A stretch of 64,000 nucleotides of DNA from an uncultured Bacteroidales bacterium (GTDB lineage: Bacteria; Bacteroidota; Bacteroidia; Bacteroidales; FEN-979). Of the stretch, positions 1 to 64,000 are shown piece after piece (positions within the stretch are counted from its first letter, which is position 1; each line of letters starts with the position of its first letter). A program made the translations under genes and the position numbers. Under the pieces are notes generated by a model. It was not told the origin of the DNA. It worked only from the letters and a program-made list of their open reading frames with translations, and searched no databases. The stretch lies in the NCBI GenBank assembly GCA_963800585.1, contig CAWDBP010000007.1, positions 371,770 through 435,769 of the forward strand. The letters are read 5' to 3'.

Positions 1-169
1 CAATTTTTAACGTAAATTAATATTCCTTAACAGTATAACGCCCATTTCCGGACTATCTTTGCTGAACTGGAAAATGGCAAATGAGAAAATGCAATACCAG
101 TGATTCTTTTTTGGCTAATGTGAGTTTGTGCGAATGATCTGATTAAAAGTTTTGTTTATTGATTGAGTA

Positions 170-200
170 ATGTGTCCGCTATTGCGGGCACATTTTTTTT
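170..200 (+). terminator. Rho-independent terminator-like hairpin with T8 tract upstream of pgi
   Basis: TGTGTCCGC (171-179) pairs with GCGGGCACA (184-192): a 9-bp stem with one G-U and a 4-nt loop, followed by TTTTTTTT at 193-200. It would end a + strand transcript entering from upstream of the window. Confidence 0.6.
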
Positions 201-256
201 GCATATTCGCTGCAAAACAGTACTTTCGTCTTCCTATAGAAAATAAAGGATAATCA

Positions 257-1594
257 ATGAAAATAGATATCAGTAAAGCAGTTTCATTTGCAGGAGCTGA
301 GAAAATCAGACAAAACGAAAACGAACTGGAATCACTTCATAAAGCTTTGATAAACGGTACAGGTCAAGGAAATAACTTTCTTGGATGGATAAAGTTACCC
401 GCGGCTTCTGATTCGGGAATTCTTCACAGGATTAAAGTGGATGCTAAAAAGATACGTGGTCAATCAAACATTTTGGTAGTTATAGGGATTGGCGGATCTT
501 ACCTCGGAGCGAGGGCCGTGATTGATTGTCTCACCCACCCGTTTCTCCAGTTGGTCCCGGGAAGGCAAGATCCGGTAATCCTCTGGGCAGGCGAAAACCT
601 GAGTGAGGACTATCATGCGGAATTACTGGAAATTCTGGACCATTACGATTACAGTGTTGCAGTTATCTCCAAATCGGGCACGACCACCGAGCCCGCCGTT
701 GCATTTCGCATTATCAAAGCCCACCTTGAAAGAAAATATGGAGAAAACGGCGCGGCAGGACGGATAATCGCCATGACAGACGCGAAACGCGGAGCCTTAA
801 AGAAATTGTCGGACAAAGAAGGATATTCCACATATGTGATCCCTGATGATATTGGAGGAAGGTTCTCTGTCCTTACACCAGTAGGGCTTCTTCCCATTGC
901 TGTGGCAGGTCTTGACATTGAAAAACTGATCAGTGGTGCTAAAACGATGATGGAAACATGTCTTGCATCCTCTGATCCTGAAAAAAATCCAGCCATACGG
1001 TATGCAGCTATCCGCAATTCCTTATATCAGTCAGGAAAGACGGTTGAAATACTTGTGAACTACCTGCCAAATCTTTACTATTTTACCGAATGGTGGAAAC
1101 AACTTTACGGAGAGAGTGAAGGTAAAATGAACAAAGGGATCTTTCCTGCCGGAGTAAATTTCACGACCGATCTTCATTCCATGGGTCAATACATCCAGGA
1201 TGGAACAAGACTTATGTTTGAAACAATCCTGTCGGTTGAAAGTTCGCTGAAGGAATTGAGTGTCCCTTTCATGGAAGAGGATTCCGATGGTTTGAATTTC
1301 CTTGCAGGGAAGAGACTTACCGAAATCAACCACATGGCAGAAATGGGTACCATGCTTGCTCATGTTGACGGCGGTGTTCCCAACATCAGGATATCCGTCA
1401 GTGAGTTGAATGAAGAGACCTTGGGAACCCTGATCTATTTCTTTGAATTTGCCTGTGCCCTGAGTGGTTATCTTCTGGGCGTCAATCCATTTGATCAGCC
1501 CGGTGTAGAAGCGTACAAAAAGAATATGTTTGCACTTATCGGGAAACCGGGATTTGAGGAAGAAAGGAAGAAACTGAAGGAAAGGCTGGAGTGA
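257..1594 (+). CDS. pgi: Glucose-6-phosphate isomerase
   Basis: 445-aa ORF with PGI motifs IGIGGSYLGARAV, ISKSGTTTEP, GESEGK and DQPGVEAYK. The length fits the short bacterial PGI class. Confidence 0.95.
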   Translation: MKIDISKAVSFAGAEKIRQNENELESLHKALINGTGQGNNFLGWIKLPAASDSGILHRIKVDAKKIRGQSNILVVIGIGGSYLGARAVIDCLTHPFLQLVPGRQDPVILWAGENLSEDYHAELLEILDHYDYSVAVISKSGTTTEPAVAFRIIKAHLERKYGENGAAGRIIAMTDAKRGALKKLSDKEGYSTYVIPDDIGGRFSVLTPVGLLPIAVAGLDIEKLISGAKTMMETCLASSDPEKNPAIRYAAIRNSLYQSGKTVEILVNYLPNLYYFTEWWKQLYGESEGKMNKGIFPAGVNFTTDLHSMGQYIQDGTRLMFETILSVESSLKELSVPFMEEDSDGLNFLAGKRLTEINHMAEMGTMLAHVDGGVPNIRISVSELNEETLGTLIYFFEFACALSGYLLGVNPFDQPGVEAYKKNMFALIGKPGFEEERKKLKERLE

Positions 1595-1600
1595 AAATAA

Positions 1601-1681
1601 TTTACGATTGGACGCCTGCCTACCGGCAGGCAGGATTTTCGATTTTCGATTGAATATTTTGATTGACGATTTACGATTTAG
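1601..1681. repeat. Intergenic repeat: TTTACGATTGGACG motif plus imperfect GATTKWC heptad tract
   Basis: TTTACGATTGGACG at 1601-1614 recurs at 23627-23640 and, reverse-complemented, at 25669-25682. At 1634-1681 the sequence reads GATTTTC GATTTTC GATTGAA TATTTT GATTGAC GATTTAC GATTTAG. It fills the convergent pgi/purN gap. Confidence 0.6.
1614..1640 (+). terminator. Hairpin terminator candidate after pgi
   Basis: GCCTGCC (1614-1620) pairs with GGCAGGC (1625-1631): a 7-bp GC-rich stem with loop TACC, followed by AGGATTTTCGATTTTC. Confidence 0.5.
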
Positions 1682-1683
1682 TT

Positions 1684-2283
1684 TTATGATCCCTGCACTT
1701 TGGTATTAGTAGTACCAGTAAGAATATAGTTTTCAATTACCTGCGGGAAGTACCGGTATTCAAGAGCATGAATTTTTTCAGCAAGACTTTCCGGTGTATC
1801 GGATTCATTAACACTGCATTTTGCCTGAAAAAGGATCTGTCCTTCATCATACTTTTCGTTAACGATATGTATCGTAATACCTGATTCCTTATCATGATTG
1901 GAGATGACAGCTTCATGGACCTTCATACCGTACATTCCTTTTCCTCCATATCCTGGCAGCAGGGCCGGATGAATATTAAGAATTTTACCCGGATATGCTT
2001 TCAATACAGGATCAGGAACAAACCAAAGAAACCCGGCCAGGATCAGGTATTCGATTGAGTGCTCTTTAAGCAGATCAGGTATACGGTTAGTTTCATAGAA
2101 TTCCTGACGTGTGAACGTGACCGTGGGAATGCCAAGATTTCTTGCTCTTTCAAGGACAAAGGCGTCCTTTTTGTTTGAAAGGATCAGATCAACGGCGATA
2201 TGTTCAGGCCGGTCACGGAAGTATTCTATGATCCGTTGGGCATTAGTGCCACTACCGGAAGCAAAAATGGCAATCTTTATCAT
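1684..2283 (-). CDS. purN: Phosphoribosylglycinamide formyltransferase
   Basis: 199 aa with N-terminal IAIFASGSGTNAQ, NIHPALLPGYGG and a formyltransferase core. Confidence 0.93.
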   Translation of the reverse strand: MIKIAIFASGSGTNAQRIIEYFRDRPEHIAVDLILSNKKDAFVLERARNLGIPTVTFTRQEFYETNRIPDLLKEHSIEYLILAGFLWFVPDPVLKAYPGKILNIHPALLPGYGGKGMYGMKVHEAVISNHDKESGITIHIVNEKYDEGQILFQAKCSVNESDTPESLAEKIHALEYRYFPQVIENYILTGTTNTKVQGS

Positions 2284-2309
2284 AGTATCCAGTTATGAAT
2301 TCAACTATG

Positions 2310-2317
2310 CAAAAATA
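2310..2317 (-). promoter_or_regulatory. Bacteroidota -7 promoter box (TATTTTTG) for purN
   Basis: CAAAAATA on the + strand is TAnnTTTG on the minus strand, 27 nt upstream of the purN ATG at 2283. Confidence 0.4.
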
Positions 2318-2518
2318 AGAAAGCATATGATCTGTTCTTTAGATTATTATCAGGATGGATTGTTAGGTTGATAAATTAACAGTCATGGGGTTGGACTTTT
2401 TAAACCTTTGAAGATCAAATTATTGTTTTTTTGAAATGTTAAAAAATCTTAAATATTGTTGGTTTGTACAGATAAAATGTATTTCTTTGCAGTCCGTTTA
2501 ACCAAAAAAGGAAAAATC

Positions 2519-2755
2519 ATGTCTGATATTGCATCAAAAGTTAAAGCTATCATTGTTGATAAGCTCGGTGTTGACGAGAATGAAGTTACACCTGAAGCAA
2601 GTTTCACAAATGATCTCGGCGCTGACTCTCTCGATACCGTAGAACTGATCATGGAATTCGAAAAAGAATTTGATATCGCAATTCCGGATGACCAGGCTGA
2701 AAAGATCGGAACAGTTGGTGAAGCGATTGCTTACATCGAAAACAACACCAAATAA
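2519..2755 (+). CDS. acpP: Acyl carrier protein
   Basis: 78 aa from ATG 2519 (the track ORF opens earlier, at 2456). It carries the phosphopantetheine-attachment motif [16 protein letters not shown]. Confidence 0.95.
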
Positions 2756-2819
2756 GGCATTCACCTTTACTTTTTGAATTCCTGGTTTGGGTTGTTAACT
2801 TATTCCTAAGAAGAAATTA

Positions 2820-2842
2820 AATCCCTCCCAATCGGAGGGATT
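2820..2842 (+). terminator. acpP-fabF intergenic hairpin (attenuator/terminator-like)
   Basis: AATCCCTCC (2820-2828) pairs perfectly with GGAGGGATT (2834-2842): a 9-bp stem with loop CAATC. There is no strong T-tract, so this is more likely a partial terminator or processing site between acpP and fabF. Confidence 0.45.
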
Positions 2843-2875
2843 CCTGTTTAAAATGAACCATTAAACCTGATTCAC

Positions 2876-4129
2876 GTGAAGCTACGTCGAGTTGTTGTTA
2901 CCGGAATCGGGGCGTTGACCCCGATCGGCAAAACCACAGAAGAATATTGGAACGGATTGATTAATGGTGTAAGTGGTGCAGGACCTATCACCCGATTCGA
3001 TGCTTCCAAATTCAAGACACGATTTGCCTGTGAAGTAAAGAATTTTAATGCAGAGGATTATTTTGACAGGAAAGAAGTCCGGAAGTACGATATTTACACT
3101 CATTTCGGGTTGATTGCTGCCGATGAAGCAGTGAATGATGCAGCATTCAATATGGATAAGCTGGATCATAACCGGGTGGGGGTGATCATGGCGTCGGGGA
3201 TCGGAGGACTTGATACGCTGATACAGGAGGTGAAGAATTTCCTGGAGGGTGATGGAACGCCTCGTTTCAATCCTTTCTTCATCCCGAAAATGATATCGGA
3301 TATTACGGCAGGACACGTTTCGATTAAATATGGATTTCGTGGACCGAATTTTGCCACGGTTTCTGCATGTGCTTCTTCGGCCAACGGTTTGGCTGATGCA
3401 TTTAATTATATCCGGTTAAACAAAGCAGAGGTCTTTGTGGCCGGAGGGTCAGAAGCTGCACTCAATCCTGCCGGTGTAGGTGGATTCAATGGCATGCATG
3501 CTTTATCGACACGCAATGAAGATCCCTCCACTGCCTCGCGTCCATATGATAAAGACCGGGATGGATTTGTAATCGGCGAAGGTGCCGGTGTCCTGATTTT
3601 TGAGGAATTGGAACATGCCCTCAACCGTGGTGCCAAGATCTATGCCGAAGTTGCCGGCGCAGGTTTATCAGGCGATGCATTCCATATGACCCAACCTCAT
3701 CCCGAAGGTTTAGGCGCTATTCTTGCAATGCGTGCTGCTCTGGAAGATGCTGAAATGAACATAACCGATATAGATCATATTAATACTCATGGAACCTCGA
3801 CACCACTGGGAGATATAGTCGAACCAAAAGCCATCCAATCACTGTTTGGTGCCCAGGCTTATAAAATAAATATCAATTCAACTAAGTCAATGACAGGCCA
3901 TCTGCTGGGTGCAGCGGGTGCCATCGAATCCATTGCAGCAATTCTGGCAGTGAAGAATGATATTGTCCCACCGACGATAAACCATTTTACAGATGATCCG
4001 GAAATTGACAATAAACTGAACTTTACCTTTAACAAAGCACAACATCGTATTATCAATGCCGCACTGACCAACACCTTTGGATTCGGAGGGCATAATGCAT
4101 CCATTATCTTCAGAAAATTCAAGGAATAG
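2876..4129 (+). CDS. fabF: Beta-ketoacyl-ACP synthase II
   Basis: 417 aa with a GTG start. KAS II motifs are ACASSANG (active-site Cys), HGTSTPLGD and GHLLGAAG. It directly follows acpP. Confidence 0.95.
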   Translation: MKLRRVVVTGIGALTPIGKTTEEYWNGLINGVSGAGPITRFDASKFKTRFACEVKNFNAEDYFDRKEVRKYDIYTHFGLIAADEAVNDAAFNMDKLDHNRVGVIMASGIGGLDTLIQEVKNFLEGDGTPRFNPFFIPKMISDITAGHVSIKYGFRGPNFATVSACASSANGLADAFNYIRLNKAEVFVAGGSEAALNPAGVGGFNGMHALSTRNEDPSTASRPYDKDRDGFVIGEGAGVLIFEELEHALNRGAKIYAEVAGAGLSGDAFHMTQPHPEGLGAILAMRAALEDAEMNITDIDHINTHGTSTPLGDIVEPKAIQSLFGAQAYKININSTKSMTGHLLGAAGAIESIAAILAVKNDIVPPTINHFTDDPEIDNKLNFTFNKAQHRIINAALTNTFGFGGHNASIIFRKFKE

Positions 4130-4877
4130 TGACGAATTGAAATTCCACTTATTTACACCGGTTGATTATTTCTTTTCCCGCGAAAAACACCTTTACCAGG
4201 CAATAAAAAATATTTTTGGGTTCTATCCCAGGAATATCTTTTTATACAGGCTTGCATTTTTACATAAATCAGCGGGAGAGGCAACCTTACACGGTACCAA
4301 GATCAATAATGAACGTCTTGAATTTCTTGGGGATGCCATTTTGGATGCCATTATTGCTGATTATCTTTTTAAGACATTCCCTACCAAAGATGAAGGATTC
4401 CTGACAGAGATGCGTGCAAAAATTGTAAGTCGCGTACAACTGAACAAACTTTCGCAGAAACTCGGACTCGAAAAACTGATCAGGCTCGATTCTAATTCAA
4501 ACAACATCTATCGCTCTTCGCAGGGCGATGCATTCGAAGCCCTTGTCGGTGCCATGTACCTCGACAGAGGTTACAACTTTACCCGGTACATTCTTCTGGA
4601 AAGGATCATCAAACATTATTTTAATATCAATGAACTGGTAAATCTTGAAGTGAATTTTAAAAGCCGGATGATTGAATGGGCACAAAAAGAAAAAAAGCAA
4701 CTCGCCTTTTCGGTATTGAATGAAACAGGCTCAGGTTATAAAAAACAATATATCATTGAGATCCTTGTTGATAACATCCCGGTGAGCCGTGGACAGGACT
4801 TTTCCATTAAAGGAGCTGAACAGAATGCTGCTGAGAAAGCCTGGAACAAACTCACGAAAGAAAACCCGGAATCCTGA
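4095..4877 (+). CDS. rnc: Ribonuclease III
   Basis: RNase III signature NERLEFLGDAILD with a C-terminal dsRNA-binding region. The start is uncertain: ATG 4095 overlaps the fabF 3' end, in-frame TTG 4137 lies just after the fabF stop, and the track ORF opens at 4077. Confidence 0.9.
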   Translation: MHPLSSENSRNSDELKFHLFTPVDYFFSREKHLYQAIKNIFGFYPRNIFLYRLAFLHKSAGEATLHGTKINNERLEFLGDAILDAIIADYLFKTFPTKDEGFLTEMRAKIVSRVQLNKLSQKLGLEKLIRLDSNSNNIYRSSQGDAFEALVGAMYLDRGYNFTRYILLERIIKHYFNINELVNLEVNFKSRMIEWAQKEKKQLAFSVLNETGSGYKKQYIIEILVDNIPVSRGQDFSIKGAEQNAAEKAWNKLTKENPES

Positions 4878-4880
4878 CAA

Positions 4881-4922
4881 CCCCACCCCCTGACTCAATC
4901 CCTCAAGAGCTTGGGGGATTGA
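4881..4922. repeat. CCCCACCCCCTG hairpin element, copy 1 (directly after the rnc stop)
   Basis: CCCCACCCCCTG is followed by the 8-bp stem TCAATCCC (4895-4902) / GGGATTGA (4915-4922). By hand count, about 31 of 42 positions match copy 2 at 40850-40891. Confidence 0.55.
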
Positions 4923-5099
4923 CTCCACCCCAAAGACCAATTCCGCAGCCGAGTGAGCCAGCAGGCGAGCAAAAACAATGTCAGCCGGTGGATTATGGCT
5001 ATATATTGAATGGAGCGGAGCGAAAAGAAAGAAATAGCCATAAGACAGAGTAGGCTGAAGTGAACACCGATTTTCTAAGGAGGTCAAAATGCAAACATT

Positions 5100-5290
5100 A
5101 TAGGATGAAATCATGAAACATGAAAATCCGTCATTTTTTGAAAAATGATGGCGTGTAAAACTGCACGCCATCATTAAAATATTGTAATTGATAATCAATC
5201 ATGTAGAAAATAATCTTAATAAAAAGATAGCGGTTTCCCATACAGTAAAATTATGGTTTCCAGCAATTGCATATGTCAAACTGTTAGATT
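5100..5290 (+). repeat. ~190-bp intergenic element, copy A (second, inverted copy at 63790-64000)
   Basis: Ordered conserved blocks are GAAAATCCG (5122-5130), hairpin ATGATGGCGTG/CACGCCATCAT (5145-5174), ATTGATAATCAAT (5187-5199), ATAGCGGTTTCCC (5227-5239) and ATGGTTTCCAGC (5253-5264). All blocks recur in the same order and spacing on the opposite strand at 63819-63960. Confidence 0.6.
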
Positions 5291-5334
5291 AATTTTATGC
5301 CCCTTAAGAATTCTAGTACCAACCTCCTAATAAA

Positions 5335-6735
5335 TTGGAGTTAACTTCACCATCTAACATATTTGGAAAACCTCGCGATAATATAATAATCATTCACATG
5401 CGCGGAGTTTACGAAAGTAATATCACCCTGTTCTCCTTATCCGGAATAAAAAAACCTAAATCAATTTCTGAATTGCAAGAAATAAAAAAAAGTGAAACAG
5501 TTAAGCTTCAGGTGCCAAATGAATACCTCCCGGGAGATTTCGTTCTACGGTTTAATTATAAGAACGAAAAGGGAAGCTTACAATCTCATTCTGAAATGAA
5601 TATTATTGTGAGTGATCAGGATCTAGAACTTTGGGTTAATCCAGGTTATTGTAGTAATTCTGATAGCACATGGTTTCAGCCGGGGGAAAGAGAAAATTCA
5701 GCTTTTGCATTATTCTCAAAAGAAAACAATCAAATAAAAGAAAAGCTGGAACCATTAAACAAATTTCTTATGACTTACGACGATACTAGATCGAAGTTTT
5801 ACAGTCAAGGCATTGAAGAATACGAAAAAAAACGAAAAGCATATAATCTATGGCTTGATACATATGTAAAAAAGGACAGAACATTGTTTGTGAGTCATAG
5901 ATACCAGTTTCAACACATTCCTCAAATGAAGTGGAATGGCATGGAAAAGGACAGGATATTTAGTCTGATTCATCATTACTTCGAGGGAGTGGATCTTAGT
6001 GATCCCCTTATAACAAAAACAATCCAATTGAACGAATGGATGAACCATTACGTGAATTTCTATTTAAAAATGGCTACAACGGCAGCTTTACGTGATTCTT
6101 TACTTTCTTTAGCTGCCAGGAATGCCATTGAAAAGGCCAAACAAGGAAGCCACATGGTGTATGGATGGATGGTCGATTATTTTTACAAAGGGTTTGAAAG
6201 CAGAGACATTCCCGAAGGAATGAAAGTTTTGGAACCCTATCTTAAAGATTCAAATTGTCTAACATCAAAAAGAATGGAGATTGAGCGAAGGCTTAAAGGC
6301 ATGGAAACTCTGGTAAAAGGAAGCAAGGCCCCAGATATCATGTTTGGAGATGCTGATAGTAATTTATTCCAACTTAGTAAATATGAACCTCCTTCAAAGT
6401 ACATACTTCTTTTGTTTTGGTCGGCTGAATGCAGCCACTGTACAGAAACTGTTAATTCTCTTTATTCTTGGCAGATACAACCTGGGATACATCAGAAAAT
6501 ATCAATTGTGGCAATCAGTCTTGATGAAACTGAAACGGAAGTGAAAGCTTGGGATCAAAAGATTAAAAATCTGGTTGGATGGAAACATTTTCGTGCTCCT
6601 GAAGGAATAAGGAGTAAAGTAGCTAGTGATTATTTTATATTGGCTACACCGATAATGATTTTGCTGGATGCAAAAACAAAGGAAATCATTTCATCACCAT
6701 CCACTTTTGCTCAATTAAAAAATAATTTACCATAA
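5335..6735 (+). CDS. Thioredoxin-fold (TlpA/AhpC-like) protein
   Basis: 466 aa with a C-terminal thioredoxin-like region carrying LLLFWSAECSHCTE (CxxC). It has a TTG start, no visible signal peptide and stop codons immediately upstream, so the N-terminus may be incomplete. Confidence 0.7.
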   Translation: MELTSPSNIFGKPRDNIIIIHMRGVYESNITLFSLSGIKKPKSISELQEIKKSETVKLQVPNEYLPGDFVLRFNYKNEKGSLQSHSEMNIIVSDQDLELWVNPGYCSNSDSTWFQPGERENSAFALFSKENNQIKEKLEPLNKFLMTYDDTRSKFYSQGIEEYEKKRKAYNLWLDTYVKKDRTLFVSHRYQFQHIPQMKWNGMEKDRIFSLIHHYFEGVDLSDPLITKTIQLNEWMNHYVNFYLKMATTAALRDSLLSLAARNAIEKAKQGSHMVYGWMVDYFYKGFESRDIPEGMKVLEPYLKDSNCLTSKRMEIERRLKGMETLVKGSKAPDIMFGDADSNLFQLSKYEPPSKYILLLFWSAECSHCTETVNSLYSWQIQPGIHQKISIVAISLDETETEVKAWDQKIKNLVGWKHFRAPEGIRSKVASDYFILATPIMILLDAKTKEIISSPSTFAQLKNNLP

Positions 6736-6854
6736 AGTAGTTATGATATTCTGTGTGGTATTATGAAGAAGTTTATGATTTGATGGCATTAGGATTAGGA
6801 GTAGGTTTCTCCGAAATAAAATATCCGAGTTCGATGCAAAAATATTAATAGCAG

Positions 6855-9338
6855 ATGAAAACGACTTACCGCGCCTTAGTAATCATTATTAGCATTTCAC
6901 AGTTCACAATTGACTCTTCAGCTCAGGCACCCAATACCTGGACACAGAAAGCCAATTTTGGGGGAGGAGTAAGATATCAAGCTGTTGGTTTTAATATCAG
7001 TGGTAATGGGTATATCGGAATGGGAGAGAATAATTACGGAAACGCATTTAACGATTTCTGGGAATACAATACTGTTAATAATACCTGGACGCAGAAAGCC
7101 AATTTTGGAGGTGGAACGAGAGTGCGTGCAGTTGGTTTTAATATCGGGGGTAAAGGGTACATTGGAACTGGCCAGAGCGCAGTCGGCAACATGAATGATT
7201 TTTGGGAATATGATCCTACTTCTAATACCTGGGCACAGAAAGCCAATGTCGGGGGCTCGGGAAGAATGGACGCCGTTGGTTTTAGTATTGAGAGTAAAGG
7301 ATATATTGGAACTGGTCTTGGCACAGGTGGCTATCTTTTAAATGACTTTTGGGAATATGATCCTGCTACTAATACCTGGACACAAAAAGCCAATTTTGGG
7401 GGATCTCCAAGATATGGTGCTGTTGGTTTTACTATCAGTGGTAAAGGGTATATCGGAACCGGATTAGGGATAAATAGCAACTATTCTGCCCATTATTATA
7501 ACGACTTTTGGGAATATGATCCTTCTACTAATACCTGGACACAGAAAGCCAATTTTGGGGGATCGGCCAGATATTACGCTGTTGGTTTTAGTATTGGGAC
7601 GAAAGGGTACATTGGAACAGGTCTTGATTCAAACAACGTTAGAAATGACTTTTGGGAATATGATTTTACTACTAATGCCTGGACACAGAAAGCTAATTTT
7701 GGGGGATCGGCCAGAGAAAACGCTGTTGGTTTTAGTATTGGTACCCAAGGGTATATTGGAATTGGTCAGAGTTTTAGTGGTTTCGATAACGACTTTTGGC
7801 AATATACTCCTTCATGCATTTTCCCCAATGCTCCAACCAATACAACACCTCCGGCAAATCAAAATATATGCGTTGGAAAAACAACTACCCTCAGTGCAAG
7901 TGGTACTGGAACTTTGGGATGGTACAGTGATTCTATAAGTGGAACATGGCTTGGCGGAGGAAGTAATTTTACAACCCCAATATTAACGAGCAATACTATT
8001 TTTTATGTTCAGGACAGTACTTGTGGTCCAAGTCTTTCAAGAACAAGCATTCCTGTTATGGTCAATCCCGTGCCGATTCCGACCATTACTGGTCAGAATA
8101 GTATGTGTGTTAATTCTGGTTATTACAATTATACGACAGAAACTGGCAAGCAAAACTATGTATGGACAGTTTCATCAGGTGGAATCATCAACTTCGGATC
8201 CGGCACTAATCAGATCCAGGTTTCATGGATCATTGCAGGTCCCCAAACGGTCAATGTCACATACAGCAATGGAGCCGGTTGTAATCCATTGACGCCTACG
8301 GTGCTTTATGTCACAGTCAATCCATTGCCTGGTCAGGCAGGAGCGATCACTGGATCTGCAAATGTTTGTGCCGGAGCTAATGGAGTTGCTTATTCTGTTG
8401 CACCGATCCCGAATACAACCGTGTATATATGGTCATTACCATTCAATGCAACTATTGCTTCTGGCGCCGGAACGAACTCAATAACGGTGAACTTTGCAGC
8501 CAATGCATCCAGTGGTAACATTATTATTTATGGTAACAACATTTGCGGTGATGGCCAGAATTCACCACCATTTGGCGTGACCGTTACTCAATTACCTGCA
8601 GCAGCAGGAAACATCACCGGCCCCGATTCTGTATGTCAGGGCTCCTCCGGTAAAGTTTATAAAGTTCCTTCAATTTATGGAGCCACCGGTTATACATGGA
8701 CTCTTCCTATAGGGGCTACTTCAGGAAGCGGCTCAAACTCCGATTCTATTATAGTTGATTATAGCAATTCTGCAGTTTCAGGTAATATGACCGTTTATGG
8801 AAGCAACTCCTGTGGAAATGGAATCGTTTCCCCGGACTTCTACGTGACCGTTAATCCCATTCCTCAGACCCCCGTTGTTACCAATAACGGAGACACCTTG
8901 CATAGCAGTATTCCTACCGGAAACCAATGGTATTTCGAAGGAACGCTCATTACTGGTGCTACCGGACAAACATATGTTGCAACACTTGACGGATATTACT
9001 GGGACGTGGTAACAGTCGATGGTTGTTCTTCTGATACATCAAACCATAAACTAATCATTGTTATCGGTATAGATTCGCATTCATCAACTTCAATCAATGT
9101 TTACCCTATCCCAAATGATGGTCGGTTTAATGTATCCATGACAAATAACTCGGAAAAAACTTTCTCAATCAGCGTTTATAATACCCTTGGGGTAAAGATC
9201 TATGAAGAAATAAACGTGAATGTTAATGGTTCATTTCAAAAGGTGATCGACCTGAGACAGGTGCCTAATGGAATTTATACAGTGGTCTTTAAAAACAACC
9301 TGAACCAGATACTAAAAAAAATAGTGGTGAGCAAATAG
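6855..9338 (+). CDS. Secreted six-bladed Kelch-like propeller protein with Ig/PKD-like domains and T9SS C-terminal sorting domain
   Basis: 827 aa with a signal peptide ending SSAQA. Six ~48-aa repeats follow (NTWTQKANFGG.R..AVGF.I..KGYIGTG....NDFWEYD). Next come four Cys-containing Ig/PKD-like modules (ITG...VC.G...Y.V). The C-terminus INVYPIPNDGRFNV...GIYTVVFKNN...KKIVVSK fits the TIGR04183-type sorting domain. Confidence 0.8.
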   Translation: MKTTYRALVIIISISQFTIDSSAQAPNTWTQKANFGGGVRYQAVGFNISGNGYIGMGENNYGNAFNDFWEYNTVNNTWTQKANFGGGTRVRAVGFNIGGKGYIGTGQSAVGNMNDFWEYDPTSNTWAQKANVGGSGRMDAVGFSIESKGYIGTGLGTGGYLLNDFWEYDPATNTWTQKANFGGSPRYGAVGFTISGKGYIGTGLGINSNYSAHYYNDFWEYDPSTNTWTQKANFGGSARYYAVGFSIGTKGYIGTGLDSNNVRNDFWEYDFTTNAWTQKANFGGSARENAVGFSIGTQGYIGIGQSFSGFDNDFWQYTPSCIFPNAPTNTTPPANQNICVGKTTTLSASGTGTLGWYSDSISGTWLGGGSNFTTPILTSNTIFYVQDSTCGPSLSRTSIPVMVNPVPIPTITGQNSMCVNSGYYNYTTETGKQNYVWTVSSGGIINFGSGTNQIQVSWIIAGPQTVNVTYSNGAGCNPLTPTVLYVTVNPLPGQAGAITGSANVCAGANGVAYSVAPIPNTTVYIWSLPFNATIASGAGTNSITVNFAANASSGNIIIYGNNICGDGQNSPPFGVTVTQLPAAAGNITGPDSVCQGSSGKVYKVPSIYGATGYTWTLPIGATSGSGSNSDSIIVDYSNSAVSGNMTVYGSNSCGNGIVSPDFYVTVNPIPQTPVVTNNGDTLHSSIPTGNQWYFEGTLITGATGQTYVATLDGYYWDVVTVDGCSSDTSNHKLIIVIGIDSHSSTSINVYPIPNDGRFNVSMTNNSEKTFSISVYNTLGVKIYEEINVNVNGSFQKVIDLRQVPNGIYTVVFKNNLNQILKKIVVSK
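6933..7812 (+). repeat. Six tandem ~145-155-bp coding repeats (propeller blades)
   Basis: DNA-level periodicity is visible: AATACCTGGACACAGAAAGCCAATTTTGGGGG recurs six times with minor variation. It also generates the spurious alternative-frame ORFs 6985-7194, 7034-7324 and 7516-7938. Confidence 0.8.
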
Positions 9339-9386
9339 GCATTTTGCAATAGTTTATGGTTTAAACAATGTAAAATCAAAAAGCAT

Positions 9387-10622
9387 ATGAAAAAAATTAT
9401 CTACATTCTATTTTACTTTCTTCCAGTTGTTGTTTTTGCTCAACAACCATGATACAAATCTTCCTCCGGAGATACATTGTGGAAGAATGTTGGTAATGCT
9501 GGTTTCTCAGCAGGAAAGGTTTTATATCCAAGCATTGCTCTCAGTCCAACTGATGGCCAACCTTATCTGGCATATATGGATTATGGAAAATACCAAAAAG
9601 CAACTGTAATGAAATTTAATGGATCTAACTGGGTGAATGTTGGTAATGCTGGCTTCTCAACAGGAGAGGCTCAGTGGACAAGTCTTGCGTTTAGTCCAAC
9701 GGATGGTCAACCCTATATTGCGTTTTGGGATGGTGGAAATTCAAAGAAAGCCACAGTAATGAAATTTAACGGGACAGACTGGGTGAATGTTGGAAATGCT
9801 GGTTTCTCGGCTGGGAAAATTGTTTATACGAGCATTGCCTTCAGCTCGATTGGTCAACCTTATGTTGCTTATTCAGATGATAAAAATTCTGAGAAAGCAA
9901 CGGTAATGAAATTTAATGGCTCCAATTGGGTGAATGTTGGAAATTCTGGTTTCTCAGCTGGAGCTGCTTGGGACGAAAGTCTCGCTTTCAGCCCATGGGG
10001 TCAACCTTATGTGGCTTATATGGATGAAGCGAATTCCCAAAAGGTTACCGTAATGAAATTTGACGGTACAAAATGGGTTTATGTAGGAAATCCAGGGTTT
10101 TCTGCAGGAGCTGCGTATTGTGAAAGCCTCGCATTCAGTCCCACTGGACAACCCTATGTGGCATATGAAGATACTACGAATTCCTTTAAAGCAACGGTGA
10201 TGACATACACCGGCACCAATTGGACGAATGTTGGAATTGAGGGTTTCTCAGGTGGAGCTAGTCAAAGTGAATGTCTAGTCTTCAGTTCAACAGGTCAACT
10301 TTATATAGCCTATGAAGATGCATCTTTCTCATATAATGCTACAGTATTGAAATATGGAGCACCCGCTAGGATAAATGAATTAAAAGCTTCAAAGCTAACA
10401 ATTTATCCGAATCCTTCGACGGATAAAATTACTATTGAAATATCAACCCCCCTATCCCAAAGCCAATTATCAATTCTAAACCTTTCAGGCGAGGAACTTA
10501 TCATAATCCCAATCACAAAATCAAAAACACAAATAGACATTAGCAATCTACCTTGCGGGATTTATTTTGTGAGACTCACAAATGAAAAGAATTTTGAAGT
10601 AGGAAAGATAATCAAGAATTAG
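9387..10622 (+). pseudogene. T9SS cargo protein (six ~49-aa repeats) interrupted by an in-frame TGA after the signal peptide
   Basis: ATG 9387 gives MKKIIYILFYFLPVVVFAQQP, then TGA at 9450-9452, then the same frame continues YKSSSGDTLWKNVGNAGF. Six repeats follow (NVGNAGFSAG...SLAFSP.GQPYVAY.D...ATVMKFNG..WV). The C-terminus LTIYPNPSTDKITIE...GIYFVRLTNEKNFEVGKIIKN is a T9SS sorting domain. Confidence 0.7.
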
Positions 10623-10730
10623 CTTTACAGATTAATATAGCTTACTGCTACGAGCATCTTGTCTGCTTGTTTAAAGTACCCATTCAACTGACTACCATTG
10701 GGAATAAATAGATTACTTCACCTCACTATA

Positions 10731-10874
10731 CTAAAACGCAGCGTCACTGATCGTATGATTGAGAGATCTGAATGGCCTGATTGATACAAGTGCATGGTTA
10801 TGTGACATCTTACCTGCTACCGAATGGATCTTCGTAGTCTCAAGCACTTTCTTTAAATGAAGTGATGGAAGGAT
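10731..10874 (-). pseudogene. Possible relic of a YifB/ComM-type Mg-chelatase-like ATPase gene
   Basis: The last 48 codons of ORF 10731-10988 read LILPSLHLKKVLETTKIHSVAGKMSHNHALVSIRPFRSLNHTISDAAF*. This resembles the ILPPL..EALE.TKIHSVAG...RPFR.PHHT.S segment of YifB/ComM as recalled from memory. No flanking AAA+ motifs are present. Confidence 0.45.
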
Positions 10875-10916
10875 CAATTTTTCGAGATATCCCTTGACGT
10901 TCCCTTTATATTTCAC

Positions 10917-10924
10917 TACATTTG
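10917..10924 (+). promoter_or_regulatory. Bacteroidota -7 promoter box (TACATTTG)
   Basis: An exact TAnnTTTG lies 22 nt upstream of ATG 10946 and supports that start choice. Confidence 0.45.
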
Positions 10925-10945
10925 TTATTATATTCCAAATCCGTA

Positions 10946-11434
10946 ATGTCGAAGAAGATATTTTTGGAAATCCGGTCAGAACCGGCAATTTTTACCCTTA
11001 TTGGCATTTCCTGCCATCTGAAGGATTACCGTATTTCTTTCCTTTTGAACAAGTATCTGGGATTGGATTTTCTTAAAATTGAGGATTTGAAAATTACTTT
11101 GACTGAAAAAAAAGATCCTGCAGAATTTTCCCTTTATACATATTCCGACGAAGATTATTTTAATAAATATTACCTGGTTTGTAACCATTGCCAGGAATAC
11201 GTGCTGGCACCCGAAATAAAACAGGTGGATTTTCTAATGATTGTGGAAGGTGAGTTCAAAAAACCACAGAAAGACCGGCTGATAAGATCACTCAGGAGCA
11301 TTCCGAATATCCTTACAGCTTATGAGATTAAATTTGCAGAGATAAAAAATTATGAAACGCTCTTAAACGATATGGAGATGCACTTAATAAACATTGCGAA
11401 AGAGAAAAAAAATAAATATCAATTCAAAAGTTAA
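10946..11434 (+). CDS. IPExxxVDY-family-like small protein
   Basis: 162 aa from ATG 10946 (track ORF from 10922). It contains LAPEIKQVDFLMIVEG, close to the IPExxxVDY signature of a Bacteroidota-restricted family of this size. Function is unknown. Confidence 0.5.
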   Translation: MSKKIFLEIRSEPAIFTLIGISCHLKDYRISFLLNKYLGLDFLKIEDLKITLTEKKDPAEFSLYTYSDEDYFNKYYLVCNHCQEYVLAPEIKQVDFLMIVEGEFKKPQKDRLIRSLRSIPNILTAYEIKFAEIKNYETLLNDMEMHLINIAKEKKNKYQFKS

Positions 11435-11449
11435 AAAAGGAGGTGTACT

Positions 11450-11797
11450 ATGTTTGAAAATTTGAAACAAGCCTTTGATAAAGGGGTAGAATTTGCCTTT
11501 TCGACAACTGAAAAAGTTGAAAAAGCTGCAATAGAGTTTGCGAAAGAGAATAATCTCAATAAAGAAGAAGCCAAAAAACTAATCAATCATTGGGTCAAAA
11601 AATCGGAAGAGATGAAGAAGACCCTTGAAAAACAAATCGCTGAACTCCAGAAAACGACAATTACCAAAATGAACCTTGTGACCATGGAGGATTATAAGGT
11701 TTTAGAGGCCCGGATCAATAAACTGGAAGGAAAAGGGGAAAAACCGATTAAAGCAAAACCAGTAAAAAAAGTGGCGAGAAAAAAGCCCCTTAGTTAA
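11450..11797 (+). CDS. Phasin-like coiled-coil protein (COG3937-type)
   Basis: 115 aa, Lys/Glu-rich and helical. The C-terminal MNLVTMEDYKVLEARINKLEGK matches the typical phasin-like tail. It lies immediately upstream of ubiB. Confidence 0.5.
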   Translation: MFENLKQAFDKGVEFAFSTTEKVEKAAIEFAKENNLNKEEAKKLINHWVKKSEEMKKTLEKQIAELQKTTITKMNLVTMEDYKVLEARINKLEGKGEKPIKAKPVKKVARKKPLS

Positions 11798-11899
11798 TAG
11801 GATATCGTACCTGTGAGATCAGGATCGGATTAAGTTACGGAAAACCTGATCCGGCAGAGAGATTCATAACATGTCTCATAGTACTAAACTCGAAAAGCT

Positions 11900-13549
11900 G
11901 TGAATGTTTTAAATCTAGGGACGACGGTCAGTGAGATCGGACGTGCGAGGGAAATCATTGGAGCTGCAGTTAAATACGGTTTTAACGACTGGGTAACAAA
12001 GAACGGGTTGGGCAAGTTGCTGGTCTCAAAGAAACGCCTTGCCCGCATCGAAAAATATACAAAAGCGGAACGGATACGAATGGCAGTGGAGGAATTAGGA
12101 CCGACATTCATAAAATTCGGACAACTCCTCGCCGACCGTCCCGATATTGTTCCTGAAGAGTTACGTATTGAATTACGGAAGCTGCAGGATGAAGCAGTTC
12201 CCATGCCTGATGAATTGGCTATCGCTGAAATAGAGAAGAATCTGGGTCATCCCGTTTCGGAATTATTTAAGGAATTTGATACCCGTCGCCTTGCTTCTGC
12301 TTCTGTTGCTCAGACCTACCGGGCGACCTTGCTGAACGGGGAAAATGTTTGTGTAAAGGTTCAGCGGCCCGGAATCGACAAAAAAATCAACCTCGACCTG
12401 AACCTGATGCGATATTTTGCAGCCCGGTCACAACGTAATAACCCTGAAATGGAAGCAATAAACCTTGTGGGTGTGGTTGAGGAATTTGGGAAGACTATCA
12501 ATAAGGAATTGGATTTTCGTCATGAAGCAGCCAATGTGATCAGATTCAGCCATTGCTTTGAAGGGGATCCGGATATCTATGTACCAAAAGTATACCAGGA
12601 GTTTACAACTGAAAAGATCCTGGTCGAGGAATTCATCGAAGGTATTAAGGTGAGTGAGCTGGAAACGCTTCTCTCCTCAGGAAGCGATCCTGTGGAGCTT
12701 GCAAAAAAAGCTATGCGTCTGGTATTCGAACAGATCTTTACACATGGATTTTTTCACGCCGATCCTCACCCCGGCAATATTTTTATCAAAGACAAGCATG
12801 TTATCGCATTCATCGATTATGGGATGATGGGAACCATAAGGCCTGAGCATCTGCAATTCCTTGGGAAATATGTACTGGGATATATAAAGCGGGATGCTCA
12901 TGATCTTACGGAAGCCTTGCTTTTATTATCCGGGAAAAGGAATTTCAGGCGGTTCAAGGATCTCGAATTCCAGATCGCCGATATGCTGGCACATTATAAA
13001 TATTTGTCCATCGATGAAATGGATTTTGGCAAGGTGATGAATGAATCCATCGATATCATCGTTGGATATGGCTTGCGGATCCCTCCCGGTATTTACCTTC
13101 TTGTAAAAGCCCTGATTACTATTGAAAGGGTGGCAATAGAACTCTATCCCGAGATCGATTTTGCAAAAGAGATGAAACCATATGCAGTCGAACTGATGAA
13201 ACAACAGTACAGTCCGGCGAGATTAGCTGAGGAAATCTTTGAATCCATAAAGGAATACTATAAACTCATCAAGGAATTACCATCCGATCTGAACGAGATC
13301 ATTTATAAGGTCAAAGAAGGACGGTTTAAAACCATGATTGAACTTAAAGGATTTGACCCCTTGACAGAGCAAATAGACCAGGCGAGCAACCGTGTTTCCA
13401 TTGCAATCGTGGTTGCTTCACTTATAATCGGGGCCTCCATCATTTCCCAATGGCAAAACGTCCGTTGGATCGGTACCATCGTTTTCTTCCTGGCCGGAAT
13501 ATTCGGATTCCTGCTGATCATTCGATTGTTCAGAAGAAACAAGTTTTAG
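11900..13549 (+). CDS. ubiB: ABC1/UbiB-family atypical kinase
   Basis: 549 aa with a GTG start. Motifs are GPTFIKFGQLLADRPDIVPEELRIELRKLQD, ASVAQTYRA and FHADPHPGNIF. Two C-terminal TM helices are present. Confidence 0.9.
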   Translation: MNVLNLGTTVSEIGRAREIIGAAVKYGFNDWVTKNGLGKLLVSKKRLARIEKYTKAERIRMAVEELGPTFIKFGQLLADRPDIVPEELRIELRKLQDEAVPMPDELAIAEIEKNLGHPVSELFKEFDTRRLASASVAQTYRATLLNGENVCVKVQRPGIDKKINLDLNLMRYFAARSQRNNPEMEAINLVGVVEEFGKTINKELDFRHEAANVIRFSHCFEGDPDIYVPKVYQEFTTEKILVEEFIEGIKVSELETLLSSGSDPVELAKKAMRLVFEQIFTHGFFHADPHPGNIFIKDKHVIAFIDYGMMGTIRPEHLQFLGKYVLGYIKRDAHDLTEALLLLSGKRNFRRFKDLEFQIADMLAHYKYLSIDEMDFGKVMNESIDIIVGYGLRIPPGIYLLVKALITIERVAIELYPEIDFAKEMKPYAVELMKQQYSPARLAEEIFESIKEYYKLIKELPSDLNEIIYKVKEGRFKTMIELKGFDPLTEQIDQASNRVSIAIVVASLIIGASIISQWQNVRWIGTIVFFLAGIFGFLLIIRLFRRNKF

Positions 13550-13678
13550 AGAATGTCGGGCTCTATATTTCTCTGAATGATGGTAACGTCTATTTGTCAG
13601 ATGCCTATAATCATATTTCTATTAATAGCGAATAGATGTTCTTACATCAAATTCATGTTTTCATAATAAATACTATTT

Positions 13679-14302
13679 TTGAACGCTAAATCTTCTTTCA
13701 TCAGGAACATTATAAAATATATCTTTGATCGGTTGCTGGCCCTGGTTTCCGTGGTTGCCTTATTTCCTGTGTTGTTAACAATAACAATTGGGATAAAGAT
13801 ATCATTACGGGGACCAGTGTTTTTCAGACAGAAAAGGATCGGGAAGGATGGTCGCCTATTTACTATTATTAAATTCAGAACCATGGTGAACACGGATGAT
13901 CCCAATACAATTACTACATCAAATGATAGCCGGATCACCAAACCAGGTGCATTTCTCCGGAAATGGAAACTGGATGAACTCCCTGAATTGATCAATGTCT
14001 TAAGGGGTGAAATGAGTTTTGTAGGTCCCAGGCCAGATGTTCCCGGATATGCAGATCTGCTGAAAGGGGATGAAAGACGGATCCTGTCTATGAGGCCAGG
14101 GATTACAGGCCCCGCTTCGCTTAAATATTATAACGAAGAAGAAATTCTGGCCGGGGTGGAAAATCCAAAGGAATATAATAACCTGGTCCTTTTCCCTGAC
14201 AAGGTAAGAATTAACCTGAAATACCTGGAGAGGCATTCACTGTTTGAGGATTTGAAAATTATCATTTATACAATTCTAAGAAAGAAGAATTATGAATACT
14301 AA
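13679..14302 (+). CDS. Undecaprenyl-phosphate sugar phosphotransferase (PglC / WbaP C-terminal type)
   Basis: 207 aa with one N-terminal TM helix. Motifs are QKRIGKDGRLFTIIKFRTM and DELPELINVLRGEMSFVGPRP. TTG 13679 is the only listed initiator, so the exact start is uncertain. Confidence 0.85.
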   Translation: MNAKSSFIRNIIKYIFDRLLALVSVVALFPVLLTITIGIKISLRGPVFFRQKRIGKDGRLFTIIKFRTMVNTDDPNTITTSNDSRITKPGAFLRKWKLDELPELINVLRGEMSFVGPRPDVPGYADLLKGDERRILSMRPGITGPASLKYYNEEEILAGVENPKEYNNLVLFPDKVRINLKYLERHSLFEDLKIIIYTILRKKNYEY

Positions 14303-15428
14303 GATCTGGTTATCGCCTCCTCACATGAGTGGTGCTGAGGGAAAATATATCAGGGAGGCTTTTGATACGAATTGGATAGCTCCTGTCGGGCCCAACATAG
14401 ATGAATTTGAGCGGGCATTATCACGATACCTGGATGGTTATGACTGTGCTGCATTGAGCTCAGGAACTGCTGCAATCCACCTTGCATTGATCCTGCTGAA
14501 TGTCAAACAGGAGGATGAGGTCATCGTTTCTGATTTTACATTTGCCGGTACTGTCAATCCAATTGTTTACCTGGGGGCAACACCTGTGTTTGTTGACAGT
14601 GAGATGCAATCCTGGAATATGGATCCCCACCTGCTTGAAGAGGCCATCATTGACAGGCTGAAAACAGGTAAAAAACCTAAGGCAATCATTTTTGTTGACA
14701 TCTATGGAATGCCTGCCAACATGGATGTACTTCTTGAAATATCGTCAAAATATGATATCCCTTTGATCGAAGATTCAGCAGAGGCGCTGGGGAGTAAATA
14801 TAATGGACATCATTGTGGTACTTTTGGTGAAATAGGAACCCTCTCGTTCAATGGCAACAAAATCATAACAACCTCTGCTGGAGGAGCAATTGTTTCAAGG
14901 AACCCGGCTTATATAAGCCGGGCGAAGTATCTTGCAGCACAGGCAAAAGAAAATACTACTCACTTCGAGCACCTGCAAATCGGATTTAATTACAAGATGA
15001 GTAATGTGCTGGCCGGTATCGGACGAGGTCAACTTGAGGTCATTGAAGACAGAATAGCTGCACGGCGTCACAACAATCACCGCTATCGTGAATTGTTATC
15101 AGATATTCCCGGGTTGATTTTTCAATCAGAACCGGATAATAAATATTTTTCAAATTTTTGGCTGACATCCGTTCTTTTCAATGAACCTGAGGAGCATTTT
15201 AATTCCGAATCGGTTACACAGTCATTGAGGCAGGATAACATCGATCCACGTCCATTAATGAAGCCCATGCATATGCAACCGGTATTTAAAGACCACCCTG
15301 CTTTCCTGAATGGCTTTTCGGAAAAACTCTTTATGAACGGATTATCTTTGCCATCTGGATCAAACCTGGTTGAACATGATCTTGAAAGGATTGTTGGAAG
15401 AATCCGATCGGTCAGAGGAGTAAAGTAA
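14292..15428 (+). CDS. DegT/DnrJ/EryC1/StrS-family sugar aminotransferase
   Basis: 378 aa with SSGTAAIHLAL and the PLP-lysine context SFNGNKIITTSAGGAIV. It overlaps the sugar transferase gene by 11 nt. Confidence 0.88.
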   Translation: MNTKIWLSPPHMSGAEGKYIREAFDTNWIAPVGPNIDEFERALSRYLDGYDCAALSSGTAAIHLALILLNVKQEDEVIVSDFTFAGTVNPIVYLGATPVFVDSEMQSWNMDPHLLEEAIIDRLKTGKKPKAIIFVDIYGMPANMDVLLEISSKYDIPLIEDSAEALGSKYNGHHCGTFGEIGTLSFNGNKIITTSAGGAIVSRNPAYISRAKYLAAQAKENTTHFEHLQIGFNYKMSNVLAGIGRGQLEVIEDRIAARRHNNHRYRELLSDIPGLIFQSEPDNKYFSNFWLTSVLFNEPEEHFNSESVTQSLRQDNIDPRPLMKPMHMQPVFKDHPAFLNGFSEKLFMNGLSLPSGSNLVEHDLERIVGRIRSVRGVK

Positions 15429-15495
15429 AACATTTTAACGGGGAAGAGATCTTTTTCTGCATACAACCAGGTCATTTATCACTGAATTTTAAACC

Positions 15496-16521
15496 ATGAC
15501 TCCTTTTGTCTCCATATTGGTTCCTTGCTATAATGAAGAGCGGTTTATCAAAACGCTTTTGGAAAATATTCTTCAACAGGATTATCCGGTGAATGATCTG
15601 GAAATTATTATGATTGACGGAAACAGCACCGACAAAACCAGAGATATCATCAGTGAATATGCTTCCAGGCATCCAAATATAACCCTGTTGGACAATCCCG
15701 GACGGTATGTCCCATTTGCCCTAAATTCCGGGATCAGGCAAGCAAAAGGAGAGGTGATTATTCGGATGGATGCCCATTCTGAATATCCGGCAAATTATGT
15801 ATCACGATTAGTCTATTATCTCTTTGAGTTAGAAGCCGACAATGTTGGTGGAACCTGGATCACCCTGCCTGCTGATTCCAGGATGAAATCACTTGCCATC
15901 GCCCGGTCGCTCTCTTCCCCGTTTGGGATAGGAAATGCAGAGTACCGTCTGAATGTCAAAAAAATACGCAGGGTGGATACAGTCCCCTTCGGTTGTTACC
16001 ACAAATCGATATTTGAAAAGATTGGAATGTTTGATGAAGAGTTGCTGCGTAACCAGGACATTGAATTTAATGGCAGGATTCTTAAAAACGGCGGGACTAT
16101 TTATCTTGTTCCCGATGTTAATATGATTTATTATTCGCGTGACTCGGTGAAGAAGATCTTGAAAATGTTTTTTCAATACAGCATGTTCAGGCCCCTGGTA
16201 AATAAAAAACTTAAAATGACATTACAACTGCGTCAGTTCATACCTCCTATCTGGGTAATCTTTTTACTCTCGACTTTGATCGGCTCATTCTTCTCAAAAG
16301 TTTCAGGGCTGGCCCTTCTTAGCGGGTTAGGATTATACTTGGTCTGTGATCTGTTTTTTTCCGTTCAATCTGCTGTTGATGAGAAGAAGTGGGGGTTAAT
16401 GATGTACCTTCCCTGGATCTATTTTTTCCTCCATATTTCTTACGGCTGCGGTTATATTATAGGAATAATCAAATTCAGGATTCTCCATCGAAAACCCAGG
16501 GAAATCTCTTCTACCCGTTAA
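15496..16521 (+). CDS. Family 2 glycosyltransferase with C-terminal TM helices
   Basis: 341 aa with SILVPCYNEE, IMIDGNSTD and RMDAHSEYP (DxD/DxH context). Confidence 0.85.
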   Translation: MTPFVSILVPCYNEERFIKTLLENILQQDYPVNDLEIIMIDGNSTDKTRDIISEYASRHPNITLLDNPGRYVPFALNSGIRQAKGEVIIRMDAHSEYPANYVSRLVYYLFELEADNVGGTWITLPADSRMKSLAIARSLSSPFGIGNAEYRLNVKKIRRVDTVPFGCYHKSIFEKIGMFDEELLRNQDIEFNGRILKNGGTIYLVPDVNMIYYSRDSVKKILKMFFQYSMFRPLVNKKLKMTLQLRQFIPPIWVIFLLSTLIGSFFSKVSGLALLSGLGLYLVCDLFFSVQSAVDEKKWGLMMYLPWIYFFLHISYGCGYIIGIIKFRILHRKPREISSTR

Positions 16522-16552
16522 ACCGTGAATTCATAAGAAGTCCTGAATGATA

Positions 16553-16590
16553 GGCCTGTGAAAACAGGTCATTTGTGTTGTCTTTTTCCC
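16553..16590 (+). terminator. Hairpin terminator candidate after the GT2 gene
   Basis: GGCCTGT (16553-16559) pairs with ACAGGTC (16564-16570) around a GAAA tetraloop, followed by ATTTGTGTTGTCTTTTT. Confidence 0.4.
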
Positions 16591-16629
16591 CGTCAGATTT
16601 CCTTAAATTCCCAATCTTTATTCATTATC

Positions 16630-17652
16630 TTACATTACTCCTTTGAACTGATTGAGGAACCGAAGATCGTTTTCAAAAAATAGCCGGAGGTCTTTGATTT
16701 GGTATTTAAGCATTGTGACGCGTTCAATACCCATACCGAAAGCGAACCCGGTATAAATTTCACTGTCGATTTTGCAGTTTTCGAGAACTGCAGGATCGAC
16801 CATCCCGCAACCAAGTATTTCCACCCATCCTGTATATTTACAGATATTGCATCCTTTTCCACCACAGATATTACAGGAAACATCCATCTCTCCCGAAGGT
16901 TCGGTGAATGGGAAATAAGACGGACGCAGACGGATCTGCGTATTTTCCCCGAACATCTCTTTGGCAAAATACAAGAGAGTTTGCTTTAGATCTCGGAAGG
17001 AAACATCTCTATCCACGTACAATCCTTCCACCTGGTGGAAAATGCAATGAGCCCTTGCTGATATGACTTCATTCCGGAACACCCTGCCTGGGAAAATGCT
17101 ACGGATCGGAGGCTGATTCTTCTCCATCACTCGGATTTGGACGGATGAGGTATGTGTGCGCAAGGCGATATCCGGATTCTTCTCAATGAAGAAAGTATCC
17201 TGCATATCGCGTGCAGGATGCTCTTCGGGAAAATTCAATGCTGTAAAATTGTGCCAGTCATCTTCAATCTCCCGGTCTTCGGCAACTGTATATCCTATAC
17301 GTGAAAAGATCTCAATGATCTGATTCCGGACAATCGATAAAGGATGCCTTGAGCCAGGTTCCATATAGTTTACAGGACGGGTGATGTCAAGATCTGATGC
17401 AGGGGTTTCACCATGGGATTCAAATTTCAGAATACATGCATCAATCTTTTCCTGGATGGCCAGTTTGAAGTCATTCAGGATCTTACCTGTCTCCTTCTTT
17501 TGTGCCGGAGGAACGGTCTTGAATTCTTCAAATAGTCCTGCAAGGATCCCTTTGCGGCCCTGGTAATGAATCCGGAATTGTTCAAGATCCTCCGGTGTGA
17601 GAACCGGAGTATCCTGAACTTCCCGGAATAAATTTTTAATCTTATCTAACAT
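16630..17652 (-). CDS. pheS: Phenylalanine--tRNA ligase alpha subunit
   Basis: 340 aa with HPARDMQDTFF, FPFTEPS and GFAFGMGIERV. Confidence 0.95.
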   Translation of the reverse strand: MLDKIKNLFREVQDTPVLTPEDLEQFRIHYQGRKGILAGLFEEFKTVPPAQKKETGKILNDFKLAIQEKIDACILKFESHGETPASDLDITRPVNYMEPGSRHPLSIVRNQIIEIFSRIGYTVAEDREIEDDWHNFTALNFPEEHPARDMQDTFFIEKNPDIALRTHTSSVQIRVMEKNQPPIRSIFPGRVFRNEVISARAHCIFHQVEGLYVDRDVSFRDLKQTLLYFAKEMFGENTQIRLRPSYFPFTEPSGEMDVSCNICGGKGCNICKYTGWVEILGCGMVDPAVLENCKIDSEIYTGFAFGMGIERVTMLKYQIKDLRLFFENDLRFLNQFKGVM

Positions 17653-17660
17653 TAAAAACT

Positions 17661-18239
17661 TTATTCAACAATTTTTATGGTCATTTTGATATCCTTTAAC
17701 GGACGGTCGACTGCATCTTTTGGTGCAGAAGCTATTTTATCAATAACGTCTAACCCATCAGTAATTTCACCGAATACCGTATAATTCATATCAAGGAAAT
17801 GTGTGCCGTTTTGGGGTTGTACGATGTAAAATTGACAGCCGGATGATGCTTTCTGAGGATTATCATTGCGTGCGGCAGCAAGTGCACCTCTTTTATGTTT
17901 CAGGTCGGGGTTGAATTCAGCAGGAATAGTGTATCCAACATCGCCGGTTCCCAGTCTTTGACCGGCCTTGGCGGTTTTTGACAGAGGGTCACCACCTTGG
18001 ATCATGAATCCCATGATCACACGGTGAAAAAGTAATCCATCATAAAATCCCGATTTTACCAACTTCACGAAATTGTCGCGATGTTTTGGAGTTTCATTGT
18101 AAAGGATGCCTTTCATGTCTCCAAATTCGGTATGGATCACAAATTTTACCTGTTTCTGGCCGGTTCCACCCCCCTGGGCACTGCTTGATACGTTCATCAT
18201 AAGAAGAAGAATAAAAGTAAGAAATGCAATTTTTTTCAT
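17661..18239 (-). CDS. Cyclophilin-type peptidyl-prolyl cis-trans isomerase (secreted)
   Basis: 192 aa with a signal peptide, FHRVIMGFMIQGGDP and YTVFGEI. Confidence 0.9.
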   Translation of the reverse strand: MKKIAFLTFILLLMMNVSSSAQGGGTGQKQVKFVIHTEFGDMKGILYNETPKHRDNFVKLVKSGFYDGLLFHRVIMGFMIQGGDPLSKTAKAGQRLGTGDVGYTIPAEFNPDLKHKRGALAAARNDNPQKASSGCQFYIVQPQNGTHFLDMNYTVFGEITDGLDVIDKIASAPKDAVDRPLKDIKMTIKIVE

Positions 18240-18298
18240 GGTTAAAAGATTTGGGTTTTACATACCGGACAAATTTAAGGAAAATTATTAACCCGGAA

Positions 18299-18883
18299 TC
18301 AGCGCGAAGGATGGTTTTTCTGTCTTTCGATAAAGCATTTTCTGCAGAGAGGCTCATATGCCTCCTTTTCCCCAAGCAAAACCTGTTGTTCATTTTTAAC
18401 GATCCGGTATGAATAATGTGCCAGGTCCCCGCAATTCATGCATATGGCATGGAGTTTCGTGACATATTCGGCGCTAGCGATAAGGGACGGCATGGGACCG
18501 AACGGTAATCCCATATAATCCAGGTCAAGACCGGCAACCAATACCCGGATTCCATTGTTTGCCATGGTATTGCAAACGTAGGTGATCTCCGAATCAAAGA
18601 ACTGGGCTTCATCAATCCCTACCACGGTCACATCATTGATCATTAGTAATATCTGTGAAGCGCTTTGAACAGGGGTGGATTGGATGGCATGTGCATCGTG
18701 GGTTACAATCTGGACTTCGCTGAAGCGTTCATCCAGGGCGGGTTTAAATATCTCAACCTTTTGTTTTGCGATTCTTGCCCTGTTGAGGCGGCGGATCAGT
18801 TCTTCGGTCTTTCCGGAAAACATCGATCCACAGATCACTTCGATCCAGCCGGCACGTGAGGGAATGTTTTTTTCAATAAGCAT
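18299..18883 (-). CDS. tdk: Thymidine kinase
   Basis: 194 aa with the P-loop [14 protein letters not shown] and a C-terminal zinc motif C..C...C..C. Confidence 0.93.
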
Positions 18884-18962
18884 GAATACCCGAAAAAAGT
18901 TGATTATCTTTATGGCTCAATTCATCACAAAAGTAAGAAAATTCAGATTTGTCCATCCCATT

Positions 18963-19664
18963 ATGAATCAATTGAACAAAACCATTATCCGGGAAGAGAT
19001 CCAATGGCTTCTGGAAGCTATTGCAGAACAATTTGAGGCGATCAACACCTATGAAGACAAGATCCCGCAGATTGAGTTTGATATTATTATGGAAAATATC
19101 CGGAAACTTTATGAGAACCTTCACCTGTTAAACCGGGAGGGTGATTCGTTCCGGCATTTTAGCGATCAAAAGGCGGAAATTCCTGAGATAAAACCTTTCA
19201 GAACTGCTGAAAGCGAAAGGAATCAGTTATCGAAACCGGTTAAAAAGCAGGATATAAGGCCTGCAGTCAGGATCAGGATGGATACGGATTCAACGGAACC
19301 TTTGCAAAAAGAGCATGATGGACCAGATTCAACTTCCTCAGAAATCGATCTTTTTTCTACCGGAGGTAATGAATTTTCTGAGAAACTGAAAGAGACACGT
19401 GAGAAAACTTATGCCTCAGAACGCGTTTCGTCAAAACGAAAGGAACTTAAAACCACCATCTCCATAAACGAAAAATTTCTCTTAATCAATGAGCTATTTG
19501 ACGGGAACCTCAGGGAATACAATATTACCATAGAAACCCTGAATGGTTTTGCAGAACTCAGGCAAGCACTTGATTATTTGGATTTACTGCGGATAAAGAA
19601 TTTGTGGGAGAGCGAATCCGGAGCCTTCAAACGTTTGAGGGAACTAGTGGAACAAAAGTTTTGA
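18963..19664 (+). CDS. Hypothetical protein (helical N- and C-terminal regions, charged disordered middle)
   Basis: The track ORF 18675-19664 runs antisense through tdk at its 5' end. Plausible starts are ATG 18912 or ATG 18963. I recognised no motif. Confidence 0.5.
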   Translation: MNQLNKTIIREEIQWLLEAIAEQFEAINTYEDKIPQIEFDIIMENIRKLYENLHLLNREGDSFRHFSDQKAEIPEIKPFRTAESERNQLSKPVKKQDIRPAVRIRMDTDSTEPLQKEHDGPDSTSSEIDLFSTGGNEFSEKLKETREKTYASERVSSKRKELKTTISINEKFLLINELFDGNLREYNITIETLNGFAELRQALDYLDLLRIKNLWESESGAFKRLRELVEQKF

Positions 19665-19717
19665 ACCTTTTTTTAAAGGCTTTTTTTACCACTAAGTCGC
19701 AAAGACGCTAAAAAGCG

Positions 19718-20692
19718 CTAAAAATTATGACCGATCTTATCAATTAATTCCAGGACAGGATCGATCTCATCCAGGGTCATCAGCATCAAACGGTATTTTT
19801 TAAAATCAGGAACACCCCTGAAATAACCACTGTAGAATTTCCGCATTTCCAGGATTGTTCTCCTTTCGCCTTTATATTCAACAGACCTCTTAATGTGAAT
19901 CCTTAGAATTTCCAATCGTTCCTGAAGGGCAGGCGGGGGGATCATTTCGCCTTTCGACAGGAAAGCTTTGCATTCGCTGAAGATCCAGGGGTTTCCAACA
20001 GCTGCCCGGCCAATCATCAATCCATCGACGCCGTAACAGTCTTTCATTTCTTTTGCAACTATGGCACTTGTTATATCTCCATTCCCAAAAACCGGGATAT
20101 GAATACGCGGGTTCCCTTTAACTTCCCCAATTAGGGTCCAGTCAGCCTGACCTCCATAAAGTTGTGCCCGTGTACGGCCATGGATGCTGATAGCCAGGAT
20201 TCCCGCATCCTGTAGTCCTTCGGCAATCTCCATGATATTACGGTTTGCATAATCCCATCCCAGCCGGGTTTTAGCAGTTACCGGGATCTTTACTGCACTA
20301 ACCACTGCCCGGGTCATCGCTGCCATCTTCGGAAGATCATTCAGCAGGGCAGCTCCTCCTCCCTTAACAACGACCTTTTTTACCGGGCAGCCAAAATTCA
20401 GGTCTATAAAATCGGGCTGAAGAGTCTCTGCAATAATGGCTGCTTTCCGCATGCTTTCGACTGAATCACCAAAGATCTGGATGCCGATAGGACGTTCATT
20501 TTCCCCAAATTTCATCTTAATAGTACTTCTGTCGGCTTCGCGGATCAATGCTTCCGAAGAAACAAACTCGGTGATTAGGAGGTCGGCGCCGAATTCCTTA
20601 CAGACCGACCTGAATGGCATGTCCGTGATGTCTTCCATGGGCGCCATGATCAGCGGACAATCCCCAAGTTCTATGTTACCGATCTTTACCAA
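19718..20692 (-). CDS. dusB: tRNA-dihydrouridine synthase
   Basis: Motifs are MAPMEDITDMPFR, DLNFGCP and HGRTR. The track ORF extends to 20770. TTG 20692 gives the usual (M)VKIGNIEL N-terminus and avoids overlap with the divergent gene, but the start remains uncertain. Confidence 0.88.
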   Translation of the reverse strand: MVKIGNIELGDCPLIMAPMEDITDMPFRSVCKEFGADLLITEFVSSEALIREADRSTIKMKFGENERPIGIQIFGDSVESMRKAAIIAETLQPDFIDLNFGCPVKKVVVKGGGAALLNDLPKMAAMTRAVVSAVKIPVTAKTRLGWDYANRNIMEIAEGLQDAGILAISIHGRTRAQLYGGQADWTLIGEVKGNPRIHIPVFGNGDITSAIVAKEMKDCYGVDGLMIGRAAVGNPWIFSECKAFLSKGEMIPPPALQERLEILRIHIKRSVEYKGERRTILEMRKFYSGYFRGVPDFKKYRLMLMTLDEIDPVLELIDKIGHNF

Positions 20693-20736
20693 AAAGCAGT
20701 ACTTTTGCCGCAAAAGTAATGAATTCGGAGGTTCCC

Positions 20737-21669
20737 ATGAAAAAGGCCTGGCTGTCATACCTGACTCCATTTACAAAGATTGTCTTCGTGCTCATGCTTA
20801 TCATAATTGGCCTTATTGTAGCAGTGTTGGGAGGATTATTTCTGACCATGATCCAGTACCATGCTGATATGACAAAAGCCATTCTGCTCCTTTCCGACGT
20901 CAATAATCCTTCTTCAATTCCACTACTGAAGGAATTACAAATTCTCCAGTCGATATTTCTGTTCATCATCCCTGCTTTCATCGCAGGAGCTCTTTTTGAG
21001 CGAAGTTCTGCAGTTTATTTTGGGATGAACAAAGTCCCATCAGGAATGCTGTTACTTCTAATTTTCCTTATTATGATAGTCAGTCTGCCATTGATCAACG
21101 GTTTGGTTTCATTGAATGAGATGATGAAATTACCGGCCGCCTTAGGGGGGATGGAGAAATGGATGAAGGAAGCGGAGGACCAGGCTGCACAGGTCACAGA
21201 AAAGTTCCTTGACGTTCATTCCATTGGTGGTTTTGGAGTCAATATGCTGATGATTGCCATCATTCCTGCCATCGGGGAAGAGATGATGTTTCGTGGATTA
21301 TTTCAACGCTTGCTTGGAGAATGGCTCAAAAATATCCATGTTTCCATTTTCATCACAGCGTTCCTTTTTGGTGCCATCCACCTTCAGTTTTACGGATTGC
21401 TTCCCAGGATGATGCTGGGAGTAATGTTCGGATATCTTTATTTATGGACCGGCACACTCTGGGCGCCGGTCTTTGCACATTTTATCAATAACGGATCAGC
21501 AGTCCTCATTTCCTACCTCTCAAATACAGGAGCCATTCATGCCGATTATGAAAAGTTTGGATCGACAGATAATATTTTCCTGATTTCCGGAAGCCTGATT
21601 TTTACGGGGGCTCTGCTGTACTGTATTTTCATTATCAACCGAAAAAAAATTCAGGATACTGAGCCATGA
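20737..21669 (+). CDS. CPBP-family intramembrane glutamic endopeptidase (CAAX-protease-like)
   Basis: Polytopic membrane protein with EEMMFRG, FGAIH and HFINN motifs. ATG 20737 was chosen (track ORF from 20719). Confidence 0.85.
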   Translation: MKKAWLSYLTPFTKIVFVLMLIIIGLIVAVLGGLFLTMIQYHADMTKAILLLSDVNNPSSIPLLKELQILQSIFLFIIPAFIAGALFERSSAVYFGMNKVPSGMLLLLIFLIMIVSLPLINGLVSLNEMMKLPAALGGMEKWMKEAEDQAAQVTEKFLDVHSIGGFGVNMLMIAIIPAIGEEMMFRGLFQRLLGEWLKNIHVSIFITAFLFGAIHLQFYGLLPRMMLGVMFGYLYLWTGTLWAPVFAHFINNGSAVLISYLSNTGAIHADYEKFGSTDNIFLISGSLIFTGALLYCIFIINRKKIQDTEP

Positions 21670-23621
21670 ACCGGGAAAAACTGAAGAAGGGATTGATATA
21701 TACAGCTGGAATACTGGCCAGCCTGGTGCTTGTTTTTTTTCTCCTTAGAAATGTGATTTTCTCATTTTACCTTGATCATAAAATTAATAGGTTCAACAAA
21801 AAATATCATGCTGATCTGAAGGTTGAGAAAGCAAAGATCAGCTATATTAGCACTGTAATGCTCACTGGGATAAGCTTGAAACCGGAAAAGGGTGATACAC
21901 TCCTTGTCATAGATACTGCATCTGCCTCTTTAAACCTCCGGAAAATATTTACCGGCCATATCGTGGTTCGCAACCTGGTGCTGGGGAAAACCTGTCTTAG
22001 CGTAATACAGGATGACACACTAAACAACATCCGGTTTTTGCTCAATGGAAGAAAACAAAAAAATAAAAGTGATTCAATTGAGAAACGCAATTATGCGATA
22101 ACACTATCCCGTTTAGCTTCTGCTCTTTTTGAGAAGATCCCCGCTACCCTGAAGATTTCAGATCTCACGGTCTCACATCAGAAAGACGGACATAAGGTTT
22201 CTTTTCATGTAGATCATTTTGCAGCAGACCATAATGCTTTTCATACTTTAGTGAATGTGACGGAAGGGGATACCATAAAAAACTGGATTATCGCGGGAAG
22301 TCTTGATAAGCAAAAGCATAGTGCCGGTTTCCGGCTTTATTCTTCAGACAATGAAAAGCTATCTGTTCCGTTCATTGGTTACGATTTTAAAACAGCAGTT
22401 ACATTCGATACGCTGACTTTCAGGTTATGGGAAGAAGATAAGGGTGATGATCTTTTCCATTATCACGGGATAACAAGTTTCAGAGGACTCGTCATTCAAC
22501 AGGAAAAGATATCCGCGAACAACGTGGCATTTGATCGTCTGGGCATGGAGTATGCCATTAATGTAGGATCCGATTATTTTGAAATGGACAGTTCAACGCA
22601 GATATTCTTCAACCGGCTGAGTTTTCATCCTTATTTACGTTACCGGCCAAAGCCCACAAAACAGATCACCTTTTCCATCGTAAAACCCGATTTCCCGGCA
22701 GAAGAGCTTTTCTCCTCCCTGCCTTCCGGACTGTTTTCGACTCTCAAAGGGATCAGGGTGAATGGAAATCTTGCATTCACCCTTAAGTTCTATGTCGACC
22801 TCTCTCTTCCTGATTCCCTGCAATTCAGGTCAGAATTGAAACGAAACCGGTTCAGTGTTCTTTCTTATGGCGATGCCGACCTTACCAGGCTGAACGAATA
22901 TTTTGAATATACTGCTTATGAAAAAGGCCAGCCTTACAGAACCTTTACCGTGGGTCCTGAGAACCCGGAATTCAGGCCTTTGAACAAGATCTCTCCTTTC
23001 CTGCAGATTTCTGTTCTGAATTCAGAGGATGCCGGCTTTTACCTGCACCGGGGATTCATTCCGGATGCAATAAGGGAATCCCTCATCCAGGATATTAAGG
23101 AAAGGAGATTTGCCAGGGGAGGAAGCACCATCACCATGCAACTCGTTAAAAATGTATTCCTGAACCGCAACAAAACCATTTCCCGGAAACTGGAGGAAAT
23201 ACTGCTGGTGTGGCTGATCGAGAACCAGGAACTTTGTCCGAAAGAACGGATGTTTGAGGTTTATCTCAACATCATCGAGTTAGGGCCGCATATTTATGGC
23301 GCTAATGAAGCGGCTCATTTTTACTTCAATAAGGATGCTTCAAAACTGACCCTTGAGGAATCCATTTTTATCGCATCCATCATCCCCAGGCCCAAATGGT
23401 TCATGTATTCTTTTGATGAGACCGGGCATATCAGGCAATCCGAAAAGGACTTTCTCCATTTACTTTCAGGAAAAATGCTGAATAAAGGCCAGATCAACCA
23501 AGAGGAATATGATAAGCTGGATCCCGATATTACCTTAAAAGGTCCAGCAAAGCTGCTCCTGAAAACAAAAGAACCAATGCCGGCAGATTCGCTTGAGCAA
23601 TTTAACGATCAAGGGCTGTAA
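21666..23621 (+). CDS. Membrane-anchored protein with C-terminal GT51 peptidoglycan glycosyltransferase domain
   Basis: 651 aa with an N-terminal TM helix and a ~430-aa region of unknown type. The GT51 motifs EDAGFYLHRGF and GGSTITMQLVKN follow. An ATGA overlap joins it to the preceding gene. Confidence 0.8.
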   Translation: MNREKLKKGLIYTAGILASLVLVFFLLRNVIFSFYLDHKINRFNKKYHADLKVEKAKISYISTVMLTGISLKPEKGDTLLVIDTASASLNLRKIFTGHIVVRNLVLGKTCLSVIQDDTLNNIRFLLNGRKQKNKSDSIEKRNYAITLSRLASALFEKIPATLKISDLTVSHQKDGHKVSFHVDHFAADHNAFHTLVNVTEGDTIKNWIIAGSLDKQKHSAGFRLYSSDNEKLSVPFIGYDFKTAVTFDTLTFRLWEEDKGDDLFHYHGITSFRGLVIQQEKISANNVAFDRLGMEYAINVGSDYFEMDSSTQIFFNRLSFHPYLRYRPKPTKQITFSIVKPDFPAEELFSSLPSGLFSTLKGIRVNGNLAFTLKFYVDLSLPDSLQFRSELKRNRFSVLSYGDADLTRLNEYFEYTAYEKGQPYRTFTVGPENPEFRPLNKISPFLQISVLNSEDAGFYLHRGFIPDAIRESLIQDIKERRFARGGSTITMQLVKNVFLNRNKTISRKLEEILLVWLIENQELCPKERMFEVYLNIIELGPHIYGANEAAHFYFNKDASKLTLEESIFIASIIPRPKWFMYSFDETGHIRQSEKDFLHLLSGKMLNKGQINQEEYDKLDPDITLKGPAKLLLKTKEPMPADSLEQFNDQGL

Positions 23622-23629
23622 AGGGATTT

Positions 23630-23671
23630 ACGATTGGACGATTTCCGAATAATGAATGAATTGTTAGATTT
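23630..23671 (+). repeat. 42-bp repeat, left copy, upstream of the GT-C/TPR gene
   Basis: ACGATTGGACGATTTCCGAATAATGAATGAATTGTTAGATTT. By hand alignment, 37 of 42 positions match the reverse complement of 25641-25682. Confidence 0.65.
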
Positions 23672-23772
23672 AAGATTTACGATTATTTTTGTTCAGTTCA
23701 ATACTTGACTGATTAAATTCTGGCGTCCTGTTCAGTTGAATTATATTATTAAAGCATCAAACTATTAGTTTA

Positions 23773-25599
23773 ATGAAAGGATCATCGAAAAAAGAATTAC
23801 GGAAAAAGGTATTACCAAACAAGGATAATCGAAAACAGACGAAGAAACCGATAAAAGAGGTTAAAAAAAATAGATATTTTGAACTGGCAGGATTGGCTAT
23901 TATTTTAATTTTAGGAGTCAAAATTTATTCCAATACTTTTGACTGTTCATTTCATTTTGACGATTATATCAACATTGTCAATAATACGAATATCAGGAAT
24001 TTTTCGGATGTGAAAACTTGGTGGAACTTCAATTCTACTCGTCCTATTGGTACATTCACCTTTGCACTGAACTATCATTTTAACCAGCTTGATGTCAAAT
24101 ATTACCATGTTGTTAATCTTATCATACATCTTATTAATACATATCTTATATATTGGCTGACTTTACTGATCTTTTCTTCACCGGTAATGAAGGATCAACC
24201 AATTGCAAAAAATAAAAAAGTTTTAGCATTTTTGATGGCTTTACTTTTCGTTTCACACCCTCTTGCAACTCAATCTGTCACCTATATTGTTCAACGTCTT
24301 ACATCGATGGTTGCCATGTTCTATCTTCTTTCCTTAGCACTGTATTTGAAGGCCAGGATTTCAGAAAAGGGAAACAGATCAAAAGCATTGTTATTTATTG
24401 GTTCATTGGTTTCTGCCACTTTGGCTATGCTTACAAAGGAAAATGCTTTCACACTTCCTTTCGCAATTATACTCACTGAATTTTTCTTCTTAAGGACAAA
24501 GAAGCAGTTCTCAATAAATTTCAGGGATTATCGGGTTATCCTAATAACTGCAGCATTGCTGGGAATGATGATTTTCATTCCGTTAAAGTTTTCATTCAGC
24601 ATTTTCAAGTCTCTCCTTCCGATGCCTGGACATGCCTATAGTATAACCCCTCTTAATTATTTTTTGACCCAATTTAGTGTCATTGTAAAATATATCCAGC
24701 TTTTATTCCTGCCGGTAAATCAGGTTTTGGATTATGATTTTCCAATCGCAACAACTTTTTTTGAGATAAGAACCATGCTAAGTTTCCTGGTACTTTTATC
24801 ATTGATAGTTCTGGCAATATTCTCCTATAAAAAATACAGGATCATTTCTTTTGGCATTTTCTGGTTTTTTCTAACGTTATCTATCGAATCGAGCTTTATT
24901 CCTATTTCTGATCTGATTTTCGAACACCGTACCTATCTTCCGTCATTTGGGGTTTTTTTGATTCTGACGTCGGGCATATATCTTTTGCTGTGGAACAGAT
25001 ATAAATACCTTGCAATTGCCATCTTTGTTATCATAATAGGATCAAATTCATATCTTACCTACGAAAGGAACAAAGTCTGGAAAGATGATCTTACGCTTTG
25101 GAGTGATAATGTTACAAAAACCCCAAACTTGCCAAGACCCCTGTTAACCCGTGGCTTTGTATATGGGAATCTTGGGCAGTATGATAAAGCAATAGCCGAT
25201 TTCTCGAGGGTAATAAAGATTGACCCTGGATCAAAAGAAGCATATTATAACCGTGGTATTACTTACGGGATGATCGGGCAGGTTGACAAATCAATCGCTG
25301 ATTATTCCAGATTAATAGAGATTGATCCCAAATATGTCAAAGCCTATTCAAACCGTGGCGCCGATTATTTTAATCTTGGGCAATTGGACAAAGCCATAGC
25401 TGATTACACAATGGCAATTACGTTGGACCCTAATTATACGGACGCCTTTTATAACCGTGGTCTTGCTTATGGCAAACTGGGGAAATGGGAGAATGCAATT
25501 GCTGATTACTCAAGGGTACTTGAAATTGACCCGAATAACACGATGGCATATTCTAATCGCCAGGATGCTTATGAAAAACTACAAGAAAAGAAAAAATAA
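23773..25599 (+). CDS. Polytopic GT-C-like membrane protein with C-terminal TPR repeats (TMTC/PMT-like)
   Basis: 608 aa with a Lys-rich N-terminus and about 10 TM helices. The first-loop motif is FHFDDYINIVNN. Five C-terminal 34-aa TPR units follow (..A..DYS..I.IDP....AY.NRG..Y...G). Confidence 0.7.
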   Translation: MKGSSKKELRKKVLPNKDNRKQTKKPIKEVKKNRYFELAGLAIILILGVKIYSNTFDCSFHFDDYINIVNNTNIRNFSDVKTWWNFNSTRPIGTFTFALNYHFNQLDVKYYHVVNLIIHLINTYLIYWLTLLIFSSPVMKDQPIAKNKKVLAFLMALLFVSHPLATQSVTYIVQRLTSMVAMFYLLSLALYLKARISEKGNRSKALLFIGSLVSATLAMLTKENAFTLPFAIILTEFFFLRTKKQFSINFRDYRVILITAALLGMMIFIPLKFSFSIFKSLLPMPGHAYSITPLNYFLTQFSVIVKYIQLLFLPVNQVLDYDFPIATTFFEIRTMLSFLVLLSLIVLAIFSYKKYRIISFGIFWFFLTLSIESSFIPISDLIFEHRTYLPSFGVFLILTSGIYLLLWNRYKYLAIAIFVIIIGSNSYLTYERNKVWKDDLTLWSDNVTKTPNLPRPLLTRGFVYGNLGQYDKAIADFSRVIKIDPGSKEAYYNRGITYGMIGQVDKSIADYSRLIEIDPKYVKAYSNRGADYFNLGQLDKAIADYTMAITLDPNYTDAFYNRGLAYGKLGKWENAIADYSRVLEIDPNNTMAYSNRQDAYEKLQEKKK

Positions 25600-25640
25600 G
25601 ATGAAAATTTCTGTTTTATCATTTGTACCTGAAAAATCGT

Positions 25641-25682
25641 AAATCTTACAATTCATTCGACATTCGTAAATCGTCCAATCGT
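25641..25682 (-). repeat. 42-bp repeat, right copy (inverted), downstream of the GT-C/TPR gene
   Basis: The reverse complement reads ACGATTGGACGATTTACGAATGTCGAATGAATTGTAAGATTT and pairs with 23630-23671. Confidence 0.65.
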
Positions 25683-25690
25683 TAATAAGA

Positions 25691-25715
25691 AAAGCCCCCT
25701 ATTAAGGTGGGCTTT
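25691..25715 (-). terminator. Hairpin terminator after tRNA-Ser (possibly bidirectional)
   Basis: AAAGCCC (25691-25697) pairs with GGGCTTT (25709-25715). On the minus strand it is followed by TTTTCTTATT. It sits between the convergent TPR gene and the tRNA. Confidence 0.5.
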
Positions 25716-25725
25716 AAAGTTTTAG

Positions 25726-25814
25726 CGGAGAGAATGGGATTCGAACCCATGAACCGCTTTTGGCGATTACACACTTTCCAGGCGTGCGCCTTCGACCAAC
25801 TCGGCCATCTCTCC
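25726..25814 (-). tRNA. tRNA-Ser (anticodon GGA)
   Basis: The reverse complement GGAGAGATGGCCGAGTTGGTCGAAGGCGCACGCCTGGAAAGTGTG...GGGTTCGAATCCCATTCTCTCCG folds as a type II tRNA. The acceptor stem is 7 bp, the anticodon stem is CACGC/GTGTG, the loop is CT-GGA-AA, there is a long variable arm, and the T-arm is ATGGG TTCGAAT CCCAT. Confidence 0.9.
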
Positions 25815-25824
25815 AAAGAGTTTG

Positions 25825-25832
25825 CAAAGGTA
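25825..25832 (-). promoter_or_regulatory. Bacteroidota -7 promoter box (TACCTTTG) for tRNA-Ser
   Basis: CAAAGGTA on the + strand is an exact TAnnTTTG on the minus strand, 11 nt upstream of the mature tRNA 5' end. Confidence 0.5.
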
Positions 25833-25849
25833 TCAAAAATATTGAATTC

Positions 25850-26878
25850 TCAAGCGGTCATCTCCCCGCGAAGTGAGATCTGAAGCAACCGTTCTATCTC
25901 TTCCTTCGGGAAACCACATCCCAAAAGATACATCAACTTGGTGACGGCTGATTCGGTGGTAATATCATATCCACCGATCACGCCTATCTTTCCCAACTCA
26001 ATACTGGTTTCATATTTCCCGATCTCCACTGTCCCTCCTTTACATTGAGTCACATTGAAAAGGATGATTCCATTGTCGACTGCTTCTTTCAGCAGGTTGA
26101 GGAACCAGGCCACAGTTGGGGCATTGCCGGCTCCAAAGGTTTCCAGTATCACGGCTTTCAGGCCCGGAGTGGTTAATGTGTTCTGTACAATATTCTCGTT
26201 TATTCCAGGAAACAATTTGAGGATTGCGATGTGATCATCCAGTTCTTTGTGAACTTTCAGTTTCTTAAAATTGGGTTTTAGTATCAGGTCCCCATGGTAA
26301 CGAATATAAACTCCGACATCGGCAAGAACAGGATAATTGCCTGATACAAAAGCGCCGAAATGTTCTGCATTGAACTTTGTGGTTCTGTTACCTCGAAATA
26401 ATTTATTATCAAAACAAATAGCCACTTCAGGAACCAAGGGGGTTTCCTGTTCGCTGGCGGCAGCAATCTCAATGGAATTAATAAAATTTTCCCGTCCATC
26501 GGTGCGTACCCTCCCTATGGGTAGTTGTGAACCTGTGAAGATGACGGGCTTGTTAAGGTTTTCGAGCATAAAGCTAAGAGCCGAAGCTGTATAAGCCATG
26601 GTATCAGAGCCATGTAACACTACAAAACCGTCGAAGGATTCATAGTTATCTTCGATGACCTTTGCCAACTCAATCCAGAAGGCAGGACTCATATTTGAAG
26701 AATCCAGCAAGGGTTTAAAGGTGTAAAAATCAAAGTGATAATTGAAATTCTCAAGCACCGGAAGGTACTTGTACAGATTTTTGAAAGTCAATGGCTTCAG
26801 TACACCGGTTTTTGGATCTTGAACCATCCCGATGGTTCCACCAGTATAGATGATCAGGATTGAAGTTTGGTCACGCAT
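25850..26878 (-). CDS. ansA: L-asparaginase, type I (cytoplasmic)
   Basis: 342 aa with IIYTGGTIGM and VLHGSDTMAYTASAL. No signal peptide is present. Confidence 0.9.
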   Translation of the reverse strand: MRDQTSILIIYTGGTIGMVQDPKTGVLKPLTFKNLYKYLPVLENFNYHFDFYTFKPLLDSSNMSPAFWIELAKVIEDNYESFDGFVVLHGSDTMAYTASALSFMLENLNKPVIFTGSQLPIGRVRTDGRENFINSIEIAAASEQETPLVPEVAICFDNKLFRGNRTTKFNAEHFGAFVSGNYPVLADVGVYIRYHGDLILKPNFKKLKVHKELDDHIAILKLFPGINENIVQNTLTTPGLKAVILETFGAGNAPTVAWFLNLLKEAVDNGIILFNVTQCKGGTVEIGKYETSIELGKIGVIGGYDITTESAVTKLMYLLGCGFPKEEIERLLQISLRGEMTA

Positions 26879-26930
26879 GTGGGTAATATTGGGTATCGGG
26901 TGTTAGGTAATGGGTATTGGGTTTAGGGTG
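26879..26930. repeat. GGGTATT-type heptad spacer between the TatD-family gene stop and the ansA start
   Basis: GGGTAATATT GGGTATC GGGTGTTA GGTAAT GGGTATT GGGTTTA GGGTG. On the coding (minus) strand it is a C/A-rich AATACCC-type tract ending at the ansA ATG. A related tract lies at 37637-37698. Confidence 0.55.
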
Positions 26931-27704
26931 TCAGAGGTTAAACAAAGTTAACGCGTTTTTGGTGGTTTTTTCAGCAATTTCATCGATAGTAACGTTTTTT
27001 ATTTCCGCTATCTTTTCGGCAATAAGCGAGATATAAGAACTTTCATTACGCTGACCACGGTATGGAACCGGGGGAAGATAAGGTGCATCGGTTTCCAGGA
27101 CAAGATAGTCAAGTGAGATTTCCTGAACTACTTTTTGTAATCCTGAATTCTTATAGGTGATAATACCACCGATTCCCAGCGTGAACCCCGATTTTATTGC
27201 CTGTTTTGCTTGTTCGACCGATCCGCTGAAGCAATGAAATACTCCTTTAAGTCCTGGATTGTTTTTCTGACGGATTATGTCAATAGCAATTTCAAAGGAA
27301 TTCCGGGTATGGATAGCAACAGGTAATTGGTAATGGATTGCCAGGTCAAGCTGATGACTGAATGCAATGGTTTGTTCGTTTACAAAGGTTTTATCCCAAT
27401 ATAGATCGATGCCAATTTCACCAATACCATAAAAACCTGCCCGGTTCTTTTCCAATGTGTCCTTAACAAAATCAAGTTCCTCACGGTAATTTGCTTTAAC
27501 CGATGTCGGATGTAAACCAATCATCGGAAAACAATATTGACTTTGAGTGTTAGCCAATAACATCAGTCTTTCGTAATAATTTCTGTCAATTGCAGGAAGC
27601 AGGAGCCTGGTGACACCTTTACCAACAGCATTCTGAATAACCACATTCCGGTCAGCATCAAACTCCTCAGCGTAAAGATGAGTATGTGTATCAATAAAAT
27701 TCAT
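26931..27704 (-). CDS. TatD-family metal-dependent hydrolase
   Basis: 257 aa with FIDTHTHL, GEIGIDLYW, HTRNS and ETDAPYL. Confidence 0.9.
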   Translation of the reverse strand: MNFIDTHTHLYAEEFDADRNVVIQNAVGKGVTRLLLPAIDRNYYERLMLLANTQSQYCFPMIGLHPTSVKANYREELDFVKDTLEKNRAGFYGIGEIGIDLYWDKTFVNEQTIAFSHQLDLAIHYQLPVAIHTRNSFEIAIDIIRQKNNPGLKGVFHCFSGSVEQAKQAIKSGFTLGIGGIITYKNSGLQKVVQEISLDYLVLETDAPYLPPVPYRGQRNESSYISLIAEKIAEIKNVTIDEIAEKTTKNALTLFNL

Positions 27705-28696
27705 GACTTGTCCTGACAGTTAAGGAAATTGATCATGGCATTAATATCCTGGTCTTTCATACAACGGAAATGACCTTTCGGACATTTATCAAAACCCAGT
27801 TTTGAACAGGGACGACAAGAAAGTCCTTTTACTTCAGAGATAAAAGACACCGCATTTTCTTTTCCTTCAAGGAATGGATACATCCCAAATTCCGGAATGG
27901 TATTTCCCCAGATGGAGAGAATTGTCTTACCGAATGCAGCAGCAATGTGCATTAAACCGGTATCATTCGTGATGACTTTCGCGGCCTGGCGAATGAGTGA
28001 AGCGCTCTGATTGATAGAAAAACGGCCACAGGCATTAAATACTGTGCTTTCTGCAAGCAGTTCAATCTTGCGTCCTCTTGCTTCATCTTCTTTTCCACCT
28101 ATTAATAGTATAGGTCTGGAAATTTTCCGGCAAACTTCGGCCACTTTTTCTTCCGGGAAGATCTTCGTTATGTGCTTACCACCGATAACAAAGGCGATAA
28201 AATCTTTCCTGAATGGCTCAGGAAGAAAGTCTGACGCGACCTCTTCTCCGGAGGGAATAAAATAATCAAGACCTTTTCCGTCGTTATGAATTTTTAAACG
28301 TTTCACTGCAATGAAATACCGGCCGACTATATGGATATGGGGAAGGTAGTCGATCCTGAGGTTGACGATCATCCACTTTTTCAGATTCAGTTTTTGAAAT
28401 GTACCGTAAGGTTTCCTGAGGTGGACGAGAACATACAAACTGCGAAGGTTTTTATGAAGGTCAACAATAAAATCAAAGTTTTCGGCCTTGAGGAGGGGAA
28501 GAAGTTCTTTAAAGTTTTTTTCGTACAACCAGATCTTGCTCAGATATGGATTTTCGTTCAGTAGCAAATGGTTTTGTGCTTTCGTCAGATAATGGATCTC
28601 TGCATCCGGAAGCTGTGTTTTCAGGCAGCGGATCACAGGGGTTGTGAGAACAATATCCCCGATAGAACTGAAGCGGATGATCAGGATCTTCTTCAA
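27701..28696 (-). CDS. Family 9 glycosyltransferase (heptosyltransferase-like)
   Basis: 331 aa with N-terminal ILIIRFSSIGDIVLTTPVIRCLK and C-terminal NDTGLMHIAAAFG. It overlaps both neighbours by 4 nt. Confidence 0.85.
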   Translation of the reverse strand: MKKILIIRFSSIGDIVLTTPVIRCLKTQLPDAEIHYLTKAQNHLLLNENPYLSKIWLYEKNFKELLPLLKAENFDFIVDLHKNLRSLYVLVHLRKPYGTFQKLNLKKWMIVNLRIDYLPHIHIVGRYFIAVKRLKIHNDGKGLDYFIPSGEEVASDFLPEPFRKDFIAFVIGGKHITKIFPEEKVAEVCRKISRPILLIGGKEDEARGRKIELLAESTVFNACGRFSINQSASLIRQAAKVITNDTGLMHIAAAFGKTILSIWGNTIPEFGMYPFLEGKENAVSFISEVKGLSCRPCSKLGFDKCPKGHFRCMKDQDINAMINFLNCQDKS

Positions 28697-29331
28697 CGGA
28701 TAAACGGATTATTCATCTTTTCATACCCAATGGTGGTTTCCGGTCCATGACCTGCATAGACGATAGTATTATCGGGCAAGGTAAATAATTTTTCAAGGAT
28801 GCTCTTCATTAACAGCTCGAAGTTCCCTGATGGAAGATCTGTCCTGCCAATGGTATCCCTGAAGAGTACATCACCGGTAATTACAAAGCCTTGTGCCTTA
28901 TTATAAAAACAAACACTTCCGTCAGCATGTCCCGGGGTATGTAGGACTTCAAGAACTGATGTTCCAAAAGTGATCTTCTCATTATCTTTGAGATACCTGG
29001 CAGGTGCCGGAATATTGTCGATTGTATAACCAAATGACCCTGCTATCTCGCTTGCAGGAACCAGTAAAGGAATAGAATCTTCATGGTATTCGGGATAGAT
29101 ACCAAATGTTTTAGCAATGAAACCGTTACCAAAAATATGATCGATGTGGCAATGAGTATTTAGATTCCTTACCAATTTCAGGTTATTCTTTTCAATAAAG
29201 TCTTTCACCTCTTGTTTCTCATTGTTTTCATAGCAGGCGGCATCAATGATCACACATTCTCCGGATTCTTCAACCAGAATATAACAATTGACCTGGAATG
29301 CATTAAAAATAAATTTCTGTATTCTTAGCAT
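28693..29331 (-). CDS. MBL-fold metallo-hydrolase (glyoxalase II-like)
   Basis: 212 aa with the HCHIDH metal motif, HTPGHADGS and GDVLF. It is the first gene of the 29331-to-25850 minus-strand run. Confidence 0.88.
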   Translation of the reverse strand: MLRIQKFIFNAFQVNCYILVEESGECVIIDAACYENNEKQEVKDFIEKNNLKLVRNLNTHCHIDHIFGNGFIAKTFGIYPEYHEDSIPLLVPASEIAGSFGYTIDNIPAPARYLKDNEKITFGTSVLEVLHTPGHADGSVCFYNKAQGFVITGDVLFRDTIGRTDLPSGNFELLMKSILEKLFTLPDNTIVYAGHGPETTIGYEKMNNPFIR

Positions 29332-29368
29332 ACGAAAATGGTTCTAGGTGCTGATTCATAAAGCACTG

Positions 29369-29376
29369 CAAAAGTA
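29369..29376 (-). promoter_or_regulatory. Bacteroidota -7 promoter box (TACTTTTG)
   Basis: CAAAAGTA on the + strand is an exact TAnnTTTG on the minus strand, 38 nt upstream of the MBL gene ATG at 29331. Confidence 0.4.
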
Positions 29377-29455
29377 CGAAAATTGGGTGTGGTGCCGTGA
29401 CATTTAAAATAATCTTAACTTAGCCGTCCCTTTTACACCCATTGTTTATAGAACT

Positions 29456-32400
29456 ATGAATACTGCGGAATGGTCTGGAATACGCATCTTTCTCACAAGG
29501 GCATTCTTCATTCTTTTCCTCGTTTCAGGTTGCATTTCCATTTCTGTCTATTCACAATTTTACAACGGATCACAACTGACTTTCGGAAAAAACCGGGTTC
29601 AGTTCAAGAACTTTTTATGGGGTTATTTCCGATTTGAGAAGTTCGATACCTATTATTACCTCAACGGGAGGGAATTGGCGATGTATGCCGCCGAATATGC
29701 CGACAATCACATCAAGGAAATCGAAACAGAGTTGCAATCGACCCTTGAGGAGAAAGTTCAGTTTATTATTTTCAATAACCTTACCGATCTAAAGCAGAGC
29801 AATATCGGTTTGGAACAAGAGGAAGAAAGTTATAATACTGGTGGTGTCACAAAGATTATCGGTGGAAAGGTAATGGTATATTTTGACGGAGATTATGATC
29901 ATTTTGAACGGCAGATAAGGGCAGGGATTGCAACGGTCATTCTTAACGAGATGATCTACGGTTCAGGGATAGGAGCACAGATAAAGAACAACGCCATTTT
30001 TACAATGCCTGAGTGGTATGTGAATGGGTTAATCTCTTACATCTCGGAAAAATGGAATCCAGAAATGGACAATGTGGTGAAAGATGCTATCCTGAATAAA
30101 AAATATGAAAAGTTTAACCATCTGATGGGAATCGAGGCTACAGACGCCGGACATTCACTTTGGAATTACATCTCAATGAAATATGGGGAATCCTCAATTC
30201 CCAATATCGTTTACATAGCCCGGCTGAACAGAAATGTTGAAAAAGGGTTCTTTTATGTACTGGGAATTTCTTTCAAGGATCTGATCACCAATTGGCTTAA
30301 TTTTTATAAAGGAATTTACAAGGCAGAAGATCTCTCCCGCACAGATCCGGCTGGTGACAGAATTGTAAAAAAGCCAAAAACAGAAAAAGTTTATCGACAA
30401 ATCAAGATCAGTCCCGACGGTAAATATGCAGCATATTGTGTGCATTACCTAGGAATTTACAAAATTTTCCTGTATGATTTTGAGACTAAAAAATGTCGCA
30501 GGATTTACAGGGGTGGTTACAGGCTTTCTGAAAAACCCGATTTTTCTTTTCCTATCCTTTCCTGGTATCCTACCGGGGAAATATTGGCGATCATCACAGA
30601 AAAAAAAGGAGAAGATTACCTGTATTTCTATTCCCTCAAAGAGAAGACCCTAGATCTGCAGATCCTTCATGATTTTCAGAAGATCCTTGATTTCTCATAT
30701 TCAGATGATGGCAGCAAACTTGTTTTCTCTGCTGTGCAGAAGGGGCAGTCAGATATTTATGTATACAACATTATTGCCGGATCCTATGAACAGATCACAA
30801 AAGACGCATACGATGATTTGAATCCGCGATTTATCAATCATTCCAGCGAAATCATTTTCAGTTCAAACCGCGATAATGATACCATCCGGTTTGATCCTGT
30901 TGTGTTGCAGAAGAACCTTCATCCTGATCATGATATTTTTATTTATAATTATTCAGGAAGAAGACCTGTTCTGCGCAGGATTACTTCGACGCCTATGGTC
31001 GATGAGATACAGCCTATGGCTTATGATGATAATTTTTTCTGTTTTCTGAGCGATCAGAATGGGATCTATAATCGCTTCATTGCACGTTTCGATAGTGCCA
31101 TCACTTTCATTGATACTGCAACACATTACCGTTATTTCACGACTTCATTCCCAGTCACCAATTATTCCAGAAACATTCTTGAGCAGGATATAAATACCCG
31201 TGCAGGAAGGATCGGGGATGTCGCTTTCCTGAACAACCGTGATGAAATGGTAACTTCCGACAGGATTGAACCTAAATTTCTGAAACCTGTTCAATTGCAG
31301 AACACATTTTATGAAGATTTTAAAATGGGGGCAAGTCAGGCAAAAGTGGCACCAACAGGGAAAGACACGACTGCAAAAAGACAGGAAGTATTTATTCCTG
31401 TAGTAAAGAAACATTTTAAAACGGTCAGGATAAGTGAGGAATCAAATGCCGGGAATGAAAAAGCAGTTCCTTTGCCGGCTGGTCAGCAGATGAGTGATTC
31501 CCTGCATCGCACGGGTGTAGATACTTTACTGAATAAGCATGGCACAACTTTCTCGCGCATAATGGTAAAAGATACTACCAATAAGTATCGCACTTCACGT
31601 CCCCTGAATTACAATGTCGAATATTCAATAAACAAAATGGTCACACAGATCGATTTCAATTATTTAAATACTGCTTACCAACCATTTACAGGCGCTCAGA
31701 ATCCTATCTTCATTAACCCCGGGTTGAATGCTCTTCTTATGGTGGGGGTGACCGACCTTATGGAAGACTATCGGATTGTCGGTGGTGTGCGGTTAAACTT
31801 CGATCTTGTGAACAACGAATATCTATTCAGTTATGCCAATTTCCGGCGTCGTTTGCATCACGAGATCACATTCCATCGACAGTCGATCGAAGTTAGCGAT
31901 AATATATATACCATCCGACACCGGATCAATGAGCTTTACTACATCGCCACCTATCCGTTTACTCCGGTATTCAACATTAAAGGAACTGCAACCATCCGCT
32001 ACGATCGTGGAGTATCTCTGTCCACGGATCAACCCAGCCTGGAAACGCCGGACCTTGACAATTACTGGGGAAGTCTGAAGGGAGAACTTACTTATGATAA
32101 TACGCGAAACTTAGGAATAAACCTTTTTAACGGCACCCGTTACAAAATTTTCGGTGAATATTATCAGTTAATAAACGGTGCACATAACAATGTTTTTGTA
32201 TTAGGTGCTGATTTCCGTCATTATGAAAAGATTCACCGTAGCATGATTCTGGCACTGCGTCTAGCTGGAAGCACTTCTTTCGGGACCAACAAGTTGTTAT
32301 ACTATATGGGAGGGGTGGACAATTGGTTGTTTCCGACTTTCGACAACCAGATACCTGTTGCAAATGACCAGAATTATATTTTTCAAACCCTGGCAACAGA

Positions 32401-32794
32401 TATGCGGGGGTTTGACCAGAATATAAGGAATGGTAATAGTTTCGTTGTTTTTAACAGTGAGATCCGGCTTCCTGTCATACGTTATTTCTTTAACCGTCCC
32501 ATCCGTTCCGAACTGCTTAATAATTTTCAGATTATTGCTTTCGGCGATGTGGGAACCGCATGGACGGGATGGAGTCCTTACACTGAATCGAACGAACTCT
32601 TTACCACCTATATTGATAACAAACCCCTGTATATCAAAGTTGAGTTGATGAAGGAACCTTTTGTCGAAGGTTTTGGAGGCGGTTTACGTACCAAAATTTT
32701 CGGGTATTTTATCCGGGGTGACCTGGCATGGGGCGTGGAGGAGTGGAGAATTCAAAAGCCGGTTTTTTACCTGTCGCTCAGCACCGATTTCTAA
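29456..32794 (+). CDS. Large outer-membrane-type protein: TolB-like propeller region plus C-terminal beta-barrel-like region (function unknown)
   Basis: 1112 aa with an N-terminal hydrophobic anchor/signal. The middle has TolB/WD40-like strings (ISPDGKYAAY, YSDDGSKLVFSAVQKGQSDIYVYN). The C-terminal third has alternating-hydrophobic strands ending ...FYLSLSTDF, with a terminal aromatic as in OMP barrels. Confidence 0.55.
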   Translation: MNTAEWSGIRIFLTRAFFILFLVSGCISISVYSQFYNGSQLTFGKNRVQFKNFLWGYFRFEKFDTYYYLNGRELAMYAAEYADNHIKEIETELQSTLEEKVQFIIFNNLTDLKQSNIGLEQEEESYNTGGVTKIIGGKVMVYFDGDYDHFERQIRAGIATVILNEMIYGSGIGAQIKNNAIFTMPEWYVNGLISYISEKWNPEMDNVVKDAILNKKYEKFNHLMGIEATDAGHSLWNYISMKYGESSIPNIVYIARLNRNVEKGFFYVLGISFKDLITNWLNFYKGIYKAEDLSRTDPAGDRIVKKPKTEKVYRQIKISPDGKYAAYCVHYLGIYKIFLYDFETKKCRRIYRGGYRLSEKPDFSFPILSWYPTGEILAIITEKKGEDYLYFYSLKEKTLDLQILHDFQKILDFSYSDDGSKLVFSAVQKGQSDIYVYNIIAGSYEQITKDAYDDLNPRFINHSSEIIFSSNRDNDTIRFDPVVLQKNLHPDHDIFIYNYSGRRPVLRRITSTPMVDEIQPMAYDDNFFCFLSDQNGIYNRFIARFDSAITFIDTATHYRYFTTSFPVTNYSRNILEQDINTRAGRIGDVAFLNNRDEMVTSDRIEPKFLKPVQLQNTFYEDFKMGASQAKVAPTGKDTTAKRQEVFIPVVKKHFKTVRISEESNAGNEKAVPLPAGQQMSDSLHRTGVDTLLNKHGTTFSRIMVKDTTNKYRTSRPLNYNVEYSINKMVTQIDFNYLNTAYQPFTGAQNPIFINPGLNALLMVGVTDLMEDYRIVGGVRLNFDLVNNEYLFSYANFRRRLHHEITFHRQSIEVSDNIYTIRHRINELYYIATYPFTPVFNIKGTATIRYDRGVSLSTDQPSLETPDLDNYWGSLKGELTYDNTRNLGINLFNGTRYKIFGEYYQLINGAHNNVFVLGADFRHYEKIHRSMILALRLAGSTSFGTNKLLYYMGGVDNWLFPTFDNQIPVANDQNYIFQTLATDMRGFDQNIRNGNSFVVFNSEIRLPVIRYFFNRPIRSELLNNFQIIAFGDVGTAWTGWSPYTESNELFTTYIDNKPLYIKVELMKEPFVEGFGGGLRTKIFGYFIRGDLAWGVEEWRIQKPVFYLSLSTDF

Positions 32795-32798
32795 TAAC

Positions 32799-33233
32799 AT
32801 GAATAATCTCATAGACAATAGGATCCTTTCCCTGATCCGAGAACATCATATCTTTACACTTGCCGTTACCCGGGAAGTTCAACCCTGGTGTGCCACTTGT
32901 TTCTATGTTTATGATGAGAAGTGCAACCTTTTTATTTTTACTTCTGAAGATGATACCCGTCATATCCACGATGTGGTTGAAACCGGTAACTTTTTAGTGG
33001 CAGGTGCTATCGCACTTGAAACAAAAATGATTGGAAAAATCAGGGGGATACAGTTCAGTGGGACCATATTTAAACTTGAAGGAGCGGACTTGAAATCAGC
33101 TAAAAAAGCGTATCTGGAAAAATTTCCTATCGCACGGTTTTCAACCCTGTACCTTTGGGGTATAAGCCCCAATTTGATCAAAATGACCGACAACCGGTTA
33201 GGATTCGGGAAAAAATTAATCTGGCATTCCTGA
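32799..33233 (+). CDS. PNPOx-like / YhbP (UPF0306)-like small protein
   Basis: 144 aa from ATG 32799 (the track ORF opens at 32661 inside the preceding gene). The pattern HHIFTLAV...PWCATCFYVYDE...LFIFTSEDDTRH resembles the YhbP/general-stress-26 fold family. Confidence 0.55.
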   Translation: MNNLIDNRILSLIREHHIFTLAVTREVQPWCATCFYVYDEKCNLFIFTSEDDTRHIHDVVETGNFLVAGAIALETKMIGKIRGIQFSGTIFKLEGADLKSAKKAYLEKFPIARFSTLYLWGISPNLIKMTDNRLGFGKKLIWHS

Positions 33234-33239
33234 AACCAA

Positions 33240-34230
33240 AAATGACAAGGTTTTAAATAAAATAGCCATAAGCGAAGGATTGGAAGATGTGAAAAGTGTT
33301 TCACAGGATTCTACCGTTGTAAAAACAAATATTCATTATCCTACGAATAACTCCCTTGTCTGGGATTGTATAAAAACGAGCACCCGGTTATTGGAGCAAT
33401 TGAAACAAGAGATTGATACACTTGATTTTATTGATTACACGAAATCCGCAAAGAAGACCTTTTATGAAATCAATGTTAATCGCAAAAATAAGGATCGGTA
33501 TGATTTATTTTGTAAGCAGTTGATCCTTTTTACCAAAGTAATCAATCAAACGTCCAACGCGATAAAAAAAAAGTCCACGAGTATTATCGCCTGGGGCATT
33601 CAGGAAGAACTGACTAAATTGCTGAGCCTGATGGTACAGGTATATAATGTAGCCTATCGCAAGGAAATTAATGGGGAAAAAGTCCCCAGTGAAGAAAAAC
33701 TGTTTTCGATTTATGAACAACACACCGACATCATTGTGAAAGGGCAAAGGGAAGTGCTGTTTGGCCATAAAGTAAACCTGGCTGCAGGAAAGAGCAATCT
33801 TGTCCTGGATTGTCAGGTTTTGCAGGGCAACCCGGCGGACAAATCATTGTATAAACAAACCATTGACAGGGTTATTCAAAATTATGAGATCGTTCCGCGG
33901 GACAGTGCTACCGATGGAGGATATGCCTGTTTGGCAAACCTTGAGCATGCCCAGAAAGCGGGCGTTGTAAATATTGTGTTTAATAAGGTTGTTGGCAGTA
34001 TGCAGAATATTGTCAGCAGTTTGAACATGGAAACACGTTTGAAGAGATGGCGCAGCGCCATGGAGGCAATAATCTCGAATATTAAGCGTGGCTTCAATAT
34101 CCGTACTTGTAGTTGGAAGGGCTGGATTCACTTCCAGGCTAAAGTTCTTTGGAGTGTTTTGGCATATAACTTCAGGGTGATGACCGCCTTAATTCTTGAC
34201 CGGCTTAAATCTGATCCTCTGGTCAGCTGA
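33240..34230 (+). mobile_element. 5'-truncated IS4/IS5-superfamily DDE transposase remnant
   Basis: DDE triad context is present: DSTVVKTNIHYPTN (D1), SATDGGYA (D2) and RWRSAMEAIISNIKR (R-x3-E-x6-K, E). The N-terminal DNA-binding part is absent. The reading frame stays open upstream into the 3' end of the preceding gene, with no ATG. No inverted repeats were identified. Confidence 0.75.
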
Positions 34231-34508
34231 TTATCTAAATGACCAGTAAAAACAGGCGTTTTGAATAATTAACCACAGGTTTGTCCAATCCTAATCACAT
34301 TTATTTTTAATAAGAATGAATTATCAGGCACTATTATTTTTGTACTCAAACAATTAGATATAACCAGACCCAAGATGTTAATAAGTTAAATTGATTTGCT
34401 GACTTTCTTCTTTGTAAATTGCTCCTTGAAAATTCTTCAATATTACAATCATATCACATTTAATTTTGCGTTGTTTACAGATTTATGATTTCATAATAGA
34501 TTTTTGAT

Positions 34509-37220
34509 ATGGAAAAAGAACCCATTGTAAATGCTGACCAGGATAAAAAACCGGATTTTTACAATGATGTGTTATCGAAAAGAATGCGTCCGAAAGTAAC
34601 AATAGAAGAACCGGAAATGAAGAATCAGGGTAAAGAAACGGAACCACTTAAAGGTAAAGATGAGCAGAAGGACCCGGTCAGGGGAAACCAGAAAGTACAT
34701 TCAACTGAAGAAGCCATGAAGGCTTCCACAGAATATTTTCATGGAGATAATCTTGCAGCCAACGTCTGGGTCAATAAATATGCGTTAAAGAATTCCGAAG
34801 GTCATCTGTTTGAGCTAACCCCTGATGACATGCATCACAGGATTGCTCATGAGATAGCAAGAATCGAAAAAAAGTATCCCAATCCGATGAGCGAGGATGA
34901 GGTTTATAAACTTATCCGGGATTTCAAATATATCATACCCCAGGGAAGCCCAATGGCAGGGATTGGTAATAATTTCCAGATCGGTTCTCTTTCTAATTGT
35001 TTTGTGATTGGAAATGAAGGGGCATCGGATTCTTACGGCGCCATCATGAAGACCGATGAGGAGCAGGTTCAATTAATGAAGAGAAGAGGTGGCGTCGGCC
35101 ATGACCTGTCACACATCCGCCCGAAAAACAGCCTTGTCAAGAATAGTGCATTGACCTCAACAGGTATTGTGCCTTTCATGGAAAGATATTCCAACTCTAC
35201 GCGTGAGGTCGCACAGGAAGGCCGTCGCGGTGCTCTCATGCTCAGCATCTCAATCCAGCATCCGGATGCTGAACAATTTATCAATGCCAAGCTGGAATCG
35301 GGGAAGGTTACCGGTGCCAATATTTCGGTAAAGATCACCGATGAATTTATGAATGCAGTGGTTTCCGATGGAGAATATACCCAGCAATATCCTATCGAGG
35401 TGTCAGACCCTAAGGTTACAAGGAAAATCAAGGCACGGGAACTCTGGAACAAGATCATTCATAATGCCTGGAAATCAGCCGAACCAGGTATCCTCTTTTG
35501 GGATACCATACGGCGGGAATCGGTTCCCGACTGTTATGCCGATCTCGGCTTCAGGACTATATCTACGAATCCTTGTGGAGAGATCCCGTTATGTGCTTAT
35601 GATAGCTGTCGCCTCCTGGCTATCAATCTTTACAGCTATGTGGATAAACCCTTTACCACGGATGCCAGCTTTGATTGCGATTTGTTCATTGATCACGTTC
35701 ATAAAGCCCAGCGAATGATGGACGATATCATTGACCTGGAACTGGAAAAGATCGATAATATTCTTAAGAAGATTAAGAGTGATCCTGAGGATGAAAACAT
35801 CAAATCCCGCGAACGTACCCTTTGGCTTAACATCAAAGAAAAGGCCATCCAGGGTAGAAGAACCGGTTTCGGCATAACAGCCGAGGGAGATATGCTTGCA
35901 GCCCTTGGAACACGTTATGGATCGGATGATGCTATAGATTTCTCCGTGGAGGTTCATAAGATGCTGGCCATTGAAGCTTATCGTTCGTCGATTACCATGG
36001 CAAAAGAAAGAGGTGCTTTCCCAATCTGGAAAGCTGAACGGGAAAAAGACAATCCTTTCATTCTGCGCATGAAAGAGGCTGCCCCGGAGTTGTATAAAGA
36101 AATGGTTAAACACGGTCGTCGTAACATTGCCATCCTTACTATTGCTCCTACAGGTTCTGTCAGCATACTTTCGCAAACCACCTCTGGCCTGGAACCTGTA
36201 TTTGCAGTAACATACAAGCGCCGGCGCAAAGTGAATCCCAATGATAAACATGCCCGGGTCACTTTTACCGATGAGATCGGCGATACCTGGGAAGAATACA
36301 ATGTCTTTCATCATAAATTCGTCACCTGGCTTGAATCAAAGGGATACAACGTGGATGAGGTTTCACGGATAGATGAAAAAGATCTGAAAGCTATTATTAA
36401 GCAATCTCCATATTATAAAGCAACATCAAACGATATTGACTGGGTTGCAAAGGTTCATATGCAGGGTGCCGTCCAGAAATGGGTGGATCATTCGATAAGC
36501 GTTACTGTGAATGTTCCTAATGAAACGAAGGAAGAAATGGTTGCCAGCATCTACCAAACAGCCTGGAAAGCCGGTTGTAAAGGCATGACCGTTTATCGCG
36601 ATGGCAGCCGTGAAGGAGTCCTGGTAAATAATGACAAGAAAGATGATGGAGATAATGCAAATGTATTCATAGAAACCCGTGCACCTCATCGCCCGGATAG
36701 ACTTGAAGCCGAGATCGTGCGCTTTCAGAATGATTATGAGAAATGGATAGCTGTTGTGGGCCTTCTGAACGGTCATCCTTATGAGATCTTTACCGGCCGT
36801 GCCGATGATTTCTGGATCCCGCAATGGGTGCAGAAAGGTTGGATTTGTAAAAATCGTCCGGATGGTGTGAACTCACGTTATGATTTCCAGTTTGAAGACA
36901 GACAAGGATACAAAATCACCATCGAAGGATTATCACGGTCATTTACCAAGGAATACTGGAATTATGCAAAGCTTATCTCCGGGATCCTTCGTCATGGAAT
37001 GCCTTTGCCATTTGTTGTGAATATCATCAGCAAACTTCATTTTGAAGTCGATTCCATCAATACCTGGAAGAACGGTGTAGAACGTGCATTGAAGAAATTC
37101 ATTCCTGATGGAACCCAGGCTCCTGAACGTGTCTGTCCCAACTGCCATGAGGCCAATGTCCTGATATACCAGGAAGGATGCCCAATCTGTACAAAGTGCG
37201 GGTATACCAAATGTGGATGA
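34509..37220 (+). CDS. nrdJ: Adenosylcobalamin-dependent (class II) ribonucleotide reductase
   Basis: 903 aa with YFHGDNLAANVWVNKYAL, the STNPCGEIPL active-site loop and GCKGMTVYRDGSR. The C-terminal Cys4 ribbon is CPNCH...CPICTKCG. A charged ~70-aa N-terminal extension is present. Confidence 0.92.
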   Translation: MEKEPIVNADQDKKPDFYNDVLSKRMRPKVTIEEPEMKNQGKETEPLKGKDEQKDPVRGNQKVHSTEEAMKASTEYFHGDNLAANVWVNKYALKNSEGHLFELTPDDMHHRIAHEIARIEKKYPNPMSEDEVYKLIRDFKYIIPQGSPMAGIGNNFQIGSLSNCFVIGNEGASDSYGAIMKTDEEQVQLMKRRGGVGHDLSHIRPKNSLVKNSALTSTGIVPFMERYSNSTREVAQEGRRGALMLSISIQHPDAEQFINAKLESGKVTGANISVKITDEFMNAVVSDGEYTQQYPIEVSDPKVTRKIKARELWNKIIHNAWKSAEPGILFWDTIRRESVPDCYADLGFRTISTNPCGEIPLCAYDSCRLLAINLYSYVDKPFTTDASFDCDLFIDHVHKAQRMMDDIIDLELEKIDNILKKIKSDPEDENIKSRERTLWLNIKEKAIQGRRTGFGITAEGDMLAALGTRYGSDDAIDFSVEVHKMLAIEAYRSSITMAKERGAFPIWKAEREKDNPFILRMKEAAPELYKEMVKHGRRNIAILTIAPTGSVSILSQTTSGLEPVFAVTYKRRRKVNPNDKHARVTFTDEIGDTWEEYNVFHHKFVTWLESKGYNVDEVSRIDEKDLKAIIKQSPYYKATSNDIDWVAKVHMQGAVQKWVDHSISVTVNVPNETKEEMVASIYQTAWKAGCKGMTVYRDGSREGVLVNNDKKDDGDNANVFIETRAPHRPDRLEAEIVRFQNDYEKWIAVVGLLNGHPYEIFTGRADDFWIPQWVQKGWICKNRPDGVNSRYDFQFEDRQGYKITIEGLSRSFTKEYWNYAKLISGILRHGMPLPFVVNIISKLHFEVDSINTWKNGVERALKKFIPDGTQAPERVCPNCHEANVLIYQEGCPICTKCGYTKCG

Positions 37221-37228
37221 TCCTCTTA

Positions 37229-37636
37229 TCAGAAATGCAGCTTGTGATAATCAAATGTCTGACTGTCCCTCAATCTCCGGATCTTTTGCGTTATAGCTAA
37301 TAGTGACTTCAAATTGTTCCGGATAAACCATTCAATGGCTTCTCCTTTGCCATGAACTGCTTCAGCAAAAACAATATGGAATATATAATTATTTCTCTTT
37401 AACCATTCAAAGGCATCCATGTTTTCATCAATGGCGCTGTCGAGTGCAGCCAACTCAGGAAATCCATTTTTCATCAACCAGTCGACAGCTTCATCACTTC
37501 CCTGGACTGCATAAGAGAGCGCTGCAAGCTCAGGATACCCGTGTTTTAAAAACCAGTCAAGAATATCTTTCCCACCTTCAATGGTCTCACCAAAGGCGAT
37601 TAGGATCTTGGGAGGATATTTTAGCAAGTCTGGCAT
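37229..37636 (-). CDS. Hypothetical protein with four 25-aa helical repeats
   Basis: 135 aa with repeats ..D..DW(F/L)(L/M)K.G(Y/F)PELAAL....., for example ILDWFLKHGYPELAALSYAVQ and AVDWLMKNGFPELAALDSAID. I recognised no known family. Confidence 0.55.
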   Translation of the reverse strand: MPDLLKYPPKILIAFGETIEGGKDILDWFLKHGYPELAALSYAVQGSDEAVDWLMKNGFPELAALDSAIDENMDAFEWLKRNNYIFHIVFAEAVHGKGEAIEWFIRNNLKSLLAITQKIRRLRDSQTFDYHKLHF

Positions 37637-37698
37637 AATGGGTATTAGGAGTTTGGTACTGGGTAATGATAAGTCAGGTATTGGGTATTTGTTTTTTA
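37637..37698. repeat. GGGTATT-type heptad spacer between the radical SAM gene stop and the next start
   Basis: AAT GGGTATTA GGAGTTT GGTACT GGGTAAT GATAAGTCA GGTATT GGGTATTTG. It has the same composition and context as 26879-26930, lying between two co-directional minus-strand genes. Confidence 0.55.
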
Positions 37699-38478
37699 TT
37701 AGCTGTAAACCTTCGCCTCAATTCCCAGTTTGCCTAATTTCCCAGCAATTTTTTCCAACTCAAAGATACCAATTTTTTCAAGGTTGTGTGCAGGTGTAGC
37801 ACGTGAAACAGGGTAAATCATTACCAGGGATGGACGAATGAAGTCAAGGTGTTGCAACCAACCGGCCACTTCTATGTCATTAGTATTGTCAATGACTTCT
37901 CCCTTATATGATCCCCTGAGAAACATACTCTGGATAATCACTTTTCCATTAAAACTTTTAAGATTTCTTATAAGTTCGCCGAACTTTACGGAGCTGATAG
38001 GATTATTGATCTGAAGAAAAAGATGTTCAAAACCAGCATCCAATTTCTGAATATTGTAATCTAGCTTAAGTAAAGCATTAAAAACGGAAGGCTCATTGAT
38101 CATGGATGCATTAGAAAGGACGGAAACCTTGACACCGGGCATGTATTTATCCCGCATTGCAAGGGTGTCATCCACGATACCAGCAAAATCAGGATGCATG
38201 GTGGGTTCCCCATTACCTGCATAAGTCAGTACATCGGGAATATGATCTTCCTCAACGAGCTCTTTCAACCTGTACTCGAGATATTCCCTGACAAGTTCAC
38301 GTGATGGAAGATCGGGAATTGTATTCCTAATGTCAGGAGTCCATCCACATTCACAATAAATACAGTTGAACGAACAATATTTTGAATGGGAAGGTAAAAG
38401 ATTAATTCCCAGGGAGAGACCAAGCCGACGACTGCGGACCGGTCCGAAAATAACATCGTGAAAAAGGAATCCGGACAT
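37699..38478 (-). CDS. Radical SAM protein
   Basis: CSFNCIYCECGW (CxxxCxxC) is preceded by FGPVRSRRLGLSLGINLLP. ATG 38478 (MSGFLFHD) was chosen over the track start at 38499. Confidence 0.85.
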   Translation of the reverse strand: MSGFLFHDVIFGPVRSRRLGLSLGINLLPSHSKYCSFNCIYCECGWTPDIRNTIPDLPSRELVREYLEYRLKELVEEDHIPDVLTYAGNGEPTMHPDFAGIVDDTLAMRDKYMPGVKVSVLSNASMINEPSVFNALLKLDYNIQKLDAGFEHLFLQINNPISSVKFGELIRNLKSFNGKVIIQSMFLRGSYKGEVIDNTNDIEVAGWLQHLDFIRPSLVMIYPVSRATPAHNLEKIGIFELEKIAGKLGKLGIEAKVYS

Positions 38479-38575
38479 ATGGATAGAATTAGAGCACAAA
38501 TTTGAGAATTTTCCATTGATTAACTTACCGTTGCTGAACCAATTTTGATTATTTTTACAGAATCTAATATATCCG

Positions 38576-39550
38576 ATGTTATCACTTAAAGAGATTCAGG
38601 CCCCCGTTGCAGAACATCTTGGAAACTTTGAAAATAAATTCAGAGCCTCCCTGAAAAGCAGTGTTCCGTTATTGGACAAGATCATGCACTACATCGTGAA
38701 ACGAAAGGGAAAGCAGATGCGTCCACTTTTCGTATTCCTTACTGCTAGTGTCACCGGGGGTATCAGGGAATCTACCTACCGTGCTGCCTGCCTTATTGAA
38801 TTGCTTCATACCGCTACGCTGGTGCATGACGATGTTGTAGATGATTCAAACCTCCGGAGAGGTTATTTTTCCATCAATGCACTTTGGAAAAATAAAATCT
38901 CAGTCCTGGTAGGAGATTATCTCCTGTCAAAGGGATTATTGTTTTCTCTTGAAAATGATGATTACGATCTCCTCAGGATCGTCTCCAATGCCGTAAGAGA
39001 AATGAGTGAAGGAGAATTATTGCAGATAGAAAAAGCACGTCATCTCGACATTGGGGAAGAGATTTATTTCGAGATCATCCGCAAAAAAACCGCCTCCCTT
39101 ATTGCCTCCTGTTGTGCCTGTGGATCTGCTTCATCAGGTTCTGATCCGGTAACCATTGAAAAGATGCGTCTTTTCGGGGAATATACTGGAATTGCTTTCC
39201 AGATAAAAGACGATCTGTTTGATTATGAATCAGGAAATGCCACCGGTAAGCCTTCTGCTTTAGACATTAAAGAGCAGAAAATGACCCTTCCCCTGATACA
39301 CCTTTTGAATCATTCAGGTATAGCTGAAAAAAGATGGGTCGTCAATACAGTCAAAAACCATAATACAGAACCGGACCGGATTGCAGAGCTCGTTGAAAAG
39401 GTCACGGTGAAGGGAGGTATATCATATGCACACGAGAAAATGCTGGAAAACCGACAAAAGGCAATCGACCTTCTCTGCACTTTCCCGGAAAGCATTTACC
39501 GGAATTCACTCGAACAGCTCGTGATTTTTACCACTGAACGTAATAAATAA
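38576..39550 (+). CDS. ispB: Polyprenyl (octaprenyl-type) diphosphate synthase
   Basis: 324 aa with the first DDxxD LVHDDVVDD and the second DDxxD FQIKDDLFDY. Confidence 0.9.
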   Translation: MLSLKEIQAPVAEHLGNFENKFRASLKSSVPLLDKIMHYIVKRKGKQMRPLFVFLTASVTGGIRESTYRAACLIELLHTATLVHDDVVDDSNLRRGYFSINALWKNKISVLVGDYLLSKGLLFSLENDDYDLLRIVSNAVREMSEGELLQIEKARHLDIGEEIYFEIIRKKTASLIASCCACGSASSGSDPVTIEKMRLFGEYTGIAFQIKDDLFDYESGNATGKPSALDIKEQKMTLPLIHLLNHSGIAEKRWVVNTVKNHNTEPDRIAELVEKVTVKGGISYAHEKMLENRQKAIDLLCTFPESIYRNSLEQLVIFTTERNK

Positions 39551-39586
39551 GCCGAATTGATGTTTTCCAACAAAGCAGATTGTAAA

Positions 39587-40216
39587 ATGAAAATTATTCT
39601 CCGCAGTACTTTGTTAATTTTATTTTTTCTGGTAATATTTTCATCTTCAAATAAAGCACAGCGATTCAATGCCGGCTTAATGCTCGGGGGTGTTGTTAGT
39701 CAGGTTGATGGTGATACTTATTCTGGTTACACTAAATTCGGATATCTGGGCGGAGCTTATGTCGGTCTTCAGGTATCTCCTCATTCTTCCTTCCAGATGG
39801 AACTTGAATATATTCAGAAAGGTAGCAGGAATGACACCAACGCTACAGGGATCACCTCGTATTTACTAAGGATACACTACATTGAGGTTCCAATTTTATA
39901 CCAGTATATATTCAAAAGACGTTATTATTTTGAAGCAGGACCTGCTACAGATATTTATATTGGTTCACTTGAAATGAAAGATGGTATACAGGTTAATGGC
40001 GTTCCTTTCAGATCTGTGTGTTTTAGTGGGATTTTTGGTTTCGGAGCTTATGTTACCAAACATCTCCGCCTTAATTTAAGATCAAATTATTCTCTGAATT
40101 CCCTCAGGAGTAAAAATGATTATGGCTATTACCGTCGGATGTTATTTGAAAGAGGACAATATAATAATGTATTGTCTTTATCAGTTCTCTGGGATTTCAA
40201 GGCAAAAGACCTATAA
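39587..40216 (+). CDS. Outer-membrane beta-barrel (porin-family) protein
   Basis: Signal peptide MKIILRSTLLILFFLVIFSSSNKAQ is followed by alternating-hydrophobic strands typical of small Bacteroidota OMP barrels. ATG 39587 was chosen. Confidence 0.7.
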   Translation: MKIILRSTLLILFFLVIFSSSNKAQRFNAGLMLGGVVSQVDGDTYSGYTKFGYLGGAYVGLQVSPHSSFQMELEYIQKGSRNDTNATGITSYLLRIHYIEVPILYQYIFKRRYYFEAGPATDIYIGSLEMKDGIQVNGVPFRSVCFSGIFGFGAYVTKHLRLNLRSNYSLNSLRSKNDYGYYRRMLFERGQYNNVLSLSVLWDFKAKDL

Positions 40217-40279
40217 GATAACTAGTGAATTGGTGACGTGGGGGAATAATAAAATTTGTAAAAAAGTATTAACCCAAAG

Positions 40280-40846
40280 ATGAGGAGACTTAAATTAATT
40301 ATAGGGGTAACGGGTGCAAGCGGCTCCATTTATGGGAAATTACTGCTAGAGAAAGTAAAAAGCCTGGAAGATCAGGTTGAGGAATGCGGAGTAGTGTTTT
40401 CAGATAATGCAAGGGATGTATGGACCTATGAACTTGGTTCATTTGATGAGAAGCAGATTCCTTTCCGGGTGTATCGCCCGGATGATTTCTTTTCGCCGCT
40501 GGCTTCAGGTTCGGCAGGATTTGATGTGATGATTGTTTGTCCATGTACTATGGGAACCCTTGGAAGGATTGCATCGGGCGTTTCTTCCGACCTCCTTACA
40601 CGGGCAGCGGATGTTATCCTCAAAGAACGTAAAAAGCTCATTCTTGTTCCACGTGAGATGGCTTACAACCTGATCCATCTTAACAATATGAAACTACTTT
40701 CCGAGGCAGGGACAATTATCTGCCCTGCATCGCCTTCCTTCTACAGTAAACCTCAAACTATTGAAGAATCAGTAATGACAGTTATCGATCGTGTCTTAAT
40801 CCTGGCAGGTTTTGAATTTCCTTCATTCCATTGGGGGAATTCTTAA
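40280..40846 (+). CDS. ubiX: UbiX-family flavin prenyltransferase
   Basis: 188 aa with IIGVTGASGSIYG, VCPCTMGTLGRIASG and LVPREMAYN. Confidence 0.92.
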   Translation: MRRLKLIIGVTGASGSIYGKLLLEKVKSLEDQVEECGVVFSDNARDVWTYELGSFDEKQIPFRVYRPDDFFSPLASGSAGFDVMIVCPCTMGTLGRIASGVSSDLLTRAADVILKERKKLILVPREMAYNLIHLNNMKLLSEAGTIICPASPSFYSKPQTIEESVMTVIDRVLILAGFEFPSFHWGNS

Positions 40847-40849
40847 TGC

Positions 40850-40891
40850 CCCCACCCCCTGGCCCTCTCCCCCAAGAAGGAGGGGGAAGAA
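40850..40891. repeat. CCCCACCCCCTG hairpin element, copy 2 (directly after the ubiX stop)
   Basis: CCCCACCCCCTG is followed by the stem TCCCCC (40868-40873) / GGGGGA (40882-40887). It aligns with copy 1 at 4881-4922. Confidence 0.55.
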
Positions 40892-40953
40892 AAAATACAT
40901 AAAATCATATTACTTTTTTCATTTCAACCGAAAAAGTTATTCTAGGTGCATTT

Positions 40954-41604
40954 TCATTTATTTTTTTTTGCAAACCCGTACCTTATTCCGATACCTGCAT
41001 TTAACCAACCAACCATTAACGGGTCTGTTGTTCCCTTCAAACCTGATGCTCCAAAACCTGATATTTCCGGATGAATGGAAACAAATACTGAGATTCTATG
41101 AGCAATTAATTCTTTAAGCTCATAATCAACTAAAAACCCAAAACTTATTGCAGGTCTGATGTGATGATCAGAAATATGCTGTTGATGGTCAATGTTGCCA
41201 GGGAATGTCGTACTTGTCTCTTCAATCATTTCGTTGACAATTATATAACATAAACCCAATTCAGGACCGATAAATAGAAGAGATTTTGATTTTTTAAGAA
41301 TGTTGAATGAACAATTGAACTTAAGTGCAATTTTTTGATTATGGGGCTTGACTTTATCGATGTATTTTGTGAGAACATCACCTGTATACTTGTTTTCAAA
41401 GGGGAAACAATTGAGGAGATATTCTAAACAGAAACCAATCCTGCTCTTCGGTTTAACAAATTCATTAATTCCAATACCAAGACCGAACGAGTTGTGAAAT
41501 TCAACAGAACTGCTCGCAGCATAAATTCCTGTTACTTCAAGTTCCTGCGATTGTGAAGCAAGAGAAATTATTAAAAATATCAAACAAAGTACTACTCTTA
41601 TCAT
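40954..41604 (-). CDS. Putative outer-membrane beta-barrel protein
   Basis: 216 aa with signal peptide MIRVVLCLIFLIISLASQSQ, strand-like alternation, and a C-terminal ...GIGIRYGF followed by a short basic tail. Confidence 0.55.
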   Translation of the reverse strand: MIRVVLCLIFLIISLASQSQELEVTGIYAASSSVEFHNSFGLGIGINEFVKPKSRIGFCLEYLLNCFPFENKYTGDVLTKYIDKVKPHNQKIALKFNCSFNILKKSKSLLFIGPELGLCYIIVNEMIEETSTTFPGNIDHQQHISDHHIRPAISFGFLVDYELKELIAHRISVFVSIHPEISGFGASGLKGTTDPLMVGWLNAGIGIRYGFAKKNK

Positions 41605-42363
41605 TTGTCGTTTTGAAAAGGTCCAACATGTCTCTTTCTTTCCGGCAATCTGAAAATAAAGCCAAGATCCATTGCAAATTGTATAGGGTTAAAATCAGGG
41701 CGGGTAACATTAACTGAAAATCCCATATCAGCAGTTAAACCGAAATACCGGTTGAAGAACCAGTCTCCGCCAATCATCAGCGAAGGGCCATAAGCTGTCC
41801 GGACCCTATCATGATAGTCATAATATTTATTTGTATCGGTTTTCGTCTTTACCATCTTATCGGCGGGGAAAGTCCCGAATTGAAGATCTATAAACCATCC
41901 TTTGTAAAAGAAATCTTGACCCCCGCAGAAAAATTTAGGGTGGCAAGATGTTCAGCAGTCCCGAATGGCGAAATGCCGATTCCAGCATGATACCCCCAGC
42001 CTTGTAATCCGCCCCATCTATGCTGAAACCTGAGCCCAAAAAACCGTGACTTTCCCCAAAGCCTAATGAAAGCGAATTATATTCATTTTTTCCGTTTGAA
42101 AAATATTTTTCAGATCGCTGGGGTAAATGAATTCCAAAGATTTCTTCTTTTTCATTTCTGTAAGTTATCATATAGACCTCACGGGAAGCTATCTCCCTGA
42201 TAAGTCCATCGGGATCATCAGTCATATGATACCTGATTTTTTCTTTAGAAACTCCCAAAATAGTGGCAGCGACTTTCTGACCATTCATAAGGTAAATAAT
42301 ATCCTGTGAAAAAGAAGTGCTGAAAATAAATAGAAAGAAGACGAGGAGGAAGATCTGTTTCAT
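41601..42363 (-). pseudogene. Outer-membrane beta-barrel gene split by two frameshifts
   Basis: ORF 41935-42363 (signal peptide MKQIFLLVFFLFIFSTSFSQ) and ORF 41601-41855 can be joined through a third frame. That frame reads FFGLRFQHRWGGLQGWGYHAGIGISPFGTAEHLATLNFSAG. The frame changes are placeable at an A6 run (42038-42043) and a C5 run (41920-41924). Confidence 0.55.
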
Positions 42364-42411
42364 ATAAAAAAGATTTTCTTCCTTATAATACACGTAACAC
42401 TGCGATGACCC

Positions 42412-43335
42412 TTAATGGTATTTCGCTGCGTTGTGTATATTCTTCATCAGCTTCTCATAGCCAATCCTGTGGATAGCTGAGTCCCTGAAGAGGATCTCAA
42501 ATTGAGCTTCTGTCAATTGAAGCCAATCTTTTTTACGGTATGATCTCAATTCCTGACCAGGGAGGAATTCAGTAACGCCATGAGGCACGGCTAACCTGTT
42601 ATAAGGGCAAACATCCTGACAAATATCACATCCGTAGATACGATCATGAAACTTATCTTTTAATTCTGCCGGAGTATCATTCTGTTCATAAATGGTCAGA
42701 TAAGCCAGGCATTTCGATGGATTAAGTTCGACAGGATTTTCCAATGCACCGGTCGGACAGGTTTCCAGGCATAACCTGCAATTTCCGCAATGATCAGTTT
42801 CCGGTGAATCCGGTTCAATTTGAAGGTCGGTAAGGATTATTGCAATGAAATGAAAAGATCCTCTCTCAGGATTGATAAGAAGAGTGTTTTTACCTGTCCA
42901 TCCCAGACCGCATTGCTTTGCCCATGCTTTTTCAAGGACAGGTCCCCGGTCGATAAATGCCTTTGCCTTCATCTCCCCGAGTACCTCCTTCATAAATTGT
43001 ATCAGGGTATGGGTTCGTTCTTTTAATACTTCATGATAGTCCTTCCCATATGCATATTTTGAAATAATGAAGTTATTTTCTTCCTGAATGATCTCTGGTG
43101 GAAAATAATTCAACAATAGCCCGATGACAGTTTGTGTGCCTTCAAATAAAAGCCTGGGATCGATTCTTTTCTCAGGATCCCGTTCAAGGTAATGAAGTCC
43201 GGCGTTTCTTTTTTCCAGGAGATAAGAGAAGAAAAAGTCGCGTTCCTGGTCCAGGGATCCGGCTTTCGCGAAACCACAGAAGGAAAACCCCAATTCAATG
43301 GCTTTGGTTTTTATTTTCTGACTGGAAATTTCCAT
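42412..43335 (-). CDS. queG: Epoxyqueuosine reductase
   Basis: 307 aa with the two 4Fe-4S motifs CGNCRLCLETCPTGA and CDICQDVCPYN. Confidence 0.92.
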   Translation of the reverse strand: MEISSQKIKTKAIELGFSFCGFAKAGSLDQERDFFFSYLLEKRNAGLHYLERDPEKRIDPRLLFEGTQTVIGLLLNYFPPEIIQEENNFIISKYAYGKDYHEVLKERTHTLIQFMKEVLGEMKAKAFIDRGPVLEKAWAKQCGLGWTGKNTLLINPERGSFHFIAIILTDLQIEPDSPETDHCGNCRLCLETCPTGALENPVELNPSKCLAYLTIYEQNDTPAELKDKFHDRIYGCDICQDVCPYNRLAVPHGVTEFLPGQELRSYRKKDWLQLTEAQFEILFRDSAIHRIGYEKLMKNIHNAAKYH

Positions 43336-43344
43336 TACTCTGAA

Positions 43345-44367
43345 TCAGAATAATTTTGCCTGGGGATCGCTTTTAATTTTTCCGAGATGCTTGTAGGCAG
43401 CTTCAGTAGTTTCCCGGCCTCTTGGGGTGCGCATGAGGTAACCTTCCTGGATGAGAAATGGTTCATAAACTTCTTCAATGGTACCGGGATCTTCAGAAAC
43501 TGCAGTAGCAATGGTATTAAGCCCTACCGGTCCTCCTTTGAATTTATCGATGATGGTCAAAAGAATTTTGTTATCCATCTCATCCAGTCCATGCTTATCT
43601 ACATTCAATGCAGTCAATGCATATTGGCTGATCTTTAGGTCAATATTTCCATCCCCTTTGATTTGTGCGAAGTCGCGTACTCGCCTTAATAGAAGGTTAG
43701 CGATACGGGGAGTTCCACGGCTGCGACGGGCAATTTCCGACGTTGCTTCTGGTGAAATGGGCACCTTGAGAATCTCGGCCGAGCGTAAGATAATGCGTTC
43801 AAGGGTTGCTGCAGTATAATAATTAAGACGGGAATTGATCCCGAATCTTGACCGGAGAGGTGCTGTAAGCAGTCCCGAACGTGTGGTAGCACCAATTAAA
43901 GTAAAGGGGTTGAGTTTTATCTGGATGCTGCGTGCATTTGGCCCTGTCTCAATCATGATATCGATTTTGAAATCTTCCATGGCCGAATACAAATACTCTT
44001 CCACGACAGGGCTCAACCGGTGGATCTCGTCAATGAATAAAACATCATTTTCTTCCAGGTTCGTGAGAATACCGGCAAGATCACCGGGTTTATCCAGTAC
44101 TGGCCCCGAACTGACCCTGATATTGACTTTCAGCTCATTGGCTATGATATGGGAGAGGGTGGTTTTACCCAATCCGGGAGGGCCATGTAACAACACATGA
44201 TCGAGTGGTTCTTTCCTTTGTTTGGCAGCCTGAACAAATATTTTCAGGTTCTCAATGATGTTTTCCTGTCCTGCGAATTCAACAAACTCCGTTGGCCTGA
44301 GAACCTTCTCTATTTCCTTCTCAACATTGTTTAATTGATTCCCTGTTGGGTCAAGGTTGTCATTCAT
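43345..44367 (-). CDS. ruvB: Holliday junction branch migration helicase RuvB
   Basis: Motifs are [23 protein letters not shown] and [20 protein letters not shown] 44367 (MNDNLDP) was chosen over the track start at 44406. Confidence 0.95.
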
Positions 44368-44431
44368 TTTTAGGTGGTTAAAGCATAATACAGGATCAGA
44401 ATGCAAATTAGAATCCTGCTTTAGCTTAGTA

Positions 44432-44439
44432 CAAAAATA
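44432..44439 (-). promoter_or_regulatory. Bacteroidota -7 promoter box (TATTTTTG) for ruvB
   Basis: CAAAAATA on the + strand is TAnnTTTG on the minus strand, 65 nt upstream of ATG 44367. Confidence 0.35.
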
Positions 44440-44541
44440 ACAAAATTCGCTTTAAGACTTAATTAATTCTATCCCTAAAGTATATTGTGAAAATAAAATT
44501 TGTGTAATTTTACGTCTGATTATTACCCAGATTTACTAAAA

Positions 44542-45381
44542 ATGCAGCCGATTGTAGTCGCCGTAGATTTTTCAAACACTTCTATTCATGCCCTTGAGTA
44601 TTCTATTCCCTTAGCTAACAAGCTAAGATCAAATATAATCATGGTATGGGTGGATAAAATTGCAGCTACAGAAGGCATCTATTCTGATACTTCCAATGAA
44701 AACCGGATTGAAGCAAAGAAAAGGTTTGAAGAGATAATCCGGCATTATCAAAAGCAGGTTTCGAAAGATATTAAACTTGATTACAAACTCAGGAAAGGGA
44801 AGATCTATCATGAACTTGATGGACTTGCAAGAACCATTGGCGCTTTGATGATCATTACAGGTGCGCATGGAATCTCTGGGTTTGAAGAATTCTGGATCGG
44901 TAGTAATGCATTTAAGATCGTTACTTATTCAACCTGTCCGGTGATAACAGTAAGGCATGACTTCATTGAAGGGAAGAATATTGATAAAATCCTGGTCCCT
45001 ATTGATAGTTCAACCGAAACCCTTCAGAAACTTCCTTTCGTTGCAAAACTGGCAAATGTCTTTGGGTCGGAAATACATATTATTGCCACTCATTACAGTC
45101 AATTGAAATCTGTACAACGGATCGCAGAAAATCTGGCAGATCAGGCAGCCAAATATCTTGAGAAACACAAAGTAAAATTGGTGAGAGATAGAATTATCTC
45201 AAACGACATCACCAAAATGACCATTGATTATGCCTTGAAAATAGGTGCAGACCTTATTAGCATTATGACAGAACAGGAAACTCCTGCCAATATTCTCCTC
45301 GGCCCACATGCACAACAACTGGTGAACCAGTCTCCGGTTCCGATATTAAGTATTCATCCATTGGAACATTTTTGTTTATGA
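44542..45381 (+). CDS. Tandem-domain universal stress protein (UspA family)
   Basis: Two USP modules are present: IVVAVDFSNTS...ITGAHG and ILVPIDSSTET.... ATG 44542 was chosen. Confidence 0.85.
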   Translation: MQPIVVAVDFSNTSIHALEYSIPLANKLRSNIIMVWVDKIAATEGIYSDTSNENRIEAKKRFEEIIRHYQKQVSKDIKLDYKLRKGKIYHELDGLARTIGALMIITGAHGISGFEEFWIGSNAFKIVTYSTCPVITVRHDFIEGKNIDKILVPIDSSTETLQKLPFVAKLANVFGSEIHIIATHYSQLKSVQRIAENLADQAAKYLEKHKVKLVRDRIISNDITKMTIDYALKIGADLISIMTEQETPANILLGPHAQQLVNQSPVPILSIHPLEHFCL

Positions 45382-45821
45382 TCCGTAAAAGTTATCATAA
45401 GATCCTGATTTCATTGTTTGTCATGTTTCTTTTTAACACCGGCACATTCAGGGATTTTGCTCAGGAAACAAACAAAGAAAAAGGCCATATTCAGATTATT
45501 CAGGATGACAAGGTTGATTTACTTGTTAGCAAGCATATCCAAATAAACCAAAACAAAAAAGGTATTGAAGGATACCGGATTCAGATTTTTTTTGATTCGG
45601 GAAACAACTCAAAGACAAAAGCGCAGTCTATCTATGAAGGATTTAAAGAGAAATATCCGGAAATAAGGGCATACCTTACATTCTCGGCGCCGAATTACAA
45701 GGTAAGGGTTGGGGATTTTCGAACCCACCTTGATGCTCAGCGATTTTTGAACACTATTATTGAAGAATACCAGAATGCCTGGATCATAGCAGATTTAATC
45801 AATTTGCCAATTGTGGAATAA
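45378..45821 (+). CDS. SPOR-domain protein with N-terminal membrane anchor
   Basis: The C-terminus GYRIQIFFDSGNNSKTKAQSIYEGFKEKYPEIRAYLTFSAPNYKVRVGDFRTHLDAQRFLN is a SPOR-type repeat. An ATGA overlap joins it to the upstream USP stop. Confidence 0.8.
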   Translation: MIRKSYHKILISLFVMFLFNTGTFRDFAQETNKEKGHIQIIQDDKVDLLVSKHIQINQNKKGIEGYRIQIFFDSGNNSKTKAQSIYEGFKEKYPEIRAYLTFSAPNYKVRVGDFRTHLDAQRFLNTIIEEYQNAWIIADLINLPIVE

Positions 45822-45837
45822 ACAAATACGGAAAGTT

Positions 45838-46686
45838 ATGAATACAATTGTGGTCGCCATTGATTTTTCGGAAAGCTCGATGAATGCTTTTCGTCATGCA
45901 TTATCTATTGCACAGAAATGCAAAACTGATATAGACCTGGTTTGGGTGCGAAAATCAGCAGAAGAAAAAGATAAATTTGACACCGGGGGAGACCCGACAA
46001 AAGAAGTCAAAACACAATTTGATGAATTGGTTGCAAAGTACAAGCCTCAATTACCAGGGAATAAAATAAATTTCAAGATCCGGACTGGGAAAGTTTACAA
46101 AGAAATAACAGATGAGGCAAAGGAATGCAAGGCTATATTGGTAGTCACCGGTACCCATGGCGCTTCGGTCTTTGTTGAATTCTGGATTGGCAGCAATGCA
46201 AATCGTATCGTTTCGCTTTCCCCATGCCCTGTTCTCACCATCCGGAGTAGCATTGATGTTCAACGTCCACTTGAGAGGATCGTCTTTCCTATAGACAGCA
46301 CAGCAGAAACCCGGCAGAAAGCTAAATTCACAGGATATCTTGCAAAGAAATTCGATGCCAAGATTCATATTCTATCCTTGTACACCACAAAAGTCAAGGC
46401 AGTAAGACGGAATGTTGACTCATATTCCCAGCAGGTTGCTAAATATTTTGAAGACGAAGGAGTCAGAAGTTTAATTACCAGCACGGAAGCCGACAATATT
46501 GCAGATACAATGATCAACTATGGGAAAAGTATAGATGCTAACCTGATCTCTATCATGACCCAACAGGAAACGAATACCGCCAACCTCTGGATGGGCCCGT
46601 ATGCTCAACAAACAATTAACCGGTCGCCGATCCCTGTATTGTGTATTCGGCCAATTAATACCCTTGCTGCAGGGCTTGGGTTCTAA
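45838..46686 (+). CDS. Tandem-domain universal stress protein (paralogue of 44542-45381)
   Basis: Same architecture and collinear similarity to the first USP: IVVAIDFSESS...VTGTHG and IVFPIDSTAET.... ATG 45838 was chosen. Confidence 0.85.
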   Translation: MNTIVVAIDFSESSMNAFRHALSIAQKCKTDIDLVWVRKSAEEKDKFDTGGDPTKEVKTQFDELVAKYKPQLPGNKINFKIRTGKVYKEITDEAKECKAILVVTGTHGASVFVEFWIGSNANRIVSLSPCPVLTIRSSIDVQRPLERIVFPIDSTAETRQKAKFTGYLAKKFDAKIHILSLYTTKVKAVRRNVDSYSQQVAKYFEDEGVRSLITSTEADNIADTMINYGKSIDANLISIMTQQETNTANLWMGPYAQQTINRSPIPVLCIRPINTLAAGLGF

Positions 46687-47762
46687 TAGCGGTTGAGACA
46701 ATTCAGATCGGCAAAGGCGACTTTCAGCCGTTCCACAATTGATTTTTCGCCTTCACGCAACCAGGCGCGCGGATCATAAAACTTTTTGTTTGGCTTGTCT
46801 TCGCCTTCAGGGTTCCCAATCTGACTCTGGAGATATGCTTCATTCTTCTTGTAATATTTCATTACTCCTTCCCAAAATGCCCACTGCGTATCAGTATCAA
46901 TATTCATTTTGACCACACCATAGGTGAGAGCTTCTTTAATTTTTTCCGGTTCGGATCCCGAACCTCCGTGAAATACGAAATTTACCGGATTCGGTCCTGT
47001 TTTATAATGATCCTGGATGTAAAGCTGGGAATTGTGAAGAATAATAGGTTGTAATTTTACATTTCCAGGTTTGTAAACTCCGTGAACATTGCCGAATGAA
47101 GCTGCGATGGTAAAATGATCACTTATCTTGCTTAATTCTTCGAATGCAAATGCCACATGTTCAGGCTGGGTATAAAGACGTGAGCTGTCGATGCCTGTAT
47201 TGTCAATACCGTCCTCTTCACCGCCGGTCACTCCTAACTCGATTTCAAGTGTCATTCCTATTTTGCTCATGCGATCAAGGTAACGTTTGCTGATTTCTAT
47301 ATTTTCGGCCAATGGCTCCTCAGAAAGATCGAGCATATGTGAGCTGAACAAAGGTTTCCCATTCTTTTTGAAATAAGCCTCACCAGCTTCCAGCAATCCG
47401 TCGATCCAGGGAAGTAATTTTTTAGCCGCATGGTCTGTATGAACAACCACTGGGATGCCATATAATTCAGCAACTTCATGAATGTGCATGGCGCCGGAGA
47501 TAGATCCTTTAATTGAAACAATTTCGTTGCTATTCGATAAGGACTTCCCTGCATAGAAAATCCCTCCACCGTTAGAAAACTGTATGATTACAGGCGAGTT
47601 AACAGCTTTCGCTGCTTCCATTATGGCATTTACGGTATCCGTACCGGTTGCATTAACGGCAGGTAAAGCAAACTGATTAGCTTTTGCAATGCGGAAGATC
47701 TCCTGGAGGTCTTTTCCTGTGGCTACACCCGGAGCGACTTTATTTGAAATTTTTTCTGACAT
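46683..47762 (-). CDS. fba: Class II fructose-bisphosphate aldolase
   Basis: Motifs are VVVHTDHAAK, SSHMLDLSEE, GVTGGEEDG and FVFHGGSGS. ATG 47762 (MSEKISNK) was chosen. Confidence 0.93.
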   Translation of the reverse strand: MSEKISNKVAPGVATGKDLQEIFRIAKANQFALPAVNATGTDTVNAIMEAAKAVNSPVIIQFSNGGGIFYAGKSLSNSNEIVSIKGSISGAMHIHEVAELYGIPVVVHTDHAAKKLLPWIDGLLEAGEAYFKKNGKPLFSSHMLDLSEEPLAENIEISKRYLDRMSKIGMTLEIELGVTGGEEDGIDNTGIDSSRLYTQPEHVAFAFEELSKISDHFTIAASFGNVHGVYKPGNVKLQPIILHNSQLYIQDHYKTGPNPVNFVFHGGSGSEPEKIKEALTYGVVKMNIDTDTQWAFWEGVMKYYKKNEAYLQSQIGNPEGEDKPNKKFYDPRAWLREGEKSIVERLKVAFADLNCLNRY

Positions 47763-47785
47763 AACAAATAGGATTAAATTTTTTT

Positions 47786-47793
47786 CAAAGATA
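47786..47793 (-). promoter_or_regulatory. Bacteroidota -7 promoter box (TATCTTTG) for fba
   Basis: CAAAGATA on the + strand is an exact TAnnTTTG on the minus strand, 24 nt upstream of ATG 47762. Confidence 0.45.
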
Positions 47794-47815
47794 AGCAAAC
47801 TAAAAAGCAGTGAAA

Positions 47816-48856
47816 CTAAAATATTTTCTCTCTTTCTTTCCTGTAAAAAAAAACAGTTTTCTCCAAGGCTTCTTTAGCATTGTATTTTGGGGAAAATCCA
47901 AAATCTTTTTCAGCTTTTTGTGAGTTGAAAGTGAAATCCGTACAGGTATAAGTCACCGCGAAACGGCTCATTCTCGGCGTATATCGTTTAACAGGTCTTA
48001 CGATAAGTGCAACAAGTTCTGATAAAACTCCAAGCAACATTGAAAATCCCTTTGGCAGCCATAGATTCTTCGGCCATATTTTATAACCGGCTTCTTCAAT
48101 GATCCGGTCATAGAAAGAAAAAAAATTAGATCCCGGACCATCGGTAATAAAATAAATATTGCCGGCCACGGAGTTATTATTTGAAAGCAACGCCTGAACA
48201 GCAATAATATGTGCATAGGCAATATTGCCTACATATACGTGCTGGCATTTAGATTTCCCGTTTCCTAGACGGACATAGAATCCTCCTTTGACCATATCCA
48301 GGAGGGAACCAATGTGATAAGGATCTCCTTCCCCATATACATCGGCCGGCCTTAGGATGCAGGCTTTCAAGCCATCACCGGAACAATCAAGTACAAGATT
48401 CTCGGCTAAGTATTTACTGGTACAATAGCTTGTTGAATGTTTTGTAGGATAGGGAATACTTTCGTCGATATCAACCAATGGCTTCCCACTGAAAACTGCA
48501 TCAAGCGAACTGGTAAAGACAAGGACTTTTACCTTTTGTTCCTTGCATGCCCTGATTATATTTTTTGTTCCCTCAACATTGACCGACAGGATTTCTTCTT
48601 CCGATTTTGTTCCCCAGTCGACAATAGCAGCAGAATGAATCACAACATCTATGTTTTTGCATGCCACAGATACTTTGTCATAATCCCTGACATCACTCTG
48701 GACCATTTCGATACGCGGATCCATCAATCTCTGGTACTTGTCGAGGTCAAAGATCCGTATGAGGTCAGGTTTAAATGGGCAGGCAGGATCGGTAAGTTCT
48801 GCGACAATTGCTTTCCCCATAAAGCCTGAACCGCCGGTAAGAAGGATGTTTATCAT
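47816..48856 (-). CDS. NAD-dependent epimerase / 3-beta-hydroxysteroid dehydrogenase family protein
   Basis: Rossmann motif LLTGGSGFMGKA and catalytic YCTSK (YxxxK). ATG 48856 (MINILLTGG) was chosen. Confidence 0.85.
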   Translation of the reverse strand: MINILLTGGSGFMGKAIVAELTDPACPFKPDLIRIFDLDKYQRLMDPRIEMVQSDVRDYDKVSVACKNIDVVIHSAAIVDWGTKSEEEILSVNVEGTKNIIRACKEQKVKVLVFTSSLDAVFSGKPLVDIDESIPYPTKHSTSYCTSKYLAENLVLDCSGDGLKACILRPADVYGEGDPYHIGSLLDMVKGGFYVRLGNGKSKCQHVYVGNIAYAHIIAVQALLSNNNSVAGNIYFITDGPGSNFFSFYDRIIEEAGYKIWPKNLWLPKGFSMLLGVLSELVALIVRPVKRYTPRMSRFAVTYTCTDFTFNSQKAEKDFGFSPKYNAKEALEKTVFFYRKEREKIF

Positions 48857-48883
48857 TAAAATAAAGTTTACAGGATGAGGCTG

Positions 48884-48891
48884 CAAAAGTA
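48884..48891 (-). promoter_or_regulatory. Bacteroidota -7 promoter box (TACTTTTG)
   Basis: CAAAAGTA on the + strand is an exact TAnnTTTG on the minus strand, 28 nt upstream of ATG 48856. Confidence 0.45.
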
Positions 48892-48956
48892 GGAAATTCT
48901 GATCTGTCCTGACCCATGTTGCAACGTGGCGCTATTTTTTTTACCTTTGTTGCCCT

Positions 48957-49030
48957 GGCTCCGTAGTTCAATTGGATAGAATATCAGATTCCGGTTCTGA
49001 GGGTTGGGGGTTCGAGTCCCTTCGGAGTCA
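48957..49030 (+). tRNA. tRNA-Arg (anticodon CCG)
   Basis: The 74-nt sequence GGCTCCG TA GTTC AATTGGATA GAAT A TCAGA TT-CCG-GT TCTGA GGGTT GGGGG TTCGAGT CCCTT CGGAGTC A folds as a cloverleaf with T-loop TTCGAGT. Confidence 0.9.
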
Positions 49031-49098
49031 CAAATCAGGTGCAAAGTGTAAAGTACAAAATAAAAAATAATGTGCACTTTACAGTTCAGATTTAAGGA

Positions 49099-49145
49099 GA
49101 AACCCGTTGTAATAAGGTAATTTACAACGGGTTTCTTTGTTCTTT
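49099..49145 (+). terminator. Strong hairpin terminator downstream of tRNA-Arg
   Basis: GAAACCCGTTGTA (49099-49111) pairs perfectly with TACAACGGGTTTC (49123-49135): a 13-bp stem with an 11-nt loop, followed by TTTGTTCTTT. Confidence 0.7.
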
Positions 49146-49202
49146 ACAAACAGGGGTTACCAATGAGGCCCCCTTGCAACAAAAATCAATGATGTTGCCA
49201 AT

Positions 49203-50375
49203 TTATTCGACTTCAACATCTGCAAATTCTTCCGCATCTGAATAAGCTACCTGGCGGTGGCCAAATAATGAGATCACTTTACCGGTAACCAGTCCAAGCC
49301 CGAGAGATAATATGATGGTCACAGTGATCCCTGTTAGTTGTGCTCCGGCGCTTAAACCGGAAACAACCGGAATAGCGATGAGTCCGCCAAAAAGGCCAGG
49401 GAGTCCGTGAAGATTACTTACACCACAAGTATCCACAGCCTTCAGAAACTTTTTTTGTTTTTCCTGAAGAACTGCAAATCCGGTAGTAGATATAGCTCCT
49501 GCCACAAGTCCGATTATCAGGGCAGTCATATGATTTGCATGGTCACAGGTTGCACCGATCGCAACACCACCGGCCAGGGCGGCATTTGCAATGTCTGCAA
49601 TGCTGATCTTTCCACGGATCCAGACAGATAACAGGTATGTAACGAGCGTAGAACCGCAAAGAGCAAGGAATACATTTATAACTGTCATCGGAATAGCTTC
49701 TGCCGGAACAAGGGCAGCACAGAAACTTGGCCAGAAGATCCAGAGGACCATACTTCCTATCATAGAGAACCGGTCGCTGGAATCATCAGATGTTATGGGC
49801 TTATCTATAGTTTCGGAGGACGTTAATGACATTGCAGCCCCGACTCCGAACAATGCACCAAAGGCATGAATGACAATAGATCCGCCTGTATCTGCAAATC
49901 CACTCTTTAACAATCCAAGCCCATTATCCAGGATAATCCATTCATTCAGCATGTAACAGGGAATGAAAAGCAATCCAAGGATGAGGTACTGATGCATCTT
50001 GATCCTGCCAAGCAAGGCTCCCGCTGCGATCAGCAAACTGGCTGCCCCGAACTCTGCAAGGATGAGACGCTGGATCTCTACATTGCTGCCATCACCATGT
50101 ATCAGGCTGCTTCCAGCCAAATATAATGGTAACGCTATACTTACAAGAAGAAATGTGGCCGTCAGGGCTGACCGTCCATAATTTTTAACAAATACCATCA
50201 GAAACCCAAAGCCCAGGATCAACATGGCCATAATATGAATGGCACGGTCATATTGCTGAAATTCAAGGATTGAAGTAACTTCGGTTTTTACATTTCCCTG
50301 CGCAAAGCCTCCGGCGGCCAAGCCAAGGAAAAGGAGAGAAAGGAATAATTTTAATGTAAAACTGCTTTTTTTCAT
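49203..50375 (-). CDS. Rh-type (Rh50-like) ammonium/ammonia channel
   Basis: 390 aa with a signal peptide and about 11 TM helices. The Rh-family strings are FADTGGSIVIHAFGALFGVGAAM, VLWIFWPSFCAA and VDTCGVSNLHGLPGLFGG, rather than the AmtB-type motifs. Confidence 0.8.
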   Translation of the reverse strand: MKKSSFTLKLFLSLLFLGLAAGGFAQGNVKTEVTSILEFQQYDRAIHIMAMLILGFGFLMVFVKNYGRSALTATFLLVSIALPLYLAGSSLIHGDGSNVEIQRLILAEFGAASLLIAAGALLGRIKMHQYLILGLLFIPCYMLNEWIILDNGLGLLKSGFADTGGSIVIHAFGALFGVGAAMSLTSSETIDKPITSDDSSDRFSMIGSMVLWIFWPSFCAALVPAEAIPMTVINVFLALCGSTLVTYLLSVWIRGKISIADIANAALAGGVAIGATCDHANHMTALIIGLVAGAISTTGFAVLQEKQKKFLKAVDTCGVSNLHGLPGLFGGLIAIPVVSGLSAGAQLTGITVTIILSLGLGLVTGKVISLFGHRQVAYSDAEEFADVEVE

Positions 50376-50489
50376 CTTTTATAGTGTTTAATGTGGGATA
50401 AAATCTCATCTGCTTTTCCACTCAATCACCCCAAAAAATAACTGAATGGAAATTACTTTACACCCTGGATTTGCGGGTGGGTATCTAAC

Positions 50490-50541
50490 TACGTAAAATA
50501 CGTAACTAATACATCTAGATCAGATACGTATAAAACGTAAT
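50490..50541. promoter_or_regulatory. Two 17-bp TACGTA-N3-ACGTAA units in the divergent Rh / hypothetical-gene promoter region
   Basis: TACGTAAAATACGTAAC (50490-50506) and TACGTATAAAACGTAAT (50525-50541) start 35 bp apart. ACGT cores are spaced 9 bp within each unit. A further TTTTACGTTA lies at 50715-50724. Confidence 0.35.
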
Positions 50542-50671
50542 TTCGTCGGCGAAAATACTTAAAATATTATTACCTTTTAAATAATACCGTTGAAAAAATT
50601 CAGAAAGAAATGAAAATATGGTCTTTTTGGAAGGCATAAATAAAAGCAGGTAGTTCAGGGAAAAAATATTT

Positions 50672-50679
50672 TATCTTTG
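50672..50679 (+). promoter_or_regulatory. Bacteroidota -7 promoter box (TATCTTTG)
   Basis: An exact TAnnTTTG followed by CAGG lies 76 nt upstream of ATG 50755. Confidence 0.45.
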
Positions 50680-50754
50680 CAGGACTTCGATTGCTTTACA
50701 GGTTAATAGGCTTATTTTACGTTATCTTTCAAATGACTTTTATTGTCTTGCCTT

Positions 50755-51576
50755 ATGTGGATTAAAATGTTCTTATTGATAATGGCTTTCCCGGTGATAA
50801 GTACACTGTGTTTGGCACGAACCTCCAATCATTCCGACAAAGGGAAAAAATATCCCTCCACTTATAAGGAAGGAATTGTAGTGAATGGAAATTCTTCGGA
50901 ATGGGAGAACTCACTATTCAGTTTTAATAAGGATGCACAGGTCAATTATTCAATAGTAAACGATTCCAATGCAATTTATATTTGTCTCCGGATAGCGGAT
51001 GAACATGCCCAGTTGAAGGCTTTGCGAAATGGGATTGAGATTCGTTTTAACAGCAGAGGGAAGAAAAAAGCAGAGGCCACGCTGCATTATCCTATCGGGG
51101 GCAAGACTGATATGGGAGGAAGGATGAACCAGGATGACAATCGGACCAGGAAAACGATGCACCTGATGTTTCTGCTGCAGATGCAGGATATGGAATTAAT
51201 TGGATTTAAAAATGGGTTCAATGGATTGCAGAGCACCAAATCGGGCAAAAACGGGTTTCTTGCAACTGTTAACTGGGATTCTACCAATGTACTGGTTTAT
51301 GAAGCCAGGATTCCATTCAATGCTTTTGCTACTGATATAAAGGCGGCAAATCCCCTGGCTGTTGGAATCATTATAAAAGGCGCTCCTAAACCACGCCAGG
51401 AAGACAGAGAAGGAGGAGCGCAAGACCAGGGACAGCCTGGAATGCAAGGTAGACAGGGACAAGGTCGTCCCGGTGGCATGGGAAGGGAAGGTTCGATGCA
51501 GGGTTACGGTGACAATATGAAGATTTTCGAAGATGATGAGATTTGGCAATCAATTGTGGTTGCTAAGAAAGAATAA
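50755..51576 (+). CDS. Secreted hypothetical protein with Gly/Gln/Arg-rich low-complexity tail
   Basis: Signal peptide MWIKMFLLIMAFPVISTLCLA. The C-terminal region is QDREGGAQDQGQPGMQGRQGQGRPGGMGREGSMQGYG. I recognised no family. Confidence 0.55.
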   Translation: MWIKMFLLIMAFPVISTLCLARTSNHSDKGKKYPSTYKEGIVVNGNSSEWENSLFSFNKDAQVNYSIVNDSNAIYICLRIADEHAQLKALRNGIEIRFNSRGKKKAEATLHYPIGGKTDMGGRMNQDDNRTRKTMHLMFLLQMQDMELIGFKNGFNGLQSTKSGKNGFLATVNWDSTNVLVYEARIPFNAFATDIKAANPLAVGIIIKGAPKPRQEDREGGAQDQGQPGMQGRQGQGRPGGMGREGSMQGYGDNMKIFEDDEIWQSIVVAKKE

Positions 51577-51618
51577 AATTAGCACTTCTTTAATCATGAT
51601 TCCTAATTTCTTATTCCT

Positions 51619-52596
51619 ATGACCTTGATATTAAACAAAGCCGATGTGGCATCAGTGCTTCAGATGAAAGATTGTATGCTTGCAGTTGAACAGGCATTTG
51701 CCGAACTATCCAATGGATCAGCAGTGCTACCATTAAGGATTGGCATTGCCCCGCCGGATGGTCTTTCTCTTTATATGCCTGCTTACCTGAAAAAAATGGA
51801 AGCACTGGCTTGCAAGGTGGTAACTGTCTATAAAAATAATCCTGTGAAACATAACATGCCGACCACAATTGGCAAAGTCTTGCTGCAGGACCCTGCTACC
51901 GGGGATGTGATATGCATTATGAATGGAGGTTATCTGACGGCTATAAGAACCGGTGCGGCCAGTGGAGTGGCTACCAAATTTCTTGCCAGGGATGAGAAGA
52001 ATCAGGTAGCAGGTATTTTTGGTGCCGGTGTTCAGGCAAAAATGCAATTATGGGCAGTATGTGAAGCACGGAATATTACCAAGGCATTTGTTTATGATAT
52101 CTCGGATGCTGCAGCAGATGCATTTATTGCAGAAATGGAGATAAAGTTAAACCTTGAGATCATCAGGTCAAAAACACCAGAAGAATTACTCCGGGCAGAT
52201 ATCATTTGCACAGCTACCTCATCACCTTCTCCTTTATTTGACGGGAATAAGGTTCGAGAAGGTACACACATAAACGGTATTGGCAGTCATACGTCAACCT
52301 TAAGGGAATTGGATACATCCATCGTTAAACGCTCTAAATTCATAGGAGATTCACGTGAAGCTTGTTTTAAGGAAGCAGGTGATATCATGATCCCGGTAAA
52401 TGCCGGTGAGATACCTGAAAGTCATTTTTATGCAGAACTTGGAGAGATCATTACGGGGCAGAAAAAAGGAAGGGTGAATGAAAAAGAGATCACGCTATTC
52501 AAATCCAATGGACTTGCCATACAAGATGTTGCTGCAGCCAAACTGGTTTATAACAAAGCTCTCGCGGCAGGTATCGGGATCAGGATCGAAATTTAA
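51619..52596 (+). CDS. Ornithine cyclodeaminase / mu-crystallin family protein
   Basis: 325 aa with N-terminal LNKADV...MKDCMLAVEQAF, Rossmann GIFGAGVQA, and TAIRTGAASGVATKFLA. Confidence 0.88.
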   Translation: MTLILNKADVASVLQMKDCMLAVEQAFAELSNGSAVLPLRIGIAPPDGLSLYMPAYLKKMEALACKVVTVYKNNPVKHNMPTTIGKVLLQDPATGDVICIMNGGYLTAIRTGAASGVATKFLARDEKNQVAGIFGAGVQAKMQLWAVCEARNITKAFVYDISDAAADAFIAEMEIKLNLEIIRSKTPEELLRADIICTATSSPSPLFDGNKVREGTHINGIGSHTSTLRELDTSIVKRSKFIGDSREACFKEAGDIMIPVNAGEIPESHFYAELGEIITGQKKGRVNEKEITLFKSNGLAIQDVAAAKLVYNKALAAGIGIRIEI

Positions 52597-52624
52597 TTCT
52601 AAATCCCTGCATTCCTTCATTCCT

Positions 52625-52632
52625 TACCTTTG
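52625..52632 (+). promoter_or_regulatory. Bacteroidota -7 promoter box (TACCTTTG) for the ABC-F gene
   Basis: An exact TAnnTTTG followed by CAGG lies 27 nt upstream of ATG 52659. Confidence 0.5.
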
Positions 52633-52658
52633 CAGGAAACAGAGCCGATTTAATCACA

Positions 52659-54528
52659 ATGCCCTCATTATTACAAGTTGAAAATTTATCCCGCTCCTAT
52701 GGGGAAAAAGTTCTTTTCCAGGATATCTCCTTTGTTATAAACCAGTACCAGAAAGTTGCCCTGATCGCCAGGAACGGAGCTGGTAAAACCACTCTTTTAA
52801 ATATTATTGCAGGTTTGGAGCCTTCCGATGGAGGTACGGTCAAATTTTTTAATGATGTTTCCATCGGCTACCTGAAGCAGGATCCTGAATTGAATGAATT
52901 TAACACTGTTTTTGATGAAGTTTATGAGTCGTCCAATGAGATTCACAGGACAATCCGGGATTACGGGAAAGCCATCCTTGGGGACGACAAAAAAGAGATC
53001 CAGAAAGTTATTGAGCGAATGGATGCTGTTGAAGGGTGGGAATATGAAACGCGGGTGAAGCAGATCCTTTCAGAATTAAAGATCACGGATCTTGAACAAA
53101 AAGTAGAGAAACTCTCCGGTGGACAGCGAAAAAGAATTGCCCTGGCAAAGACATTGATTACAGAACCTTCTTTTCTTATCCTGGATGAACCTACAAACCA
53201 TCTTGATATAAATATGATCGAATGGCTGGAAGACTACCTGACCCGTTCGCGCATTACCCTATTCATGATCACACACGACCGCTACTTCCTGGATCATGTA
53301 TGCGAAGAGATACTGGAATTGGATAATGCCTCCCTCTTTCGTTATAAAGGTAATTACTCATATTTCGTGGAGAAGCAGGCAGAGCGGAAAGAGAATCAAT
53401 CGAAAGAAATTGAAAAAGCCCGCAACCTGCTGCGAAAAGAGCAGGAATGGATGATCAGGATGCCCAAAGCGAGGACCACCAAATCAAAGGCACGTATCGA
53501 GAGTTATTATGACCTAAAATCAATTGCCGGCAGTAAGATCAGGGAGGAAAAAATCAATATGGATATTGGTACCGGCAGGATAGGGAAAAAGATACTTGAG
53601 ATGCGGCAGGTTTCTTTTAGTTGGAGCGAGGCAGCCTATCCTGCAGGATTTCTTTTATACCTTCAAGCGGAATGAGAAAATAGGCTTTGTGGGAAACAAT
53701 GGTTCGGGAAAATCAACCTTCCTTGAGATCATAACCGGTCAACTCCGGCCTTCATGTGGAAGGATAGAAAAGGGAGAAACGATAACCTTCGGGTACTATA
53801 AGCAGGAAGGAATCACTTTTAACGAGGATTCCCGGGTAATAGATGTGATAAGGGATATTGCTGAGGTGGTCACCCTGAGTAATGGTGATACTGTCTCGGC
53901 GGCAGCTTTTTTAAATTACTTTCTATTCCCTTATTCCACGCATTACCAGTTGATAAGTAAGCTTAGCGGGGGAGAAAGGAGACGATTGTACCTGGTTACT
54001 GTCTTAATGCGAAATCCAAACTTTCTCATCCTTGATGAACCTACAAATGACCTTGATATTTTTACCTTGGCAATTTTAGAGGAATATCTTTCTTCCTTCA
54101 AAGGATGTGTGATCATTGTGACCCACGACCGTTATTTTCTTGATGAGATCGTTGATCACCTGTTTGTATTCAAGGGAGAGGCCGTGATTAAAGATTTTCC
54201 TGGAAACTACAGCCAATACAATGCTTATCGTATACGTAGGGAAAGGGAAGAGAACAGATTGTTGCAGGCATCCCGGCAGAAAACAGAAAAGCCACAAATC
54301 GTAACCATACAATCCAATAAATTGTCCTTTAAAGAAAAAAGAGAATTAGAGTCTTTGGAAACGGAGCTTGCACGATTGGAAGAAGAGAAAACAAAAATCG
54401 AAATCACGCTGTCGTCCGGAATAATTTCCCAGGAAGAACTCTCAATGAAATCCGAACGATTTGCTTTAATTCTGAAAGAGATTGAAATAAAATCCGACCG
54501 CTGGCTGGAACTCAGTGAAAAAGGATAG
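52659..54528 (+). pseudogene. ABC-F family ATPase (two ABC domains) split by a frameshift near 53610-53630
   Basis: ORF1 (52659-53675) carries Walker A ARNGAGKTT, signature LSGGQRKR and Walker B ILDEPTNHLD. ORF2 (53596-54528) carries GNNGSGKST, LSGGERRR and ILDEPTNDLD. The two ORFs overlap by 80 nt in different frames, whereas ABC-F proteins are normally one ~620-aa chain. Confidence 0.8.
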
Positions 54529-54640
54529 ACTATCTCATATATGTTTGAAATTGATATTTTATGAATCGTTTCACCACTTCCTGAAATTGAAATGACTTAC
54601 TGTTCGATCTGAAGGAGGTAATTGTTGATCAAAGAAACGA

Positions 54641-54774
54641 TGTCCCTGGGACATTTGATGTAACAGTTATTGCTACATTCAGTGATCCGGAACAGATCTT
54701 TTGGAGAGGTGGAGTACAACAAGATTTAATACTGGTTGTACGTTACATCAAAAATTGGGGAATCCCAGGGCATC
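54641..54774 (+). other. ~134-nt imperfect palindromic / nested-stem element (candidate structured RNA or MITE-like repeat)
   Basis: P1 pairs 54641-54652 with 54764-54774 (11 bp, one bulge). P2 pairs TTTGATGTAAC (54655-54665) with GTTACATCAAA (54743-54753), 11 bp perfect. P3 pairs GTACAAC (54715-54721) with GTTGTAC (54736-54742). CTGTCTCTTTTTGG follows. Confidence 0.5.
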
Positions 54775-55029
54775 TGTCTCTTTTTGGTACTTTTAGATAT
54801 TTTTTGTTACTGTTAAAGTTTGATATTATTTTCTTTTGATTTTACGAAGGTCATTCCATCGTTGGATTCTGAAATGCAAACAATATGCCAATTGGACATA
54901 TGGAATATGCAATTAACTTCCTTATTAATTCATTTGGTTAAAAATCAAATTATTATAAAAAGTATTTTTTGTAATAATTTTTAAAAAACTTTAAAAGAAG
55001 TATCCGGAATCTGATTTTTAATAGCAATA

Positions 55030-55047
55030 TTCGCACAGGTGTGCGAA
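55030..55047 (-). terminator. Perfect 18-bp palindrome abutting the stop of the sigma-54 activator gene (weak terminator or operator)
   Basis: TTCGCACA GG TGTGCGAA lies 2 nt from the stop codon at 55049-55051. No T-tract follows on the minus strand, so terminator function is doubtful. Confidence 0.3.
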
Positions 55048-55048
55048 A

Positions 55049-56431
55049 TCAATCCTCTTTTTTGATCCTGATATTATGTTTTTTCATTCTGCGGATGAGA
55101 GAATCTCTTGTTATTCCCAAGGCCTCTGCGGCTGCTTTTTGGTTATAGGAATAATCCCTTAAAGCCTGCCTGAGCAATCGTTCCTCGAATTCCTTCATGT
55201 TCAGTCTTTCAATTTTATCGCTTGCCGGAGACACGAGGTTTGGTTTCAAGGTGAAATCCTTGATCGTCAGAAAATTCCCCTTTGAAAGAATAACTGCTCT
55301 TTCCGTCAGATTTTTTAATTCTCTAACATTTCCGGGAAAGGAATATTTTTTCAATCCTTCAACGACGTTTTTTTCTATTTTCAGTTGAGGTTTGTTCATC
55401 CTGATTGAGAATTCTCTAACAAAATGGACCAGTAAAGGTTCAATATCTGCAGGCCTTTCCCGCAGAGGCGGTATATGAATGTGCAGGGTGTTTAAACGAT
55501 GGATGAGATCCAACCGGAATTTCTTTTCACTTACAAGTTTGTCAACATCGTGGTTTGTTGCGGCAATTACCCGGAAGTTCACTTTAATTTCTTCTGTCTC
55601 GCCTACACGGGTAATTTTTTTTTCTTCAATAGCCCGGAGTATTTTAGCCTGAAGGCTAAACGGCATATCCGCGATCTCATCAAGGAAAAGCGTTCCTTGG
55701 TCTGATACCTCGAAAAAGCCCTTTCTATCGGTGATGGCTCCAGTGAAGGATCCCTTTTTATGGCCGAAGAACTCACTCTCAAGCAACGATTCCGTTATAG
55801 CACTGCTGTTCACAGCACAAAAAAGGTTGTCCTTCCGTTTGCTGGAATAGTGGATAATCCTGGCAATATTCTCTTTTCCGGTACCGCTTTCTCCTGTGAT
55901 CAGGACATTCGTATCGGGAAATTCCGAAGCAGTAAGTGCCAGTCCCAGTACTTCCTGGATCTTTTGGCTTCCCCCAATGAAATCCCGTTCAATCTTTTCT
56001 CCAAGTGCTTTTGAGATCAGGGAGTTTTTCTCCTCCATTACCTGTAATTTCCTTTTAAGGGCGAGAAATTTTTGAGTTCTTTCCATGGCGATTTGGAAAT
56101 CCAAATGCCTGAAAGGTTTACGAAGGTAATCTGTGGCTCCCAGTCGTAAGGCCCTGATCACGGATTCCATATCCCCATGTGCTGAAACAATAATGACCTC
56201 CAGTGTTGGATAGATTGTCTTTAACTCCTTCAGAAGATCCAACCCGTTTGTTCCGGGAAGACGTATATCCAGGATTAGTAAGTCAATCTCATGGCATTTC
56301 AGAATATTCATTCCTTGCCGTGCAGTATTTGCAATGTATACCTTATGTCCTTTCTTCTGAAGCATTTCATTCATTTCTTCAGTAAAACTCCGTTCGTCAT
56401 CAATTACAAGGACTGTTATTTTAGGTTCCAT
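55049..56431 (-). CDS. Sigma-54-dependent response regulator (REC - AAA+ - HTH, NtrC family)
   Basis: 460 aa. The receiver has DDE...DLLILDIRLPG...RKPF. The AAA+ module has GESGTGKE, GSFTGA (a GAFTGA-loop variant), ESEFFGH and LFLDEI. The C-terminal Fis-type HTH is AAEALGITRDSLIRRMKKH. Confidence 0.93.
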   Translation of the reverse strand: MEPKITVLVIDDERSFTEEMNEMLQKKGHKVYIANTARQGMNILKCHEIDLLILDIRLPGTNGLDLLKELKTIYPTLEVIIVSAHGDMESVIRALRLGATDYLRKPFRHLDFQIAMERTQKFLALKRKLQVMEEKNSLISKALGEKIERDFIGGSQKIQEVLGLALTASEFPDTNVLITGESGTGKENIARIIHYSSKRKDNLFCAVNSSAITESLLESEFFGHKKGSFTGAITDRKGFFEVSDQGTLFLDEIADMPFSLQAKILRAIEEKKITRVGETEEIKVNFRVIAATNHDVDKLVSEKKFRLDLIHRLNTLHIHIPPLRERPADIEPLLVHFVREFSIRMNKPQLKIEKNVVEGLKKYSFPGNVRELKNLTERAVILSKGNFLTIKDFTLKPNLVSPASDKIERLNMKEFEERLLRQALRDYSYNQKAAAEALGITRDSLIRRMKKHNIRIKKED

Positions 56432-56477
56432 CTAACAGGATTATTTGTAAACTAATAAATTCTATTTTGGTTTATTT

Positions 56478-58586
56478 CTATGTCTTTTCAACTTGTTTCT
56501 TTTTATCTTTTTTTATCGGGATTCTGATCCTGATCATTGTACCAACAAACCTTTCACTTTGGATCTCAATAGTCCCATGCATGTCGCTAATTATGCTAAA
56601 TGAAATAGAAAGACCGAGGCCCGTACCAACGCCTTCTTTTTTTGTCGTATAAAATGGCAACATGACTTTATCGATGTCATTTGGATCTATCCCTATACCG
56701 TTGTCCTTAACTTCCACACAAACAGATTGATCCACCCGGTGTGAAGATATTTCCAGTATCTTGTTAAAATCCTGTTTCAGAACATTCTGCTTTTCTTCAA
56801 TTGCATCTTTGGCATTGATAATGAGGTTTACCATGACCTGCTCAAATTTGTAAGTGTTTCCAATAGGACGTGGAAGATTTCCATCAAGGTTTATGACAAA
56901 GTGAATCCCTTTATGCTTAAATTGTTCAGATATCATGGATTTTGCATTCCGGATACTTTCATTAATATTGAACCTCGTTTGGATATATTCATCATGGTCT
57001 TTTGAAAATGCCCTAACATGGTCAATAATGTTTCGTATCCGCGTAATGTTATCGAAGATCTTCGAGGTTTTATTTTCAACGTATACTTTATCCTGAGAGT
57101 CGCCATTAAGATGGAGCATCAGGTTATCCATTGTGAGTGAAATAGTGTTCAGTGGTTGATTTATCTCATGCGCCATACCTGCGGCCATGACGCCAATTCC
57201 CGCCATTCTTTCTGTATGTATCAATTGTTTATCCATTCTTTTTCGTTCAGAAATATCACGGATGACTACAAGATATCCTTTAGTCTCCTTCAAGCCTTTT
57301 TTCAAAAGGCTGATGTTCACCTCACCGACGAAAGTGGTATTGTCATTTCTTATCAGGGTAAGCTCGATGGTATGGGTGATCCCTTTTTTAACTTTATCGG
57401 AAAAATATACCCTTTTTTGTTTACGAAGTTCAGCTGGAATAAGTTCCACAAACATTCTTCCAATGAATTCTTCCTGTGAAGGAGCTTTGAATATTTCAAG
57501 GATGATATTAGAAACTTCAGTAATTCTCCCCTGTGGGTTAATTATCATAATACCTTCCTTCGTTGCATCCAGCAAAATGCGATGGATCTCTTCTGATTCG
57601 ATCAGTTCCTCTTCAACACTTTTCCGATGAAAGGAACTTGAAAAAAGTTTTGAAAGGGTGATAAGAAGGTTGAATTCTTCGAGGGTCCAGCGCCCTGGAT
57701 TTTCAATGTTATCAAGTCCAAGGCATCCGATTACACCCTCATCGTCCATAATTGGAAGGATCATAAGTGACCGTATTCCGAAATTTTGAAGCAGCGATCT
57801 GTACTTCTCCAAATCATCCGGAAGATTATGTGTGTCAGGAATTAAAAGGTCCCGTTTTACCTCGAGTTCCTCGAAAAACCAATCATACAGGAAATGAACA
57901 TTGTCATTCTGTTCATACAATGCAGAATTTTCACCCTGGCAACTCCATTCATAAGTCGGGCCAATTTCTTTACTTGTCTTATTCTTAATCAATATAAAAA
58001 CGGTTCGGGCTTTGGAGTAATTACATATTTCTTTAATCGAATCGAGAATAGCCTGATCAAAATCAGCAATTCCGATAAGACGTGCGGAAATTGTTGAAAC
58101 AATTTTTTCGATCAGAAGCTTCCGCTGAAGATTGTTCTCCGCCACTTTGCGGTCAGTAATATCACGAACAATCGCGGTATAGAATTTTCCTTCTTTTGTT
58201 GAAAATCCTCCAAAAGAAATTTCCAAAGGAATAATTTTACCATACTTATGATACCCCTCTGCTTCTATTCTCTTCTTCTCTTTAATAACTGTACTATTCA
58301 GAATATTGTTGATAGTGTTCTTGGGATTTTGATCATCCTTTGAATTGATCAGGAAAGTTATAGGTTTACCAATGATCTCATGGGTTCTATACCCGAATAT
58401 AGTTTCAAATTCCGGGTTGAGATAGAAAATTTTTCCTTCTTCATCAATGCTGATAATTGCATCTGTAGCAGATTCTGCAAAAATCTGAAACCGCTTCTCG
58501 CTAAGATGTAACGCTTCTGAGGTGCGTTTCCTTTCCACGATTTGCCGTATCAGCAACAGGAAACGGTTCAAATCAAGGGGTTTCAT
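56478..58586 (-). CDS. PAS-GAF-PAS sensor histidine kinase (NtrB-like H-box)
   Basis: 702 aa with PAS modules ending VRDITDRK and IRDISERK and a central GAF-like region. The H-box is GMAHEINQPL. HATPase motifs are DNGIGI and GTGLGLSIS. Its first residues MKPLD complete the upstream receiver (see findings). Confidence 0.88.
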   Translation of the reverse strand: MKPLDLNRFLLLIRQIVERKRTSEALHLSEKRFQIFAESATDAIISIDEEGKIFYLNPEFETIFGYRTHEIIGKPITFLINSKDDQNPKNTINNILNSTVIKEKKRIEAEGYHKYGKIIPLEISFGGFSTKEGKFYTAIVRDITDRKVAENNLQRKLLIEKIVSTISARLIGIADFDQAILDSIKEICNYSKARTVFILIKNKTSKEIGPTYEWSCQGENSALYEQNDNVHFLYDWFFEELEVKRDLLIPDTHNLPDDLEKYRSLLQNFGIRSLMILPIMDDEGVIGCLGLDNIENPGRWTLEEFNLLITLSKLFSSSFHRKSVEEELIESEEIHRILLDATKEGIMIINPQGRITEVSNIILEIFKAPSQEEFIGRMFVELIPAELRKQKRVYFSDKVKKGITHTIELTLIRNDNTTFVGEVNISLLKKGLKETKGYLVVIRDISERKRMDKQLIHTERMAGIGVMAAGMAHEINQPLNTISLTMDNLMLHLNGDSQDKVYVENKTSKIFDNITRIRNIIDHVRAFSKDHDEYIQTRFNINESIRNAKSMISEQFKHKGIHFVINLDGNLPRPIGNTYKFEQVMVNLIINAKDAIEEKQNVLKQDFNKILEISSHRVDQSVCVEVKDNGIGIDPNDIDKVMLPFYTTKKEGVGTGLGLSISFSIISDMHGTIEIQSERFVGTMIRIRIPIKKDKKKQVEKT

Positions 58587-58897
58587 TTCAAATGAAACGA
58601 TCTTTTTTTCTTGACTGCCTCTATTGCAATTTCCATCGTTCCATATCCCGTGATGATGATGAACTCCATATCTGGGATCATGCCAGATAATTCTTCAACC
58701 AGTTCCAGTCCATTAGCATCCGGCAATTTTATATCGATAAGCGCGAGTCCAAATGATCTTTCATTGCAAATCCTGATAGCTGTTTCCCGATCCTGAGCGA
58801 TGGCCGTGCCAAATCCATTTTCTTTCAGGATGTCTTCCAGTGAAAGTGTTAATTCAACGCTATCATCAATGATGAGTATATCGAAATTTTCTTTCAT
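58583..58897 (-). CDS. Receiver domain ORF lacking the C-terminal Lys-Pro segment
   Basis: 104 aa with DD at residues 11-12, the phospho-acceptor context LALIDIKLPD, and IIITGYG. It ends EAVKKKRSFHLK* after an A7 run and overlaps the kinase start via ATGA. Confidence 0.8.
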   Translation of the reverse strand: MKENFDILIIDDSVELTLSLEDILKENGFGTAIAQDRETAIRICNERSFGLALIDIKLPDANGLELVEELSGMIPDMEFIIITGYGTMEIAIEAVKKKRSFHLK

Positions 58898-58908
58898 TCC
58901 GTAATTAG

Positions 58909-59670
58909 TTAATGCGGGTTCTCAAATATTTTTTCCCTTTTGAGGTTTTCGATCTGTTCCAATAATGAAAGCAGAGTATCAATATTTATTGGCTTCTCAA
59001 GAAGAGCATATGCGCCGGCTTTCCTTGTCATTTCGACCATTTTTTCAATCTCAGCCAGGAATCCTGTTATAATGACAACCACAATGCCCGGGCAAAGACG
59101 GCGGATTTCCAGGTACACCTCGAGTCCGTTCAACGGTGGAAGTTTCATGTCCAGAAGCATAATGTCAAAAGCAAATGTTCTCACTTTTTCAATCGCTGAT
59201 GTACTATCCAGGGCGATTGATACACGGTACCCTTTTTGGATGAGAATATCTTTAAGATTTTGGCATAAATTCTCATTGTTGTCAGCAACAAGTATCATTG
59301 ATCCATTAGGAATGGCTTGTTCAATAGTAATGAACAATTCATCGAAATCCAATGGTTTTTTCAGACAAGCAAATGCACCTTCTTGTAAGGATTCCTGTAT
59401 GAGTTCCTCCAGGGCATAGGCCGTTAGCATGATGACTGGTACTTCCGGATTAATAGATTTGATTTTTTTAAAGGTCTCTACACCATTCATGACAGGCATT
59501 TTGATGTCCATCAGAATGAGATCGACGGTAGATGTTTTAATTATTTCCAGGGCCTCGAATCCATCGTTAGCTATCCGCACTTTATATCCTTTTAATTCAA
59601 GGATATCACTGACATTTTGTGTAAATTCCTTATTGTCATCTGTTAAAAGAATGGTAGGTTTCTTTTTCAT
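58909..59670 (-). CDS. Stand-alone double receiver (REC-REC) protein
   Basis: 253 aa with two complete receivers: ILLTDDN...LILMDIKMPVMNG...MLTAY...KKPLD and ILVADNN...IMLLDMKLPPLNG...IITGF...EKPIN. There is no output domain. Confidence 0.88.
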   Translation of the reverse strand: MKKKPTILLTDDNKEFTQNVSDILELKGYKVRIANDGFEALEIIKTSTVDLILMDIKMPVMNGVETFKKIKSINPEVPVIMLTAYALEELIQESLQEGAFACLKKPLDFDELFITIEQAIPNGSMILVADNNENLCQNLKDILIQKGYRVSIALDSTSAIEKVRTFAFDIMLLDMKLPPLNGLEVYLEIRRLCPGIVVVIITGFLAEIEKMVEMTRKAGAYALLEKPINIDTLLSLLEQIENLKREKIFENPH

Positions 59671-61367
59671 ATTTTTTCTTCTGATGGTTCTTTTAATTCT
59701 TCCCTGACGAGCGGCATCCTGATGGTGAATTTAGCTCCCATTCCCGGTTCTGCCTGCACAAATATTTTTCCTCCATGGTTTTCAATGATCATTTTTGTAA
59801 TCGACAGGCCGAGACCAATTCCTTTTGCCTTGGTTGTGAATAATGGCAGGAATACCTGATTTAAATGATCAGGATCAATCCCGACTCCAGTGTCTGAAAA
59901 TGATATTTCGACTTCGGCATTTTCTGTTTTACGAATTATTATTGTCAAGGTTCCAATTCCATTCATGGCAGCCACGGCATTCTTCACCAAATTATCAATA
60001 GCCATCCTGAACTGTTCTTTCTCAGCTCTAATGTGAAACACTGTTTCCGGAAAATCTTTCACAATCTTTACTTTATCAGGTATAATACAAGTTTCAAGGC
60101 AGTTGGCAAGGAGGTCAGTTACATCGTAGCGTGTGAGTACAGGTTTGTTCATCCGGGTCAGGCTCAGAAGGTTATCGATGATGATGGTTGCACTTTTCAC
60201 ACTTAAGCTGATCCGTTCAAGATGTTGTTGAACCTTCTCATCTTTTTCGTTCAGACGCAGCTGAAGATAATAGATAGAACTATCAATAACTCCCAATGGA
60301 TTTCGAAGTTCGTGGGAGATATTTCCCGAAAATTGGCCGAGAATAGCAAGACGTTCCTTACGTATTAATTCCTCCTGTGCTGCTTTCAATTTTCTTGAGG
60401 TTTCGTTCATATCCTCAATCATATAAAGCATTGCAAGCTGACTTCTGTTCAATTCGTTTATTTTTTCCTCATGATCTCTGGTCCTCTCTGCCACTTTGAC
60501 CTCCAGATCATTTTTTATACGGTGGAGCTCCTCATTAGTTTTGTTCAGTTCAAGTGTACGTTCCTTTACTTTTTTCTCCAGGTCCTCATACATTCCTTCC
60601 AACTCACTGGCCATTGCATTGAAATTAGTAGCAACCTGCGTCAGCTCATCCTGACCTTTGATTTCGAGTAACTGTTTGAAATTTCCTTTTGCCATTTTGG
60701 TTGTTACATTGTTGATCGACTTTAATCGCCGGGTGATGGATAATGACAAATAAAAGGTAATAAGGAGGCTTATCATCATGCTCAATATGATTGTGATAAA
60801 CCCGATGAGTTTGGCATTGGTTGCTACCCTGACTGAATTTTCAGTAAAAGATATTGCCTTGTTTGTTGCATAATCTCCAAGCTGATCTAATTCAAACTGA
60901 AGAATACGGACATGTGAATCACCTTCGGTAAGGTTTACGGTTTTTGCTTGTTTATCTTTTCCATTTTTTGCAAGAGAGATTGTTTTTTCACGGATTGGTC
61001 TCCATTGATAAAAAGTGATCCTGGCTTTCAGGGCAAGTGCTTTTCCTTTGTTACCAAGAATTTGTCTCTGTATCAAAGAGAATAAACCCGACACCTGATT
61101 GTCTTTTTGTCTTATGTCTCTCATGAGATTGATCAATTCAGTCGAATCATGCGAATATGAAATTCCATACAAGTCACGCTGAATTGATAAAACCAGAACC
61201 TCTATATCCTGAGATGCACGGGATACAACCATAGGATGTGCAAGAGTTCGTCCCAGCGAATCAACCACGAGTTGTAGGTTATGTATTCCTTCCAGGTACA
61301 TCACGATGAATAGAAGAATAATGAAAAGAAATCCACTTAGTAACTTTTGTCGTATCCCGAATTTCAT
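59667..61367 (-). CDS. Membrane HAMP-domain sensor histidine kinase
   Basis: 566 aa with TM1, a ~170-aa extracytoplasmic helical region, TM2, HAMP and a coiled coil. The H-box is NISHELRNPL. HATPase motifs are DTGVGI and GIGLGLSI. Confidence 0.9.
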   Translation of the reverse strand: MKFGIRQKLLSGFLFIILLFIVMYLEGIHNLQLVVDSLGRTLAHPMVVSRASQDIEVLVLSIQRDLYGISYSHDSTELINLMRDIRQKDNQVSGLFSLIQRQILGNKGKALALKARITFYQWRPIREKTISLAKNGKDKQAKTVNLTEGDSHVRILQFELDQLGDYATNKAISFTENSVRVATNAKLIGFITIILSMMISLLITFYLSLSITRRLKSINNVTTKMAKGNFKQLLEIKGQDELTQVATNFNAMASELEGMYEDLEKKVKERTLELNKTNEELHRIKNDLEVKVAERTRDHEEKINELNRSQLAMLYMIEDMNETSRKLKAAQEELIRKERLAILGQFSGNISHELRNPLGVIDSSIYYLQLRLNEKDEKVQQHLERISLSVKSATIIIDNLLSLTRMNKPVLTRYDVTDLLANCLETCIIPDKVKIVKDFPETVFHIRAEKEQFRMAIDNLVKNAVAAMNGIGTLTIIIRKTENAEVEISFSDTGVGIDPDHLNQVFLPLFTTKAKGIGLGLSITKMIIENHGGKIFVQAEPGMGAKFTIRMPLVREELKEPSEEKI

Positions 61368-63502
61368 TTGTTCATCTTTTCAAGTTGTAATTCCAGTTCT
61401 TCAATTCGGGTTCGCATTTCTTTCATTCGCAATTCCCTGTCGATAGTTGCCTTATAAAACCGTTCCAGTTCCTTGACCCGTTCCTGTAATTCTTTTGTTT
61501 TTTGCTCAACCTTATGTTCCAGGATGACATTCATCTCCTTTACTTCATTTTCCATTTTCTTGCGTTCAGTAATATCCCTGACTATTCCCCAGAAACCATT
61601 GGCATTTCCTTCCTTATCTTTATGAAGGAATAACCGAACTTCGACCGGGAACCGGGTGCTATCCTTTCTGCAATATTCTATCTCAAAAACTTCAGAATAA
61701 CCCCGGCTCATCACCTGGGTTTCTATTATTCCGTCAACTTTCTCATACCATTCTTCCGGAACAATTCTTCTTATGGATTTCATGTTGTTAATATCATTCT
61801 GAGAATAACCTGTCATGGTAAGAAAGAAAGAGTTGTTCTCGATTATCCTTTTGTTCATATCCATAAGGACAAAACCATCCCGGATGCTTTCATAAAGTAA
61901 TCGATATTTGCGTTCAGATTCCCTTAATTCTTTTCCAGAAGCAACCGATTTCGTGATATCCACTGCCATCAGGATGATACCATGAATCTTATCTTCTTTA
62001 TTCAGCAATGGGGCAGTGTAGATTTCCAAGTCAAGTTCTTTCCCCAGGATTGATTTGTAATGAATTTCCCCGGCATTGATTCTTTCAGCACTAAGAAGAC
62101 GGGAGATCTCAATCTCGCTTAACACAGATTTGATCTGAGGTACTTCCTGGAAAAATTTTCCAACAACAAATGATTCTGTCTCTTCCGGAGTCCCCATCAT
62201 TAGTTTCATTGCAGGATTTTCATAGGTTATCAATCCTGTCTGATCCAGGAAAAGAATACCTACCGGGGCTGACTCCACCAACCCGTGGTTAAACATTTCT
62301 GAAATAATAAGCGATTCCTGGGTTTTCTTTTGATCGGTAATATCGAAATTGATACCAGTCAAACGAAGGGGAGTTCCTGCTGAGTTCCTTACAACCTGGG
62401 CATATGCTTTGATAAAATGAATGCTGGTGTCTTTATAGACAACCCTGTATTCGCTATTGTATTCTTTTTCACCGTTGAGCGCCTGATTGATTTCTTCCAT
62501 GCACCTGGCAACATCTTCCGGATGCAAAAGTTTAAGCCAGTCATCGAGATTACCTGCGAACGCTTCCTGTTCTATTCCATAAAGTTCAAACATTTTATCA
62601 TCCCATAAAAGCTTATTGGCTTTTATATCCCACTCCCACACTCCCATTTCACCGGAACGTGTAGCCAGGTTAAACCTGTCAATCAATTGTTCAAGTTCCA
62701 GTTCTGCATTTTTCCGTTCTGTGATATCACGTACCACAACCCACATTCCATCAGGGTTACCTTTTTCATCCCGAATCAGGGAAATCCGTATTTCAACAGG
62801 GAAAACAGTTCCGTCCTGTTTTCGGCATTCCTTTTCAAAAACGTCTGAATAGCCATTAGGAACAACCTGATTATTAATAATCCTTTTTTCATACTCATGC
62901 CAATGATGAGGGGTGATATCTAAATAATTTAAATTAAGCAATTCTTCATCCTTGTAACCCAGCATCGAGCGGAAGTAAGAATTAAATTCCCTGATGTTTC
63001 CATCCATATCTAAGCGTACGAATCCATCCATCAGGCTTTCATACAACCGACGATATTTTGTTCCCGTTGATCGAAGTTCTTCACTTGCACGTCTGCTGCC
63101 TGTAAGATCAAGGAATAGAGTTGCAAACCAATTTTCTTTTGGAATAAATACGGAGATCTCAAAATAACGGTCCAGCAGTTGAAAATAGGTCGTAAAAAAA
63201 TAGGGATCTCCTGTTTTTAAAACGTGCTCGTATATATCAATATATGGAGGAGGGGTCACTCCGTATAATACACTTGCAAGTGCACCTTTGGCTTTATCTG
63301 AAGGAATTCCCAGATTCTTTTCGAAGGAAGGATTAACATCCCGGATGATATAATCAACAGCTTTTCCTTTTTCATCATAAATCATCTGGTGAATAGCAAC
63401 ACCCTCCGTCATAGTGGCGAACAGGGAGTGGAAATTAAATTCATTTTCCATGATATCCTCTCCTTCAGATCCAGCATTCTTTGGATTGTTCCGTTCTGTC
63501 AT
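61364..63502 (-). CDS. Five-PAS soluble sensor protein with C-terminal coiled coil and no transmitter
   Basis: 712 aa with five PAS-like modules; modules 2 and 5 are internal paralogues, both ending VRDITERK. The C-terminus KELQERVKELERFYKATIDRELRMKEMRTRIEELELQLEKMNK is coiled coil. No HisKA/HATPase or other output motif is visible. Confidence 0.85.
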   Translation of the reverse strand: MTERNNPKNAGSEGEDIMENEFNFHSLFATMTEGVAIHQMIYDEKGKAVDYIIRDVNPSFEKNLGIPSDKAKGALASVLYGVTPPPYIDIYEHVLKTGDPYFFTTYFQLLDRYFEISVFIPKENWFATLFLDLTGSRRASEELRSTGTKYRRLYESLMDGFVRLDMDGNIREFNSYFRSMLGYKDEELLNLNYLDITPHHWHEYEKRIINNQVVPNGYSDVFEKECRKQDGTVFPVEIRISLIRDEKGNPDGMWVVVRDITERKNAELELEQLIDRFNLATRSGEMGVWEWDIKANKLLWDDKMFELYGIEQEAFAGNLDDWLKLLHPEDVARCMEEINQALNGEKEYNSEYRVVYKDTSIHFIKAYAQVVRNSAGTPLRLTGINFDITDQKKTQESLIISEMFNHGLVESAPVGILFLDQTGLITYENPAMKLMMGTPEETESFVVGKFFQEVPQIKSVLSEIEISRLLSAERINAGEIHYKSILGKELDLEIYTAPLLNKEDKIHGIILMAVDITKSVASGKELRESERKYRLLYESIRDGFVLMDMNKRIIENNSFFLTMTGYSQNDINNMKSIRRIVPEEWYEKVDGIIETQVMSRGYSEVFEIEYCRKDSTRFPVEVRLFLHKDKEGNANGFWGIVRDITERKKMENEVKEMNVILEHKVEQKTKELQERVKELERFYKATIDRELRMKEMRTRIEELELQLEKMNK

Positions 63503-63716
63503 TATCGGATGTTCATCTTGTTAATTTGTCCCTTCGATTTCTTGTCTTTCCTAACACAGTGCTTAATGAGTTATATTTTTTTCAAACACTTATCAGTTGC
63601 TTGCTACGTAAAACACAGGGAGAATCTCAAATAAATTGAAATTACCCTTCCTGAAAGTATAAAAATTTAAAAAATCCAATATTACAGACCGTTTTTTTAA
63701 AGATTATTTGATTATC

Positions 63717-63730
63717 TCTGATGCATCAGA
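63717..63730. promoter_or_regulatory. Perfect 14-bp palindrome upstream of the signalling operon
   Basis: TCTGATGCATCAGA lies 215 nt upstream of the ATG at 63502. It is a candidate operator or enhancer-binding site, but no supporting second copy occurs in the window. Confidence 0.3.
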
Positions 63731-63789
63731 AAAGGCGAAGAATTAAATTACTTATGTTTGTTTTTCTATCCCGAAAATAGTAAGTTAAA

Positions 63790-64000
63790 AGTAGAAGTTT
63801 ATATCCACAATTCAAATAGCGGGAATCCATATATTTTTATTACGGGAAACCGCTATACAACTCATGCCTATAAAAAGTAATCATATTGTTAATCAATGCG
63901 AAAGAAAAATAATATGGCGTGCATTTTGCACGCCACGATTTTTCATTCTACCCGGATTTCTCTTCATTCTCCTCTTTTTTTTATAAATTTACTTCTTCTT
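63790..64000 (-). repeat. ~190-bp intergenic element, copy B (inverted relative to copy A at 5100-5290; runs off the window end)
   Basis: The reverse complement carries GAAATCCGGG (63951-63960), hairpin TGGCGTGC/GCACGCCA (63915-63935), ATTGATTAACAAT (63885-63897), ATAGCGGTTTCCC (63844-63856) and ATGGATTCCCGC (63819-63830). Order and spacing match copy A. Confidence 0.6.

Follow-up and report, generated by a model that had tools for sequence, protein, structure and literature searches.

Two-component systems of the NtrB/NtrC type, such as NtrBC, AtoSC and ZraSR, work with sigma-54 activators. In ShkA-ShpA-TacA of Caulobacter the sigma-54 activator receives multi-kinase input; the Hpt proteins are ShpA and, in Vibrio, LuxU. 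Multi-kinase input to a sigma-54 activator is also described for Vibrio LuxN/LuxQ/CqsS-LuxU-LuxO, with adjacent qrr sRNA genes (LuxO review, PMC4878744). The RedCDEF four-component system of Myxococcus xanthus is composed of a kinase, a kinase-like protein that retains the His and has no ATPase (RedE), a dual-receiver protein and a single receiver (PMC2755868). Sensors can be connected to a downstream output by the S-helix, a coiled coil that spans ~40 residues and has an ERT signature at its centre (Anantharaman, Balaji and Aravind 2006, PMC1592074). Control of functions at the cell surface by sigma-54 has been described as well, as have PorP/SprF-cargo pairs in type IX secretion (PMC3162934, PMC9143113). 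Here we compare with these systems a signalling operon found in a 64 kb stretch of DNA, analysed as a whole and called the window below.

The operon and its conservation

The operon consists of five co-directional genes, not six, and its host is a Bacteroidales genome. The individual parts are ordinary; the cluster is real and conserved. The features are:

63914..63936, minus strand: GC-rich hairpin with a T-run behind it, lying upstream of the operon (terminator scan; gene map of locus L161)
61364..63502, minus strand: gene 1, 712 aa, soluble sensor, five PAS modules followed by a conserved helical tail at the C-terminus (Pfam, AF2)
59667..61367, minus strand: gene 2 (HK1), TM segment, periplasmic 4HB_MCP, TM segment, HAMP, two tandem S-helix segments, HisKA, HATPase (Pfam, hydrophobicity, tail HMM)
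58909..59670, minus strand: gene 3, 253 aa, two receiver domains only (Pfam Response_reg twice, E 4e-51)
56478..58897, minus strand: gene 4 (HK2), REC-PAS-GAF-PAS-HisKA-HATPase, 806 aa when intact (Pfam; intact relatives)
58603..58609, minus strand: A7 homopolymer, site of a frameshift, A8 in near-identical assemblies and close relatives (comparison with L161, L082 and L083)
55049..56431, minus strand: gene 5, NtrC-type sigma-54 activator, REC-AAA+-HTH_8, 460 aa (Pfam)

The transcription unit before the operon, a 5'-nucleotidase gene in L161, ends at the upstream hairpin. The gene order is PASx5-tail, HK1 (a 4HB-HAMP kinase), REC-REC, HK2 (a REC-PAS-GAF-PAS kinase) and the activator, with 4 receivers, 2 transmitters and 8 PAS/GAF modules leading to one DNA-binding output. 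All ORF coordinates were correct (6/6), with ATGA overlaps at 61364-61367 and 59667-59670 and intergenic gaps of 11 nt (58898-58908) and 46 nt (56432-56477). A first-pass annotation of this DNA had given the same six ORFs, the same junctions (-4, +11 and +46 nt) and the same tally, counting at least eight PAS/GAF modules and a single DNA-binding output. All of this agrees with the sequence, as its domain calls on the ORFs agree with Pfam, except for the status of the -4 nt junction at 58583-58586, which is the position of a frameshift artefact and no gene boundary. The two ORFs that meet there, a 104-aa REC ORF and a PAS/GAF kinase ORF, had been counted as separate genes and are one gene of 806 aa.

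In the window this gene is divided into ORFs 58583-58897 and 56478-58586. The 104-aa ORF ends at Pfam position 91/111 and the next one opens with the missing receiver end (...KPLDLNRF); one A added to the A7 run restores AVKKKKIVSFEMKPLD. That A is all that separates the window, over the whole operon, from three independent assemblies of 99.93-99.95% identity, in which a single 806-aa gene is called. A7 versus A8 is also the sole operon difference between the window and L161, while L082 and L083 have A8 and read KKKIVSFEMKPLD in one frame. Gene 4 is a single ORF in L082, L083, L168, L169, L035 and L084, and the intact 806-aa gene is called in L161-L163, L168, L169 and L083. The split is best read as a 1-nt indel in a homopolymer, confined to this assembly, in which the adjacent ABC-F gene is frameshifted too. 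Because the three near-identical assemblies have both genes intact, these indels look like assembly errors. If the HK2 frameshift were real, HK2 of this strain would have lost its receiver input.

HK1 (566 aa, hydrophobic segments at ~8-30 and ~185-210) and HK2 both belong to the HisKA kinases, having HisKA and HATPase_c in Pfam and the H-boxes SHELRNPL and AHEINQPL, respectively. The equivalents of CheY D57, T/S87 and K109 are kept in 4/4 operon receivers, as phospho-acceptor Asp, Thr and Lys in both receivers of gene 3 and as D57, S87 and K109 in gene 5, and all of them appear phosphorylatable. Gene 5 matches PF00158 Sigma54_activat (E 2e-61), PF00072 Response_reg (E 1e-27) and PF02954 HTH_8 (E 3e-10). 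It has Walker A GESGTGKE at residue 180, GSFTGA (a one-residue variant of the GAFTGA loop) at 227, Walker B LFLDEI at 248 and PLRER at 322. By its AAA+ domain, receiver and Fis-type HTH, it is classed as an NtrC-family enhancer-binding protein. The window has no rpoN gene. Paralogues of the activator are found upstream of gvpA.

Gene order and chromosomal slot are shared by L167-L170, L035 and L084, where the PAS protein is 47-75% identical. By this neighbourhood comparison, six or more lineages have kept the operon as one co-directional signalling unit, in line with the single unit described in the first-pass annotation. In ~100 loci a PAS-HisKA-HATPase gene matching only HK2 residues ~320-692 immediately precedes an activator of 59-68% identity to gene 5, and the HK2 transmitter half is the conserved activator partner in more than 100 loci. 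Around this constant HK2-core/activator pair, HK1, REC-REC, the HK2 N-terminal receiver and the gene 1 tail are gained or lost together. Natural chimeras in the same chromosomal slot have gene 1 PAS modules fused to the HK2 transmitter (P0028, P0032) or to a GAF-PAS-transmitter (P0037), and in all three HK1, REC-REC and the tail are lost together. In L035 and L084 the first receiver of gene 3 is fused to the HK2 protein.

The five-PAS protein and its C-terminal tail

Gene 1 contains PAS families only, according to Pfam, where modules 2-5 pass the threshold and module 1 is sub-threshold; the AF2 model has five PAS folds, module 1 included, with pLDDT 70-90. Modules 2 and 5, previously taken for internal paralogues, are indeed 49% identical (E 7e-39). 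A domain search had been named beforehand as the check on the claim that gene 1 has no transmitter or output domain, and neither a transmitter nor a known output domain was found in its 712 aa with Pfam and NCBIfam. Orthologues fall into at least 25 clusters of 699-720 aa with 60-88% identity.

61367..61570, minus strand: tail module of gene 1, residues 645-712, one continuous helix (AF2, orthologue alignment, phmmer)

The tail (about 67 residues; AF2 helix over residues 645-711) had been noted as a C-terminal coiled coil. It is not a generic one: alignment and phmmer point to a strongly conserved and widespread terminal module, with the consensus TERKxAExELxxLKxxLExKVxEKTKELQERVxELERFxxATIDRELRMKELRDEIxxLK and ~20 invariant columns among 20 orthologues. 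Its N-terminal half is S-helix-like, EQKT replacing ERT, and its C-terminal half bears ELERFYKATIDRELRMKEMR. The phmmer search gave 1,581 representative matches (~1,580 protein clusters). Among the 150 best relatives, 142 have the tail at the extreme C-terminus, and its carriers are nearly always sensors without a transmitter. It matched no Pfam family (best HEF_HK, 15.6 bits against a cutoff of 24.1), no NCBIfam family (only NarQ and NosR linker regions, E>=7e-4) and nothing in the PDB below E 0.2. Judged from these searches, the tail is a widespread terminal module without database annotation, and the most novel feature of the operon.

Neither of two known identities considered for it was supported. 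A profile-profile test gave no support for a degenerate DHp helix; the gene 1 tail has no His at the conserved positions, where D, E or N occurs in 113/122 relatives and His in one. The E-K-T/E-R-T signature of an S-helix proper is present, but the downstream domain is absent in 142/150 relatives.

The neighbouring kinase is a candidate partner. The tail HMM matches the HK1 linker twice (E 5e-7), through its N-terminal half. HK1 directly follows the tail-bearing PAS gene in all loci with such a gene (the window, L161-L163, L167-L170, L035 and L084), and its start overlaps the gene 1 stop by 4 nt (ATGA) here and in L167, L168 and L169. Behind three unrelated tail proteins there is likewise a kinase gene, as the next gene in L105 and L086 and past an intervening MEDS-domain gene in L003. 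From this adjacency and from the S-helix similarity, which is generic, we infer that the tail may dock on HK1.

A candidate regulatory module 3' of the activator gene

Three elements follow the operon:

55030..55047, no strand assigned: palindrome TTCGCACA-CC-TGTGCGAA (CGCACA-N2-TGTGCG), candidate UAS, 2 nt past the activator stop codon
54876..54890, minus strand: sigma-54 promoter-like element TGGCATATTGTTTGC, TGGCAT-ATTGT-TTGC (-24/-12), one mismatch to TGGCAC-N5-TTGC
54616..54787, minus strand: structured element of ~170 nt, ending in a stem and then UUUCUUUG (nhmmer, fold statistics)

The first-pass annotation had found no sigma-54 promoter in the window. This was wrong, given the match at 54890-54876 and the conserved palindrome upstream of it. 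The palindrome is unique within the 64 kb, each motif occurs once at this position, and the promoter motif lies 155 nt downstream of the palindrome on the operon strand. The palindrome follows related activator genes on their immediate 3' side in 27/152 loci (expected ~0.003 per locus), with conserved arms and a variable centre; the promoter motif is found in 41/152. Both occur in all six closest orthologues, and their spacing is 154-159 nt in 13/14 other loci with both motifs. In L168, L169, L082, L081, L164, L035 and L084 such modules are repeated before each downstream transcription unit, every one with this spacing. We propose that the palindrome is the activator binding site (UAS); it could also serve as the operon terminator hairpin. 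Across the window, sigma-54 consensus matches with up to 2 mismatches are no commoner than chance. Promoter strength is uncertain because the -12 element varies, being TTGC in the window versus TTGG, TTGT or TTGA in several relatives.

The structured element occurs as one copy per locus in 12 loci (nhmmer, E 1e-32 to 1e-51). Its fold z-score is -4.2, its 42 consensus pairs are paired in 86% of cells versus ~45% in slid controls, and 9 pairs have double-sided changes versus 3.5±1.5 in shuffles. It has no conserved reading frame and matches no family in Rfam 15 (best 13-20 bits against gathering scores of 40-46). We predict its transcription from the sigma-54 promoter, as a leader in relatives and as an orphan here. 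In relatives the promoter precedes a single-domain receiver gene whose product is 48% identical to the activator receiver; identities of the other receivers, among themselves and with this one, are 27-39%. The sigma-54-driven receiver is the closest paralogue of the activator receiver and probably acts as a phosphate sink in a feedback loop. Relatives also have a second UAS-promoter module, which precedes a structured leader and a PorP/SprF gene or a giant adhesin gene (4,912-aa PKD protein).

The receiver, PorP/SprF and 86-aa genes of L168, L082 and L164 are missing in the window. By comparison with relatives, the target genes are deleted in this strain, and only the promoter and the putative ~170-nt structured RNA remain locally. 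The layout of promoter and element with no downstream gene is kept in L167 (60% PAS-protein identity) and in L170. The earlier statement that the target lies elsewhere thus has to be divided: a conserved UAS-promoter module stands directly 3' of the activator gene, and the protein-coding genes driven in relatives have indeed gone.

Discussion

The first-pass annotation had suggested a multi-step phosphorelay. In the strict His-Asp-His-Asp sense this fails, as Pfam gave no Hpt, Spo0B-like or other His-phosphotransfer match for the six ORFs (E<=0.01). We therefore think of a multi-kinase network in which kinase regulates kinase. The best explanation, which we hold with slightly better than even confidence, is that several signals are channelled via grafted input layers into one activator, with its UAS and sigma-54 promoter 3' of the activator gene. 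The ancestral core would be the HK2 transmitter and the activator, a classical NtrB/NtrC-like pair onto which further input layers were grafted. HK1 would sense a periplasmic signal via its four-helix bundle. The cytoplasmic five-PAS protein, translationally coupled to HK1, would modulate it by docking its C-terminal helix on the long S-helix linker of HK1. HK1 could then phosphorylate REC-REC and/or the HK2 N-terminal receiver, gating the activity of HK2 towards the activator. Once phosphorylated, the activator would bind the palindrome and activate the sigma-54 promoter by DNA looping.

Two insulated systems that are merely co-transcribed would have the same parts list: an HK2-activator pair, an HK1-REC-REC pair whose output is by protein-protein contact elsewhere, and an independent five-PAS protein. 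The domain families are ordinary, candidate receivers lie near each kinase, and the REC-REC receivers, only 27-34% identical to the activator receiver, are compatible with insulation. We nevertheless regard this arrangement as unlikely, if worth keeping in mind. The concerted gain and loss around the constant core and the fusions of gene 3 or gene 1 modules to HK2 argue against it, and the receiver of HK2 itself needs a donor kinase.

Decay of the system in this strain, with a genuine HK2 frameshift, deleted sigma-54-driven genes and no local control, seems improbable to us. It would account for A7 where relatives have A8, for the missing receiver, PorP/SprF and 86-aa genes and for the ABC-F frameshift; against this, both frameshifted genes are intact in the three near-identical assemblies, the four other operon genes are intact here, and the gene-less layout of the distant L167 and L170 argues for retention. 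Slightly less probable still is that no regulatory module exists, the palindrome being a mere terminator and TGGCAT-N5-TTGC a non-functional relic. The palindrome does score as a terminator-like hairpin right after the stop codon, and the chance frequency of sigma-54 matches in the window suits a relic. However, conserved arms with a variable centre are the opposite of a terminator pattern, the T-tail is poor (ATATTGCTATT), the distance to the -24 element is fixed, and modules are duplicated before successive transcription units, even where no activator gene precedes.

It is tempting to propose, although at present we would rather bet against it, that the ~65-residue C-terminal helix of the five-PAS protein is an undescribed terminal adaptor or output domain, by which transmitter-less sensor arrays (PAS, GAF, REC, Cache, PocR) plug into the coiled-coil linker of the histidine kinase encoded next door. 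If true, such docking would give split, mix-and-match sensor kinases and explain the role of the numerous "PAS domain S-box proteins" that have no output domain. Like the S-helix (PMC1592074), both HK1 linker segments, and the tail in its N-terminal half, are ~40-residue coiled coils behind a sensor domain, with a central E-[RK]-T. Unlike in the S-helix, nothing comes after this half of the tail except a conserved extension of 25 residues (ELERFxxATIDRELRMKELRDEI) and then the C-terminus, as in 142/150 best relatives.

Compared by domain content, the operon shares with RedCDEF (PMC2755868) two co-operonic kinase-type proteins, a dual-receiver protein that stands alone and one more receiver, and neither has an Hpt domain. 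In RedCDEF phosphotransfer occurs among its proteins without an Hpt domain, as is proposed here. Both kinases are complete here, the transmitter-less partner is a PAS array without a His-bearing helix and the output is a bEBP, whereas Red has no sigma-54 activator output. A RedCDEF-like four-component system was rejected as a description, there being no His-bearing kinase-like protein without ATPase and no DHp in gene 1.

As in NtrB/NtrC-type systems, the PAS-HisKA-HATPase core of HK2 adjoins a REC-AAA+-HTH_8 activator in a conserved pair, and a candidate -24/-12 promoter has a palindromic site ~150 bp upstream of it. Unlike in them, HK2 has an extra N-terminal REC-PAS-GAF, the operon has three more signalling genes, the UAS-promoter module comes after the activator gene, on its 3' side, and keeps a fixed internal spacing of 155 nt, and the loop is GSFTGA. 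Convergence of several sensors on one NtrC-type activator is shared with Vibrio Lux and Caulobacter ShkA-ShpA-TacA, which differ in having the Hpt proteins LuxU and ShpA. The direct target of LuxO, a small RNA gene adjoining the activator gene, resembles the orphan structured RNA; for the latter Rfam has no match, and in relatives it serves as the leader of PorP/SprF genes.

Sigma-54 systems of the cell surface (PMC3162934, PMC9143113) differ in that the window has no such target gene, the link being orthology of the regulator and DNA motifs only. As in those systems, activator-adjacent promoters of relatives drive PorP_SprF or 4,912-aa PKD genes, and the paralogues lie upstream of gvpA. This predicted target pattern fits sigma-54 control of the cell exterior.

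Operon organization and the split kinase gene

The operon had been described in the first-pass annotation as six minus-strand ORFs. Their placement proved exact, and the junctions are all readable in the sequence (ATGA overlaps at 61364-61367 and 59667-59670, an 11-nt gap and a 46-nt gap). Pfam bore out every domain call. The 712-aa product contains PAS families alone, while the 566-aa product (HK1) is a 4HB_MCP-HAMP-HisKA-HATPase protein with two hydrophobic segments. The 253-aa product (REC-REC) consists of two receivers, the 104-aa product is a receiver ending at model position 91/111, and the 702-aa product is a PAS-GAF-PAS-HisKA-HATPase protein. Finally, the 460-aa product is a REC-AAA+(sigma-54)-HTH_8 activator with Walker A, Walker B and the GSFTGA loop present. 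The phospho-acceptor Asp, the conserved Thr/Ser and the Lys are kept in all four receivers. In a piecewise Pfam scan of the 712-aa protein, modules 2-5 were clear PAS domains and module 1 was sub-threshold; the proposed paralogy of modules 2 and 5 is confirmed by 49% identity. The AlphaFold2 model, for which 20 orthologues were used, has five alpha/beta modules of PAS-like fold (pLDDT 70-90) and one helix, residues 645-711.

We count five genes, not six, as the 104-aa receiver ORF and the next ORF are one kinase gene (HK2). The former has no domain end, and the latter opens with that end (MKPLDLNRF...). The break falls in an A7 run, 58603-58609. Three independent assemblies (two Logan runs and one JGI metagenome) have an identical activator and match 8-14 kb of the window at 99.93-99.95% identity. 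Throughout the operon their sole difference from it is an additional A in this run, and their REC-PAS-GAF-PAS kinase is the product of one gene, 806 aa long. Close and distant relatives carry A8 or synonymous sequence in a single ORF reading ...AVKKKKIVSFEMKPLD. A second assembly-specific frameshift lies less than 5 kb away, in the ABC-F ATPase gene (52659-54528, plus strand). An additional C at 53634 breaks it into ORFs of 338 and 310 aa; the three near-identical assemblies and the related locus L001 have the gene intact (622 aa). Since those assemblies and the relatives have an intact HK2 ORF, and ABC-F is likewise split, the HK2 split is specific to this window's assembly and most likely an assembly error, less probably a real strain-specific mutation. 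That the seeming stand-alone receiver came from one homopolymer indel is a caution for annotators.

Two further overlapping ORF pairs were considered as frameshifts and rejected: 2876/4077 are separate genes (FabF and RNase III), and a split gene at 29456/32661 is unsupported by Pfam. An ORF at 33280-34230 (plus strand) with a DDE transposase domain (PF01609, E 2e-8) is an insertion-sequence remnant unrelated to the operon. A perfect GC-rich hairpin (63914-63936), ~410 nt ahead of the first operon gene, has flanking T-runs on both strands and resembles a bidirectional terminator. An autoregulatory site upstream of the operon was ruled out, as 63503-64000 contains neither the palindrome nor the sigma-54 motif described below.

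A predicted sigma-54 module behind the activator gene

It had been stated that no sigma-54 promoter lies near any gene start and that the target is elsewhere. We found a promoter-like motif behind the activator gene, where a 520-nt spacer holds two motifs, followed by a structured element:

55047-55030, minus strand: palindrome TTCGCACA-CC-TGTGCGAA, 2 nt past the activator stop codon
54890-54876, minus strand: sigma-54 promoter-like motif TGGCATATTGTTTGC, further downstream on the same strand as the palindrome
54616-54787, minus strand: structured element of ~170 nt, downstream of the sigma-54 module
L168:19456-19630, L082:5756-5932, L164:13567-13739 and others: copies of the element in related loci

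Among the 152 loci with enough sequence downstream of the activator, CGCAC-N4-GTGCG occurs less than 150 nt from the activator stop codon in 27 (~0.003 expected per locus), and TGGCAY-N5-YTG within 450 nt in 41 (0.024 expected). The window has 155 nt between palindrome and -24 element; of the 14 loci with both motifs, 13 have 154-159 nt and one has 146 nt. The palindrome is unique within the window, and the relaxed promoter motif recurs once, at 3635. Because the palindrome arms are conserved and the central two bases vary, which would be the signature of a protein-binding site and not of a terminator, we read it as a predicted activator-binding site (UAS).

These modules repeat ahead of successive transcription units in relatives. 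In L168, L082, L081 and L164 the first module precedes a stand-alone receiver gene (131-167 aa); its counterpart in L035 and L084 precedes a second activator paralogue (66-67% identical). The driven receiver shares 48% identity with that of the activator itself, and other receivers reach 27-39%; since it is closest to the activator's receiver, it fits a feedback phosphate sink for HK2. The second module in relatives is followed by the structured element, a PorP_SprF gene and an 86-aa gene. The window, L001, L167 and L170 have a single module, then the element only, then the convergent ABC-F gene, and the receiver and PorP/SprF genes have been deleted there.

Some relatives depart from this layout. 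Under the first module of L164 (12036-12668) lies a 210-aa REC-HTH_8 protein, like the activator with AAA+ deleted, which could compete for the same palindrome. L035 (11404-14100) and L084 (11413-14070) have three modules in series, the first leading to the activator paralogue and the second to a receiver, and this series may be an activator cascade. In L169 (19535-22145 and beyond), what follows the second module is not a PorP_SprF gene but one for a 4,912-aa protein with PKD repeats, which is probably an adhesin or a cargo of type IX secretion. In another 36 loci (L002, L005, L011, L013, L014, L040, L086, L092, L096, L114 and 26 more), ~270 nt separate gvpA from an upstream paralogous activator (62-69% identity) with a PAS-kinase partner, and the interval holds a sigma-54 promoter-like motif. 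This layout suggests that gas vesicles depend on sigma-54 for their control in freshwater Bacteroidales and in some Chlorobi MAGs. Two gvpA loci, L086 and L105, have their own tail-protein and extra-kinase layers. Gas-vesicle genes were ruled out as the local target, since gvpA is absent from the window (best tblastn E 7).

nhmmer detects the element in 12 loci (E 1e-32 to 1e-51), one copy in each, and a sigma-54 module always precedes it. Its fold is more stable than that of shuffled sequences (z -4.2). The consensus structure has 42 pairs, with 86% of cells paired against ~45% when partners were slid, and double-sided changes affect 9 pairs against 3.5±1.5 in shuffles. It terminates in a stem followed by UUUCUUUG. 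Rfam gave no match to the element when the whole intergenic region was searched. Although ORFs of 65-92 aa can be called in L082, L001 and L164, the small-protein reading was rejected: no frame is conserved across relatives, the frame differs between the window and L001, in-frame stops occur in an otherwise error-free stretch of the window, and amino-acid identity (~44%) is below nucleotide identity (~70%). A pseudogene fragment and an antisense regulator of the activator mRNA were discarded as well, with chance-level matches only (blastx, blastn-short). Some genomes have the element as a PorP/SprF leader; in others, the window among them, it is an orphan. That four lineages have kept it with the promoter after losing the downstream genes suggests a function of its own, although eight sequences are too small a sample for certainty.

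Conservation and reshuffling of the locus

A scan for the activator in species-representative genomes and metagenomes placed the window in uncultured Bacteroidales. The full order (PAS-tail protein, 4HB-HAMP kinase, REC-REC, REC-...-kinase, activator) recurs in L167, L168, L169, L170, L035 and L084, with PAS-protein identity to the window of 60-75% in L167-L170 and 47% in L035 and L084. In L167-L170 the operon occupies the same slot as in the window, between a 5'-nucleotidase gene and the convergent ABC-F gene, and the 4-nt overlap of the PAS and HAMP kinase genes is conserved in L167-L169. Because ~100 other loci carry just a short PAS-HisKA-HATPase kinase, matching HK2 residues ~320-692, beside an activator 59-68% identical, the HK2 transmitter and the activator would be the ancestral pair and the remaining genes an add-on.

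The add-on parts have been reshuffled. One REC-REC receiver is fused to HK2 in L035 and L084, giving a 1,061-aa protein, and HK2 consists of REC-PAS-kinase alone in L167. In L164, L165 and L166 the PAS modules of the 712-aa protein are fused straight to HK2, with junctions at conserved PAS ends (...VRDITERKK|QDKNMIHTERMAG and ...RDITKRKVAE|INLQRKLLIEKIV), and the HAMP kinase, REC-REC, the HK2 receiver and the tail are all missing. The chimeric genes P0028, P0032 (L164:8001-10322) and P0037 (L166:185-2686) join these PAS modules to the HK2 transmitter at ...RDITERK ends with the intervening genes deleted, apparently by recombination between PAS-module boundaries.

The C-terminal tail of the PAS protein

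The last 45 residues of the 712-aa protein have ~20 invariant columns across 20 orthologues (KT.EL..R...LERF..AT.DRE.R.KE.R..I..LE), denser than in its PAS modules. With the 72-residue tail as query, phmmer run exhaustively against 1.84 billion representatives returned 1,581 proteins at E<=0.001. The whole module ends a median of 2 residues from the C-terminus in 142 of the best 150 relatives, which are 72-1,415 aa long. All sampled members lacked a transmitter, their architectures being REC-PAS-GAF, dCache-PAS, REC-PocR-PAS and PAS-only arrays. Internal matches were few, confined to the N-terminal half and situated in PAS-to-HisKA linkers of true kinases. Word-indexed protein searches with the tail chiefly returned contig-edge fragments; their contexts are signalling clusters, which does not decide the tail's role.

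The N-terminal half resembles the S-helix, with E-K-T in place of its ERT signature (PMC1592074), and matches the HAMP kinase linker twice (E 5e-7). Pfam, NCBIfam and PDB yielded no counterpart of the C-terminal half (ELERFxxATIDRELRMKELRDEI). We also considered a His-less DHp alpha-1 helix, as a BLAST fragment, ELERFYKATIDRELR, aligned with the HK1 H-box FSGNISHELR (E 0.22). The would-be His position is D, E or N in 113/122 members, and when 116 tails were compared with 16 PAS-DHp regions by hhalign, the match was limited to the TERKxAE linker (probability 16%). The DHp reading was rejected as unsupported because the profile match is confined to that linker.

In every locus examined, a histidine kinase gene follows the full-length tail protein in the same direction: HK1 in ten operon loci, a sCache-PAS-GAF kinase in L105, a PAS-PAS-HisKA_3 kinase in L086, and a MEDS protein then a kinase in L003. 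This gene order supports, but does not prove, that the tail is an adaptor to the neighbouring histidine kinase.

Discussion

We lean towards a classical HK2/activator pair that would act on the neighbouring UAS-promoter module and would be gated by an accessory layer of the PAS-tail protein, HK1 and the receivers. The earlier view of the network as a phosphorelay is not borne out in its classical form, because Pfam finds no Hpt domain in the operon products. It is unlikely that the operon holds two insulated pairs, co-transcribed and no more; the strongest evidence at hand, that of the fusions and co-losses, points to all inputs serving the HK2-to-activator output.

A decaying remnant in this strain seems to us quite improbable; next to the split HK2 of the window stands the intact gene of its near-identical counterparts. 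Harder still to credit is a non-functional palindrome and motif, against which speaks the pattern of arms and centre, unlike that of a terminator.

What had been an anonymous complex signalling operon is now a concrete model with a testable cis-element. Genome-wide searches for the candidate site, CGCACA-N2-TGTGCG at 155 nt from a sigma-54 promoter, offer a route to the regulon. The regulator family is tied to surface and buoyancy genes (PorP/SprF cargo pairs, giant adhesins, gas vesicles) of uncultured freshwater and peat Bacteroidales, and natural domain swaps in related genomes tell its core parts from the accessory ones. Two leads go beyond the ordinary: the fixed-geometry UAS-promoter module with its structured RNA, and the unannotated terminal tail, in which ~1,580 protein clusters end and which offers a handle on a long-standing question, that of signalling by sensors without a recognisable output domain. 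The closest known systems, all of which differ from this operon, include NtrBC-type pairs, the Hpt-less RedCDEF four-component system (PMC2755868) and the multi-kinase inputs to LuxO or TacA.

Follow-up and report, generated by a model that had tools for sequence, protein, structure and literature searches.

The window, the whole 64,000-nucleotide stretch of DNA analysed here, carries on its minus strand a receiver ORF that ends just short of its conserved Lys-Pro motif and overlaps a histidine kinase ORF read in another frame. This arrangement raises the question of whether the two ORFs are separate genes, a single gene expressed by programmed recoding, or a single gene that lacks one base, either in the organism or in the assembly.

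A hybrid sensor kinase gene divided between two ORFs

The receiver (REC) ORF (58583..58897, minus strand) encodes 104 aa and matches the Pfam profile PF00072 (Response_reg) with 62.6 bits at a cutoff of 30.2. It contains the acidic pair D11/D12, D55 (LALIDIKLPD) and T83 (IIITGYG), all of which are invariant in 22 aligned sequences. The match covers positions 1-91 of the 111 in the profile, compared with 1-108 for the fusion obtained with an A8 run, and the ORF terminates as ...EAVKKKRSFHLK*, before the conserved Lys. Residues 1-98 are authentic; the last six (RSFHLK) are out-of-frame read-through and represent the conserved KIVSFE read in the wrong frame, and the beta5/alpha5 portion with its Lys-Pro and a complete alpha5 is missing. 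The second ORF (56478..58586, minus strand; 702 aa, start MKPLDLNRF) has the domain order PAS-GAF-PAS-HisKA-HATPase_c and equals residues 105-806 of the ancestral protein. The start codon supplies the conserved Met of FEMKPLD and is shared in part with the stop codon at which the truncated receiver ends (ATGA); extension of the kinase frame upstream gives KKIVSFEMKPLD. K106 and P107 (fused numbering), likewise invariant in the 22 aligned sequences, appear only when the -1 frame is read or when A8 fuses the two ORFs.

The frame changes within an A7 run (T7 on the plus strand; 58603..58609, minus strand) that is one base shorter than the A8 of all close relatives, the minus-strand coding sequence at the break being GTC AAG AAA AAA AGA TCG TTT CAT TTG AAA TGA. 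The REC ATG and the kinase ATG are 311 nt apart and, since 311 mod 3 = 2, the downstream frame lies at -1 relative to the REC frame. As deposited, the window thus holds the kinase domains split over two ORFs instead of one uninterrupted ORF. An eighth A in the run yields one 806-aa REC-PAS-GAF-PAS-HisKA-HATPase_c protein, with KKKKIVSFEMKPLD as the junction peptide expected of the full-length product. Judged from the sequence, including identity to a protein encoded in other samples and the orthologue clusters described below, the two ORFs constitute one hybrid sensor histidine kinase gene with an N-terminal receiver (56478..58897, minus strand; 806 aa with A8), interrupted in the record because the Lys-codon run AAG AAA AAA AAG (A8) is one A short. 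The initial annotation had proposed that a frame change in the A7 run cuts the receiver before its Lys-Pro and that a -1 shift would be required, and sequence, frames and Pfam match bear this out; its predicted fusion by an eighth A likewise stands in domain order, the length being 806 aa and not the ~810 aa first given. The motifs that it had cited from the other receivers of the operon are also present, KKPLD and EKPIN in a 253-aa double receiver and RKPF in an NtrC-type regulator.

The kinase gene belongs to a conserved operon for a multi-component phosphorelay, with an NtrC-type sigma-54 activator as its last member. The operon genes upstream of the kinase (58909..63502, minus strand) were assigned from ORFs and Pfam domains and encode a multi-PAS protein of 712 aa (61364-63502), a 4HB_MCP-HAMP-HisKA-HATPase kinase of 566 aa (59667-61367) and the double receiver (58909-59670); their order is identical in sibling and orthologous loci. 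Downstream of the kinase lies the NtrC-type activator, whose Pfam domains are REC-AAA+-HTH (55049..56431, minus strand; 460 aa); its synteny is conserved in loci L082-L086 and L133, and the pathway probably acts through it.

Tract length in sibling assemblies and orthologues

The hypothetical A8 fusion is 100% identical, residue for residue, to an 806-aa protein (P0121) encoded in three independent samples (Logan ERR11571142, JGI 3300050025 and Logan SRR35911547), a match far beyond chance. At the DNA level, the sibling loci L082, L083 and L084 are 99.93-99.95% identical to the window and read AAGAAAAAAAAGATC where the window has AAGAAAAAAAGATC. Over positions 53635-64000 (10.4 kb), A8 versus A7 is the sole difference between them and the window. 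Elsewhere, contigs of run ERR11571142 match 17 kb of the window with 100.000% identity, which indicates that the window haplotype is present in this run, and the ERR11571142 contig across the operon has A8. The exact 104-aa product was found on one contig only, of 547,080 bp, in a collection of ~15 billion proteins. Collectively, these data demonstrate that all relatives have a single, in-frame gene and that this A7 allele is confined to the one contig. The window and its siblings differ by 9 synonymous, 11 nonsynonymous and 3 intergenic substitutions, a pattern resembling genuine strain variation, and those nearest the tract include 53520 and 53447; the window is accordingly a distinct haplotype, one that could carry a real mutation.

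More distant homologues show the same continuity. All 22 orthologue clusters (798-822 aa) run through the site without a break; 21 of them, 49-87% identical to the fused protein, were aligned, and the 22nd (74-75%) was left out. At least 21 clusters (49-88% identity) are single proteins of ~800 aa with the segment [KR]KKKIVSFEMKP. A separate receiver of ~104 aa, which the initial annotation had named as the pattern to look for among orthologues, is not what they encode. Several orthologues break the A run with a G and yet stay in frame: four lineages interrupt it (AAAAAGAAG, AAAAAGAAA, AGGAAAAAG and CAGCGAAAG), all without loss of the frame, so the run is dispensable. A scan of genome representatives returned a best match of only 49% identity, among Bacteroidales and Prolixibacteraceae MAGs. 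Exact look-ups of the 903-aa RNR and the 381-aa ORF gave no match, which a substitution or a different start-codon call may explain, and that of P0001 gave none either, though the protein collection does contain its sequence.

Other tract lengths occur at two loci. In L133 (Logan SRR11309070, 44-kb contig), an unrelated lineage with 70% aa identity, the homologous tract is A7 and lies mid-contig (region 6283-6300); restoring A8 there produces an ORF of 504 aa that is collinear with the orthologues P0036 and P0037 (499 aa). Close relatives of L133 that could date its A7 were sought and none were found in the collection, where it is a singleton. L001 has A9 at a distance of 9-17 nt from the end of its contig, a position at which assembly is unreliable; L098 has A8 and otherwise matches L001 throughout 2949 nt, the two differing in the tract alone. 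Off-length alleles appear to separate otherwise identical sequences in two comparisons, A7 versus A8 (window and L082-L084) and A9 versus A8 (L001 and L098), and technical error is possible for each of these and for the A7 of L133. From these alleles, the tract appears indel-prone elsewhere too. The 702-aa protein P0024, which starts with MKPLD, was considered as a second split gene and rejected, its contig merely beginning 33 nt upstream; its tract reads A9 but stands at the contig edge, and we give it little weight.

The tract shows no conservation exceeding codon bias. The AAA fraction at its Lys columns is 0.75 and 0.17, compared with a mean of 0.75 at 16 other invariant Lys columns; Lys usage across the gene is AAA 428 : AAG 170, and the synonymous sites of the tract do not exceed those of other Lys codons in conservation. 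At either end of the tract the codon is consistently AAG or AGG; this caps the run at 8 and argues for avoidance of longer runs and not for selection for instability.

Consensus error or recent contraction

The interruption is a non-programmed contraction from A8 to A7, either a consensus error or a very recent slippage mutation. Comparison with the siblings leads us to favour, by a modest degree of confidence, a consensus error of this assembly over a mutation. In that case, a long-read consensus would have dropped one A from the A8 at 58603-58609 and thereby produced two ORFs, and the real organism would make the ordinary fused kinase. At 547 kb, the contig was probably assembled from long reads, and the errors that persist in such a consensus are typically single-base indels. 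A search of the literature for the run and sample accessions, which might have named the sequencing platform, gave no papers. Nanopore consensus sequences characteristically retain homopolymer indels, by which gene calls become fragmented (Sereika et al. 2022, PMC9262707).

A second defect 5 kb from the tract bears on this choice. At position 53634 (plus strand), the window has an extra G (GGCA[G]CCTATCC), a non-templated, non-homopolymer single-base indel that is unique to this assembly and absent from L082-L084. It splits the gene of a 622-aa ABC-F ATPase into ORFs 52659-53675 and 53596-54528, each half holding an ABC_tran domain; deletion of the base restores an uninterrupted 622-aa ORF, and the 338-aa ABC-F fragment is seen only on the 547-kb contig in the collection of ~15 billion proteins. 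Four window-specific substitutions adjoin position 53634, three of which alter the protein. This second gene-breaking indel and the nearby substitutions suggest local consensus problems.

The remainder of the comparison shows few irregularities. The two indels are the only 1-base indels in the ~54 kb compared, and 41 of 41 other homopolymers of at least 7 bases, 14 of them runs of 8-9, match those of the siblings; an error, if any, is therefore sporadic and not systematic. A Pfam scan of ten overlapping same-strand ORFs in the window for other split genes revealed no frameshift excess, and all Pfam-matched overlapping ORFs were intact and separate (KAS II, RNase III, cyclophilin, thymidine kinase, Dus and a flavoprotein). 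The low number of indels, the concordant homopolymers, the strain-like substitutions and the A7 of L133 speak against an error. The A7 of L133 cannot reflect the same technical event, and it indicates that off-length alleles arise repeatedly.

These observations lend some weight to a real, very recent replication-slippage deletion from A8 to A7 in this strain, an explanation that we regard as a serious possibility though not the probable one. The receiver would then have lost beta5/alpha5 and its conserved Lys and would probably be inactive; translation could still begin at the conserved Met of the ATGA and yield a receiver-less PAS-GAF-PAS kinase, which would be uncoupled from upstream phosphorylation, or else the whole gene would be a nascent pseudogene. 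Long A/T runs are hypermutable by replication slippage (PMC1088944), L001 and L098 differ in nothing but the tract, the window is a distinct haplotype with substitutions that look genuine, there is no sign of systematic homopolymer miscalling, and the lack of substitutions over 10 kb around the tract fits a very recent event. Against a mutation stand the occurrence of this A7 allele in no other assembly while A8 is found in three samples, and the second, non-slippage frameshift in the conserved ABC-F gene, an unlikely coincidence if both were real. The A9 of L001, moreover, lies at an unreliable contig end, and the tract, interrupted in four lineages and capped by AAG or AGG, is not kept beyond codon bias.

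In a more specific form of the mutational explanation, the tract would be a hypermutable phase-variation switch, in which slippage among A7, A8 and A9 reversibly toggles between the receiver-controlled hybrid kinase and the receiver-less kinase started at the conserved Met. This form draws on the A7 and A9 alleles of the window, L133 and L001, which are separate lineages, and would imply subpopulations with a rewired phosphorelay. We consider it improbable: when the locus was tested as a phase-variable one, the tract proved not to be maintained by selection beyond codon usage, four lineages interrupt the run, and its AAG/AGG flanks speak of avoidance of longer runs. Poly(A) frameshifts in endosymbiont genes are partly rescued by polymerase slippage, in runs typically of 9 bases or more.

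Programmed recoding, separate genes and comparison with known systems

Under programmed recoding, A7 would be the working allele, and transcriptional slippage (+1 A in the mRNA) or -1 ribosomal frameshifting would yield the short receiver and the full-length hybrid kinase at a fixed proportion; this is very unlikely here. The shift required is indeed -1, an A-rich run is intrinsically shift-prone, and A7 recurs in L133; the site in dnaX is A-AAA-AAG, and -1 frameshifting at C-AAA-AAA amounted to 25-60% in an E. coli expression vector (PMC1851650). An 8-bp AU-rich hairpin (GUUUCAUU-UGA-AAUGAAAC) begins 4 nt 3' of the run, and a low, incidental amount of full-length product from the A7 template is plausible. 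However, the two-ORF arrangement is not conserved, the complete orthologues and the near-identical siblings from three samples being in frame, and the zero frame AAG/AAA/AAA/AGA offers the heptamers G-AAA-AAA or A-AAA-AGA, neither of which is a canonical X-XXY-YYZ site, although C-AAA-AAA does shift in E. coli. The fold of the downstream 93 nt has a z of -1.81, with 12 of 200 shuffles equally good, and is not significant; the Ser wobble base that pairs in the hairpin varies freely (A, T, C, G), and the downstream RNA has no match in Rfam. Selection against slippage-prone A/T runs in bacterial coding regions is evident at ~9 bases in a large proportion of genomes, and documented transcriptional slippage sites use nine bases, or eight in a few organisms, and not seven (PMC1088944); the run of 7 in the window is below that length. 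Siblings with A8 and orthologues with G-interrupted runs are all in frame, and programmed recoding is therefore not supported.

The initial annotation had listed three possibilities, of which a sequencing or assembly indel and a recent mutation both stay viable; the third, a slippage-prone tract with two products, finds no support in view of the A8 siblings, the G-broken runs, the ordinary conservation of the Lys codons and the weak hairpin. That the ORFs are natural genes of their own, one for a short receiver that stands alone and one for a kinase lacking a receiver, has next to no probability: gene callers annotate the ORFs apart and the ATGA overlap resembles translational coupling, but all orthologues are fused, the 104-aa ORF stops at Pfam position 91 on residues of a shifted KIVSFE, and the sole other 104-aa case (L133) has the same one-base defect.

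For annotation, the two ORFs are best treated as one hybrid sensor kinase gene, frameshifted or mis-assembled, and neither as a short receiver beside a receiver-less kinase nor as a recoding site. A suspected frameshift of this type can be resolved cheaply, without reads, from near-identical contigs of other samples. Were the contraction real, it would constitute a natural experiment in which the regulatory receiver is removed from a PAS-GAF-PAS kinase feeding an NtrC-type activator, and would be an ordinary loss-of-function or rewiring mutation involving no new mechanism.

The locus shares with E. coli dnaX (A-AAA-AAG) and the C-AAA-AAA site of pDEST17 (PMC1851650) an A-rich Lys run, a -1 shift and a shifted product containing KKKK, but differs from them in having no conserved two-ORF layout, in-frame canonical heptamer or significant stimulatory structure. 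The dnaX shift, furthermore, yields a shorter product by design, whereas a shift here would only repair a defect. A poly-A run at the junction of overlapping ORFs for one protein is also found in Thermus thermophilus dnaX and the 9A IS elements (Baranov et al. 2005, PMC1088944) and in Citrobacter rodentium tssM (PMC4256274); at these transcriptional slippage sites the run measures 8-9 bases or more, in contrast to 7 in the window, whose homologues are simply in frame. With simple-sequence-repeat phase variation and with endosymbiont poly(A) frameshifts (PMC3017870), the locus has in common an A8 tract with apparent A7 and A9 variants of otherwise identical sequences in three lineages, each variant breaking the frame, although the tract is only 7-8 bases long and not conserved beyond codon bias.

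The resemblance to nanopore consensus errors (PMC9262707) consists in a one-base change in an A/T homopolymer that splits a conserved gene in one assembly only, the others being intact; it is qualified by the 41 correct homopolymers of at least 7 bases. The restored protein and all its orthologues have the domain order of hybrid histidine kinases with an N-terminal REC (REC-PAS-...-HisKA-HATPase_c) and their conserved DD, D, T and K-P receiver residues. The alpha4-beta5 segment [KR]KKKIVSFEMKP, compared with the common G-A-x-D-Y/F-L-x-K-P, is a family-specific variant in an otherwise usual receiver, and the homopolymer frameshift is an ordinary one.

A receiver–kinase gene split at a homopolymer

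On the minus strand of the window, the coding sequence reads ...GAG GCA GTC AAG AAA AAA AGA TCG TTT CAT TTG AAA TGA, with an A7 run at 58609–58603 (T7 on the plus strand at 58603–58609). Two minus-strand ORFs meet here: a receiver fragment of 104 aa (58583–58897), ending ...EAVKKKRSFHLK*, and a kinase ORF of 702 aa (56478–58586), which begins MKPLDLNRF and whose frame yields KKIVSFEMKPLD when translated upstream of its start. The kinase ATG follows the receiver ATG by 311 nt, which places the second frame at −1 relative to the first. One added A unites the two ORFs. In Pfam comparisons, the 104-aa ORF covers positions 1–91 of 111 of the Response_reg profile and the A8 fusion positions 1–108, and the 702-aa ORF contains PAS, GAF, PAS, HisKA and HATPase_c domains. 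Sequence, translation and Pfam profiles confirm the initial annotation, according to which the receiver is cut before its Lys-Pro by a −1 offset at A7 and would be joined to the kinase by an eighth A. The single REC-PAS-GAF-PAS-HisKA-HATPase protein proposed there indeed needs only that one base, its size being 806 aa rather than roughly 810 aa. The motifs KKPLD, EKPIN and RKPF, cited for the neighbouring receivers, are present in them.

A search with the hypothetical fusion yielded 22 clusters of 798–822 aa, each with receiver (REC), sensor and kinase domains; identity to the fusion was 49–87% for the 21 clusters that were aligned. The separate ~104-aa receiver considered in the initial annotation was not seen among these orthologues, all 22 clusters being fused and continuous across the site (...EAV[KR]KKKIVSFEMKPLD...). 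Residues D11, D12, D55, T83, K106 and P107 are invariant in the 22-sequence alignment. P0121, an 806-aa protein in the 90% cluster of the window protein, matches the hypothetical A8 product at every residue. It is encoded in three independent samples (Logan ERR11571142, JGI 3300050025 and Logan SRR35911547), which share the operon order multi-PAS protein, 4HB_MCP-HAMP kinase, double receiver, REC-PAS-GAF-PAS kinase and NtrC-type activator. The family comprises two architectures, one of ~806 aa (REC-PAS-GAF-PAS-HK; P0002–P0025) and one of ~500 aa without the GAF and second PAS domains (REC-PAS-HK; P0036, P0037 and contig L133); the KKKIVSFE[MV]KP junction is kept in both.

Near-identical contigs from other samples

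The three contigs encoding P0121 are 99.93–99.95% identical to the window. Over 53635–64000 (10.4 kb), the sole difference is AAGAAAAAAAAGATC in the siblings and AAGAAAAAAAGATC in the window. With further sibling contigs added, the comparison spanned window positions 9285–64000 and revealed only two single-base indels, the tract and an extra G at 53634 (GGCA[G]CCTATCC). The extra G lies outside any homopolymer and is not found in three sibling assemblies. It splits a plus-strand ABC-F ATPase gene of 622 aa into ORFs of 338 aa (52659–53675) and 310 aa (53596–54528), both containing an ABC_tran domain; its deletion regains the complete ORF. The other homopolymers of at least 7 bases in the compared region were concordant in 41 of 41 cases, 14 of them of length 8–9. 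Neither the truncated receiver of 104 aa nor the ABC-F fragment of 338 aa was seen outside the 547,080-bp contig of the window in a collection of ~15 billion proteins.

Substitutions between window and siblings look like genuine strain variation. The 23 that were classified, all at window 31601–53520, comprise 9 synonymous, 11 nonsynonymous and 3 intergenic changes; relative to the JGI contig, further substitutions lie at 17373–29959. Four window-specific substitutions lie near 53634, at 52984, 53117, 53447 and 53520 (four in ~540 bp; three of four nonsynonymous), and at a fifth position, 52979, the window differs from the JGI contig only. Elsewhere, contigs L131, L087 and L090 of run ERR11571142 match the window across 17 kb at 100.000% identity, in stretches where the JGI strain differs; the window haplotype is thus present in that run, despite which its contig covering the operon carries A8.

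Other differences were observed along the alignment. A ~1-kb segment at 33261–34257 is missing from the JGI sibling contig L088/L132, its flanks overlapping by ~11 bp in the alignment; its ORF at 33280–34230 (316 aa) corresponds to the C-terminal portion of a DDE transposase (PF01609, positions 43–200 of 200), and the segment is probably an IS-derived insertion polymorphic between strains. A 3-bp indel at 26884–26886 (ATATTACCC in the window, ATA---CCC in the JGI sibling) is apparently intergenic, with asparaginase and TatD genes on either side. At 50244–53634, a mosaic SNP pattern (relative to L082, L083 and L088) reveals at least three haplotypes among the window, ERR11571142 and JGI 3300050025, and the adjacent 10.4 kb (53635–64000) contains zero substitutions. 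This pattern suggests that co-occurring strains recombined or that a sweep recently passed through the operon region.

Consensus error or slippage deletion

Two explanations are left to weigh, a consensus error and a real slippage deletion of very recent date. On the sequence comparisons, we judge the chance that A7 in the window is a consensus error of the assembly to be slightly better than even. One A would have been lost from A8 in the assembly, and the gene would be single and in frame. The A7 allele is unique to one contig, and A8 is found in three samples, one of which carries the window haplotype elsewhere. The 547-kb contig suggests long reads, sibling short-read contigs breaking at 2–70 kb, and the contraction matches the residual homopolymer indels that are known to fragment gene calls in nanopore consensus sequences (PMC9262707). 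A non-slippage frameshift 5 kb away, in the conserved ABC-F gene, is likewise unique to this contig.

A real deletion from A8 to A7 has an appreciable probability, short of even, which includes a small chance that the tract is reversible in the manner of phase variation. In its favour, all 41 remaining homopolymers are correct, the haplotype of the window is distinct and genuine, and A/T runs are hypermutable via replication slippage (PMC1088944). Furthermore, A7 recurs in an independent lineage. A search with the 104-aa fragment yielded P0143, a 104-aa receiver of 70% identity ending ...EAVKKKRLFRLR*, on contig L133 (Logan SRR11309070, 44 kb), which carries a syntenic operon with the tract mid-contig (6283–6300; GTT AAG A7 G ATT GTT TCG TTT GAG ATG AAG CCA). 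As read, L133 encodes P0143 and a 400-aa PAS-HK ORF; one additional A gives a 504-aa REC-PAS-HK ORF, collinear at residues 1–492 with the 499-aa orthologues P0036 and P0037. No close relatives of this organism were found in the protein collection, leaving it a singleton. Two further orthologue contigs, L001 (JGI 3300046485; A9) and L098 (A8), align over 2949 nt free of mismatches, with a gap at the tract alone. The A9 sits 9–17 nt from the contig start, where assemblies are unreliable; since L001 begins 8 nt upstream of the run, the assembly break coincides with the homopolymer. Three lineages thus have an off-length tract, with A7 in the window and L133 and A9 in L001. By this comparison the tract is indel-prone, technically or biologically.

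Recoding and the role of the intact kinase

Programmed recoding at A7, the slippage-prone tract with two products envisaged in the initial annotation, is highly improbable: nothing points to a programmed device, and the orthologue and sibling comparisons effectively exclude it. Siblings carry A8, and orthologue DNA collected with a degenerate pattern for IVSFEMKP contained G-A8-G in frame at ten distinct loci, as well as interrupted versions that were also in frame (AAA AAG AAG, AAA AAG AAA, AGG AAA AAG and CAG CGA AAG). It follows that the A run can be dispensed with and that the two-ORF layout lacks conservation. When 12 lineages were aligned by codon, the fraction of AAA was 0.75 and 0.17 at the invariant Lys columns of the tract and averaged 0.75 at 16 other invariant Lys columns (overall AAA 428 : AAG 170). 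At window 58598–58612 and the orthologous loci, the first codon of [KR]KKK is always AAG or AGG and the last usually AAG (10 of 12 lineages), AAA making up 72% of Lys codons; these bounding codons limit the run to eight. This pattern fits avoidance of longer A runs; according to Baranov et al., a large share of bacterial genomes shows selection against such runs once they reach about nine bases, and the slippage sites in their analysis were 9A or 9T, with 8A in a few organisms (PMC1088944).

The downstream 93 nt fold no more strongly than expected (z = −1.81; equal or greater stability in 12 of 200 shuffles), and an Rfam search gave no match. An 8-bp AU-rich hairpin (GUUUCAUU-UGA-AAUGAAAC) is possible 4 nt past the A run; its DNA is the near-palindrome GTTTCATT-TGA-AATGAAAC (58580–58598, minus strand), coding for VSFEMK, and the Ser wobble base on which it depends varies in orthologues (A, T, C, G). 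The zero-frame heptamer is G-AAA-AAA or A-AAA-AGA, neither of them a canonical X-XXY-YYZ. A −1 shift on C-AAA-AAA is known from an E. coli expression vector (PMC1851650), which makes an incidental full-length product conceivable; such read-through from the A7 template is plausible. That the two ORFs are naturally separate genes has a negligible probability, being effectively excluded by the same orthologue and sibling comparisons.

Domain content and synteny suggest a hybrid kinase as the intact protein. Phosphate would presumably reach its N-terminal receiver from the upstream 4HB_MCP-HAMP kinase or via the double receiver; the protein would integrate PAS/GAF inputs and pass the signal to the NtrC-type sigma-54 activator. 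A genuine A7 would leave a receiver that lacks β5/α5 and the conserved Lys and is expected to be inactive. Translation of the kinase part could nevertheless begin at the conserved Met, since its ATG and the premature stop overlap as ATGA; the kinase would then be freed from receiver control, with trace full-length protein arising by slippage. For annotation, the locus should be treated as one gene, frameshifted or mis-assembled. Taken together, the case is a homopolymer frameshift of one base, ordinary in kind, that affects a conserved gene for a hybrid sensor kinase.
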